A DNA stretch of 64,000 nucleotides from Octopus vulgaris (lineage: Eukaryota): contig OX597825.1 in the NCBI GenBank assembly GCA_951406725.2, forward strand, positions 31,992,001 to 32,056,000, given 5' to 3'. Below are positions 1-64,000 of this stretch, piece by piece. A model generated the notes under the pieces. It had not been told where the DNA came from. It did no database searches and was given only the letters and a program-made list of their open reading frames with translations. The position numbers were made by a program, and so were the translations under genes. The number at the start of each line of letters is the position of its first letter. The stretch's first letter is position 1.

Positions 1-281
1 TCTTCACCATCTCGTCCGGCAGCTTATTCCACGGATCTGCAACCCGGACGGAGAAAGCCCCTCTCCTTCGATTGAGATGAAATCGTCGCAGATAGAGCTT
101 TTCGGAGTGACCCCGCAGCCGACGCTCTGAAGCAGGAGTGAAGAACAGCTCTTTCGAGAGGTTACACTTTCCGCTTATGATGTTGTGAGCAAGAATGAGA
201 TCACCACGGCGTCGGCGTTTTTCTAGAGAATAAAGGTCGAGCGTCTTCAGCCTTTCTTCATAAGACAAATTCTTGAGACCA
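1..281 (-). mobile_element. CR1/L2-type LINE ORF2 C-terminal fragment (one frameshift)
   Basis: Minus strand translates to GLKNLSYEERLKTLDLYSLEKRRRRGDLILAHNII...then AFSVRVADPWNKLPDE after a 1-nt frameshift. YEERL/RRxRGDLI/FSxRVxxxWNxLP are typical CR1-clade C-terminal motifs. Confidence 0.8.
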
Positions 282-634
282 AGATAAAATAAAGTACCAG
301 TCAAATACTGAGGTCAGTGGTAGCACCTAAACCCCTCCCTTCAAAACTACAAACCTTGTCCCTTTATTGGAAACTATAATTATTATATTCAGTATGATGG
401 ATGGCAGACATTGTAGTCCAGAGTAAAACATCTGGTTCCTCTCTGAATTCAAATCCTGCTGGGAACACCTTTGTTCTCACGTTTCCAGAAGTTGGTCAAA
501 TAAACCACCAGCCTTTCTACACTCCATCTCTTCACCAAATTTGTGACTCTGTGCCAATGTTAGAAAAATATCAGATGAGCTAGTTTTTGATGGCGTTTCT
601 CTATATATCTCCATTGAATGGAGAGAAAACTCAG

Positions 635-940
635 TTTGCTTCCTAACCACATGGTCCCAGGTTCAGTTCCACTGCGTGATACCTTGGACAAGTGTCTTCT
701 ACTGTAGCCTCAGGTTGACCAAATCCATGTAAGTGGATTTTATAATAGAAAACTGAAAGAAGCCCATCGCATATATGTGTGTGTGATTGTGTCTGTGTTT
801 ATGTCCTTGTAACTTAACGGTTCAGCAAAAATGATTTATATAAGTACCAAGCTCAAATATATACTGGGTTTGATTCATTCAACTATAATTCTTCAAAGCA
901 GTGCCCTAAAATGGCTACAGACTAATGAATGAAACAAAAA
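635..940 (+). mobile_element. tRNA-derived SINE (family A), degenerate copy
   Basis: Matches the ccacatggt...ggttcagt.ccactgcgtg..accttgg.caagtgtcttctact...gaaactgaaagaagccc body seen at 42705 and 57403. Confidence 0.7.
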
Positions 941-2539
941 CTGAGACATTGTTACTGAAGGTAGGGTGACTGTTTTAATGTCCACTTTTCCATGCTTGTA
1001 TGAGGCAGATTTTATACTGCTGGATGCCCTTCCTGACACCAACCATCACCTGTCTCCAAACAAGATATTTCCCCATGGTTAGATATATTTCCATGGACTG
1101 GAAATGAGTGACTCCTCTCTATGATGGTAACACTTCTCTATAATTCTCCTGTTATGCCAAGATGAGAAGATATGTGCACACACACACCAATGATGAGATT
1201 TCAGCTTCTACACCATTCATTCACAAGGTTTTAGTCGCCTCATGGCTATAGTAGAAGACATTTACCTCACAAGTGTTGTGTAGTATAACAATCCAAAACC
1301 ATGCAATTGGGAAGTTGTGCCTTTGTCAAAGTAGAAATAAATTTATAAAACCTGTAAGTACCAACCCTTTTTGAGGTCTTGAGATTTGTAAAGATCGAAA
1401 GAATACAACTGCAAATATGTGCATCATAAACGGGGTTCTTCTGAAGTGTCTTTGGAGTAATGTTACTAAACAGAGTGGATAGCTCGGAGATGAGAGAGGA
1501 GCCACTACTTTTCTGAATTGAGGAATCACAGCACTGATACTATTGTATCTTGTGGTGAGAATGAAACAAGAAAAAATTCCTGAACATGTTTTACAGGTCA
1601 AACCAACAAGCAGGAAACCCTGGAGTAGACCATGAGCAAGATGGTTGGGTCCATAAAGTTGGTTAGTCTCACTTTGGGATTCAATCGGATCAAGTGAAGA
1701 TGGTCACTTCTGACAGGATCTGATGGTGATTGAGGAATAAGTGGTTGAAGAAGATGGGATCTAATTATCACAGCATTGTAGGATTTCTTCCTCTTTGTTT
1801 TAAAAATGTATATGCAAGGAAACAAGAAAAGCATCCGAACAATATATTCAACTCTTTATTCGGGTATATTGTGAAATGTACGTTTTTGGTCGGTCAGCAA
1901 CCACACAGCAAATCTGGAGTTAATCAAAAACACGTTTACAGTGTTCAATGGCTGCATCCCAAGTCTCCGATGCAAGGAACACGACAGAACTTTTTCCGTC
2001 AGTCTTTTAACGCATGTGCATGAGGGAACCTTCGCAGGCCTTCTAGAAGATTCCAGTCCACACACGCGCACTGAAGACTGTCAAGATGACGTCACTACAG
2101 CATCCTGCTAATATTTATTAATTAAAAAGATTATATATTAACGATGGTGATAAGGATAATAATATAAGTTACAGTTAAAATTTGCCAAAAGATATTTTGC
2201 AATCAGAAATGTTACTTCACTATGTAGTTTGAGAAGAGGGTCCACTATGAAGAATGAAAAGTAGAGGAAAAATAAATTACCATCTTAAGAAGAAAAACTG
2301 GTATAAATGCATAACACTGAGAATCTGTCTCAGAACAGACTCATCAGTTCCATGGTGATAAAAATTTAAACTCTATTCTAACTTTGCTTCAGTTAATTCT
2401 TAAAATAATGAAGAATTTAGTAAAATAGCTTTGTTGTTATTAAGCTGGTGCCTAGAACATGACATGAAATTTTGGTGGCTGATTTTAAACTTAGATGACT
2501 TTAAAATGAGGTTTGCATCATAAAAAGAGGAAAGGTGTT

Positions 2540-2910
2540 GAGCTGGCAAAATTGCTAGCACTTCAGAAAAACTGTTTAGCAGCATTCATTCTGGTTCTTC
2601 ACATTTTGAGTTCAAATCCCACCAAAGTCAACTTTGCTTTTCATACTTTCAGAATTGATAAAGTACCAGCTGCACAAAATTTGAAACCATAAGATGACAA
2701 CAGAATCATTTACACCTGGGAAAAAATGCTTAGCAACATCCACTCTACCTCTTTACATTCTGAGTTCAAATCCCACTAAAGCCAGTTTTGCCTTTCATTT
2801 TTTCTGGGTCAATAAAATAAATACCAATTAAGTATTAGGAGGAAGAGTTAATATAAATGACTTGCCCCATTCCTTCATAACTGCTGGTTTTATGTCAAAA
2901 TTAGAAATAA
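2540..2910 (+). mobile_element. Two tandem degenerate family B SINEs (Nin-domain-like)
   Basis: gagttcaaatcccac...actttgc.tttcat motif occurs twice, same family as 46432-47240 and 48666-48887. Confidence 0.6.
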
Positions 2911-3133
2911 TTAATAAGGAGGATGTGAATAGGAATATGTTCTCTAATATTGGAAGTCAAGGAGAAGAGAATCAGAACAAACACTTCAAGACATTCTCTC
3001 AGATGTTTTATCAATTCGCCTTTGAAATATCTGTTCTAAAACTGATGAAAACTAAAGGTTTCACACACACTCTACCAATATTATTTGCCTTCTTGCCACC
3101 TAACTTCTTTATTAATGAGAAGACTGAATAGAG

Positions 3134-3352
3134 ATTCTGTTGTGTCTGGGGAGAGTCATTTTCTTTTTGTGCCTTATAATGAAACACACTCTGGTAAAAT
3201 TTCCACTTATTAGTCAAGACAATTGAAAAGGTTGTAAGACACAACAAAAAGTTTAAGAAAATAAAAATAAGAAATAAGTGGAAATTTTACCAGTGAGTGT
3301 GTTACATTATAAGGCACAAAAAGAAAATGACTCTCCCCAGACACAACAGAAT
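3134..3352. mobile_element. Fold-back MITE (~78 bp arms)
   Basis: attctgttgtgtctggggagagtcatt...tttccacttatt is inverted at 3272-3352. Related to the element at 16061-16245. Confidence 0.75.
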
Positions 3353-4970
3353 ATGCTTCAACACACAAACTCATATAAAGAATCTTGCAAACCAAATCCA
3401 AAAATGAAATATGAATAAAGATTGCATCTCTGTAATTCCTCTGTCTTTTGTTGTGGTATTGGAAATTACATTTAATATAATTTAACCGTTTTGATCCCAA
3501 CCTGTCTGAGGACATCCATGGTTCTATGATACAAACTTTCTAGCTTAACCCTCAAGTATTTCAGTCAACCATATCAAGCCCAAATATTTTGCTTGTTTTA
3601 AGTGAGAGGCTGGTTAGATCCAGTGACCTAGACGGAAAGCTTGCATTAAAATTTCATGTTAATTAGTTCCAAACCACCAACTTTATTAACCCTTTGTCTG
3701 TCCAAAGCATTTTCATAAATGGATCCTCAATGTCTTTGCATGTTTTAAGACTTGTTTCATATGTTTTGAGTAAAATAAAGCTTTCCCTTTCAGAAGTCTC
3801 AAGTTACTCTGAGAAAGAAACTGGGGATGTGTACCATAAATGACAGCAGAGAAGTATGAGATAAGCAGGACAGGCAAAACGTTTATAATGACAAAATTAT
3901 TTTACTAAATCCTTCATTATCTTGAAAATTAATAGAACCAAAGGTGATATAATATCGAGAGAAATGTGGTAAGAAAAGGATTAACCAAAAATAAACCCAT
4001 TTTTATTTTATTAACTCTTTTACTGTGTAAGTCAATTGTGTCCACTCAAAATTTCACCACTTACTGTGGAAAGCAGTTTTTTAGGCCAGTCTATCTTTTG
4101 TTGAGGAATACCATGTTTAAAACTACTTTATTGTTGAGATGTGTTATATTTTTTGAAGCAGTATGACTTGCAGAAAAGGACCAATCCTATATTTAGTTAC
4201 ATATTTACTATTATTTCTGGTATTAACTAACCTTTATTTAGGAGTATAGTGTTAAAAACACTATACTTTAGTTTGCCATGTTTATAATTCTCAAAGCCCA
4301 ACCCCTCAACACTATCAGAATCACCCCGCAACAAGTATTTGACAGCTTGTTACCCAGGTATCCTAATAAATAGTACACAGGGTTGTGGTGAAAACATTTG
4401 TTATCAGAATAAAGTGGTGAGAAAAAGTTCAAAGTACACTTATTTCTGCTAGCGACAAAGAGTCTATCTCTCTCTTTCTGAGTGAAGGACAGATTATATA
4501 TCACTTGTATGTCAAGTGTAATGTTGCATAGTAGTAAGATATGGCCATTGAATAGGTGAAGACTGGGAATTAAGCAAAGGAGCCTGCTCTACTGGATATG
4601 TGTTACTTATATGCATGAAGGATGAAGCACAATTGTGCCGAGGGAGGAACTAGTCATCAGAAACATCAGCTATAATAATTGAGGACACAGTTGTCTGATA
4701 TGTAATAAGGAAGGCATGATGGCTGACAAAGTGGAAATAGCCAAGAATAGTAAAGGGTGATCTCAAGAATGCTGGTTGGGCTTTATATGAGCACATAACA
4801 CTGAGAATCTATACAAGAACAGACTTGTCAGTCCCATATCACCATGAAAAATTATAACACACTCACACACACATATATATATATAGCATTCAAAATGTGA
4901 CTGTGTGTGTACCATTGGCGATTTTTTTTTTTCGTCTGTCTTCCCTTCTCTGGATCTTTCCTTCTCCTAA

Positions 4971-5005
4971 GTTTCCGACGAAGAGCTCCACTCGAAACGT
5001 TAAAC
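4971..5005 (+). ncRNA. Minimal type I hammerhead-like motif (U4C variant core) in a short repeat at ~4895-5097
   Basis: gttt CCGACGA a gag-ctcca-ctc GAAA cg UU aaac: stem I gttt/aaac, stem II gag/ctc, palindromic AACGTT in place of stem III. Confidence 0.45.
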
Positions 5006-5093
5006 CCTCCTTCTTTCCTGAGTGTCCAATAATACTATATTTGTTCCACGTCCTCACGTTATTGTGTTTTTTTGTGCTTTCTTGTTTGGATTA

Positions 5094-5130
<37 letters not shown>

Positions 5131-5141
5131 TATATAGAAGG

Positions 5142-5192
5142 AGCTTCTACAGGACTAGTACTGTTTCATTCAAGAGAAATCTTCAGGAAGCT
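5142..5192 (-). ncRNA. Type I minimal hammerhead ribozyme motif (left arm copy)
   Basis: Exact reverse complement of 8248-8298. Confidence 0.65.
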
Positions 5193-5540
5193 ATTTAACA
5201 AGAATTGTATTAGCATTTATACATTTAGGCAGGTTTAAAGGAGTGGTGGTGGGGGACTTTTTTGGGGGTAGGCATAGCGCAAAATATCATACTTGGGGGA
5301 GTGGTCAAGGAGTCAGTGGTAAGTTAGATGAAAGAATAGATAAATAAAAAAATCAAATAATAAAATAAAAAATAAAAAATAAAAAAATAAAAAATAAAAA
5401 AATAAAAAATATATATAAAAAATATATATATAAAAAAATATATATGTAAAAAAGGGGGGATAGAGTTATAGGTAAATAAGGAGATTCTCACTTGTACCTA
5501 TACACACATGTGTATACGTATCTACACACATATATATATA

Positions 5541-5584
<44 letters not shown>

Positions 5585-5887
5585 TATATACACATATACA
5601 TACATATCTACATACACACATACATACACCCGCCCACATATACAAATTTATACACATGCACATGCATATACCTGTCTACACATACACACACGTATATATG
5701 CATACACTCACTCCCATGCATGCACGCATACACACATGTATATATATACACACGACACACATACATATATACACAGAAAAATATATATTCATACGCACAT
5801 ACACTCATGCACACACAACACACCTAGTTCCCTATATACACATATTTACACCTATATATACACATACACCCACATACACATATGTAC

Positions 5888-5920
<33 letters not shown>

Positions 5921-6025
5921 CATATACACGCATACATATATATACATGTGTGCACATACATACATATACACATATACATACACACACACATACACATGTG
6001 TACCTATACATACCTACACATACAC

Positions 6026-6060
<35 letters not shown>

Positions 6061-6471
6061 CAATCCAATACAGGCCCATTCCTAATTTTAATTTTATTAT
6101 CTTCATTTATTACTTTTGTTATCTTTGATCGCTAGAGCTAAGGATCCTGGCTATGGCAGCATGTCCATTTGTCTGTCTACTAGAAGGCAAGTACTCATTC
6201 CCGCACGCACACTCATTAGCACGTACATTCACCCATTCGTACACTCATACACATACACGTACGCACGCGTTATATTCATACATACAAACATCTACATACG
6301 TTCACGTATATACACATACGTACTCGTACCTACAGATTCGTGTCTACACTTTAGGAGGCTAGTCTATACATATACACCAATAAATATACATATATATATA
6401 TATATACACATATACATACACACACACACATATACTCCTACATACAGATACATACCTATATATATATATAC

Positions 6472-6522
<51 letters not shown>

Positions 6523-6908
6523 CATACACACACACACATATATATACACACACATACATACACATATATATACATACACAAACATATATACACACATATA
6601 TATATATATACACACATACACACACATACATACATATACACATAAACACATACATACGTATACATACATACATACATCCATACATCCATACTTACATGCA
6701 TTTATACGCATTTATGTGTATGCGTATAAATGCATGTAAGTATGGATGTATGGATGTATGTATGTATGTATACGTATGTATGTGTTTATGTGTATATGTA
6801 TGTATGTGTGTGTATGTGTGTATATATATATATATGTGTGTATATATGTTTGTGTATGTATATATATGTGTATGTATGTGTGTGTATATATATGTGTGTG
6901 TGTGTATG

Positions 6909-6957
<49 letters not shown>

Positions 6958-7365
6958 GTATATATATATATAGGTATGTATCTGTATGTAGGAGTATATG
7001 TGTGTGTGTGTATGTATATGTGTATATATATATATATATGTATATTTATTGGTGTATATGTATAGACTAGCCTCCTAAAGTGTAGACACGAATCTGTAGG
7101 TACGAGTACGTATGTGTATATACGTGAACGTATGTAGATGTTTGTATGTATGAATATAACGCGTGCGTACGTGTATGTGTATGAGTGTACGAATGGGTGA
7201 ATGTACGTGCTAATGAGTGTGCGTGCGGGAATGAGTACTTGCCTTCTAGTAGACAGACAAATGGACATGCTTCCATAGCCAGGATCCTTAGCTCTAGCGA
7301 TCAAAGATAACAAAAGTAATAAATGAAGATAATAAAATTAAAATTAGGGAATGGGCCTGTATTGG

Positions 7366-7408
<43 letters not shown>

Positions 7409-7513
7409 GTGTATGTGTAGGTATGTATAGGTACACATGTGTATGTGTGTGTGTATGTATATGTGTATATGTATGTATGTGCACACATGTATATATATGT
7501 ATGCGTGTATATG

Positions 7514-7546
<33 letters not shown>

Positions 7547-7850
7547 GTACATATGTGTATGTGGGTGTATGTGTATATATAGGTGTAAATATGTGTATAT
7601 AGGGAACTAGGTGTGTTGTGTGTGCATGAGTGTATGTGCGTATGAATATATATTTTTCTGTGTATATATGTATGTGTGGTCGTGTGTATATATATACATG
7701 TGTGTATGCGTGCATGCATGGGAGTGAGTGTATGCATATATACGTGTGTGTATGTGTAGACAGGTATATGCATGTGCATGTGTATAAATTTGTATATGTG
7801 GGCGGGTGTATGTATGTGTGTATGTAGATATGTATGTATATGTGTATATA

Positions 7851-7894
<44 letters not shown>

Positions 7895-8247
7895 TATATA
7901 TATATGTGTGTAGATACGTATACACATGTGTGTATAGGTACAAGTGAGAATCTCCTTATTTACCTATAACTCTATCCCCCCTTTTTTTACATATATATTT
8001 TTTTATATATATATTTTTTATATATATTTTTTATTTTTTTATTTTTTTATTTTTTTTATTTTTTTATTTTTTTATTTTATTATTTGATTTTTTTATTTAT
8101 CTATTCTTTCATCTAACTTACCACTGACTCCTTGACCACTCCCCCAAGTATGATATTTTGCGCTATGCCTACCCCCAAAAAAGTCCCCCACCACCACTCC
8201 TTTAAACCTGCCTAAATGTATAAATGCTAATACAATTCTTGTTAAAT

Positions 8248-8298
8248 AGCTTCCTGAAGATTTCTCTTGAATGAAACAGTACTAGTCCTGTAGAAGCT
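8248..8298 (+). ncRNA. Type I minimal hammerhead ribozyme motif (Penelope pLTR-type)
   Basis: agcttc CUGAAGA t-ttc-tctt-gaa-t GAAA cag tactagtc ctg UA gaagct: 6-bp stem I, intact core, stem III ACAG/CUGU with palindromic ACTAGT loop, predicted cleavage after GUA (8292). Confidence 0.7.
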
Positions 8299-10059
8299 CC
8301 TTCTATATAATAAATTAATTTTACTCTGCTATGTATTGAGTACCTTACTTACTGTGGTTAACCCCGAATCAACCCGGGACCTACATATATATATATATAT
8401 ATATATATACATACATACATACACACATGTACACACACATTTAAAATATTTCTTTTAAGTCTAAACAACACAAGTAAAAGAAAAGGTTGGGGGTCTGCTA
8501 CTCAGCTCTACATAACACAGCATTACCATAGAAAACCAGTGAGAAGCAACTCAATTGATTTGATTGATTTGGATGTTTAAGAAGAGGAGCATAAGATTCC
8601 CCAACCACCTGACCATGTTTTAGGTTGTCTAAAAGTGGATCTGTCAACTGAATGAAGACACAGGATTAATATTGACAACAGTGGCAAAGGAGATCATTAT
8701 GATTGAATTGGGTAGCAAAAGTGTTGTTGGCAAGAGAAAGTGGACAACAACTCTTTGAAGGTTGAACAACTAAGTCAAGGAGATCAACTTCTTAAAAAGA
8801 AAATAGTGTGTGTGGTTGGTTGTATGGGCAGAGAAAGTTAAGTGTTACGAGGTCCTGTCTTACTGAAGACTATTCAACATCTTGAGTGATGGAATCATAA
8901 AAATATGCACCCAGTACACTGTTAAATGGTTCGTGGCAGGAAGGGCATCTGGCCATAGAAACTGCGCCATAATGGAACATAAACGTGAGAAGTGGTTTTT
9001 GGGTTATCTTGGAGGGCAGCAACTCCAAATAAGAACTGAGCCATTCATGTTGATCCTTCCAACTCATACCAGCATGGAAAAGCAGATGTAAAATAATTAT
9101 GATAATGATCATGATCATGATGAATAACAATGACAGCAATAAGGATGATGATGATGGCAATCAATAATGATGATGACCATGACAACGATGATGATGACAA
9201 AAAAGATTTTTAAATCAACTGAAATAATGAAGTGAATTTATTTTAATCTTTAATCAAATATAGATTTCTGACTGATTTCTTTTATTTTCCCCCCTCAGAT
9301 TGAAATATTTTCATTAACAATGAGATCAATCAACCAACTTAAATTAATACTTACACAAAAAATGGAAACAAAAAAAAACCCTATAAAAATACAAGTCCAA
9401 TCCTTAATTTTTGCATCAAGTGCCATCATATTTTGCTCCATGAAGACATTGACCTTTTTTAGTACAAATCTGTGTGACTTCTGGTGATTTTTACCAAACT
9501 TGACATATTTCTTCTGCTAAATCATTGCCAGAAAGTAGTAAGACTTTACCATTCAGTCTTTCTAGAGCCAGGTCTAATTGGAAAGTCTCTCTCTCTCTCT
9601 CTCTTAGAATATCAATAACTAGTAGGGATGCAGTATTTCATTATGCAACCCTAATATATTACAAAGAATATATTAAATGTTTTTATAAGTCAATATTTTG
9701 TCCTACTGTGTTAGCAGTGCATTTTACATCAGTTGTTGAGGTTATCTCTACAAGATATTCTATAGAAATTATTGCCTGCACAGATTTTTGTTACAACCTT
9801 TCATATCCAAGACAGCAGATGTAAAGAAAGAATGAGATTGAAGATGAGAAAAGGGTAATGGGCATATATGTCATATTTTGGGAGATTTTGATCTTTCATC
9901 AGCACCCATCTAACTCCTTAATCATCTCCTCACAGAGGGGATGACAAGGAACTGAAATTCCCAGCAGTTTGCTGCACTTGAGAAGACGTGTCAAGTAAAA
10001 CCATGGCCATCCATCCCTACAGTCATGTCCTTTCAGGCCATGCTCTTCACTGCCACTCA

Positions 10060-10307
10060 CTCTCTCGGCCAAGAGGCCATTATGTTGTGGGCTCAAAAGT
10101 GCTGGTGTTACATAGAAAGCATCCAAGCTGGTACCACTTACAAAGACACCCAATACAATCTGTAAAGTGGTTGGCATTAGGTAGGGTATCCAAGCATAAA
10201 AAACATGTCAGAACAGCCAATTGGAGCCTGGCACAGCTCTTCAGCTTGCCAGCTCCTGTCAAACTGTCCAACCCATGCCATCATGGAAGACAGACATATG
10301 ATGATGA

Positions 10308-10310
<3 letters not shown>
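10060..10310 (+). mobile_element. RTE 3'-end-derived short copy ending in (GAT)n
   Basis: gtggttggcattagg.agggtatcca...aacccatgcca.catggaa...gatgatgatga matches the 3' end of the RTE at 30440-30626. Confidence 0.7.
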
Positions 10311-10343
<33 letters not shown>

Positions 10344-10524
10344 AACTTAATTGTTATGGACAATTTGTCAAATTTTGGCATATTTGGCATTAGAAATTTT
10401 TTCGTTTGCCCTTATTTATAAGTTGTTTATAAATATAACCTTTAGAGGTATTTTTCAATATGCTGGCCATTCATAAAATTTTTTTTTCGAAAAAAATTTA
10501 TCCTACATTAAATATATATATATG

Positions 10525-10805
10525 GGCCGTGACTACTGAGGACATGCAAAAGCTTGCAAGGAATGAAGCCAGTATGCTCTGATGGATGTGTAATGTCAGT
10601 GTGCATACTTGACAGAGTGTAAGTATCTTGAGAGAAAAGTTGGACCTAAGAAGCATCAGATGTGGTGTGCGAGAGAGACGTTTGCGCTGGTATGGTTATG
10701 TGGCAAGAATGGATGAGGATAGCTGTGTGAAAAAGTGTCATACCCTAGCAGTTGAGGAAACCTGTGGAAGAGGTAGACCCAGGAAAACCTGGGATGAGGT
10801 GGTGA
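10525..10805 (+). mobile_element. RTE LINE fragment, same family as 27986-30626
   Basis: [36 protein letters not shown]...[13 protein letters not shown] is near-identical to the C-terminus of ORF 29044-30381. Confidence 0.85.
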
Positions 10806-10854
10806 ATCTGGAGAAGAAGCACACTCAAAAAAGTAGAGCAGTCTATATTTTTTA

Positions 10855-11022
10855 CTGGGGAAGGCCAGTTTATGGGTTCCCTTGAGTTTCCCATCCATAA
10901 AGGGTTTAACTTTATGGCATTTCATCAGACCCCAAGACCTGTTGATCAGTTTGATACACCATAAAGTTAAACCCTTTATGGACGGGAAACCTAGGGTAAT
11001 TCCATAAACCGGCTTTCCCCAG
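10855..11022. mobile_element. Hairpin MITE with TA TSD (Tc1/mariner-type)
   Basis: TA|CTGGGGAA...TTCCCCAG|TA with ~65 bp imperfect inverted arms. Confidence 0.7.
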
Positions 11023-11039
11023 TAAAAAAAAAAATATAT

Positions 11040-12480
11040 ATGGTGGTTGTCTACTCCTTATACAGAGTTTGACCACCCCCTGTACCTACACCTTAGCACC
11101 ATCATGGCAACTGATGTGGCTTTTTAAACCAGACAATGTTCTGAAAAGACACCCACATAGATCGCACCTCCGGTTTGGACCACCAAGAGCTGCAGGTAAG
11201 TTATGCTCTTTGTGGATCTTGAAATGTCTTTTGAGGCCTCCGTTGGATTTGCAAACCTTGTCATACACTGCATTCAAAGGTGTGCACAGACATATAGTCA
11301 GAATAGTTTGTGGAAGTTAGTTTTCCATCCGTTTGCAGATGAGATTTGAGGCCAGCCAAAGACAGGCATGGTCTATCTCAGACTGTGCACACAAAAAGGT
11401 CATTGTCATTCACCTTCTCGATTGTTACATTCTTCCTTAGATCTCTTTTGAGTCTTACTTGCATTATCCTGACCTCTTCAAATGCTTTTACTCCACTCTA
11501 CACCTTTCTTTGCCATCCAACTAGATCCAAAGCAAGGGTTTCTATATCTTCTGGAATCATTCATAGTAGGCCTTATACCATCCTTGAACCTTTTTTTAGG
11601 TTTGCACTGATAACATTTCCCCTCTGCAAGCTCACCATGAAACAGCTGTTTTGGCATGCGTTCATCTGCCATTGAGATGGTCACACCATCTCAATGGCCA
11701 CACCATCTCAATTGGTTCCTCAAAATCATAGCTTTAATTGAGGGGATGCCTGCAGATGCAAGGACATCTGTGTTTGGGAGTAAAAGACCTCCATTGAATT
11801 TTTTAAATGCGATGAAGACATTTTTGATGGAATTGTTCCAACAGTTTAAAATACCTTTCATAACAAGTCCAAGTTTCATAGGAATACAACAGGGATGGTA
11901 AGACAAATGATTTGTAAAGAGCCAACTTTGTATTCTTATTTATATGTTACTAGCACCAAGTACGTGACTTCAAGCTACCAAATGCTTTTGCTGCCCTTTG
12001 AATACACAACTGTATTTCTGTATCAAGATTTCCATCATTTTGAACAGAGCTTCCAAGTTAGACGAACGAATAGGCAACCTCAAGTAACTTTCCCTTAACA
12101 AAAGTTTTAGTGGGGCGTTACAAACAGCACCATGTGCAGGTTGATGCTTTACAACTGTTTTTTCAAGTTGGTGGTCAAGCCCAAATCCTCACAAGCCAAG
12201 TCAAATACAGATACAAGAGATTGCAGACCTGTTTCAGAATTATTGACAAGATTGCAATCGCCAGCATACAAGAGTGAAGTAAAAACCTTTGTTTTGAATT
12301 TCAGTCTGGTTAGATTAAAAACATACCCTGTTGTTTGATATTTTATGTAAATACCCTCCTCAGAGTTTTGAAAAGCATGTGACAACACAACAGTAAAGTA
12401 TATTGCAAAGAGGGTAGGTGCATCAAGGTCTTGCTTTACTCCATTTTCCATTGTATTTAGTACGGTATCATCCATACAAT
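11040..12480 (-). mobile_element. Degraded RTE-clade LINE, RT C-half plus C-terminal C2H2 zinc fingers
   Basis: Fragments NGVKQ..APTLF, LLYAGD, QLRWCGH, MADERMPKQLFHGEL, PKKRFKD, and CKSNGGLKRHFKIH / CDLCGCLFRTLSGLKSH. Confidence 0.8.
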
Positions 12481-13843
12481 TTCAAAATAAGGTGATTAGA
12501 ATCAAAATAAGCAACAAGGATATCCAGAGGTAATGCAGTACAATCGTTTCACGCAACTCCATTTAATTGAACAATGCAACCATTACATCAATTTAAATGC
12601 AGAGCAATCTTCAACTGCACAAAGACATAGAATTTAATTAAATTAAAACAGTTGGACACAGTATAATTTTATCTAAAATCTCCAAGAAATTAAGGAGATA
12701 GACAAAGAACATGCTGCCTTCACTTTAGCTTAGAAGCTACTAAGGTATCAGGAAGAAAGACTTGTTACAGATTTTGCTTGTCACTGTTTCATGGGGTCAG
12801 TTTTAATTTAGACTAGTTTTATCAAATCCTTATATATCTAAGGCCAAGAGAACAGGAGGCAGTGTCAGTTCGGGGTAGGACTGAGGGAGTCGACTGAAAT
12901 CATAATGGGTATAGTCATAAAAATCAAGATTTATTTGAAGCAATATCATGAGATTTGGTAAAGGAAAACTTAAATTAGCGGTGGTGTAATTCCCATACGG
13001 GACTGTCACGTTAAGTTGACAGTATACAACCACTCTATCACTCCACCACCGCTCATGTCACTTTGAAACATTTAGAAATTTAATATTTCTGATTAAATCA
13101 AGATGTTAGCTGACAATTAAGGGGGCTGGTCATTAGCAGACCATTGATAATGAAACAGGGGAAATCTTACCATGTAGTATTATAGTTAAATATTTTAAGC
13201 AATACTGCTATATTGTATAAATTTAAAGTTTAGGGTTATTCAGAAGAAGAATTATAACAAAAGGAATACTTTTGAGCATATACCAAACTATTATACATTT
13301 TCTATAAATCTTCTCTATTGATGTTACTAAGTTGTATATATACTTCATCATGATCTTTAGTGATTGAGCTATTTTATAGCCTTTTCTATGGTGTTTTACC
13401 CTACCTGATCATTTGAATACTTTATAATTGCCTTTAGATAAACCTAAATTTTTGTACCCCTATAAATTCATACTTAGCTTATATAAAACAATAGGGGTAT
13501 CTTCACAACTTAAAATTAAACTGCTTAAATTATAATTTAATTAATTTATATTTAATTTGTTCTTTCACCTCAATGCTAAATCTTCTTGATAACCTGAAAT
13601 TTTAAGTTAATACAATATGGCTATATTGTTTAAAATAGGTTTTAGTAATTAATTTTTTTATTCCTTTCTTAAAGGGTTCCATCCTCCTGATCTTAGTATT
13701 TATATTGGCCTTTATACAAGCAACCCTTCTAATTAAGTACCCGTAAGAAACTGTAATATGTACGGATCAACACTAACTTTTAAAACCTGTATTATACCTC
13801 TTCATTTAAAATTAGTATATAATTAGCACGTTCCTTTAAATAA

Positions 13844-14046
13844 CAATATGGTTTTCGTTCTCCCAGGGGCACAGCTGATTGTATCTTTACTGTCAGACAA
13901 TTTACAAGAAAAGTGCATTGAATAGAATCTTGCTCTATATCATTGCTTTGTTGATTTGAGCAAAGCATTCATTACGGTTAATTAGCTCTGAGGCTGATTT
14001 TAAGGAAAATAGGTTGCCCAGAAAAATTTGTAAACATGGTCAGGGC
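13844..14046 (+). mobile_element. RTE RT N-half fragment, opposite orientation to 11040-12480
   Basis: Translates to QYGFRSPRGTADCIFTVRQ/LQEKCIE*NLALYHCFVDLSKAF...LRKIGCPEKFVNMVR. Confidence 0.75.
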
Positions 14047-14085
14047 TTTGCTTAATTTTCTCCAAGATCTTTCCATTGTAAATAT

Positions 14086-14889
14086 GGTTAATATCTAGAT
14101 CCGCACCCGGTGGGGAAAATGAGATCCGCACCCGGTGGGAAAAATGGAAACGAAAATGTGTAACAGTTGTAAGGCATCGTATATTGAAGGAATAAGACGG
14201 AAAAAAGCGCGCTGACAAACGGGGGGTGGGGGCTCGAGAAATTCCCAGGATCAACCGTAGAGGATCCACGCCCAGGTGGCAAAAGTGGAAAAAAATATGT
14301 GTAACAGGTGTAAGGCATCGTATATTGAAGGAATATGACGAAAAAAAAGCGCGCTGACAAACGGGGGGGGGGGGCTCGGAAAATTGCCTACGATTTAAAG
14401 AAAAATTTACCATCAATTTTCACCATTTTAAACGCATTTCACACACATAGCCCAATGTCATAATTCAAAACTAACGCAGCGAAAATTTTGAAAAGTTCCC
14501 CCAGTTCTGAAAAAATCGATAAATTCGACATGGGGTCGCGAATCAGAAACACAATGGTGAAAATTGATGGTAAATTTTTCTTTAAATCGTAGGCAATTTT
14601 CCGAGCCCCCTCCCCCCCCCGTTTGTCAGCGCGCTTTTTTCCCGTCTTATTCCGTCAATATACGATGCCTTACACCTGTTACACATATTTTTTTCCATTT
14701 TTGCCTCTACGGTTGATCCTGGGAATTTCTCGAGCCCCCACCATCCACCCCCCGTTTGTCAGCGCGCTTTTTTCCCGTCTTATTCCGTCAATATACGATG
14801 CCTTACAACTGTTACACATTTTCGTTTCCATTTTTCCCACCGGGTGCGGATCTCATTTTTCCCACCGGGTGCGGATCTAGATATTAACC
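14086..14889. mobile_element. Non-autonomous DNA transposon with ~340 bp TIRs and 8-bp TSD (Merlin-like)
   Basis: Ends GGTTAATATCTAGATCCGCACCCGG...CCGGGTGCGGATCTAGATATTAACC. GTAAATAT flanks both sides (14078-14085 and 14890-14897). Internal subrepeats present. GG/CC ends with an 8-bp TSD fit Merlin. Confidence 0.8.
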
Positions 14890-15643
14890 GTAAATATTAC
14901 CTTTTGTATTCGAAATTTTGGATCATCTGTGAAATGTGTCAGTGTGTATGTGTACGCGCCCACTAATTTTGTTCCTTTTCCCCAACATATTATATTCTGA
15001 TAGAATCGGAACCTATATCTCATAAGCATTTGTTGAAAATTTCATTAAAAATCCTTTTTTGAAAGTTATGAGGAAACAAAATCCAAAGTGGTGCTCACTT
15101 GGGTAGTCTGCTATTTTCAGTAAAACAAGCAAAAAAATTAGGTGCTAAATATTCCTAAAAAGACCTGTGTCACGGCTGAAAAGCTTTAGGCGTCAGGTCG
15201 AGTCGATCAAGCTACAAATTTCCACTGTGTCTATTTTCAGTGTCTGATTTATAGATAAATCACAAGTTGTGGTGCACCTGAGCACTGTATACAATAATTT
15301 CATTATTATATTTAATAGCCACGGGCGAAACGCTTTTGATAAACAAGCCGTGTGTAACTCCTCCCACTAATACTTCCCCTACCATCTCATTGGTCCTTAT
15401 CTTCTCCATCCCTTCCTCTCTCTCTTTCTCTCTATCTCCTCCTTCTATTTCAACCTTTACTCTTTCAATGCCAGATTCTCTTTATCTTTCCCTTCACTTT
15501 CCCTTCTCTTTAATTGCCTCCTCCTCCTTCCACATATTTTTTTGTCTGCCAACCACATAAAAACACACACAACACATATATATATATATATATGTCCAGA
15601 ATTAAATCTTCTCCTTCAGCTTCGAAGTCTCAATAACGCCATC

Positions 15644-15769
15644 ATGCTTTCAACATCAGCCTGGCGCAGCATTTCGCGTAGTCCTTTACGATGGTATATG
15701 CTATCATCCAAAGCTGGTTACGCGGGGATACCAGCTCCTATAACGAACCCTGACATCGCTCAGTCCAAG
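15644..15769 (+). CDS. ALDH2: ALDH2 exon 1 (mitochondrial targeting-like leader)
   Basis: [42 protein letters not shown] then gtaaag, phase 0. No acidic residues in the first 37 aa. Confidence 0.85.
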
Positions 15770-18541
15770 GTAAAGCTTATGGCTTATACTCTATTTTAAC
15801 GTGTGTAAAGAACTCTTTTTTTGTTTGTCAAAAATTAGTTTTAAAATATGGGAGTTTCTTATACATGAATGGTATTATAATCCCTTACAAAACCTTTTTT
15901 TCCCCCAAATTTTAAGCCCCCCAAATTAGGGAGTTCCTTGTACACGTTAAAATACGGTATATTTCTGAGTTGTGTTTGTGTGTATTTCGTTTTTGTATTT
16001 GATTTGCAAGATTCTTTTTGTGAATTCGTTTGTTGAAGCATACTGAAGCTTGTTGGAGTTATTCTGTGTTAATGCCTTATTAATTAACACTCACCGGTTC
16101 CATTTCTGCTCCTTTACTTATTTGTTTCGTTGCTTCAAAGGTTGCAAGAAGCAACGAAAATTTTAGGGGAAAAAATTAGTGGAAATGGAACCGGTGAGTG
16201 TTAATTAATAAGTCATTAAAACAGAATTACCCTCCCCAGACACTATCGTGAAACTTTTTTAACAGAAGACACTCCCCACCTATGTTAACGGAAACAAGCT
16301 TCCCTCCAGCATTGTGTTGGTATGTTTTCAGATATAGTATAATTTATATTAAGACTAACATATATTAAGGTTGAATCCTACTTTGGTGTTGGATTAAAAC
16401 GAAAATAAAATTATAAAACAGACATTAAAAGCAAAAAATTCTTGCATTATACACGACTAAAGATTGTAATAACATTTCATTCACTCCTCCCACTTTCTTA
16501 AAATTATGTTTTCGTAGCAATCTTTCGGTGTTAGTTGTTTTCAGTCCGACACCTAAATTATAAATCTGATAAAATTTTGGTACTTTCATCCTTACGATTT
16601 TCACGAAGACCAAAAAATATCAAAAGTTACCTTACATATGTCGATGTCCATCGTTCTACTCTGTCGTACGTTTAAAGACGTAAATATTTTAATTAGAATA
16701 TACAATCTTTAAATGGAATTAACTGCTATTATATATATGAGGTCAATTAAGACGATTGCAACAACAAAAAGAAAAAAACACGGGAGACGGGGGTCAAGAA
16801 GGGGAATTTCCGAGGTTCCGCTCTACCCCACCCCCTCTGTTTTCCGCGGAAAGAATGCATGTAGCTTGAGATTTGGTTGCTATTTCTAGCTTATGTTGGA
16901 TTATAGTTTTTAGTCATGAGTGACTTTGTTACAGTATTTAAAGGACAAAAGTATTAAATAATAACAAAAACGAATGTCATCTATTTTTTTCTATTGGATT
17001 TGTTTTATTTTATGTAAAACGAAAACAAGGAAAATTCTAAACAGCCTTGTTTATTTCGGTGCATCAAATTCTGTTACTTTACCACCAAAAGTAGATCAAT
17101 GTTGAAACTTGCCTCCCCCCGCCTCCTAAACAAAAAGTTCAGTGACCGTCAAACATCATTCAAGTTATGGGTGGGGCAGAATTAGTAACCGGGGTAAAGT
17201 GAGTAATTTCTGATTTCTCTTGTTTTCTCCCAACCTGTTTGAAATCATTCAAGCGTTGCTCCTTCATCTTGTTGCATTATTTTTAGGAATAAAAATTGAT
17301 CAGCATAATTGTTAAAGTTGAGTTTGGGACACTTCTTTAGAAGTGCACCTCTATAAGAAAATTATGCCTAATTTCTAAAAAATTATGAAAATGGGAAATA
17401 TATTAAAAATAAATGAAGCATGCAAAAAATTAGGAAGATTTATCAATTTTTAAATATTTTATTCTTAAAAAAAATATACGGACACGGGCACTGGCGAATA
17501 TAAACAAACATGTCGGATGATAACTTATTGTTAACGATACAAGGGGCCTGACAGTATCGTCTGCGAATTGTAAGAAGACCGTTTCACAATCTTGAAAGTC
17601 AGTTGTGCCTGAACGAGAAATATCACGTCATAAAATGGACGAAGGTAAAGCGAGTTCACACCACCTAACACTAACCCTAACAGTAACCAGTGTGCGCAGT
17701 AAAAAATCTGATTTAAAATTATCAAGAATTTGCAAACGTTGTTGTGGGGCCCCTCGTATCATTAATATCTGATACATCGTCTGACACATTTGTTTATATT
17801 CGCGAGTTCCCGTTTTCCGTGTTTTATTCTTTAGTATAAAATATTTTAAAATAGATGAATCTTAATTTTTTGCATACTTCATTTATTTTTTCCGTTTTCA
17901 TTTAAAAAAAACAATTAGCGTCATTTTCTTGGAGAGGTGTGCTTCTAAAGAAGCGTCGAGTTTGGAACAGTCGAGTGACAGATACTTTATTATTAATTTT
18001 TTTTTTTTGCCCCAAGGAATTTTGGTAAATTTATAGTTTCACACCGGACTCGATTTCGTTACAAAATAACCTTTTTCGGGCGGTATTTTTTAATTTTACA
18101 GTGGTCTTAGTTGATCTCGTAAGCTGTCGGAAATGCATTTTTTCCGCGGAAATCAGCGGGCGTGGGGTAGGATGGAACCTCGGAAATTCCCCTTCCCGAC
18201 ACCCACCTCCCGTGTTTTTTTTTGGGTTTTTTTTTGTTGTTTTTGTAATCGTCTTAATTGACCTCATATATAATCAGTTAATTCCATTTAAAGATTGTAT
18301 ATTCTAATTAAAATGTTTACGTCTGGTTCGCTGGAATTGAGTGGATTAGCAAAAGTCGCTTTGTTGTTCCTCTGACCGGTCGGAAGCATGACAAAGAGAC
18401 GTTGCTTCCGCTAATTCAAAATACATCAAGCCTGGCTCAGTTATCTATAGTGATTATTGAGCGGCTTACAAAGATATACAAAAATTGGGTTATCAGCATT
18501 ACGTGATAAACTATAAAGAAAATTTTGTTGGGACCACGCGT

Positions 18542-18596
<55 letters not shown>

Positions 18597-21500
18597 CATC
18601 AAACGTTTTTGGTGAGATTTAAAAGAATGAGTGAAAAGGCCGGGTATTCGTTCAAACTATCTACACCAGTACCTGGCCAGGTATTTATTTATCTCTGCTA
18701 CAGAAAACAAAATAAAAATTGCTGCACCAATTTTTTTATTGAGACAGCAAAATTATATACACCCTTCCAGATTGCCAGTAAAGGATCGATTCTAGCACAA
18801 ATCCGGAGACAGAAGATATACAGGACTACCCTAGGTTCCGCCCCACCCCTCCCCCTCCATTTTCCACTGACAAAATGCATTTCTCACACATGAGGTCAAT
18901 TAAGACGATTGCAACCCCCCCCCAAAAAACGCAGGAGACGGGGTCGGAAAGAGCAATTTCCGAGGTTCCGCCCCCATCCCCTCCATTCTCCGCAGAAAGA
19001 ATGCATTTCCGACAGCTTATGAAGTCAACTTAAACGATTGCACCCAAAAAAATCGGGGGGGGGGGGATTTAGTCCCGAAATCGAGTCTGGTGTGAAACTG
19101 TAAATTTGCAGGAATTTTTCCTCAAAGATCCTAAAAGATCTTTGGTCATAATTAAGCTGGCGTTTGGGACATTCTTTTCTCTGCTGGATTCCAACTCAGT
19201 TTTTCCCTACACTAATTGGGTAAAATGAGTGATGACTATTTTCAACAATTTCTTCTCTTTAACTGCAAGCTGCGTAAAATGTATCAGAAAGAGTGACACT
19301 CCAGTGGATTCTGAAGAAGCTATAGAGAATATTTTCATGTTGCATTTTCTTAACTTCATATCATATCCCATTTTTCCATGACCTGCTTTCGTCTGACCAT
19401 GACATTTTGAATTCATGATGTCTAGATGTGTATGAACCTTTTTTCAAATGTAATTCTGGAGAATTGAAGAGGCAAGTTTACCTTATCTTGTCTTACTCAT
19501 TTTGCCCCATCTAAATTTGTCTTTTGTTTGCTCAGAGAACGGTGATAATTTTCTGAAATAGTGTTCTGGATATGTAATAGTATTCTTAATGCATTTAGAG
19601 AAAGTCATTTATTTAGCTGATATAGTTTTTGTAAGGTAGTGAACATTTATTAAAATAGTTCTCAAGTCAAAAATGCAGTAAACATTTCTCATTGTGCCCC
19701 ACCTCCTAATCTGAAATCAGTTTATGTACGAGGTCACAGTTAATGCCTCATTATAAACACTGTCAACAGAAGTGCCTGTACCCCAAAAAGTTTCTAAAAT
19801 TTAATATATGAGAAAATGGACACATTAGGATGAGGTGGAGTATCAAAACAGAAGTCCTTGTAAAAATTTTGCAAGTTTATCCAGACCAGGTCTCTGGTTT
19901 GGAATGATACCTGCAGAAGAGAATAGCATAGGACTAACCTTCTTGGAAAGAAAGGTGGTGTAGTGGTTTGGGTAGAGGTGCCCTGAGTGGGGCTGAGCAG
20001 AACATCAGATTGAGCTAAGAGTACCTGGGCAAAGCTGGAATGAAATCGTCAGTTTTGGATGAGTAGGGGGCATTATAATAGCAGAAGAGAGAGAAGATTG
20101 CATGCTTATGGACCAAAGGTGTATGAAGTATGTCTGTGACTGATTGTATTCCAATTACATGTGGAGATGGGGTAAACATTATGAAACTATACCTAAGGAA
20201 CTATTCCCTTGTACTCCTGTTGTTCCTACGGGTATTAATTCGTTTAACCCTTTTTTTACTGTATTTCTGTCTTTGTTTCAATTAATTTTGAAAATAATGA
20301 AAGATTTAGTAAAAGATCATAATTAAGCTGGCATTTAGGACATTGGCCTTGGAGAAAATGCAATGGCCATGTGAACAGCCCCTTTCTCCAGACCCACTAA
20401 GTAAAGTCATTTTATTTACCAGATTAAGGGTTAGCTCCTTTGAGTATTCCATACTTTGTTCTGAAACAAGATATTGCTCCCTCCTTCTAAAAAGTAGTCA
20501 GATTCATTTTGGGTTTTACACTCGAAATTGAACTCTGGAGGTCAATGTAATCAATTTTTCCCCTACCTTTAAAATTGATTGTCCTGTGCTAAAATTTCAA
20601 ACCATTATAGTGATGAGTTTAAAAACATTGTGGCATTTGAGTACCCTGTGTTTTGGGGTAAAAATTTTCTTAACCTTAGATTTGGTGTAAGGAACTTTTG
20701 ATATATGGTCAAATTATTGTCCACTTTTCCGTGATTGCATGGGTTAAAGAATTTTCTACAACCATATGACCTTCCTGTTGCCAGCCCTCACCTGTTTCCA
20801 AGTAAGGTAATATTTTCCATGGCCACATTTTTTCCATGCTTGTATGATGGTGTTGTTTACTAACAACCACGACATGATGCCTAGTCAAGGGTGCGCACAC
20901 ACACACACACGTACATATATGACCATCTTTTGCTTTCCATTTACCAAATCCACTCATGGCTTTGGTTGCTTTGTGACTACAGTAGAAGATACTTGCCTAA
21001 GGTGCCACACCATGGGATGGAACCCAAGACTCCATGGTTGGCAAGTAAGCATCTTAATCACACACTCTAGCTAAAACCTTCTATTTTCATGTTAATTTAT
21101 TTATACTCCAGATATCAATTACCTCTGCCTTAACGAAGGAAGAGGTATTGTTTTTCACTTGTTTGTTTGACCGTGGACAAGATATCTCAAGAACCACTGG
21201 ATGGATTTGGATGAAACTTTCAGGAATGTTTGTCCTCATGACTAGCGTGAACTGATTAAATTTTGAGATCGATTTTCCTGTTTTTTTTTACTTAATTTTT
21301 GAAAGTGGTTGGGTTCATTTTTAGTATTCTCGTGTGTGAGAGCAGTTGAATTTATTTCAGATATTCTCATTTTAAAAATCATCTCGGGCTAATCGTTGAG
21401 AGGATGTTGGTGTTGCCTTGGCGGAGGTTGGCGATCTCTGTGTGCTCTTGTTGCAATTAATTTTAAAATTAGAGCAATGTATTTTAATAGAAACAAGAAG

Positions 21501-22445
21501 ATTAAACTTTTAATACTTCTGAATTCTGGAAAGCACAAAGCATTAAATCTTTAAGTGAAATAACCATCAAAAATAGAGCTTTTACAAATCTGTAAAATTT
21601 TGTTTTAGTACAGAAAACTGAGATTGGTTATCAGTAATTCCTCTTTATTTATTTTATTTATTTATTTTTATTTTGAAGATTTTTATAAACAACGAATTTG
21701 TGAATTCCGCCAGTGGCAAAACATTTCAAACTTTGAACCCATCCAATGGAGATGTCATTTGTGAAGTTGCTGAAGGAGATAAGGTATGTTAGCATTGGCT
21801 GTTTTCTAGTCTGAGAATTTTTCTCTGTAGCTAATCTTTTTTCTGTGTATCCCTCTTATATCTCTCTTTTCTTTTTTTTCATCTTCTCCCTCTTTCTCTC
21901 TCTTCTCCCTCTTGCACTCTCCTCCCTGCTCAAAATAAAAACCATGTCACTGAAGGCATATACATACAACCTGTGTGTACCCTCTCTTTTAAGCTGTCTC
22001 TTATAGAATTGATAGATTTATTTTTAAATCTGATTTGTTATTTGCATTCATTTGTATCACTTAACCTTTTTGTTACCATATTTCTATCAAGATGCTTTGT
22101 GTTTCTTTCACTTGATTTTAAATATAACAAAGAATTTAGTAAAATAACTTAGTTATCATTCAGCTCGTGTTAGAAACATAAATTACGACTAAGGTTTGGT
22201 GGAAGATTAAATTCAGAACTTTTGAAACCCAGATATTTGTACTATAGAGCCAGAGGCAGTTTCAGCTGGGTTGGTATCGAAAGGGAATCTGCCAGAGATC
22301 TTTCCATTCATGGAGGAAATGCCACATTATACATGTGTGTGTGTATATGCATATTCTCTCTATTACTGTCTATTTGTTTCTTCCCATTGAGTTTTCTCTG
22401 CAACAGTCTCTCTGTGAGCTCTATATCCTCTTTTCTCTTTAAATG

Positions 22446-22494
<49 letters not shown>

Positions 22495-23388
22495 TTTGAT
22501 AAACACAAGATGCAGTTTGTCCTTTGTTCTCTGTTTCATCCTGATGGTTATTTATGTCCTCTGCATATGGCCTTCCAAATGCCCAACTGCTCACAAATGA
22601 ACTTAAGCCAGAGCATGCAGTCCTTAAAATAAAAATCGTATAATTGAAGGTGTGAACTTACAGCATGTGTGTACCCTCTTTCAAGCAGTCTTTTGAAACC
22701 CCCTGTTTGCCATATGCATTTAACTGTACATGCAGGAAATGTGTGTGTGTCTTGTTTTCTATTTCTATGTTGTAGAACAGAGTATGAGATTGTATAAATT
22801 TAATGTGTCAGTGTGTCTGCCTGCCTTCTATCTAACAGTCGTGTCAACTTGACATTTCTATCAACCAAAACTTGTAGGGTATCAGGACACGAGATAAAAT
22901 AAAATGTAATGGAAGTAGAATAACTACAGTAACACCAAGGTTAATTAATACTTTGAAGATGGCCTGCAGTTATCTGGGCAAAGATAACCATCAACTGTTT
23001 GGATAGTTATCAGGATATTTCACTCAGTTGTCTGGGACCATAAATCAAGGGTCACTTGAATTTGGCTATGAAATAAGAGTGAAGAATAACTATGAGAGTG
23101 CAAAGATACCTTGTTCTGGGACTGGATATCATTATCATTGTTTTAACATCTACTTTCCATGCACAAATATGTCAGATTTTGTTGAGGTACTGACCTGATG
23201 ACCTTGATGTAGTCAACTTACCTGTTTTCTGTTCGCAAGCAAGGTGATGTATTTCTGTGGTTAGATATGTTTTCTCTGAGGATTGGAAATAAACACCCAC
23301 TTATATCATGATATTCTTTTGAAACCAACACATGATGTGAAGAAGAGAGAGACCACACACGCCACACGCACACACACACACACACACG

Positions 23389-23478
<90 letters not shown>

Positions 23479-26400
23479 CACACACACACACACACACGCC
23501 ACACACACACCACACACACACGCCACGCACACACACACGCCATGCACACACACACACACACACACGCCACACACACACACACACACACACAAGCACACAT
23601 GATGGGCTTCTTTCCAGTTCCATGTACCAAGTCTACACAAAAGGCTTCAGGTGAAATGTGGATAGTGTAGCTGACATTTGTCCAAGGTACCATAACTTCC
23701 TGACCATATAACCAAAGCTCTGTTGTACAAAAGAAAAAAAAAAATGCTAAATCTTCCTCAATCACCATTGTTAATTGTAAGGTAGTTTATAGTTAATTTC
23801 TGTTTCGTTATGTTTTTCAGGCAGATATTGACAAAGCAGTGGCTGCTGCCAAAGATGCTTTCAGACTGGGATCACCATGGAGAAGAATGGATGCCTCAGA
23901 CCGTGGCAATTTAATGTACAAACTGGCAGATTTAATTGAAAGAGACAAGAATTACATTGCGGTAAGTAAAACTATTAGCATTTTGCTGATGATAGATCAC
24001 ACTTGATATTGTCTCTGCTAAAATGTATCATAATAATTAGTTTCTGTTCTCAGAGGTTCTCCATACAATTCTTGTTGATATATATTTTATATTTCTTGTT
24101 GTTGTTTAGTTCCAAGTAGACTCATGGGTGAATGGAGATATGATTAAAGACATCATCATCGGTTAACATCCGTTTTCTATGCTGGCATGGGTTGGACGGT
24201 TTGACTTGAGGTCTGGAGAGCCAGTGGCTGCACCAGGCTCCAATCTGGTCTGGTAGAGTTTCTACAGCTGGATGACCTTCCTAATGCCAACCACTCCAAG
24301 AGTGTAGTGGATGCCTTTTACATGCCACTGGCACAGGAGCCAGTAAGGCAGGCCTGGCAATGATCACGTTCGGATGATGCTTTTTACGTCCCACCGGCAC
24401 AGGAACCACTAAGGGGGTACTGGTATCAGTAACGAGCTAAACTGACAATGAATTTTGTAAAATGTAAATTATTTTTGAGGCTGAATGAGTGGCTTAACCT
24501 AAAATAATGTTTAACCATACATAAGTAGCTAAACCTGAAATGCTACTTAATACCTGGTAAATACACAAATCTTGAATAAATGCAGAACATTTTATTTATT
24601 CAAAGCCATATAGTGTATGTCAAAAAAAATGTGGAAGTGGAAGTCAGGTCAGCATTGGTTTCAGCTAAATATAGTTTTGGAATGTTTTGTTAAAAAAACC
24701 AAGTGAACTGATGTCAGCATAGAAAAGTCAAATTTTTTTTGCTGCAAAGATAACTTTTTTTACTGTATGGTTAAGATTTCTTTAAGGTTTTGGATTCATT
24801 AAATTTGCTTGACTGAAACTGTGGAAGCCTATCAATTGGAGATTTGTGCAGTTTCCTGGTTAAATATCTATCTGGTCCTTTTAGGTGCTTTTTTTAGTGG
24901 AGTCTATGTTGGCAGTTTTAGAGATCTTAGAAAACCCGAATACATGGTTTTGAGTTCAGTCCACTGTGTGTCACTTTGGGCAAGTGTCATCTTCTATAGC
25001 CCTGGGTCAACCAAAGCTTTGTGAGTGGACTTCATTGCTAGAAGTCTGTGTCTCTTTCTCCCTTTCTGAGTAGGGTAACCATGTCTCTTCTACAAGACAT
25101 CTGTTTCTATCCCTCTGTTATACTGAAACTCTCAACTGGCACAAAGCTACCTCCTTCTATACACTTCCTCCTCTTTGTTGGGAGGTCTTTGTTTTGCAAA
25201 TTACCTGGCAACCTTGCTGGTACCATGTGAAAAGCATCAATTCTACTCTGTAAAGTGGTTGATGTTAGGAAGGGTATGGAGCCATAGAAACCGTGCCAAA
25301 ACAGATGGTAGAGCTTGGTGTTGTCTTCTGACTGACCATCTCCTATGAAACCATTCAGCCTATGTCAGCATTGGGAAATGCTTCAACCAATGATGACGAC
25401 TAGTATTTTCTTGTCATTGCATGATAGTTGTAAATGAGTGTCACTGACAAATATTCTTAATCTTCAAAAAAGTGTCCAGCCAGGGAGCAATATTATCTTG
25501 CTTAGAAATAAAGATTGGTGATTAAAAGAGTGCCTGGCCATAGCAAATCTGCCTCTAAACTCCAACCAACCCATAGAAATGTGGGCATTAAAATCACACA
25601 CATGCACACACACACTGCATGTGCATTGGTAGATAAATATTGTCAATTGACACCTTCTAGTTGCTCTCTTTTGCTTTTAGGTTTTAGAAAGGTTTGAATA
25701 TATTTTGCATTTTGTATAGAATTTCTTTAATTAATTCTCCATATTTTGTATAGAATTTGTATTTTTCTTTTTCAAGTCTTTAGAAACTCTTGATAATGGT
25801 AAAACCTACACCCAGTCTTACCTTGTTGATGTTGCTGCTGTTGTTAATACTTACAGGTAAGAATTTCTTAATTTTCTTCCTAAAATAGCATTTTTTGAAG
25901 CCTGTTTATCTTGTTCTGGTCATCAGACTTTGGCCTTGCTGGGGCACAACCTTCAAGGGTTTAGTCAAACAAACTGACCCTAGTACTTTCTTTTTACTAT
26001 GCCTTGTACTTATTCTTTTGACCTCTTTTTGCTGAATTTCTGCATTACAGGGACATAAACAAACCAATGTCAGTTGTGAAATGGTGGGAAACAAACACAG
26101 CCACATACACTTTGATATTTATTTACAGCAGGCTTCTTTCAGTTTTCATCTATGAAGTCCATTCAGAAGGCTTTGGCTGGTCCAGCTTAAGTGGAGCATT
26201 TACCCAATCATGTAACTTCGGGTTCAGTCCCACTGGGTGACACACCTGAGCAAATGTCTCCTCTTAAAGCTTTTGGCCAACCAATGCCTTACAAGTGAAA
26301 TTAGGTGGAAACTCGAAGCCTGCTGTGTATAAGTATGTGTTATATACCCACACATGTGCATGTCTCCCTTCCATTGCTTGATAACAAGTGTTGGTTTGTT

Positions 26401-29400
26401 TACATCCCTCTAACTTAAGTTTACCAATAGAATTGGTATTGATTTGACTAAACCCTTCAGAGCAGTGCTCCAGCATAGCCCCAGTTTTAGAATAGGCACA
26501 CTTGTTCTCCCTATTTGTCATATGGAAAAAGGGAAAAAAAACAAAACTTTAATGTTCATTTTTCCACACTTGCCTGAGCTGGACAGAATTAGCTGAACCA
26601 GATTTTCTCTGGCTGGATACACTTTCTATCACCAACCCTCACCTGTTTCCAAGCAAAGTAAATATTTTCCTATGACCAGATGTGTTTTCCATGGAAGATT
26701 GGTTGTAAATAACCATCATTGTCATACATCACATGATGTCAACACTAGACTCACATTCACTCGTTCACTCACATTCACTCGTTCACTCACATTCACTCGT
26801 TCACTCACATTCACTCGTTCACTCACATTCACTCATTCACTCACATTCACTCGTTCACTCATTCACTCACATTCACTTGTTCACTCACATTCACTCGCTC
26901 ACTCACATTCACTCGCTCACTCACATCCACTTGCTCACTCACATTCACTTGTTCACTCACATTCACTCGCTCACTCACATCCACTTGCTCACTCACATCA
27001 ACTCCACTCCACTCATGCACTCCACTCCACTCGCTCATGCACTCCACTCCACTCGCTCATGCACTCCATTTGCTCGCTCTCTCTCCATTTGCTTGCTCTC
27101 TCTTTCTCTCTCCCTTCACTCCTCTGCTCCTCACTCCTTCATTCCTCACTCCTTCATTCCTCACTCCTTCGCTCCTCACTCCTTCGCTCCTCACTCCTTC
27201 GCTCCTCACTCCTTCGCTCCTCACTCCTTCGCTCCTCACTCCTTCGCTCCTCACTCCTTCGCTCCTCACTCCTTCACTCCTCACTCCTTCACTCCTTCAC
27301 TCCTCACTCCTTCACTCCTTCACTCCTCACTCCTTCACTCCTCACTCCTTCACTCCTTCACTCCTCCACTCCTCACTCCTTCACTCCTCCGCTCCTCACT
27401 CCTTCACTTCTCCTCTCCACCCCCCGCTACTCCACTTCTCACTCCTCCGCCCCACTCAGAATTGTTTGTATATATATGACAGTCTTCATTGAGTTTCTGT
27501 CTACCACGTCCATTCCTCAGATTTTCGTTGGCCTGGACTAATAATAAACACCTGCCCAAGTTACTGTGTAGTGGGGCTGAACTCTTATCCACATAGTTAA
27601 GAAGCAAGCTTCTTAAACACCCAGCCTTGCCTTCATGTTACCTTAGTAAAACCTGTTTTCCAACCTTTACCAGTATGATTGTAATGGTGGTGGTGGTGGA
27701 TGTTCCTCATTGAAAAGGTCTGAAATATTCGAACCATTGGCAGTTTAAAGTGTCAGCTGTTCTGAGTGATTGTATAAATTTAATCATTGAATATGATTGA
27801 TTATTAGACTTATGCAATCACTCAAATGATTTAACTGTGTAACAAGGATGAAAGGTCTGGAACACTTGAGGAGTGCAGGTCTCATCTCGTTACATTAAAT
27901 TATTTGTCGAAGGAAAACTAACACTTCAAATATCTTCTACAGCATAAATAATATTTATTTTTCTGGATTCGCAATAATATATATAAGAAACAAACCAATC
28001 CAGAAAAGAAGGATTTGGAGGCTAAAGAACCCTTCGCATGGTCAGAAATTTAGGGACATACTCATCAAGAAATTTGATGAGAGGGAGGAGGAGCTTCAGA
28101 CGTCAGACATAGAAGGTAGCTGGGAATTCCTACGGGACAGCTTGCTGAGTGCCACAGACCAAGTCTGTGGATGGTGCAAAGTCCCTTCCAGACCTAGAAT
28201 TACGTGGTGGTGGAATAGTGCTGTAGATAAAGCCATCTGTGAAAAGAGACGGGCCTGGAAAGCCTGGAAGGATGGGGGCAGCAGGGAACTGTACCAGATA
28301 GCCAAAAGGGAGGCTGGGCGGCAGGTATACATTGCCAAAGATGTAGCAGAAAAGAAGAAGTTTGCCAATGTCCAGCGTCGCGAGGATCAAAGAGCTGAAG
28401 TATTTCGGATTGCCAGACAGTGTGTCAGAGAAAATAGCGATGTTATAGGAGAGAAATGTGTCCGCATGGATGATGGGGCACTTGCTTTTACTACTAGTGA
28501 AAAGAAAGAGGCTTGGAGAAGCCATTATGAAAGACTGCTGAATGAGGAGAATGAATGGGAGGAGGAGAGCCTGCCAAATGTTGACCCAGTAGAGGGACCA
28601 GCTACCCGAATAGACAGCTCCCTTGTAGATAAGGCAATTAAGGATATGAAACCAGGCAAAGCCCCTGGCCTATCAGGAATCACTGCTGAGATGCTTAAAA
28701 CAGCTGGCTATGTGGGCTATGCCATAGTCACCCGCATTGTAAACCAGGTAGTTCACAATGGAGTCATACCCAATGACTGGTGCAGTAGCACCATAGTCAA
28801 CTGCTACAAGGGTAAGGGTGATGCTCTAGATAGAAATAACTACAGAGGTATCAAACTGTTGGACCAGGTGATGAAGGTCTCAGAGAAGGTCATAACCAAT
28901 CTCATTAGGGAGAGAATTTGTTTAGATGAAATGCAGTTCGGTTTGTACCAGGTAGAAGCACCACTGATGCTATATTCCTGGTCCGACAACTGCAGGAGAA
29001 GTACCTAGCTAAAGATAAACCCCTCTACATAGCTTTTGTAGACTTGGAGAAAGCCTTTGACAGGGTTCCCCGTTCCCTTATCTGGTGGTCGATGCGGAAA
29101 CTGGAGATTGAAGAATGGCTAATAAGGGCTGTACAGGCTCTATACAGAGAGGCTGTCAGCAAGGTTAGGATTGGCAACGAATATAGTGAAGAATTCCGGG
29201 TAGAAGTAGGTGTGCACCAGGGCTCAGCCCTCAGTCCCCTTTTATTCATCATAGTCCTTCAGCCAATAACAGAGGAATTCAAAACGGGATGCCCCTGGGA
29301 GCTCCTCTATGCCGATGACCTAGCTCTCATAGCAGAATCACTACCGGAACTAGAAGAGAAATTTCGGGTGTGGAAGCAAGGGTTGGAATCAAAGGGCCTT

Positions 29401-32400
29401 AGAATAAATGTAGCAAAGACCAAAGTATTAGTAAGCAGCAAGAGGTACTCAGCACACACCCCCTCGGGTAGGTGGCCCTGCTCAACCTGTAGGAAAGGTA
29501 CAGGTAGAAACTCCATAAGATGCACCCAATGTAAGTTATGGACACATAAGAGGTGCAGCAACATTAAAGGGAAATTAACAGATAAGATAGCTTTCATGTG
29601 CGGCAGATGCACAGGGACAATAGACACAACAGACACTCAGAAAACAGATTCCATCACACTCCAGGGAGAGAAACTAGAAGTAGTTGATAGTTTCCGCTAC
29701 CTGGGTGACCAAGTTAGTAGCGGAGGTGGATGCACAGAGAGTATCACCACTAGAATACGAATAGCCTGGGCAAAGTTCAGAAAGCTCCTACCCCTACTGG
29801 CAACAAAAGGTCTCTCCCTCAGAGCGAAAGGTAGATTGTATGATGCATGTGTGCGAACTGCCATGCTCCACGGTAATGAAACATGGGCTGTGACTGCAGA
29901 AGACATGCGTAGACTTGAAAGAAATGAAGCTAGCATGATCCGCTGGATGTGTAGTGTCAGTGTGCACGCAAGACAGAGTGTAAGCATCCTGAGAGAAATG
30001 CTGGATATAAGAAGCATCAGATGTGGTGTGCAAGAGCGACGCTTGCGATGGTATGGTCATGTGCTGCGGATGGATGAAGAGAGATGTGTGAAGAAGTGCC
30101 ACTCCCAAACAGTTGAAGGTATCAGGGGGAGAGGTAGACCCAGGAAGACATGGGATGAGGTAGTCAAGCATGACCTCAGAGCATTGGGCCTCACTGAGGC
30201 AATGGCGAAGGACCGAGATCTCTGGAGATATGCTGTGACTACAAAGACCCGGGCTGCTTTCTGCAGCAATTCCACTTACCCCCTACCCATTCTAAGTACC
30301 CCAGATCCCCAAAGTACCCTGGATCCCCAAAGTACCCCGATCCCCAAAGTACCCCGGACCTCATTGCCCCCGTGCCGCTGACACGTTAAAAGCTCGAACC
30401 GATCGTGACCGATGCCGGACCCTCCGGCCCCTGTGCAGGTGGCACGTAAAAAGCACCCAATCCACTCACGGAGTGGTTGGCGTTAGGAAGGGCATCCAGC
30501 CGTAGAAACTCTGCCAGATTCAGACTGGAGCCTGGAGCGGCCCCTGGCTTCCCAGACCCGGTCGAACCGTCCAACCCGTGCTAGCGCGGAAAGCGGACGT
30601 TAAACGATGATGATGATGATGATGATATATTTCCTTCAGGGCGAACCGGTAGCCATGGGAGCTAGTTGCTGTAGTTAAATGGTGTGATCCAAGCATAGTG
30701 TAGCTTCGCCACGTGTTGGCTTGCTTGGGAGAGATGTGATAGCGTGTCCATTCAATTCGGTGTCTTCTTCGAGAGAGATTGATACAGCAGGAATCTTGCT
30801 GTTGCTAGTTCTCTGCACACGAGGGAATATCCGGCGGCCTCCCAGAAGAAATCCTACTCTGCACATGCGCGCTGAAGACTTTCAAAATGGCATCACTACA
30901 ACTGCTAACACACTGAACCCTTTCGTTCGCAAATTTCTCTTGGAATATGTTTTGTTTACATTAATTTTGAAAGTAATCAAGAATTTAGTAAAATATCTGT
31001 CATTATTAAACTGATACTTGGAACATAAATTAAGATGGAATTTTGGAAGTTTTTAATTTACATCACTTTATAAGCAATTTTGTATCCTAGAATCAGTCTT
31101 GGATGGGCTGGTTTTAAAAGGGTTAATACATTCCCACCACAAGCCACTTAGGGATAAGAATAGTTTTCCCATGGTTCCAATTCTTATTCTGATGTTAATA
31201 AGGGGAAAATTTCCATCAGGCTGTATATGTTTGCTTTTATCAGGCCCTGCTGAAGCTTTTGTTTGGGTTTTTGTACTTTTTTGTGCATAATATAAGGGAT
31301 TATGGCGATTGTTTTGTTCTTTATCCCTGGGTCACCTCTGAGTAGAACTAAGATCAAAGGAATTTAGGCTGTGACAAGTTTTTCATTTTTTTTCATTTCT
31401 GCCTTTGCATACAGGGGCAATGTTATCCACCGTGTTGTGGCTTCTCTTTTTAAGGGAGGATTTGCTGCTGTTTCTATCTTGTTGGCACAGAGGACAGTTG
31501 TCTGTGTCCCTCACATGTTAGAGGTTCTTTGTTAATCTATGCAAGTTATGGCTTTTGTTATAAACATTAGTCCCCAGAGCAATGTCTAGTCCAGGGCGGG
31601 GGCAGGGGTCTATAATGCTGCTGAAGGCAGCCCTGCTTGTTGGTTCATGGGATTATGCATATCTTGTGTGAGGTGGGGTTGTCTTTGGAAAGTATTTGGT
31701 AAGTTGTGTTTGTGTGTTCTTGGATACACATTACCACATAGTTTTTACCAATGAATTTAAGAGAATTAAACAAACTTAAGAGAAATAGATGCAAGCATAG
31801 CTAAGTGGTAAGAAGCTTGGTTTGCTTCCCAATCACATGGTCCTGGGTTCAGTCCCACTGTGCAACACTTTAAGCAAGTGTCTTGTGAGTGGATTTGGTA
31901 GACAGAAATTGAAAGGAACCTGATGTATGTGCTTGTATGTCTGTATTTGTCTTTGAGTTTGTCTTTCACTACTGCTTGACAATTGGTATTGGTTTGTTTA
32001 CATCCCTGTGAGCTGGCAGTTTGGCAAAAAGAAACCAGTAGAATGAGTACCAGTAAATACTGTGGCCAATTTGTTCAAGAAAACCTGTCAGGGTGGTGCC
32101 CCAGTATGACCACAGACTGAAACAAATAAAAGATAAAATATTGCTTATATTTGAATAATTATTCAAGATGATTCAGTTACTAATTGATTTATTTTATATC
32201 TTTAGATATTATGCTGGCTGGGCTGACAAAAACCATGGAAAAACTATTCCTATCCGTAAGTAGCTCTTCTAATATTATTATAAAGCAATTTTCCTGTATC
32301 CCTTAAACACGTTCCAGTTTTCTAAAATTGAGAGGGCTTCTTTTAGAATAAGAATATCAAGATAAGAAGAATAATGAAGTAATGACAAAACTGTTAGCAC

Positions 32401-35400
32401 TGATCTATTTACTAATAGGACCAAAACATGCCTGGAATTATCACTGCTGTCTGCTACAGATCGCACAATTATCTATTATCTGAGGAGGTCTAGTAAGACT
32501 GAAATGTCTTGAGTTGTCACCTCTGCCTGCTTAATTCGATTACTATTCACCTTTGCAACTTCACCTCATCTATGTCTGCTAAAGATCAGACTGTCCTTCA
32601 TCTATCAATTCATTTTAAAAGTATCCCTGGAATACACAGCCACTTACATGCTAATTTGATGAGCAGCTAGTTGATCAAACAACTGCTCACTCATAGTTGA
32701 AATCAATGGAACAATACATTCACAGTTTCTTTTATTGTGTTCCTCTCTGGTTTTATTTCCAACACCATCAGCCCTGTTTGTTATACAACATCAATTCTTG
32801 TAATTCAGTTTGAATTAATGGAGAATGAAATATGTTAATGAATACTTAAAATATGAATATCTTTCTAAAAGAAAAAAAAAAGCAAACAAAATTTTATGAC
32901 TAAAAGTGTTTTCTTGGATTGGAAATGGACTCTGCTTGAATGACAGTGATACTTGCTTACAACTGTTGTATGGCATCAATGAAAGGCAATAGCAATATAT
33001 ACACCAAGCATGCACGCATGCTCACTCGCTTGCTCTGATATGATTTTCAGCAAATAGTATAGAGAACTTGCTACTTGACAGCCATGCCAAAAAAAAAAAA
33101 AATGAAATTTATTTTGTAACTGGAGAAAGATGAAAACTTACCAGTAATTAATGACTCTCAAAAATATTATTTCATCTTCAAAAAAATTAAGAATTCATTT
33201 CACAAAATTCATTTATGAATGCTTAAGTGCCAAAATGTGATCATTGGTATGATTCAAGTTTTATTGGATCTCATTAGTGAAATATAATCAGTCACTCCGG
33301 CTTGGCCAATCAGCAGGTGGTGGTGATGGTAGTCTAATATTTGTTATAGGCACTGGCGTGTGTGGATTTGGTGGATGGAAACTGAAAGAATCCCATCACA
33401 TAGTGTCATCATACATCCGTCTTCCATGCTGGCCTGATAAGAGTTGGAATCCCAACGACTGTGCCACAGTCTACTGTCAGCTTTGGGATGGCTTCTATGG
33501 CTGGTTGCCCTTCCTAATGTCAACCACTTTACATATATGTTTTGTCTTTGTTTGCCCATTACCACAACTGCTTGATAACCTGTGTTTATGTCCTTGTAAC
33601 CTAGGAGATCAGCAAAAGAAATCGAATGGATAAGTACTGACGGTGATTTATTTTTTTGTTTTTGTTTTTGACTAAACCCTTCATGGCCCCAGCATGGTGA
33701 TAGTCCAATATGAGATACAAGAAAATGCATACATAAATATTTTGTGTGTTTGGTATACTGAATCAAAGAAAATTTTATTAAAATATTTTTGTTGTGGCAT
33801 TACATTATAGAAATACTGTAGGTGACTTGCTGGGTCTTATATCTGAATTGTGTTTCTTGTACAATGTTTATCTTCAATTTTGAAGTATTTGATTAGTTTA
33901 ATAAATGAACTAACAGCAAATATTTGTACTTTGTATAGTTGTGTATTCAATGAGTAGAAATCTTACTCTCCACCTGCTTTTCTTTATTACTAAGTTTTCT
34001 TATTCTCATCTGTTTTTCTGTGTTAGCATTGGGCCAATGATGAATTGTGATATTGCATGTTTGTATCTCTCATCACACACACACACACACTCCACCCATT
34101 TTTTGTAAATATTTTGAAGTGCTTGATTACCAAAAAGTAAAAGCATTCATTATTGCTGGCTCAATAAAACAAATATTTCTAGATAACATTTTAGGTGCAC
34201 ACACACACACACACACACCACTAAGACCAAAACCACTCGCAAAAGTATACACGACTTTACTACTATCTCTTTTATTTACTTTAACCTACATGTATTCTCA
34301 AGTATGTTCAGGGTAAGTACTCAAACACTAAGCTATCCATCACTCTCTAATATCACCCCCACCACATACTGATGTTACTACAATACTTTCTAAAAACCAA
34401 CCCTGTCATTATTACTTAAACCCCATTCAATTCACCCATCTTTTCTATTCTTTGATCTTATAGTCACAACACCTACACATTCTACTGCTCGTCTTATCTA
34501 ATCTTTAATTCTGAGACTTCTTTTCCAGTGATATTCTCTTTGAAGCTACAAAAACCTGCAAGGGTTTGTTTGTTAACCACAATAGTGGAAGTAGGCATGT
34601 TTGGGGTGGTTAAGATGTTTGTTTCACAACCACAAGGCTCTTGTTCAATCCTGTTGTGTAGCATGTTGACCAAGTGCATTTACTGTAGCCTCCTGTTGAC
34701 CCAAGCCTTGTGAAATTTGGGTAAACAAAAACTGTGAGAAACCCTTCAGATGGACTATAACTTTGTTTCAATGATTCAGCCTTGTTGCATTTGTGTCACA
34801 TTTATTCAACCTGAGAATTACCTTAAGAGTATGTATCTGTGTAAAGGTGTGTGTGGTGTAGAGTATTGCATTCAAGGTTGTGGTTTCGATTTCCTAACTG
34901 GGTGAAGCATTGTGTTCTTGAGCAAAACATTTCATGTTATTACTCATCTGCTCAGCTGTAAATGAGTCACCCTGCAATGAACTGGCATCTCATTCAGGGG
35001 GCATATTGTAATCTGTTACTTGTATGCCATGGAAACTAGGTAACTGGCCCTACCTAAGTCCTGGGGCTTGAGTCAACACTTTACACATGTCTGTGGAATA
35101 TACAGCCATTTTGCATGCTAATTCAACAAGCAAGTTCTCCAGCTGATTGATCTACAAGATGCTCATACATTGAAGTTGACGTGAGAGTCCCTCAACCACA
35201 ATGACATTACTTAACAACCCTGACTGGGAAGAGGTCTTTCATAGGGACTCTTGTTGTTAACCCCTGCAGACTTTGGAGAAAGGCAAACAATTATGTTTTG
35301 TTATCTGCTTGGATAGCAGCAGTTAACAATGTTTGAACTCTTATCATTATAAATGATGTTCACTTTTCCATCTTATGCTTGCTTAGGTCAGACAGAATTT

Positions 35401-38400
35401 GTTGAGGCAGAGTTTCTATGGCCAGATGCTCTTTTTGTTGCCAACCTCTGTCTGTTTCCAAGCAAGGTAATATTCTCCTCTGCACAGGGCCAGGCATGTT
35501 TTTTTTTTTTTTGTGGAAGACTGGAAATGAACAACTCTGCTAGTATGATGATGATGCTCATATACAACCATCTCGTGATAAGTCAGGGGCATACACACAC
35601 ACACACAAGCAGTTTTCTATCTACCAAATACACTAGCAGGGCTTTGGTCAACCCAAGACCACATGTTTAGGAAGCGAGCTTCTCGACCACACTTAGTTTA
35701 TATCTATCAGTTCAATGTCTATTTTTCCATGCTTGTGTGTGTGTTCCATTTACTTTACCACTACTACTACAACAACAACACAAACTCTAGACTGCTATAT
35801 GTCAATCCTCTTGTTCATCCATATTCTGTTGCACACATCAAATCCTCTACTAAACAACCTAATTAGTGCCATTATATTTAATGTAGTGAGGTTAATGATC
35901 TAATTAATTCATTAATAATACTTTCTTGGTAAAGAGAATGGCTAACATTAATTTACTCTGTGCTAAACACTTTTTCTGCTTCTGATCCAGAACTGTAACC
36001 TTCTTCAACATTGATGGTGAAGCTTAGGATGTGTGACAGCAGTGATACAGTTTAGGGTTTTAGATAACACACAAAGAATATCATTAAATATAGAAAAGTT
36101 TATCTATAAGATTTTATCTAAAACTAGTCAGTAATAGTTTTTAAAGTTTTACCATGGAAACTAATCATGACCTGATTTCTCCTTAACTGGCAACTGATTG
36201 ATCTCCCCAACTATAGCTATAAAAAAAATATGTACATTGCAGTCTTTGTTGTGTTCATCTTTGCATTGTAAGAAGCCAGTCCAGTAGAGGCCACCCCTCT
36301 GCAATTATTGAATGCAACTGAAACTCTGAAATGACATTTAATGGCTGCATACTATTCTTATCCTTAATCCTGACCTGTTTCCTAAGTAAGGGGTTTTCCT
36401 CTCCAGACCATCAAGACCACACAGTGACCAGTCATGGCAATAAAGAATGTAAACATATCACCAGTTTTCTCAGCAACATACACACACACATGCAATGAAG
36501 TTTTAAATTTGTCATAGAAAGACCTTTGTACCAATCTCTTCATATTCATGCACAAACTTCATCCTCATATTACTTGCAGCTCTGTTTTCTTTGCACTACA
36601 GTACAATCCTACCTTCCCTGATTCCTGCTCTAATCTGCTCAGCACCTCCTGTGCCTGATCTGTCCTCTCTGTTTGTAATGCCAGGTCATCAGCATAGTCT
36701 AGGTCAGTTACTGTTACTGCTTTATGCCATCTACTTCTTTGCCTATGCAGTTTGAATCTCAGTTCTTCTTCCTTGCCCTTGTATGTTTTACGCATTACAT
36801 AGTCCAGAACGGTGGCGAAGAGATAAGGTGCTAGCATGTCGCTTTGTAATACTCCAGCTTTGACTTCAAAGTATTCCGTCTCTCCACCAGGAGTGATCAC
36901 TTTCGCTCAAGTATTCAACAACGAAATGCCTGTGTCAGTGAAAGTGAGAGACAGTAAGTTGCTGAAGGTAGTTGAAAATTTCAAATACCTTGGTACATGG
37001 ACACAAAGTACTGAAGAAGACATCATAGCAAAGAAAGCTCTTGCCTGGAGCACATGCCACAAATTGAGAAAGGTATGGAGTTTAAAGTTAGCAAGAAAAT
37101 TGAAAGTGCGGTTGTTTCTGGCAACGGTGGAGTCTGTTCTTCTATGCGGGGCTGAAACATGGACGCTCACTAAAGCATTGAAGAAGCAGTTGAACGGTTG
37201 CTATACAGGGATGCTTAGAATGGCACTCAGTGTCTCCTGGAAGAGTCATATAACAGACGCTAACTTATACTAGGGACTACCAAAAGTAATATTGAAGATA
37301 CAGCATAGAAGGCTGAGGCTAGCTGGACACTGCATCAGACATCTGATACCTTTCTTGTCACTAACCTTCACACATTTCCATGTAAGATATTTCCCCATCA
37401 ACAGACCAGATTTTCTTGGAAAACTGGAAACCAACAACAATGCTTGTATGGTAGTGATGCTTGTTTACAGTCATCAGACAATGTCAAGACAAGGGTAAAC
37501 ACACACATTCAAATACAATAGGCTTCACCAAATCCACTCACAAGACTGGGGTTGGCCTGGGTCTATAGTGAAAAATACTTTCCTAAGGTACCTCACAGTG
37601 AAACTGAACCCAAGACCACATGTTTGAGAAGCAAGCTTCTTAACAACATGCCATTAAAAAATTTTGTTTCTTCATTTTGTCAGGTGGAGACCACTTCACC
37701 TACACAAGACATGAACCTGTTGGAGTCTGTGGACAAATTATTCCTGTAAGCTAATTTTTAAGATGTTTGGTGTGTGTTTAACCCTTTTGTTATTTCTTTT
37801 TCTTTTTTTTTTTTTCAAATTCAAACATTCCCTGTGAATATTAAATAGTGAACTTCTTTCACTGAATATTTTAGATAATAGCTTAATTGTCTCCTCGAAA
37901 TAAATTTTGTATGGCTTTCTCAGCAAGATGTAATTACAAAACTTTTCATGTTCTGCTGGTGATAATTTACTTAAAAGAAGACATACCTTCTTTTCGACAG
38001 TCCAACTTTTACACTCTTCCTTGAAGATTCTTTCATGCCTTCTGAAGTATGCAGAAAGCATAATCCTATCTTCCAGATTATATGTGAATTCTTCAATTGA
38101 ATTAGCAACTGCATCTGCCAAAAACAAATCTGAAGTGTTCTTTGATAGCAACAATAATTCCAACAACTGTTGATTTTGTTGTAGTTGCTGTTTCTTTTGT
38201 TCTTGTTGCTGCTGCTGTAGTTGTCGTTGCAATTGAACCACTGCTGCTAATAGGTCTTCCATGCTAAGAACATCCACTGAAAGCTTCGAATGTCTCGTCA
38301 CCACAGTTGGCACATCGACACTTATGTCCTTCGAACTCACTGTACATGCCATTTTATAACATGGACTCATAACAAGGTGATAACAATACAGATATAAATC

Positions 38401-41400
38401 AGAAACATGTAACAAACAATATCTCTTAATGACTTCTACAACTGTCTTCGCAAAGCGCCTGCACACACCACACTGTCCTTCACTAACAGTGCGCATGCAC
38501 TTTTATACGGTATAGGACAGTTGACTTGCTTTCCCACAGGGGTGTCAGGATTTCACCACAACAGGTTGGGAAGTAAACTTTTTACCACACAGCTACACCC
38601 TAAAAAAAAATAAGGCAGGAGGGTCTGATTAGAGGAAGATTTTGTTTGCTTCTACAAACCTGTCTAATAACTCTGTAAAGGCTTCTCTCATCTCATTTGT
38701 TTGCTTGGAAGAAAAGGTCTTTGTTCTGGCTTCTAACTTGAAATCCTGCCTAGGTCAACTTTGCCTTTCATTCTTTCAGTATTGTCAAAGAAAAGTATCA
38801 GTCAAGTACTGGGGTCATTGTAGTCAACCACACTTACCCTCCCTAAAATTTCAGGTCCTTTCCTTAGATTAGAAACTGTTATAGTTATAATTTTTTGTTA
38901 CTGTTTTTACTTTTTACATTCCTTTTATGTAACTCCACAGTGTATTGTGCTGTACTATCCCCAATGTTTTTTGTGAACCCTTAATGGTCAAAGAAAAGTT
39001 TATTACCAGTTGAACACTGAGGTTGATGTAATTGACTTGAGCCCTCCCCCAAAATTGCAGGCCTTGTGTCCTTACTACAAAATATTATTATAAATTAAAA
39101 AACAAAAAAGCAACAAGCTTGCAGAATTATCACCCTGGTCAAAATGCTTAGTGGTATTTTGCCTGCCTTTAGTTTTTTAGTTCAAATTCCACCAAGCTCA
39201 ATTTTACTTTCCATCCTTTCAGGGTCAATAAAATAAGCAGTTGAGCACTGTGGGGGATGTAATCCTCTTGTTCCCTCCTACCAAATTGGTGGCCTTGGGC
39301 CAAAATTTGAACCCATTATTAAGAATGTGGCAAGGTAGCAGAATCATTAGCATGCTGAACAAAATGCTTCATGGTATTTCATCTATCTTTGTTCTGAGTT
39401 CAAATTCCATGGAAGTCAATAAAACCAGCATCAGTTGAGTGCTGGGGTTGATGCAATTGACTTCCCTACCCTTCACAATTGCTGGCCTTGTGCCAAAATA
39501 AGGAAGGATTATTATTACTTGAGTGGTGAATTCCTTTGTGGTGCTTCTTGTAGCTCTTCATTTTCTGAGTTCAATTCTAACCTATTTCATCTTTTCATCT
39601 CTGCTGGGGATCAATAAAATAAAGTGCCACTCAAATACTAGGATCACTGTAATTAGCAGACTCTTGACCACCACCCCAGATTGCTGACCTGCTTAAATTA
39701 GAAATTATCATTATTATCATTATTAAACAAATCAAAATAGATGAACATCAATGGAATTTGTATCTTTGTGGTACCAGTGCCGGTGGCACGTGGCACACAA
39801 GAAAACCATCCGAACGTGGCCGTTAAAAACACCATCCGAGCGTGGCCGTCTGCCAGCCTCGTCTGGCACCTGTGTCGGTGGCACATAAAAAAAACACCAT
39901 CCGAGCGTGGCCATTTGCCAGCCTCGTCTGGCACATAAAATCACCCACTACACTCTCGGAGTGGTTGGCGTTAGGAAGGGCATCCAGCTGTAGAAACACT
40001 GCCAGATCTGACTGGACTGGTGCAGCTTTCGGGCTCTCCAGACCCCAGTTGAACCGTCCAACCCATGCTAGCATGGAAAGCGGACGTTAAATGATGATGA
40101 TGATTAATGTACTACTGCTATATAACAATAAGATCTTTAACTAACTAACTAACCTCTTTTGAGTCCCTTGTAGAACCAGTTCAATGATTCCACCTGGTAA
40201 TCGGAATTCCCAGATGAGAATTCCTAGATTTGCTTTCTTAAAGACTTTCCTACATTTGTTAAAATAAAACAATGGTTGATGCCATTATTGAAATTTGTCT
40301 TAACATTTCAGTGGAACTTCCCTTTGTTGATGCAAGCATGGAAGCTTGGACCTGCCCTGGCTCTAGGAAACACAGTTGTGATGAAAACAGCTGAGCAGAC
40401 ACCCCTCAGTGCTCTTTATATTGCACAGCTTGCTGTAGAGGTAAGGTTTTGTATTTTTCACGCTTCCATTAAAAAAGAAATACCCTTCTTTATTAATTTG
40501 AAAATACCAACTGGTATAGTTAGTTCGGTTTAAATTTGATTTTCAGATTTAAAAAAATTCTATTAGGTTTTTCTGCTTCTGACCCAGAACTGCAAACTTC
40601 AACATTGATGGTGAAGCTTAGGATGTGTGACAGCAGTGATACAGCTTAGGGTTTTAGATAACACACAAAGAATATCATTAAATATAAAAAAGTTTATCCA
40701 TAAGATTTTATCTAAAACTAGCCAGTAATAGTTTTTAAAGTTTTACCATGAAAACTAATCATGACCTGATTTCTCCTTAACTGGCAACTGATCGATCTCC
40801 CCAACTATAGCTATAAAAAACATATGTACATTGCAGTCTTTGTTGTGTTCATCTTTGCATTGTAAGAAGCCATGAATTTGTAAGATATCTTAGCATGTTT
40901 TCTGGCATACAAGTCATTGTGGCATATAATGTAGGCATGTAGTGTAAACATTCAAGCATTATCACTATCCTTCCAAATCCTGCTACACTTCACATTAAAT
41001 GTTCAGTCCTCTAAAGTTGCCTTATATGACTTTTTTTTGTACTGTAAATTCAATTTGTTTGCTGGAAAATATGGTACAGTTTTTTTGGGTTTTTTTTTTC
41101 TCTTTTTTAGGCTGGTTATCCTCCTGGTGTTCTGAATATTGTCCCTGGCTATGGGCCAACAGCTGGAGCTGCTCTTGCTAAACACATGGATGTTGATAAA
41201 ATTGCTTTTACTGGTTCTACTGAAGTAGGTCATCTTATTTTGGGTTTTCTTTTTCTTTTTTTTTTTTTGGTAAATTTGGTAATTTTGCAGGTATTTTACA
41301 TCATAAGAATTTTACAAACTTTCAAGAGAAAGTTTTTGCTTGATTTCTTTATAGGCTCCCAACCATGTGGTTTTGGGTTCATTCCCATTGTTACCTTCTA

Positions 41401-44400
41401 TGATAAGCCCTGGGGCCTGTGTGGATTTGGCAGACAGTATTTAAATGTGTATGTGCGCATGGACATAAATATGAAAAACGTGTTTACTTGTTTGGAAGCA
41501 GGTCAGTGTTGGCAACAGGAAAGGTATCTGGTCAAAGGAATCTACCTTAGTAAATTCTGTCCGGTCCATATGAGCATGGGAAAGTCGATGTAAAAATTAT
41601 CTCTGTTGAGCTATCTCCCTGGTTTAAGGATAAATTCCCTGCTTCTTAGTACCAGTTTCACAGACCCTAAAAAAATCAAGGCATGAGGTTTTTCCTTCTT
41701 TGACTTAGTGGTTAAAAAAGATACTAATTTATGGTTCATGGCTAATCTACAACAAAGGCCTTTACCAGAAATGCTAATCTCATCATCTTGTGATATAAAA
41801 GCAATTTCAATTTTTTAAAGAGATTTCTTTGTTCAACTGTTTTAATTATGCATTTTTGGTTTTCAGATTGGGAAAATGGTTTCAGTCATGGCCACAGAGA
41901 GTAATTTAAAGAGAGTAACTTTGGAACTTGGTGGTAAAAGTCCAAATATAGTATTTGCTGATGCCAATAGTAAGCAATGCATTTCTTTTATAGAATTGTT
42001 TAAAACTGTTTGAACTGTATTTAAAATCCATCTTTTATCTCTGGATTTGTTTAAAAATCCTACACTGCTTGTTATCAAGAAAATGATTGCTGAAATTACA
42101 AAAAAAATTAAAAATCTTCCTTTTGCTTAGACTCTTGAGTATTAATAGATCTGAGCTTGTGGTTCCCAACCCTTTTATTTAAATGAGTTTTCCCCATGGA
42201 TCCCTTTAATATGCTTATCCTTATACACACACACACATACACACACATATGAAATTTTGAATTTTGTTCATGGACCCCCACTCAGTACTTCCTTTGCAGA
42301 CCCCAAGTTGGAAACCACTGATCTAGGCCTTAACTAGTAATATTCTGAATGCATGCATAGCTATGTAGTAAGAAGTTTCTGGGTTCAGTCCCACTACATG
42401 ACACCTTGAATAAGCATGTTCTATTATCACCTCAGGCTGATCAAAGCCTTGTCAGTGGATTTTGTTGATGGGAACTAAAACAAAAAAAACCTGTCATGTA
42501 TAGATAATGTGTTCGTATGCATGTTACTGTCTCTTTGTCTTGGTATCACTTGATAGTTGTAAACGAGTGTCACCACCATGCATGCAGTGTCCTTTGTTTC
42601 AAATCTTCCATGGAAACATGTCTGGTTGTTGAGAAATATTACTTTACTTGGAAGTATGAGGGTTAGTGACAGGAAGGGCATCAGGCTGTAGAAAATCTTC
42701 AACAGGCGCAGGAGTGGCTGTATGGTAAGTAGCTTGCTTACCAACCACATGGTCCTGGGTTCAGTGCCACTGTGTGGCACCTTGGGTAAGTGTCTTCTAC
42801 TATAGCCTCAGGCCGACCAGAGCCTTGTGAGTGGATTTGGTTGATGGAAACTGAAAGAAGCCTGTCGTGTGTGTGTATATATATATATATATATGTGTGT
42901 GTGTATATGTTTGTGTGTCTGTGTTTGTCCCCCCAACATCCCTTGATAACTGATGCTGGTGTGTTAACGTCCCCATAACTTAGCGGTTCGGTAAAAGAGA
43001 CCAATAGAATAAGTACTAGGCTTGATTTACTCGACTAAAGGCGGTGCTCCAGCATGGCCGCAGTCAAATGACTGAAACATGTAACAAAAAGAGTAAAGAG
43101 TAAATCCTGTCCACCCATGCAAGCATGATGAAAGGTATGTTAAAAGCATAATGATGACCATCTTTGTGTAACAGAGGAGGAGTTTGTGAAACAATTCTTC
43201 AGTTTACTAATCTCAATACGATTCCAATGTGAAAGTTTCATCTTCTATTATCCTCCCTGTGAAGGTTAAATATGCTAACAGATGGTTAACCTTTCATAAA
43301 AGCTAATGAGTTTGCCTTCATAGATACTTGTTGTTTAACCCCAGGTCAACCATTACTGAGCAGGCAACCTATAATCCAAAGCATTATAACCATAGCCATC
43401 TTGTCTTTTAGGCTGTGTAGGACTTCATTAGTTAATGTCGCCTGTTCTTATAGAAATCATTAGGGTGTGATTTGAGAATAATTTAGCTACTATTTATAGC
43501 ATGTCAAACCACTACAGAGAGGTTCCCTGTATGGTGGTTGTGGTCATTTAGCCCCAGTTGAACTCTAAATAGGCATATCCACAACCAAAGGCATTTCAGA
43601 TATGCCCATTCCATTTATACTTTATTCAGTGTGTCTAGGACCATGTTTTCGTATATGTCCTCTCTTTTTAAGATGGTTATTGTATGATTAAAAGAGGGAG
43701 ATTTTGTTGTTTCCTGCAGGTCGAGCAGCCTTTGTAGAAATCTCCCTCATTGTTTCACTTATCAATGGCTGTAGTCCAGTACCTTAGCCATACAGTTGTT
43801 GTGCACCTTTTGACCACACCCATTTATTTAGTTGATGTTTCATGTTTTTATAACATGATCTTCTTCTGATTGAATTTCTCATGCCATTTTTCAGTGGATC
43901 TTGCTGTTGAGACTTGCCACCTCGGTCTGTTCTTCAACCAAGGCCAGTGTTGCTGTGCCGGTTCCAGAATATTTGTAGAGGAAAAGGTCTACGATGAATT
44001 TGTTGAACGCAGTGTTGAGCGAGCTAGACGGAAAGTAGTTGGAGATCCTTTTGATCGTTCTTCTGAACAAGGTCCACAGGTGAGTGCTTCTAGTATTTTG
44101 TTTTTCTCACCCTTTTAGCATTCAGATTACTCTGCCAAATGTTATGCTTGTTTATTCACATTGTTTTGAATTATATATTATCTCATAGCTTCAAAATTTC
44201 GATTATGTCATTGTTTATTTTTAGAATGGCATTATAGGGTAGGTGTGATAGCCCAGTTTGAACATAAAATAGAATACTTGGCCAGTTTAAATGTTAAAGG
44301 GCCAAAATGTTATAATAGCCCTTTCTCTGTATCTCTGTCCAGGCCCAGGCTTGGGTATGCCCTCTGTTTATGTTATGTAACTTAACAGTTCGACAGTTAT

Positions 44401-47400
44401 ATACATATGAAATTTTGAATTAGTTCACGGACCCCCAGTATTACCTTTTGCAGACCCGAGGTTGGGAACTACTGGGATAGAATATGCTTTTTTGCTTGTG
44501 ATTGTTAGGGTTTTCAAAGTAAATAATAATAATAATAATAAATATCGGTCTTGATTATTCAATTGGTCATTTAGACATCTTATAAAAAAAATATATAGAA
44601 TGTGGATTATTTAGTGCATTGAACTGGTTTCTAGTATTGTATATAGACATTTTGAAGTTAATGGTTTCTTTCTATAACCGAATGATATGGGTATGACTTT
44701 GAGTATTATATATAGAGAGACAGACAGAGATAGATGTGTGTGTTATAATTTTCTGTTGCTTTTTTTACTTTGGCCTATTAGTTCCATGTCATATTAACAC
44801 CTTTTAACAGGTTGACCAGGAACAACTGACAAAGATCCTTTCTCTGATTGAAAGTGGTAAACAAGAAGGAGCAAAACTATGTACTGGTGGCGCCAGACAT
44901 GGTGATAAAGGGTATTTCTTGCAGCCAACTGTATTTGCTGATGTACAAGATAACATGAGGATTGCCCAAGAAGAAGTAAGCTATTGGAAATTCACTATTT
45001 ATTAATTGATTGAGTGTAACTGTTAGACACAATTGCACTTAATTACTGCTGTGGTTATTTTCCTTCAACCTCTCCTTCCAAATTAGTAAAATTAATAGTC
45101 TTACTCTGACAAGAATCCAAATATGATCATGAGGATGTAATTTGCTAATTAGGATAAAACTAGTCCTTGCTCAACATACACATGCTCGCTCGCTCACTCA
45201 ACTCACGTAATGATTTTTGTGTGTATTTATGTATCTCTAAATATTTGAATTTGTTCATTTTTTTTTTTTTTTTTTTTTTAAATTACACTCCCATACATAC
45301 ACACATCGTAGCTGTCAACTTGTAGATGAGTGTGGCCATCACCAACAAATTCTTATCCTAGATGTTAAAGACAGTGGCTCACATCAATACCCATGCTGAA
45401 ATTTAAAAGTTGACAAGTACAGCACTGCTTAGACTCTCACCTACAAAGCCAAGTTGTCTAGAAACAAGTTAGAGCACGATGTCATTCTCTGCAGTGAAGC
45501 AGATTTTATTTCAAAATTTGGCCTCCGTGCCAGTGACACGTAAAAAGCACCATCCGATCGTGGTCGTTTGCCAGCCTCATCTAGCACCTGTGCCGGTGGC
45601 ACGTAAAAAGCACCCACTACACTCACGGAGTGGTTGGCGTTAGGAAGGGCATCCAGCTGTAGAAACACTCCCAGATCAGACTGGGCCTGGTGCAGCCTTC
45701 TGGCTTCCCAGACCCTAGTTGAACCGTCCAACCCATGCTTGCATGGAAAACGATGATGATGATGATGAGCAGCTTGAAGAATGACTCAGAGCCTCTCAGT
45801 TCCAGTTGTTAGATAATGACCATTGATTTTATTTTGTCCGTTCACAGGTTTTGTTTTTCATCCTGCATGTGACAAGTTGTATCAGGTTACATATTTCCAG
45901 TACCACCAAGAGTGACCTGACATGCGTGCATACATACATACACAGAGCATATTTACTGAAGTTGTGTTTAAATAAATGTAATCAGAAAGTGCTGTGAAAT
46001 TCAATGCACAGTAATAGTATTGAGAAAGGGTGTGGATGTCTTTTTATGATAAACAGTTTTGTTAATAACATATACAGCCACTACTTATTTCATTAACTGT
46101 TGTCATTGTTTTTTTTATCTTTAGGATTACAAGGATAGCAGAGAAATTAGAGGAGTTTCCTCTGTAATTTGCTTTATGTTGACAATCTGCTGAAGTTTGT
46201 TTTCCTATTTTTGTGTACAGTTTATTGACACTATTTAACTTGGATTTCATTACAATTTGACAGTTTATCATAATAAATAGATGTACTTGCTTCAGCAGTA
46301 CATATACTCACATTGGAATAATATACAGATTAGATTGGCCTTCATATAAAAATGAGGCAGAAATTTGTGTAGAATTCCATAATTTTTTTTTTTTTAGGCA
46401 CCTGAGCACAAGTTTATTTTTATTATCATTATTAAGGCAGTGATCTGATAGAATCGTTAGCATGCGGTGTAAAATGCTTAGCAGTATTTCATCTGCCTTT
46501 GTTTTGTGTTCAAATCCCACCACGGTTGACTTTGTCTTTCATCCTTTGTGGGGAGGTCAATAAATTATCAGTGAAACACTGTGGTCAATATAGTCGACTT
46601 AACCCCTCTCCCCAATTTCAGGCCTTGTGCCTATCGTAGAAAGGATTATTATCATTATTATTAAGGTAGTGAGCTGGCTGAATCGTTAGTACACTGGGTG
46701 AAATACTTACCTGTATTTTATCTGTCTTTGTTCCGAGTTCAAATGTCACGGAGATCAACTTTGCCATTCAACCTTTCGGGGTCAGTGAATTAAGAACCAG
46801 TTGAGTACTGGGTCGATGTAATCGACTGTCCCCCTCCTCCAATTTTCAGGCCTTGTGCCTATAGTAGAAAGGATTATTATTATAAAGGCAGTGAGCTGGT
46901 AGAAAAGTTAGCACACTGGGCAAAATGCCTAGTAGTATTTTGTCTGTTTTTACATTCCGAATTTTAATTCCACCCCAGGTCAACTTTGCCTTTCATCCTT
47001 TTAGGGTCAATAAAATAATTACTAAATTTCAAGCCCTGTGCCTATAGTAGAAAATATTATTGGATAGAATGCTGAATAGCAATTTTTTTTCAGCTTTACA
47101 TTTTAAGTCCTAATTCTGTCAAGGTCATGCTTTCAGGGTCAGTAAAATAAGCATAAATCAAATACCAGGGTCAATTAAATTGATTGGCCCCCTCCCTCAA
47201 AATTTCAAGCATTGTGTCTCTAGTATAGAAGGATTATTATTGTGTTGAATCATATACATAACGTGTAGATTCTTTCGAAATAACTATCATTTTCTAATGA
47301 CCATTTAGTTATTTTCAGTTAATTTATTGATGGTTAATTTTAAACAGTTGGTGACTATTTTCATTCAAAGAAGTGTAATGAACATAATTAGTAGATGAAA

Positions 47401-50400
47401 GAAGATTAAAAAATGTGTATTTGTCTTGAGTTTGAGTCCCATTGTTTGGCTGCTCATATTTCTTATTTTTCATGTACTCTTTGGGTGTTGATTTTTGGTT
47501 AAAGTTTAAACTTGTCTGACTTATTCTATTTCATGCTCATCTTTTATTGATACTGATTCTGTAAATATTGAGGCATCAGGAATGTGAAAGACTATATTTG
47601 TTAAGATGCCTTGGTGATGTTATTTGATGGAGAGGCATTCATAAGAGGAATTACTAATGTGTAGATATCTAGGATATACACGTTGATGTTACAAAAGTAA
47701 ATTTTCAAAAATTTGAGTAAAACTTGAATAAAAGCACACCCCCCACCAACTTTTTTTTTTCTTCTCCAGTTCAGTCCTGCTAATCTTTACATGTAACAGA
47801 TTAAAATATTGATATTGGTAATAGATTATCAATTATCTTTACAGAAATCTATAATCTAATTTTGTTTTACAATTGTATCTGATATCCTTGGAAAAAGAAT
47901 GATTATTACAGTCTCTCATTTCACTTAACTAAATATTTCATGCCTGTGTTATGAAATCCTGTATTTTTGTTGGGTGTTTTTTTTTATCTTTTTAGCAAAA
48001 CAAAATAGTAACTAACCACTGATAAACTTAAATATATCTTCATCAAGTCTTGGCTATAAACTTTTTTAATGAATTTTTGTTTGGTAAATAGCCTGAGAAT
48101 TGATCTTGTTACCATATTTCTTTTCTCAGATCTTTGGTCCAGTAATGCAGATAATGAAATTCCGTGATACGAATGAGTTAATTGAGAGGGCTCACAACAC
48201 CATATATGGCTTGGCTGCTGCTGTTATGACAACAGATCTTGACAAAGCACTTCACATATCAAACTCACTCAGAGCAGGAACTGTTTGGTAATTTAACGAA
48301 TTTGTTTTAATGATCCCAGTTGAACCATTTGATAAACAAACTTGTTTATTGTTGAACTGAGAACCCAACACATTATTTTTATCTCCTTGGCATCCATGCA
48401 CTATTTATTCATTTTTCAGCCAATTTTGAAGTAGAGTAGAGAGAATTGAAAAGAGGGCTGGATTTTTTATGCTTGCTATGGTCCACGAGGGCATGTGACT
48501 TAGTAGTCAAGGTGTTGCTCTCATGATTGCAAAATCAGTTTCAATTCACAGAATGACAGAAGCATAATATTCCTGAGCAAAACCCTTTGTTACACAATGC
48601 TCTGTGACCACTTTGGCACCTAACGTGTGGCACACCATACACCTGTACAGGTAATATCAATTTGAGCTGGCAGAAACGTTAGCACACCGGGCGAAATACT
48701 CAGCGGTATTTTGTCTGCCATTACGTTCTGAGTTCAAATTCCGCCAAGGTCGACATTGCCTTTCATCCTTTCGGGGTTGATAAATTAAGTACCAGTTATG
48801 CACTGGGGTCGATATAATCGACTTAATCCATTTGTCTGTCTTTGTTTGTCCCTCCTGTGTTTAGCCCCTTGTGGGTAGTGAAGAAATAGGTAATGTCAAT
48901 TTGATAGAGGTAGTGAACTTATGTACAGCACAAACATTCAGTTGCCATAAACAAATCTTCAGTGCTGGTTGTTCAGCAAGAAATTGCAGATCCTTCCTCT
49001 ATCACCTGTTCTAGGAGAGTCCCCAGTTATGATCCAGTTCTGCAAAAAGATCTGAACCCAGTATTGCGTTCCAAGAAACTAGACACAGGCATGACTGTGT
49101 TGTATTATTACATCACAGTTCTTTTCTTCTGGATGATGACAGTGTTGATGATAGAAGTAATCATTTGAGCTGTTAGAAATAATAGCCAAATATACCACAT
49201 TTCTCTCTGTCTTACAAAAGACTGAATGTAATGTATAAATTAATTTGGACTAATTGTATATACCAAATAAAATGAAATAGTTTTGGCTTCAATAGTGATT
49301 GAACTATATTCATTACAGAAATCTCTTACTGAACCCATGCGATCACACATAATGGTGATAATGTTGTCATTATCTGGCCTCTTGAAGGTGACAAGTTAGC
49401 AGAATCATTATCAAGCTGAACAAAATGCTTAGCAACATTTTGTCCATCTTTACGTTCTCGGTTCAAATTCTGCTGAGGTCAACTTTGCCTTTTGTCTTTT
49501 TGGGGTTGATGTAATCAACTAACCCTTCCGCCAAAATTTCAAACCTTGTACCTACAATAGTAAGGATTATTTGGTCTCTTGATTGAATAGACCCATAATC
49601 AGACATTCCAGTTATGACCATTCCATGTCCATTGCTGGCATCATGTCTTGTACTACGTTATCATAATCTTAGATATCTTACATTTCCTAAGGTGATGTAC
49701 TTTCAGTGAAATTTGACTATGTCTAGTAGCTTAGATGACTCTAGGTTCCTATATTGGGGTCATGATAATGACAATGATGTAGGAAATAATGGTGATAGTC
49801 TTTATCATTTTTAATTTTCCTTTCATTTAATAATCGATATTATTATTATTATATTCAGACTAGAATCTTTTATTTCACCTGTTGCTCCTTTTGTGACCAA
49901 CCAGTCTGAAACTGTTCTTGGTTCTCTGATACAGACTTTCCTATTATAAAATAATCTAAGTTAAAAACTCGCATTAAAATTTGTTAATTTATGTTCCAGA
50001 TGCCCAGCTTAATGAGTTTTCTTTTTTTACTAAATTCTTCATTATTTTCAAAATTAACTTAACCCTTTTGATACCAACCCACCTGAAACTGCCTCTGGCT
50101 CTGTTGTACAAAAGTCTTATTTTCAAAAGTTCTGAATTAAAATCTTCCACCAAACCTTAGTCACAATTTATGTTCCTAACACTAGCTTAATGATAAACTA
50201 AATTATTTTACTAATTCTTTGTTATATTTAAAATTAATTGAAAGAAATACAGGGCATCTCAACAGAAATATGGTAACAAAAGGGTTAACCCTTTAACATT
50301 CAGATTTTTTTGTCAAATATGATGTTTCATAAAATTTTGATGATGTGATTAATTTTAGAATGACATTGTAGGATAGGTGTGAGAGGTTGCATTTAGTCAA

Positions 50401-52862
50401 TTTGAACCTAAAATGGGTAGAATTTCTGGGCTGGGTACACCCAGTTTGAATGTTAAAGGATAAAAGATGGTGCATTTCAGAACAATGCACTTTGATTGAA
50501 TAAAGGATTGGTTTGAAATTCTGAATGTGATAGGCACCAGAGGGCACAGTGGCTAAACTCATCCAAGATGAGGATTCCTGTTGAAATATACTGATGTTTA
50601 ATAATGGAGATGATATTTAGGAAGTTTTCTTTGTGTTGGAGGATCTTTTTATGTTTATTCTGTTATTTTTAGGGTCAACTGCTTTGATGTTTTGGATACT
50701 GCTGCACCTTTTGGTGGCTACAAGATGTCAGGAAATGGACGAGAACTTGGAGAGTATGGACTTGAAAATTACACTGAAGTGAAAACTGTGAGTACACATC
50801 GATGTGTTATTTCAGTACAAATGTTATTAGAGTGAGGAGACATTGTTAAATTTTCAGCAAGCGATGTATGTCTGTCTGCACTGATGCAATTATGACTGGA
50901 TCTAGTTTACATTGGTCTGTATTTGTATAACTAAAATTGTAGTCCTCATTCTTCGTTTTAACATCCTCTTTTCCATGCTTGCATGAGTTGGGTCAGGTTT
51001 GAGGTAGATTTTTGTTATTGCATGCTCTTCCTCTCACAGAGCTTCACATGTTTCCACATAAAGTAATATATCCCCCCATTGACAGTTTTTCTTCCAAGAA
51101 TAGGCCAAGTTTGTTGACTTTGAGGATTTGACAATAATCCTACATACTTATAAAATAAAATGATACAAATAATTAAAATTCTTCAAATAAAAAAAAGCAC
51201 ATAATTTTTTTTTTTATTATAGATGTTTTCGATCTAGTTTGGATTCTTTGCCATTAAATTTGGATTCTTTGCCATTAAATTTGGATTCTTTGCCATTAAA
51301 TTTGAATTCTTTGCAATCAAATTTAATGGCAAAGAATCCAGACTAGAGCGAAAACATCTATAAAAAAAAAACTGATCAAAATTTACTTTAGCTTGTATAT
51401 TTTATCTTTATTACAGTGACACATAAGATACTATAAAAAAAAAAATCAAGTAAGCAGTAAAAAACAGCCCAAAATTTGTGAACTGCTAGAAAAAAGCTAT
51501 AATTATAAAAAATGCCAAAAAAATTAGAATGATCTGTCTTATGCTCTTTTTTTTTTTAATTAGCTTTGCCGTGTTAGACTCCACTGAAAAAAGCACATTG
51601 TTTTTAGAAAATATTTTTCTGATTTTGTTTCTATATAAAATGCTCTTTCAAAATAGGCATGGTTCAATATGACTATGATATTCCTTTCTAATGCAGCCAT
51701 AAGGACTGAAATTTTGGGGGAATGGGTCTAGTCGATTACATCAACCCCAGTGCTTGACTGGAACTTAATTTATCGACTCTGAATGGATGAAAAGAAAAGC
51801 CAACCCCGGCAGACTTTCACCTCATAGCACAAGTGCGGGCAAAATACTGCAAAGCATCTTGTCCAACTTGCTAACAACCCTACCAGCTCACCGCCTCAAT
51901 ATGGCTATGATATTAGAAGTAGGAGTATTTCCATTTCAAAGGTTTTTGAGTAGTAATTAATTAGTGAAAAGCTTATTGAAACGAGCTAATTAAATTTGAC
52001 ATGGCTTATATTAAGGGGCAGTTTCAAAAATTTTTTGCGCGCTAATCACAGGATTCTTGTTTATATTTTGGAAATGTTTGTATATACATTTCTCATGTCT
52101 TACTAACCACTTCAAAATGGTGCATCGTAGGTGGGGAAACTGTTTCCATTTTCAGAATCTCAAAGCACATATACATATACCAAAATGAGTTCAAAGGGAT
52201 ATATAATCCTGGCAGTTACTGTGTTTCCTCATATGCTGGCTGACCACAGCGAATCTTTGGTGATGCCTGAATTAATAAGTCGCTAGACTCTGGTTATAAT
52301 TCTTGCTTGGTAAATCCAAGTGTACTATTCAGTTTCCATAGAGTAAGTAATGATATTAGAAATAAGTTATCTCAAGCATATAATACAGCACTTTTCATGG
52401 AAAACTGGGGAGGGTGGAACACTCGCGCCCCTCCCCCAAGTGTGGGATGGGGTGGACTTCATGCCCTAGTTTCCTAATCACCCTTTGCCCCTGAGAGATA
52501 TATATATATATATGTCATGTTTGAGAAGACCCATCAAGCTGAGCAAAATCGCAGTCATGGCAGATACCAGTGTCGTGCGGATTGGCACATAAAAGCACCC
52601 ATTACACTCTGAGTAGTTGGCATTAGGAAGGGCATCCAGCCGTGGAAAACCATGCCAAATCAGACTGGAGTCTGGTGTAGTCTTCTAGCATGCACGCCCA
52701 GTCAAACTGTCCGACCCATATCAGCATGGACAATGGATGTTAAATGATGATGACGATGTATATTAATACAGTTTTTGAAGTGTAAAGGTGATTTTTAAAA
52801 TATTATCAAATCTTTTATGAAGATGTTACTGACCTTTCTTGAAGTTTTTTTTTTCTAGTGTA

Positions 52863-52903
<41 letters not shown>

Positions 52904-53046
52904 GAAATGGGAAAAAATCTCAACAACTCATATTTGTTTTATGTCACAAACATTGTAGAATATTTATGAAATTTAAATAAACCTGTTCTATTTTTGAAAC
53001 TCTTGTTTTTCAGGTTACCATTAAAGTGCCTCCGAAGAATTCTTAG
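15644..53046 (+). CDS. ALDH2: Aldehyde dehydrogenase, ALDH2-type (mitochondrial), 14 exons, 521 aa: join(15644-15769,21679-21783,23821-23961,25777-25856,32206-32255,37684-37745,40312-40440,41111-41224,41867-41969,43895-44079,44811-44975,48130-48287,50673-50787,53014-53046)
   Basis: Manual splicing gives a 1566-nt open frame with all introns GT-AG. Motifs [35 protein letters not shown] (catalytic Glu), [13 protein letters not shown] (catalytic Cys), [22 protein letters not shown], end [10 protein letters not shown]. Arg/Ser-rich N-terminal leader. Confidence 0.93.
16061..16227. mobile_element. Fold-back MITE
   Basis: attctgtgttaatgccttattaattaacactcaccggttccatttc is inverted at 16182-16227, with inner hairpin tttcgttgcttc/gaagcaacgaaa. 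Confidence 0.75.
17328..17957. mobile_element. MITE with ~220 bp imperfect TIRs and 8-bp TSD
   Basis: Ends GACACTTCTTTAGAAG...CTTCTAAAGAAGCGTC. GAGTTTGG at 17320-17327 and 17958-17965. Confidence 0.8.
18627..18680 (+). CDS. Candidate alternative first coding exon of ALDH2 (leaderless isoform)
   Basis: aaaagaATG...[18 protein letters not shown] then CAG|gtattt. Phase 0 and in frame with exon 2 (IFINNEF). Confidence 0.45.
21119..21452 (+). mobile_element. Helentron-associated (HINE/DINE-1-like) non-autonomous element
   Basis: 5' hairpin acctctgcctt/aaggaagaggt, core ggatttggatgaaactt, 3' subTIR ccttggcggaggt plus a short hairpin, T-rich flanks. Confidence 0.6.
21679..21783 (+). CDS. ALDH2: ALDH2 exon 2
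   Basis: ag|[35 protein letters not shown]|gtatgt. Confidence 0.95.
23355..23598 (+). repeat. (CA)n microsatellite with CGC interruptions
   Basis: Direct observation. Confidence 0.9.
23821..23961 (+). CDS. ALDH2: ALDH2 exon 3
   Basis: ag|[29 protein letters not shown]...KNYIA|gtaagt. Confidence 0.95.
24150..24420 (-). mobile_element. RTE 3'-end-derived short copy
   Basis: catcatcatc...ttaacatccg...catgggttggacggtt...gccaaccactcc is the reverse complement of the RTE tail. Confidence 0.75.
25777..25856 (+). CDS. ALDH2: ALDH2 exon 4
   Basis: ag|[27 protein letters not shown]|gtaaga. Confidence 0.95.
26749..27450 (+). repeat. Compound minisatellite: 18-mer (actcacattcactcgttc)n grading into 15-mer (cctcactccttcgct)n
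   Basis: Direct observation of the periodicity. It explains the repetitive ORFs at 26672-27541. Confidence 0.9.
27986..30626 (+). mobile_element. Young 5'-truncated RTE-clade LINE (RT with inserted PHD-like finger; one frameshift; (GAT)n tail)
   Basis: ORFs 28142-29008 and 29044-30381 join across a frameshift near 28940 ([15 protein letters not shown]). Motifs [53 protein letters not shown]. Confidence 0.93.
32206..32255 (+). CDS. ALDH2: ALDH2 exon 5
   Basis: ag|(R)[16 protein letters not shown]|gtaag. Confidence 0.95.
35971..36278 (+). repeat. ~305 bp direct duplication, second copy at 40568-40872
   Basis: ttttctgcttctga.ccagaactg...ttgtaagaagcca is nearly identical in introns 5 and 7. 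Confidence 0.9.
36570..37345. mobile_element. 5'-inverted RTE LINE fragment (36570-36906 minus, 36907-37345 plus)
   Basis: Minus part GVLQ..LAPYLF..YADD...KKTELQV continues on the plus strand as [27 protein letters not shown]. Confidence 0.85.
37684..37745 (+). CDS. ALDH2: ALDH2 exon 6
   Basis: ag|(R)[20 protein letters not shown]|gtaag. Confidence 0.95.
37800..38563 (-). mobile_element. Truncated Ty3/Gypsy element: 5' LTR, PBS and gag N-terminus
   Basis: LTR-like TGTTGTG start at 38563, PBS TGGTGACGAG (38294-38303), then Q-rich gag-like ORF ...SIEEFTY...AYFRRHE.IF...[10 protein letters not shown]...[11 protein letters not shown]. Confidence 0.7.
38990..39720 (+). mobile_element. Tandem degenerate family B SINEs
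   Basis: Repeated gagttcaaattcc.../ttgag.actg.gg..gatgtaat.../ggccttgtg/(att)n modules. Confidence 0.6.
39775..40103 (+). mobile_element. RTE 3'-end-derived short copy with internal duplication
   Basis: caccatccgagcgtggcc..tgccagcctcgtctggcac repeated, then the RTE tail and (GAT)n. Further copies at 45525-45768 and 52545-52760. Confidence 0.8.
40312..40440 (+). CDS. ALDH2: ALDH2 exon 7
   Basis: ag|[43 protein letters not shown]|gtaagg. Confidence 0.96.
41111..41224 (+). CDS. ALDH2: ALDH2 exon 8
   Basis: ag|[38 protein letters not shown]|gtaggt. Confidence 0.96.
41867..41969 (+). CDS. ALDH2: ALDH2 exon 9
   Basis: ag|[34 protein letters not shown]|gtaag. Confidence 0.96.
42705..43104 (+). 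mobile_element. Full-length tRNA-derived SINE (family A) with central TA/TG microsatellite
   Basis: Pol III A-box-like tggctgtatggtaa, B-box-like ggttcagtgcc, body ...gcggtgctccagcatggccgcagtc..gactgaaac, (aagagta)n tail. Other copies at 56911-57270 and 57403-57786. Confidence 0.85.
43895..44079 (+). CDS. ALDH2: ALDH2 exon 10 (catalytic Cys)
   Basis: ag|(M)[29 protein letters not shown]...SEQGPQ|gtgagt. Confidence 0.96.
44811..44975 (+). CDS. ALDH2: ALDH2 exon 11
   Basis: ag|[27 protein letters not shown]...[22 protein letters not shown]|gtaag. Confidence 0.96.
46432..47240 (+). mobile_element. Head-to-tail array of ~4 family B SINEs (Nin-domain-like)
   Basis: Units start near 46432, 46661, 46883 and (partial) 47060. 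Each ends ccttgtgcctat.gtagaaaggattattatt. Confidence 0.8.
48130..48287 (+). CDS. ALDH2: ALDH2 exon 12
   Basis: ag|[32 protein letters not shown]...RAGTVW|gtaatt. Confidence 0.96.
48666..48887 (+). mobile_element. Young family B SINE with 17-bp TSD, nested in an older SINE
   Basis: aggtaat(a/g)tcaatttga at 48649-48665 and 48888-48904. Body contains gcctttcatcctttcgggg..gataaattaagtacc. Confidence 0.8.
50063..50284. mobile_element. piggyBac-like MITE (TTAA TSD)
   Basis: TTAA|CCCTTTTGATACCA...TGGTAACAAAAGGG|TTAA. Related copies near 22061-22265 and 30915-31126. Confidence 0.75.
50673..50787 (+). CDS. ALDH2: ALDH2 exon 13
   Basis: ag|(W)[38 protein letters not shown]|gtgagt. Confidence 0.96.
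51217..51363. repeat. Hairpin with internal tandem 21-mer (tttggattctttgccattaaa)x3
   Basis: ttatagatgttttcg.tctagt.tggattctttgccattaaatttg is inverted at 51318-51363. Confidence 0.85.
53014..53046 (+). CDS. ALDH2: ALDH2 exon 14 (stop)
   Basis: cag|[13 protein letters not shown]. Confidence 0.93.
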   Translation, partial: VTIKVPPKNS

Positions 53047-53377
53047 ATTGAAGTTTTGCAGACTCAAAAATACAAGCAACTTCTACGTATTCATAAATTT
53101 TCTTTTCCTCTCTCTCACACATAGTGTGTGTGTGTATATGTTCGAAAATGCAATAAAAACCTTTTCAAAAGGAACAAATTTTAGTAGGAATACTTGCACA
53201 CAGATATAATGAACTGAAAAATGGGTGTTTAATGTGTATTGATAGTGTGTGGAATATTCAATTGTCTGCAGAAGATAGATGAATATATATGGTCGCACAC
53301 ATATATTTTTTTTATTATATTTTTCTCCTTAAGAAATCCTACAGAATATCTCTGTAGAACAATCATGTATTACAAGA

Positions 53378-53383
53378 AATAAA
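53378..53383 (+). terminator. Candidate ALDH2 polyadenylation signal (alternative AATAAA at 53152-53157)
   Basis: AATAAA followed by a T/GT-rich tract. Confidence 0.5.
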
Positions 53384-54524
53384 GAGCTTATACTTTTTAT
53401 CTTGTGTATTCTGGTATCATTTCATATTTATTACCAAACAACGAAAGGATGGAAGAATTTAGTGTGTCACACTGTGTCTAGTAGTGAAACATTAGCAATG
53501 AAGTGAAAATATTTAAAGAACGATCAGTTACCGTATTTACTTGTGTACATAAGTTGCACTATTTTCTATTTGATTTTTAACTGAAAAAACTGGACTGCAA
53601 ATTGTACATTGGGGCAACTCTTAAACTATGAAGGGAAAAAAATTTGTACCAAGATTTAGAACCAAATTAGGAGTGTAACTTATACATGGAGCAATGCTTA
53701 AACTATGAAAGGAAAACGTTTAATACTAAGTTCTGATTGTGATTCATACACAAATAAATGTAAATATACCCAACTGGGTCTCTTGTGTTAGTAACTGTTC
53801 TCATTAATTAATACAGTGTTGGATCCCAGGTACATTTAGAACAGTTTTGAGCTGGGTTCCCAAGTTGTGTGGGTTGCTTGGCCAACTACTCAGTAGCTCT
53901 GTGCCATAAGGTGGCACTGTCAACTGTAATATTTTCATTCTTTTTAATGTATGCCTTTCATGAGCCAAATAGAATTTGCTATGGTGAATTTTCTGCAGCT
54001 GGACGTTCTTCCTGTTGCCAGACCTCACCCATTTCCCAGAAAGATTGCCAACAAAGGACTCAGCTGGCATGATGATGACACCTGTTTACCAATATCACAT
54101 GATATCAAGGCATTGTAGCAGTAACAAACACACACACACACACATGTCTATGCAACAGGCTTTTTCCAGTTTCTGCTTATGTAATATAATAAGGCTTTGA
54201 TTAGTGCAGCTAGCGTGGAGGATAACTGCCAAAGGGTTATACTGTGCAACAGTCTAGAATCATGTGGCTGGAAAGCAAATTTCTTATCATAGCCTTCCCT
54301 AGGCCTATTTATATTTTGTTATACACATACTTAATCATAATTAATAAAGCAATAAGTAATAATTTATATATTTTCTGAGTTTTTAAGTTTAAAATACAGT
54401 TTTAAACTTAAGTTGTGCCTCTCCCTTTTTTTAAAAATTTTCTAGATGAGGTGTACCGGTAATTTTTTAAATAATATTTGATCACCAGTGCACCATGCAG
54501 TCAAAAAGATTTAAAGCTGTTGTT

Positions 54525-54789
54525 TTAGGGTGTAGTGACGCCATTTTGGAAGTCTTCAGCATGCATGTACAGAGTTGGATTCTTCCAGGAGTCCTGCCGG
54601 AAGTTCCTGCCTGTGCAGAGAACTAGCAGCAGCAAAATTTTCCGCCTATCAATCTCTCTTGAAGCTGACAGTCGAATAGAACGGACGCTGCCACCACGTG
54701 ATGCTACACTATGCTGGAATGAGACTGGATTTGGGTCACTCCATTTAGCTACAGCAACTAGCTCCATGGCTATCGGTTTGCCCTGAAGG

Positions 54790-54820
<31 letters not shown>

Positions 54821-54860
54821 CGAATCCAGAAAAATAAAAATATTTATGTTGTTGAATACG
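54525..54860 (-). repeat. Unclassified interspersed repeat; uninterrupted paralog of 27935-27985 + 30627-30905
   Basis: Reverse complement reads tttttctggattcgcaataa(ta)n tccttcagggc.aaccg.tagccatgg...gctgaagactt.caaaatggc.tcactaca. A diverged copy lies at ~2010-2100. Confidence 0.8.
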
Positions 54861-56468
54861 CTACAAGGGTTTCACAATCTGGAAGGACTACAAAATAATT
54901 AAGGTGTATTCATGACTCTTTGAACTTCTTATCCATGCACACGTGTGTATGTATGTACAATTGAGTGCACATTTGAAACTGCTTGTACAAAAGTGTGGTG
55001 GGCAGTGGTTTTTTTCAGTTTCTCCTATCAGCAAGTCATCCATTCACTTTATACTTTGAAGCCATGTGAAATAAGAGATCCTTTACTTGAAAAACAGAAA
55101 GACAATCTACTTGAAAAAAACAATGCTGAAAATATACTTGTTCAGCCCTAGCAATAACGGGTGCAGAACAGACATTTCCAACCTTTCTACATGCTTCAGA
55201 TGTAACTTTTTTAACCATCTTTGGGTTTTTCCAAGTCTACATTGAATATTGAGGTTTAGACTTGATCCTGCACCAAGCTTAATACCAACTGAATCTGGTA
55301 AGGCCCATCTGTTGCAAGCATTTGGATCAAGCTTTTTTTTTTGTTTGCAGTTAAGATATGTATCTTTCTATTGCATGCAGCATCCCTTAAGCTTTTGTCT
55401 TTATCTTTTCTTCGCAAAAGGCTCCACCACCAAAAGGCCAGTCAGGCACAACACTTCCTTTGCCTAAAACATTTAAAGTGCTCCCTTGATAAGGGCCAAG
55501 GAACCCCTTGTTCCATGTGTGGAATTTTTGACTCCAAATTTGCATGTACTTGCTGATATTTCTGTAAAACTTTCATGAAAAGGGTATCAAACCTCAAAAA
55601 TGAGACTAATTTAACACAAAGTGTAGTGGATTGTTAAGGGTATCAAATAAAATGTTGTGGTACTTAGTTAAGGTCCTTTGCATTCTTGGTTCAAATAACA
55701 GAGGTTGACAAAGAAAATGGCACCGTCCAGTACTGGCATAAATAACATCATTCACTCTCTCCTCATTAATTTCTGACTTGTTGGTTCCCAGCAGAAATCC
55801 ATATGTTTCAGTTACATATGAATAAGTAAAATTGAAGATTCATTAATTTTCTCAATACAGATGCTCCCAACAGCTTACATGTAAATTTGTATCAGGTTCT
55901 GAAGCAGTTCCCCAGCCCTACTTTCAATGAAAAATCATTTTAATTAACTTCAACTAATTAGCAGTATGTATTAAAAAGCATAGGAATAGGTTGCAGTCTC
56001 CCTCAAAGTTTAATTGCCACCCAATGTAGGCATGAAAGGTGCCAAATTTCTTCTGAGCTCTCATACCTGTTTTTTTACAATGGGGTGGTGGTGACCAGGG
56101 CTGGATGCAGGATTCTTAATATTGGCTTGTGGTTGTTGTGATGCAGTTACAGGTGACCTTCAGCCCATTGGACTTTCTGAATGGCATCTCTAATGAAAAA
56201 CTACCTTCAATTTTCCATAGTAGTGTGGCTCACTTGACAATAGGTCATGTCTCATACAGTCCACTTTTCAAAAAAAAAGGTTACCCAGCCATGACTGACC
56301 AACTATAATCAAAGATGTTCCGTACAAGACATTGTTGTCCTTGATTTAGGGGAGATTTAGCTGCAATTTCTTTTTGTAGGTTGAGCAATCACATAGTGGC
56401 TCCTGCTTGAAATGGCACATTCCATGGGATTAAGGGGTGGCTAATCCCTATTCTCTTGATATTGCTGA

Positions 56469-56820
56469 AGATCTGTCTGGAGAAGAGGAGCCTGCCGCAA
56501 AGAGTGTTTGGAAAAAGACAGACGACAGTGTTAAGAAAGATGAGAATGCACGAGGCTGTGCTTGCACGGTTGGTCGGAGCATAAAAGGAAGGAAAAAGAC
56601 TACCAAAAGTGATAACCACCCGTTGGGTTAATTCACTAACCCGGACCCAAATTTCAACCGACCATCATTTTATTTTTAACTCTCATCCACAAAATATATA
56701 TAAATCCATCCGTTTTTTTCATAATGTAAATAAGAAGCGTGTTTGTACCCTAAATGTCCCTTGTCAGTCCTTGTAATGTCCCCTCTATTTAAACCCTTTT
56801 TATAAGGAAATAAAGAGATA
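56469..56820 (+). mobile_element. 5'-truncated non-LTR insertion with 17-bp TSD
   Basis: tctcttgatattgctga at 56452-56468 and 56821-56837. The insert ends with AATAAA in an A-rich tail. Confidence 0.6.
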
Positions 56821-57924
56821 TCTCTTGATATTGCTGACCATACAAGCATAAGATAACCATTGATATCACATTCACTTTACTCAGGAAGAACATTCAAGCT
56901 GTAAAGCACTAGGCGCAACAGTATGGTAAGAAGTTTGCTTTCCAAACACACGGTACCTTGGGCAAGTGTCTTCTATTATAGCACCATGCAAAGCAAAGCC
57001 TTGTGAGTGGATTTGGTAGGCAGAAACTAAAAGAGCCCCATCGTATGGTGTGTGAGTGTGTGTTTGCATTCGTTCCCTACCACTGCTTGACAACTAGCAT
57101 TGGTTTGTTTGCATCCTTGTAATTTAATGGTTCAGTAAAAGAGACTGATTGAATAAGTATCACACATAAAAGTAACTAATTACTGGGGTCAATTTGTTTG
57201 ACTAACCTTTCAAGGGGATGCTCCAGCTCAGCTTGACCGCAGTCCAATGACTAAAACAAATAAAAGATATGCATATGCGTGTGTGTATGTGTGCATGCGT
57301 TCGCGAATGTTGTCTAGAAGAAGGGATTGTTGTCAATGCCTTCACTGAGACTCCAAGACACAGTTAATGTTTCTCTGGAGCAAAAGGCAACTTGACAACA
57401 GACAGAGTGGCTGTGTAGTAAGTAGCTTGCTTAAGAACCACATGGTTCCAGTTCAGTCCCACTGCGTGGTACCTTGGGCAAGTGTCTTCCACTATAGCCT
57501 CAAGCCGACCAAAGCCTTGTGAGTGGATTTGGTAGACGGGAACCGAAAGAAACCTGTCGTGTATATATATATATATATGTATGTATGTGTGTGTATATGT
57601 TTGTGTGTCTGTGTTTGTCCCCCCAACATCGCTTGACAACCGTTGCTGGTGTGTTTACGTCCCCGCAACTTAGTGGTTCGGCAAAAGAGATCGATAGAAT
57701 AAGTACTAGGCTTCCAAAGAATAAAGGCAGTGCTCCAGCATGGCCACAGTCAAATGACTGAAACAAGTAAAAGAGAGTAAAGAGTAATGGTAGAAAAGGG
57801 AACAAGAGAATTCCAGAGAATGGGACTTCTGAAAAAAGGCTGAATGTATTGGTTAATGAGGGGTTTATAAAGTGGCTGCGGTAGAGTGGAACAAAAAAGA
57901 GAGATGAATGAATAGTATGTGACA

Positions 57925-58275
57925 TGACACTACCCAAGTGAGCTCACCCCACCCCATCGACTTTGTTTCCTCATAACTTTCAGAAAATGAATATTTTTCA
58001 GATGGTGTAAATTACGATTATATCGGAATTCAAGGCGGAAAAATGGAGAGGCACATACATACTGATATGCATCACATATAGATTTACAAAATGAAACTTG
58101 AAATTTTGAAAAAAAAACTTATCTGATGCGGTTTTTTTCCACATTAAAATACGATATAATCGTAACCCATTCCACCAGAAAGATATCTGTAGAAAATATC
58201 ATTGAAAGATGTCCATTTTTATGAAAGTTATGAGGAAACAAAGTCAGTGTGGGGGAATACTTGTGTAGCTATGTC
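57925..58275. mobile_element. MITE with imperfect TIRs, related copy at ~14960-15110
   Basis: gactttgtttcctcataactttca pairs with tgaaagttatgaggaaacaaagtc. Confidence 0.7.
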
Positions 58276-58481
58276 TTAGTGTAATATTGGTATTAATAAT
58301 TAATAATAAAGGACTCGTTATTTCATGCTTTTATTCATTCAGTTAAATACATAAAGTAATTTCTTACATCGTTTATTTTGTTGTTGGTTTTTCTTTCAAA
58401 CGCATAGCTTCTGCTAGCAGTTCAACTCACCTAACTTCTTTATATATATATAAATTATTTAACTATAAATATTCGACATGC

Positions 58482-60530
58482 TTACGGACATGCATAACAA
58501 CGATATTCCATATCACACCAACAAACCGAACAATATCGCGACATACAGTTCATGTTGCTGCACAGTTGACCAGCACCATTTTTCAATTTGTCAGCACATA
58601 TTAAACAAACTGGTTTCATTCCAGGCAGTCTTTTCAGACAGGAGTCTAGTCGTGGAAAAGTACGAATTAGTGCATTTATCAACCCGTGTTTTTCTGCAAG
58701 TCTTTTTTGTTTGGCTAAACTACTAACATATTCCTTCATATAATTGATGTAACCCCGCCGTTTTTTTAATGTGCTATTATAAAGGTAAAGGATTCTGGAT
58801 TTCTCTCGACGACGAAAGAAAAATGCAGCAATCAGACGGCGTAATCGTAGAGCAAATGACTCCGATAACATGAGAAACCAGACGGCAATATAAAAAGCCA
58901 GAGTTTGGTATATAATACGTTTATCAGTCTTAACTGGTTTAGGTAGACAAAGGAAATTGGTGGTAATTTCGTCGATCGTGTGTTTTTGTGTGAAACTATT
59001 CAGCATTGTCCTTACTATGTCGCTCATAAAACCACTTCCGAGAATAGCAACTTCGATTTTCTGGAAACCCTTTTGGTGGTAATCAATTCGACTTTGGTTT
59101 TTGATGATATTAAGAACGGTATAAATGATCCAATCAAACATTACAATATTAAGAATCACCACATAACGAACAATCAGCATCAATGTACCGCTGATGATTT
59201 TCTTTCTTTCTCCTTTTAATATTCTGCAGCTTAAAGGAGTAACGAGAGTATTCTCTTCAAATTTCCGCAAAGGAAGCAATGTCATTTTACCAGCCATAGC
59301 TCTACGTATGTCGATTCTCCGGAAGTAAGCAGTTATGTAGATATTATCGAAGTTTAAATCCACAAGATAGTTCTTTGTATAGCTGTAGGAATGGACGAGA
59401 ATTAGAAGAAAAGTGAATCCTAAGATATTCATCAACATATCTTGGAAGAAATTGATCCAAACTTGTCGTTTCTTGAAGGTGTGCATGATGCTTTTCTGGA
59501 GTTCTTTGAGTGTAGTTATGTTCACTCGTCTTTCCGGATCGATAACTTTGTATTGGAAATTCAATTGGTCGTTTGAACCAAAACTATCTAACATAGCTTT
59601 TTCCTGTACGTAGACTTCCCCAAATCCTGTTCCTAAGACAGGCATCGAATCGCAAGTGTATCCAATAAGATTTGGAACAAGCTTAAATACATTGCAGACG
59701 AAATTGAAAGCGACGATTTGACAAACAATCGGGCCAATAACTTTAACTTTATCTATACATTTGTTATATATGTTGTCGATTGCTTGTTTGCAGTTATTGA
59801 TGCCACTGTTGAAGATACTTTGACAGCGATAATCACTCTTTTTGGCATAGCGCTTTTCGATCGTGTCCGCATCCGTGTCGTCTGCTTCTATTTTTCGTTT
59901 ATTTTCTATCATATCAACGCGGGGCTCATTTCGCTGGTTTTTATCGATAGCTTCAGTCTCTTCTTTCAAAGATCTAACTTCAGTTTGGCTTTCTATTTCA
60001 TCCTCTATTTTACTAAACGATTGTTTCATTTTGTTAGAAAGTTTTGTCAGCTTGCTATCTGATTTTTTTAGTTCAAAAAGAGCAGTCTCCAACGGTTTTC
60101 GGCTGAACTCGAACCTTGAAACGGAATGGTTCCTTATCAGTTCCGATGCACATCTAAAAGACGAAACAACTATTTTACCGTTGAGCACAATACTATTGAT
60201 TGGCCCCTGTACTAAATACATTACAGCGATTGTATGGATAAAAGAACGGCCCCCTCTTCCGAATAAATTGGGAACAACCAGCCACGCCATACATCGCACT
60301 TGTGCTGAAAATGCATAGCCAAAGGAATATAGTATGCAAAATATTGCTCCTAGGTATTGCTGGATCAATACGGGTAAACTTGATTGGCTAAGAATAACTA
60401 CGTAAAATGCCAAACTGATAAAAAGTCCGATTGGAAATCCTACAATGGCTTTAAGCCATCGATATTCTGATGGATCTGATTTGAGAACTTTGATGATAGA
60501 ATATTTCAGCTTTGTAACAGACTGCCCCAT
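58482..60530 (-). CDS. DCST1: Intronless DC-STAMP domain protein, DCST1/sneaky-like (682 aa)
   Basis: Long ATG-initiated ORF with N-terminal TM segments, RC...P..FGRGGR, six-Cys extracellular region, YL.D..FDNIYIT.YF..ID.RR...G...LLPL...E, CLP.P, RLRRLIAAFFF..REK.RI.YLY, and a C-terminal Cys8 RING-like finger. Confidence 0.85.
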   Translation of the reverse strand: MGQSVTKLKYSIIKVLKSDPSEYRWLKAIVGFPIGLFISLAFYVVILSQSSLPVLIQQYLGAIFCILYSFGYAFSAQVRCMAWLVVPNLFGRGGRSFIHTIAVMYLVQGPINSIVLNGKIVVSSFRCASELIRNHSVSRFEFSRKPLETALFELKKSDSKLTKLSNKMKQSFSKIEDEIESQTEVRSLKEETEAIDKNQRNEPRVDMIENKRKIEADDTDADTIEKRYAKKSDYRCQSIFNSGINNCKQAIDNIYNKCIDKVKVIGPIVCQIVAFNFVCNVFKLVPNLIGYTCDSMPVLGTGFGEVYVQEKAMLDSFGSNDQLNFQYKVIDPERRVNITTLKELQKSIMHTFKKRQVWINFFQDMLMNILGFTFLLILVHSYSYTKNYLVDLNFDNIYITAYFRRIDIRRAMAGKMTLLPLRKFEENTLVTPLSCRILKGERKKIISGTLMLIVRYVVILNIVMFDWIIYTVLNIIKNQSRIDYHQKGFQKIEVAILGSGFMSDIVRTMLNSFTQKHTIDEITTNFLCLPKPVKTDKRIIYQTLAFYIAVWFLMLSESFALRLRRLIAAFFFRRREKSRILYLYNSTLKKRRGYINYMKEYVSSLAKQKRLAEKHGLINALIRTFPRLDSCLKRLPGMKPVCLICADKLKNGAGQLCSNMNCMSRYCSVCWCDMEYRCYACP

Positions 60531-60966
60531 TACTTCAAGTTTTGAATATATTTTGTTTGAAATTTTCTCTCATCAGTTTCACCCTCTCTTTCTTTCCATC
60601 TGTCTGTCTCCCTCTCTATCCATCCCTCTCAATCTTTTATCTCTTTCTTCCAAGCGTAGTAAAGTGGTGGCGTTTGAAACGCTCTTGTTCAAATCGACAA
60701 ATTGTTTTAACATTCTTTTTTTATAATCATGTGCGAAAAAAGAAGAAAAAAAAATAGAAAACAGAAAACCAAACATCTATTCAACACTCAAGTGCATCAA
60801 TCGATCGCATACCATAAGGATTATCAGAATTTATTGAAGTAAGCCAATATACTCACGGCATTATTACGGATGATGGTGATGCTAAGGCGTTGGAACAGTA
60901 AAGCACTCTAACGGACATACCTGTGAGGGTTTAAACATTTGTTATAGAAACCCAAGGTAGGTACAC

Positions 60967-60975
60967 AAGATGGCG
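60967..60975 (+). promoter_or_regulatory. YY1-like motif AAGATGGCG upstream of the DCST1-like gene
   Basis: Consensus match only. Confidence 0.3.
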
Positions 60976-61296
60976 TCTTCCGATTGTTTTCTTCAAACTC
61001 TCTCTTTCTTTTCTCTCTTTTACTTGTTTCTGTCATTTGACTGCGGCCATGCTGGAGCACCACCTTTAATAGAGCAACTCGACCCCGAGACTTATTCTTT
61101 TGTAAGCCCAGTACTTATTCTATCGGTCTCTTTTGCCGAACCGCTAAGATACGGGGACATAAACACACCAGCATCGGTTGTCAAGCAATGCTAGGGGGAC
61201 AAATACAGACACACAAATACACACACGCATATATATATATATATATATGTTTATGAAATTAACCAAATTGTCTGAATTTTGAACGGTGGTCTGTTT

Positions 61297-61310
61297 GTTG
61301 CCATGGCAAC
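61297..61310. promoter_or_regulatory. Perfect RFX X-box GTTGCCATGGCAAC with adjacent ETS-like CTTCCG
   Basis: Exact 14-bp palindromic consensus, ~770 bp upstream of the DCST1-like ATG. Confidence 0.65.
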
Positions 61311-61659
61311 TGTGTCGACTTCCGCTCAAGAGGACTCGTTCCATTGGAAAGAGATGTAAAACGTAAAATGGTTCTATCTTGTTTCTTAATAATTTTTTGA
61401 AAAAAATAAAGGCATTATTCGTCATCAGCATCAAAAACTACATCAGCATGGGGATTTGAAAACAATCCATTGAGAATTGAAAAATCTTCAAGTAGGCTGT
61501 GTGGTAAGTAGCTTGTTTACCAACCACATGGTTCCAGGTTCAGTCCCACTCCGTGGTACCTTGGGCAAGTGTCTTGTATTATAGTCTCGAGCCGACCAAA
61601 GCCTTGTGAGTGGATTTGATAGACGGAAACTGAAATAAACCCGCCGTATATATGTATAT

Positions 61660-61793
<134 letters not shown>

Positions 61794-62131
61794 TACGACG
61801 GGCTTCTTTCAGTTTCTGTCTACCAAATCCACTCACAAGGCTTTGGTCGGCTCGAGACTATAGTAGAAGACACTTGCCCAAGGTACCACGCAGTGGGACT
61901 GAACCTGGAACCATGTGGTTGGTAAACAAGCTACTTACCACACAGCCTACTTGAAGATTTTTCAATTCTCAATGGATTGTTTTCAAATCCCCATGCTGAT
62001 GTAGTTTTTGATGCTGATGACGAATAATGCCTTTATTTTTTTCAAAAAATTATTAAGAAACAAGATAGAACCATTTTACGTTTTACATCTCTTTCCAATG
62101 GAACGAGTCCTCTTGAGCGGAAGTCGACACA

Positions 62132-62145
62132 GTTGCCATGGCAAC
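62132..62145. promoter_or_regulatory. Second copy of the RFX X-box
   Basis: Exact match in the right palindrome arm, preceded by CGGAAGT. Confidence 0.65.
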
Positions 62146-62554
62146 AAACAGACCACCGTTCAAAATTCAGACAATTTGGTTAATTTCATAAACATTCTAT
62201 TACATTGACAAGGGATCCGTGAAAGCATAATAGATTTTTATTTTTAATCTTGCATGCATTAATTTCAACTCTTCTTATTAATAACTGAAGTGTTTCATTC
62301 CAGGTAAGTTGACATCTAACTGTTCAAAGCAGACTTCAAGAGTAACTTCAAGAGTAACAAACAATCTGATTGGTTAAAATTCGCAGTTTTAATCTACGAT
62401 TAAAGTCATAAAATAGATTTTTCTCAAATAAACTAGTTCCAACCTGTGTCTTGTTTTGCTAGACTCTATCAGCATACGAAGTTTCAGATTATTTAGTTAA
62501 GTAGAAAGATCTGTGGTCCTGGCTTCAGAATTGAAAAGATCCACTTCTTTTGAA

Positions 62555-62725
62555 ATTGGACAAAATTTGGCATGATGGAGTTATGAAGTATTTGCCGAAA
62601 AAAAAAAAAGGTTTACCCCGAAGGACATTCATGCTGACATGGTTGCTACATTAAGGTATGTCGCTCCAGCTTTAACAGTGCAAAAGTGGACATCTGAATT
62701 CAGGTGGGGAAGCGAGTCTTGAAGA
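62555..62725 (+). mobile_element. Mariner transposase N-terminal (HTH) relic
   Basis: Frameshifted translation DKIWH.GVMKYL.KK..PKDIHADMVATL..APAL/TVQKWTSEFRWG..SLE. Confidence 0.65.
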
Positions 62726-63007
62726 GAAGAAAAATAGATTATATTACTTCTTCAACTGACAAATACACTGATCCCAGCACTAAGTCTTAATGAAACTTAT
62801 TTGCTTTTTTCTTCCTCTGAATGAGAAAACAAAATAGATTTTGCATCCATTTGGCAAGGTTGCGTGGTAAGATCCTTGGTTCACAACCATATGATTTTGA
62901 GGTTCAGTCCCAGTCTGTGGCACCATAGCCCTGGGTCAACGAAGCCTTGTGAGAGAACTTGGTATAATACATACATACATACATACATGCATACATACAT
63001 ACATACA

Positions 63008-63728
63008 TGTACATGTGGGTGTCTAGCTTGACCCTGCCTGAGATTTGAAACCAAATCCACCGGCTTGTTGCTTGTCAAAACGAGCGGGAAATCCTCTACA
63101 CTAGATGACTGATGAGGAAACACTCCGTCCCCTAGGACCTGTACTGGTCAAAGAAAGGTCAGTCCTTTGTTTAAGGTTTGACCTACATTACTGACCATAG
63201 CCTATATAACAGAGAGAATTTTCTATCTCTTTCTCTTATGTGTCAGCTATGACCAAGGAGCAACACCGGCTCTTAGGTGTCAGCCAGACCAAGAGGCAAC
63301 ACTCGCTTTTGCATCAGCGTTAACCAAGAGCAGCACTTCATTTCGCCCTCCGTTCGACATGCTAAGAGAGGCTTTCGGCCGCAAGAAAGACGATGCCGCC
63401 TTTATCCTTTCTTCCTTTCTAGTCAGCACCATGACTACCTTACTCTTTCCCTCTCTACTGACAGTCAACATTTTTCTACATATCAACTACTATCTAGCGA
63501 GTCATCCTTGTCGTCACTGTCACTAGAATTGCTACTGTCTCTGTAACAACCTGTCGGGTAAACGAATAAACATATGTAAATAACATTTCTTCCTTCTTGG
63601 TGTTAATTCTTCGATGTGCACTGGTTACTCCGACGCGAGAACCTTGAAGAGTTACATCTATACTCTACATTTAGTAGTGGGCTACATCATATCGAATTGG
63701 TATGGCACACCGCATCCAGCCCGCTACA
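63008..63728 (+). mobile_element. Solo-LTR-like insertion splitting a family A SINE (62860-63007 and 63729-63945)
   Basis: TGTA...TACA ends, internal AATAAA, sits inside the SINE microsatellite. TSD imperfect (taca/tacc). Confidence 0.4.
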
Positions 63729-64000
63729 TACCTATGTGTGTGTTTTTGTGTTTGTGCTTGTCCTCACCATCACCACTTAGCAACCAGTGTTAGTTTGTTT
63801 ACATCCATGTAACTTAGCGATTTGGCAAAAAAGGGAGACTGATAGAATAAATAACATTAAAAAAAAGACAAAAACAAGTATTGGGGTCGATTTCTTTGGT
63901 TAAACCTTTCTAGGTGGTACCCCAGCATGGCCGCAGACCCATTGGTGGAACGGGAAACCTGTGGCCCTCGACGAGTTTCTAGGTTGCTAATATCATACTA

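Follow-up and report, generated by a model that had tools for sequence, protein, structure and literature searches.

The locus examined here, located in a 64-kb window of Octopus vulgaris DNA (the whole stretch analyzed, 64,000 nt), raises the question of what kind of element forms an almost perfect palindrome with hammerhead ribozyme motifs close to both outer ends, and of what would become of these motifs in a transcript. The initial annotation had proposed a non-autonomous Penelope-like element (PLE) or retrozyme in head-to-head form. We read the locus, with a probability of roughly 0.8, as one recent, 5'-truncated insertion of a high-copy PLE targeting (TA)n tracts, with an inverted, tail-less copy joined at its 5' end.

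Architecture of the palindrome

The mirror-image element spans about 3.2 kb and is built of two arms, 5125-6711 (1587 nt) and 6720-8315 (1596 nt), which are 99% identical. Global alignment of the left arm with the reverse complement of the right arm gave 1584 identical columns out of 1598, the differences being one substitution (6157/7272) and 13 gap columns, each of them in homopolymer or dinucleotide runs and 7 of them single bases absent from the left arm. The right arm (+ strand) is a 5'-truncated non-coding body consisting mainly of (TA), (TG) and (TATG) microsatellites and a T-rich tract, and the left arm is an inverted copy devoid of tail, with the element sense on the - strand and the 3' end at 5125. 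The sole internal stretch of higher complexity, which has no Pfam match in the left copy, lies at 6061-6364 (-) and, in the right copy, at 7065-7369 (+). At the inversion center, an unpaired spacer of 8 nt (6712-6719), TG-rich and resembling the + sense strand, probably represents the final 8 nt of the longer copy, and a small hairpin of 7 bp (-5.2 kcal/mol) is predicted.

The two outer ends differ. The right arm extends 68-69 bp past the end of the left arm (8316 to 8383/8384, the last non-TA base being C8384), and this one-sided tail on the + strand belongs to a high-copy repeat and is analogous to the tail of PLEs (PMC8557442, PMC11167929). Each junction has its own TA tract, at 5098-5124 on the left and at 8385-8440 on the right (where (TACA)n follows), and its own distinct unique flanking sequence. 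The alignment thus confirmed the arms of about 1.59 kb, the 8-nt loop, the (TA)n flanks and the 68-bp right extension initially described. A second copy of the element was not found elsewhere in the 64-kb window; the same window contains another near-perfect palindrome centered on (TA)n (61247-62195), as well as other MITE-like palindromes.

The hammerhead motif

A descriptor scan of both strands of the 64 kb located exactly two type I hammerhead motifs, at 8248-8298 (+, core at 8254) and 5142-5192 (-, core at 5186, with a predicted cut between 5148 and 5147). Both are one duplicated sequence and were counted as a single observation. In the right copy, whose layout fits the published table of Hydra-clade hammerheads, a 6-bp stem I (8248-8253/8293-8298) precedes the core (8254-8260), a U·U mismatch (8261/8272), a 3-bp stem II behind it (8262-8264/8269-8271), the GAA (8273-8275) and a 4-bp stem III (8276-8279/8288-8291) with an 8-nt loop III; the GUA triplet ends at 8292 and cleavage is predicted after A8292. 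The conserved core (CUGANGA, GAAA and NUH) and the three helices are all present. The motif announced for each outer end was hence found with its core, stems and GUA as described, placed inward of the ends by 17 nt on the left and by about 85 nt on the right. Equally good motifs occurred in none of 60 shuffled windows and none of 150 order-3 Markov windows, and the motif is beyond chance expectation.

Covariance models, suggested as a check, gave a different answer: Rfam reported no hammerhead at the gathering threshold over the whole window, nor at E<=10 over 8100-8450, where the 18 matches were weak and unrelated (the best being miRNA models on the TA tract). The hammerhead pattern had 0 matches in viral contigs and 0 in metagenome contigs.

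Two features of the motif call for a revised reading. The palindromic ACTAGT loop had been taken as a family trait, whereas T makes up 72-96% of the summed depth at 8281 in each of the four runs, leaving a 4-nt palindrome; the 6-nt form is a minority allele, carried by this copy, and the family form is 4 nt. Regarding stem II, the closing pair is U·U where G10.1-C11.1 is expected of type I hammerheads, a G-C pair at this position having been described as conserved (PMC4209133). The mismatch raised as a caveat is therefore real, but as a defect it weighs little since 14 of 25 Hydra-clade families share it, together with the axolotl motif HHR_Amex2, whose helix II has U·U at its base and which is able to cleave, the dimer performing better (PMC7229834).

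Among the variants listed at >=3% in the four runs, those within the motif fall only at N7 and in loop III. Neither a stem variant nor stem covariation is listed at this level, and the lack of stem or core variants is not significant, since 12 variant positions over 280 nt would put about 1.5 there. Folding predictions gave the active fold of the motif alone a probability of 2.4%, with a weak stem II, and stems I and III a probability of 0.06 or less in longer sequence context, while for helix III the self-duplex reached -15.2 kcal/mol versus -1.4 kcal/mol for the monomer.

A high-copy family

Depth was taken from assembled contigs of 4 of the 24 listed runs (X2, X3, X8 and X10) over 8100-9120, leaving out the masked positions 8374-8433. 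Over 8100-8379, the only segment to which the multicopy measurement refers, the summed depth was 0.3-2.7 million (X2), 0.6-1.3 million (X3) and 10-74 thousand (X8), compared with 41, 47 and 4.4, respectively, in the unique flank, i.e., 2,400 to 36,000 times the flank in all three DNA-type runs. The 3' terminal, pLTR-like segment (8100-8384, +) is thus a very high-copy repeat, as judged from depth in three labelled organisms.

The contigs also inform on other copies. At least 19 X2 contigs end the element at 8315 and at least 2 X8 contigs at 8319, all of them then running into (AT)n. Moreover, in at least 19 X2 contigs the hammerhead's reverse complement (22/25 letters) immediately precedes 8248, so that other copies are inverted too, with a different inversion point (8248-8251); one X2 contig shows a single go-back joint from 8309 to 8248. 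Taken together, the contig data suggest that most copies are single-armed with staggered 5' ends. X2 and X3 both contain the right flank in the form of a single-copy contig (1 difference).

Our survey of the literature on hammerheads, Penelope, octopus and retrozymes, which did not extend to Repbase or Dfam, met no description of this octopus family, and two short motifs taken from the hammerhead had 0 matches in the supplement of Craig et al. (2021), where FASTA line breaks could mask one. The family may already sit in a repeat library. In O. vulgaris, recently active Penelope families have been reported (329 insertions, 30 families; PMC13282606) and their insertions average about 5.5 kb (1,795,539 bp / 329; PMC13282606), which leaves space enough for a long UTR.

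Coding capacity

Pfam searches for reverse transcriptase (RT) or GIY-YIG domains found no match among 115 frames of >=48 aa in positions 1-17000, and the element's own frames had 0 Pfam matches. The long ORFs within the arms are translations of microsatellites, in agreement with the non-coding, microsatellite-filled body first described, and the non-coding stretch measures at least 1.6 kb. A missing RT/GIY-YIG frame is expected for a truncated copy. Direct pLTRs, i.e., tandem partial copies, were not found at this locus.

Origin of the locus

Several features of PLEs are combined here, namely a 5'-truncated, inverted copy joined to the 5' end, a one-sided tail, a hammerhead near the 3' end and a dispersed, multicopy repeat. 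In the standard layout of PLEs, the 5' end is likewise joined by an inverted 5'-truncated copy and a tail occurs at a single end, with a bias toward (TA)n (PMC8557442); nicking and extension of both strands have been observed with a purified PLE protein, two adjacent start sites delimiting the tail (PMC11167929). The Penelope-like origin and the head-to-head (5' to 5') layout are hence supported by the one-sided tail, the (TA)n tracts, the inversion and the copy number. Against this reading, no RT/GIY-YIG frame was found within positions 1-17000, Rfam reports no hammerhead, the active fold is predicted to be weak, and the tail is 68-69 bp long instead of the usual 30-40. The features present do not single out one clade (Hydra, Neptune or Naiad): insertion into (TA)n, present here, is common to Naiads and has been reported for Neptune, so it is not diagnostic of the Hydra clade; loop III has 8 nt, whereas the Hydra table lists 1-3 nt; and, being short (<3 kb), the elements of the Hydra clade offer little space for a 1.6 kb UTR, so that neither the short length nor the 1-3-nt loop III of that clade is found here.

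We infer that a GIY-YIG/RT protein encoded elsewhere would have nicked the (TA)n tract, cDNA being primed near the RNA's 3' end. The second arm could have arisen in one of two ways, with the nick in the opposite strand serving to prime synthesis at an alternative start (8315 instead of 8384) or with the first cDNA folding back on the small hairpin in the center. The hammerhead would have been inherited from the pLTR of the element, where it may cut weakly, probably as a dimer or with the help of a protein, and the two outward-facing hammerheads would be a by-product of the inversion.

A sub-case of this explanation, which we find rather unlikely, is a true non-autonomous family, i.e., a PLE-derived unit, about 1.67 kb long, whose own 5' end is fixed. 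The equal lengths of the arms would then reflect the 5' terminus of the template, in line with arms terminating within 8 nt of each other and with at least 1.6 kb lacking any coding trace, and animal retrozymes have been interpreted as non-autonomous derivatives of PLEs (bioRxiv 10.64898/2026.07.22.740005). However, a fold-back at the central hairpin explains equal arms equally well, other copies invert elsewhere (8248-8251), and octopus Penelope insertions of about 5.5 kb on average could accommodate so long a UTR.

It appears improbable that one real copy of the repeat was turned into a palindrome by an artefact of assembly or of read fold-back. All 13 gaps fall in runs and the 7 single bases missing from the left arm resemble long-read consensus errors; no contig was seen across the center or the junctions (contigs cover 8100-9120 only), and the palindrome at 61247-62195 is likewise near-perfect and centered on (TA)n. 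Nevertheless, the stop of the short arm recurs before (AT)n in independent runs, the two sides are bordered by separate TA tracts and by different unique flanks, the one-sided tail is a signature of the class, and, in X2 and X3, a single-copy contig represents the right flank.

A DNA transposon of the MITE or foldback type, its inverted repeats being very long and its hammerhead a passenger or a chance occurrence, would account for a palindromic, non-coding, TA-flanked, high-copy sequence in a window with further MITE-like palindromes, but we rejected it as highly improbable on its asymmetric ends, which differ by 68-69 bp of family sequence and leave no matching pair of terminal inverted repeats, while inversion points vary among copies and the motif is beyond chance and at a PLE-typical distance from the 3' end.

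Transcript, dsRNA and editing

It had been anticipated that a transcript would fold into about 1.6 kb of dsRNA, and the predicted whole-transcript fold agrees, with 1582 of the 1590 left-arm bases paired across (-2722 kcal/mol). The concern that full hairpin folding would compete with ribozyme folding is borne out by the same prediction. Conversely, the idea of a sense ribozyme capping the 3' end of a transcript is not supported: all 51 hammerhead nucleotides are predicted to pair with the antisense arm, which is transcribed first, and with one sense copy only per strand no intramolecular dimer can form. The hammerhead thus likely caps no read-through transcript in this folding model, and a ribozyme-capped hairpin RNA was rejected, the motif being buried in the predicted duplex. 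A read-through RNA would instead zip into a duplex of about 1.6 kb and become a substrate for ADAR or Dicer.

Regarding editing, A>G differences at 8165 and 8235 occur only in X10, a run without matched DNA that is guessed to be RNA, and have 0 depth in the three DNA runs. This pair is a weak, family-level hint of A-to-I editing of family transcripts; the proposed editing substrate is upheld to that extent, and nothing links a transcript to this locus. In X10, the depth ratio of 8310-8379 over 8100-8239 is 16.8 (0.57, 0.66 and 1.33 in the DNA runs), a value from contigs, which cannot show RNA ends or levels, and one contig of 163 nt lies in the right flank.

A further reading is a regulatory unit retained by the host, in which a ribozyme-terminated long hairpin RNA would feed ADAR or Dicer, for example silencing the family or regulating the ALDH gene 7 kb downstream. 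We consider this very improbable. The A>G pair and the flanking X10 contig would fit it, inverted Penelope copies yield siRNA in Drosophila (PMC3681739), and heavy editing of Penelope in lizard, as well as an abundance of dsRNA-forming loci in octopus, has been reported (PMC5625713). However, arms 1 substitution apart in 1.59 kb point to a young or homogenized insertion, the RNA could come from thousands of copies, the hammerhead is buried in the duplex, X10 is a putative RNA run, and nothing ties a transcript to the locus.

Significance

No new system is indicated. The locus adds to Octopus one very abundant, undescribed-looking PLE family bearing a hammerhead and is a clean case of PLE inverted insertion, in which both reverse-transcription start sites are visible together. 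It could thus help to test whether PLE inversions originate from second priming or from fold-back, and whether PLE palindromes add to the dsRNA and hyper-editing load of octopus, which is unusually high (PMC5625713). A far broader proposal, which we regard as unlikely, is that octopus has a PLE family not yet described, thousands of copies strong, perhaps non-autonomous and equipped with a Hydra-type hammerhead, whose insertions would routinely be perfect palindromes reaching several kb, which would make it a main builder of the long dsRNA hyper-edited by octopus ADAR; its RNA would start near the hammerhead cut, an idea hinted at by a step in the putative RNA depth (X10) after 8292.

Comparison with known systems

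Animal non-LTR retrozymes (PMC7229834; bioRxiv 10.64898/2026.07.22.740005) are likewise non-coding and PLE-related, with a type I hammerhead, but their units, 150-450 bp long and each bearing a hammerhead, are repeated directly in tandem. Here there is one inverted pair of a 1.6 kb unit, and the X2 joint from 8309 to 8248 is no array; given the inverted order, no circle can be excised between two sense ribozymes. The retrozyme label is hence not retained.

Poseidon PAc of Anolis (PMC11167929) likewise has a one-sided tail between two reverse-transcription start sites, an AT-rich target and a hammerhead in its pLTR. PAc is a coding element, whereas the octopus copy has a tail of 68-69 bp and no ORF start recognized in or after the hammerhead.

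The hammerheads of the Hydra clade share the core CUGA(A/U)GA, the U·U closing stem II (14/25 families), a 4-bp stem III (identical to that of the octopus element in 4/25 families), a location tens of nt from the 3' end and insertion into (TA)n. The octopus motif differs by a weaker, A-U-rich, 3-bp stem II and by a loop III that is longer and centered on a 4-nt palindrome, and the hammerhead sequence of Hydra-1_Obim (Octopus bimaculoides) differs from it.

Finally, Penelope-13_HM (Hydra clade, Repbase; Craig et al. 2021, PMC8557442) likewise combines a (TA)n target, a 5'-truncated inverted copy at the 5' end and type I hammerheads on both strands near both outer ends. It is a coding element of 3045 bp with an inverted part of 966 nt (nt 1-966) and a 1-nt loop III, whereas the octopus element is non-coding and microsatellite-filled, with equal arms of about 1.6 kb and an 8-nt loop III. 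The layout of the octopus locus is thus an already published architecture for PLEs.

Architecture and origin of the palindrome

The given sequence does contain the palindrome. Its left (5125-6711, - strand) and right (6720-8315, + strand) arms are identical in 1584 of 1598 alignment columns, with all 13 gap columns inside homopolymer or dinucleotide runs and one substitution in 1.59 kb, which implies a young insertion or homogenised arms. The other traits reported by the initial annotation are present as well, namely the 8-nt spacer (6712-6719), the (TA)n tracts adjoining both outer ends and the longer right arm, which extends 68-69 bp past the end of the left one (tail, 8316-8384).

With a probability of about 0.8, the palindrome works like an insertion of a Penelope-like retroelement (PLE). 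The Penelope-like origin proposed at first is a sound identification, the inverted copy, one-sided tail and (TA)n matching published PLE architecture: according to the available text of Craig et al. (2021, PMC8557442), PLEs typically have an inverted 5'-truncated copy at their 5' end, often a 30-40 bp tail at one end, and a (TA)n bias. By analogy with the class, a PLE protein from another locus would most likely have nicked the (TA)n tract and copying of the 3' part of the RNA would have begun at the distal start (8384), whereas the inverted arm could stem either from priming at the opposite nick, from the proximal start (8315), or from cDNA fold-back at the central hairpin (7 bp, -5.2 kcal/mol). 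Formal assignment to the PLEs would call for a linked ORF; within 1-17000, none of 115 frames (at least 48 aa, higher complexity) matched RT or GIY-YIG in Pfam, and two frames outside the element gave weak unrelated matches.

The retrozyme identity also put forward initially was rejected: retrozymes have been tied to PLEs (2026 preprint, 10.64898/2026.07.22.740005), but they are defined, in the available text of PMC7229834, as short tandem units, which the palindrome is not. A designed ribozyme-capped hairpin RNA was likewise rejected: the palindrome is a real feature, but of known architecture, and the two outward hammerheads are most likely a by-product of it.

Hammerhead motifs and predicted folding

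A descriptor scan of the window found two type I hammerhead motifs (51 nt), one per arm (8248-8298, +; 5142-5192, -), each sense when read toward its arm's outer end, the two being a single sequence duplicated. No equally good motif occurred in 60 shuffled or 150 order-3 Markov windows, which puts the motif beyond chance; of the model-based checks suggested at the outset, the scan was positive, but the Rfam search did not recognise the motif. In the isolated motif, predicted pair probabilities are 1.00 for stem I, 0.74 for stem III and only 0.11 for stem II, a rival pairing sequesters the core with a probability of 0.50, and stems I and III drop to at most 0.06 with 96-234 nt of context. The active fold, at a probability of 2.4%, is predicted to be 1.2 kcal/mol less stable than the minimum, and the folding z-score against shuffles is -0.35. 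Helix III, predicted at -15.2 kcal/mol between two molecules versus -1.4 within one, is in line with action as a dimer, as the initial annotation had envisaged.

A whole + strand transcript is predicted to form one hairpin (-2722 kcal/mol) in which 1582 of the 1590 bases of the left arm pair with the opposite arm, in agreement with the ~1.6 kb of dsRNA anticipated upon transcription. All 51 hammerhead bases would be paired to the antisense arm, the very competition with ribozyme folding that had been foreseen. Self-cleavage of read-through RNA is predicted to be unlikely because the antisense arm is transcribed first and each strand holds one sense copy; the notion of a transcript with a working ribozyme at its 3' end finds no support in view of this predicted burial of the motif in duplex.

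Family copies and candidate editing

All or part of 8100-9120 occurs in 20 of 24 runs listed, under four organism labels, and four runs (X2, X3 and X8, of DNA type, and X10, putatively RNA) were compared over this interval, minus 8374-8433. Relative to the unique flank, contig depth summed across 8100-8379 was at least 8,094-fold in X2, 11,985-fold in X3 and 2,425-fold in X8, with median ratios of 36,031, 23,112 and 4,271, values that overlapping short contigs inflate and that are not copy numbers; a fair reading is that this 3' segment is present in thousands of copies. Since 19 X2 contigs depart at 8315, with full agreement, and two X8 contigs at 8319, into (AT)n, the tail-less end that closes the left arm recurs within the family. 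Other copies are inverted at a different, shorter point, because in 19 further X2 contigs (X2 only, among the matches listed) the hammerhead reverse complement directly precedes 8248 (22/25 letters matching). One X2 contig joint runs back from 8309 to 8248 (depth 30.7). The 62-bp hammerhead region is in direct tandem duplicate in some copy and could there fold as a dimer. Loose ends before 8173 (8140-8172; X2, X3, X8) look like a divergent form of that upstream stretch, read as a putative second subfamily.

Among the variants listed in DNA runs, 12 places vary in 8100-8379, two of them inside the motif, N7 (18-20%) and loop III position 8281 (72-95% T). The palindromic loop III described initially is present in the given copy, but its 6-nt form is a minority allele, because the majority T at 8281 leaves the central 4-nt palindrome in the family. 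No stem covariation was found among the listed variants of the runs compared; with variants at this density, their absence from core and stems has no statistical significance.

Of eight substitutions listed in X10, six are common to the DNA runs and two are private, each a sense-strand A>G change (depth 46/110 at 8165 and 17/166 at 8235; 0 in X2, X3 and X8). Set against unmatched DNA, they fit A-to-I editing in transcripts of the family, a weak hint of the editing suggested earlier that applies to the family and not to the locus. Depth in X10 rises 16.8-fold past the predicted cut (after A8292), versus ratios of 0.57-1.33 in DNA runs, which is no more than a hint, as contigs cannot show RNA ends.

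Other features of the window

Repeats able to form dsRNA are abundant in the window. A second near-perfect palindrome (61247-62195; 463/472 aligned columns, centred on (TA)75), in which the descriptor scan found no hammerhead, is either artefactual or was duplicated by fold-back at a TA tract; each arm has a copy of a SINE-like repeat occurring many times in the window. An 810-bp MITE/foldback-like element (14083-14892) has long, imperfect inverted arms (321/356 columns) and 25-bp tandem units internally at both ends, and four short MITE-like palindromes lie at 3134-3352, 10848-11029, 16058-16230 and 51217-51363; 3265-3411 is similar to 15983-16123. Right of the palindrome, 8905-8974 and 9045-9120 (depth 100-300 times the flank) are probably one repeat divided by an insert, because contig joints in three runs connect 8957-8961 with 9054-9060. 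A frameshifted LINE (27899-30381, +), whose RT has an inserted PHD-like finger, is preceded by long minisatellites (18-, 15- and 23-bp units; 26749-27455).

As for genes, 15620-15769 (+), targeting-peptide-like with AG before and GT after, is the probable first coding exon of an aldehyde dehydrogenase (ALDH) with a later exon at 41111-41240 (+, Pfam match). A DC-STAMP/DCST1 gene (58482-60569, -; Pfam) forms a single frame, 695 aa from stop to stop, and its protein shares a 90% identity cluster with a DCST1 entry of Octopus bimaculoides, which makes the host a species of Octopus. The gene is apparently intronless and lies in antisense orientation, inside the region of the ALDH gene or next to it.

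Comparison with known systems

For O. vulgaris, the available text of PMC13282606 puts the number of recently active Penelope insertions at 329, with no mention of hammerheads, and Penelope expansions have been noted in octopus (PMC8967140). In the literature searched on hammerheads, Penelope-like elements and octopus, we found no description of this abundant family, and the remaining interest lies in the abundance of an apparently undescribed family and in the editing hint. In the excerpts available, a lizard Penelope is heavily edited and octopus has high dsRNA potential (PMC5625713), while inverted Penelope copies give siRNA (PMC3681739).

According to the accessible portion of Frangieh et al. 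(2024, PMC11167929), a PLE protein nicks and extends both strands from two start sites bounding the tail, the hammerhead being protein-assisted and dispensable for insertion. PLE hammerheads are described as having low activity, dimer dependence and a conserved G10.1-C11.1 pair, with opposite-strand pairs spaced 100-700 bp in Schistosoma (Cervera and de la Pena, 2014, PMC4209133, available text); cleavage as a dimer has been summarised (PMC6765202). The U·U mismatch of stem II, initially listed as a caveat, is present but is hardly a defect: in the hammerhead table of PMC8557442 it sits at the stem II base in 14/25 Hydra-clade families, and an axolotl hammerhead with U·U was 22% cleaved in an hour as a monomer (PMC7229834). 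The same source (PMC8557442) gives an identical stem III in 4/25 Hydra-clade families, loops III of 1-3 nt, unlike the present motif, and a Hydra-1 hammerhead of octopus that differs from it in sequence. Its tables also describe Penelope-13_HM, which targets (TA)n, has its inverted copy at nt 1-966 and bears hammerheads on the two strands close to the two ends, the same layout as the octopus palindrome.
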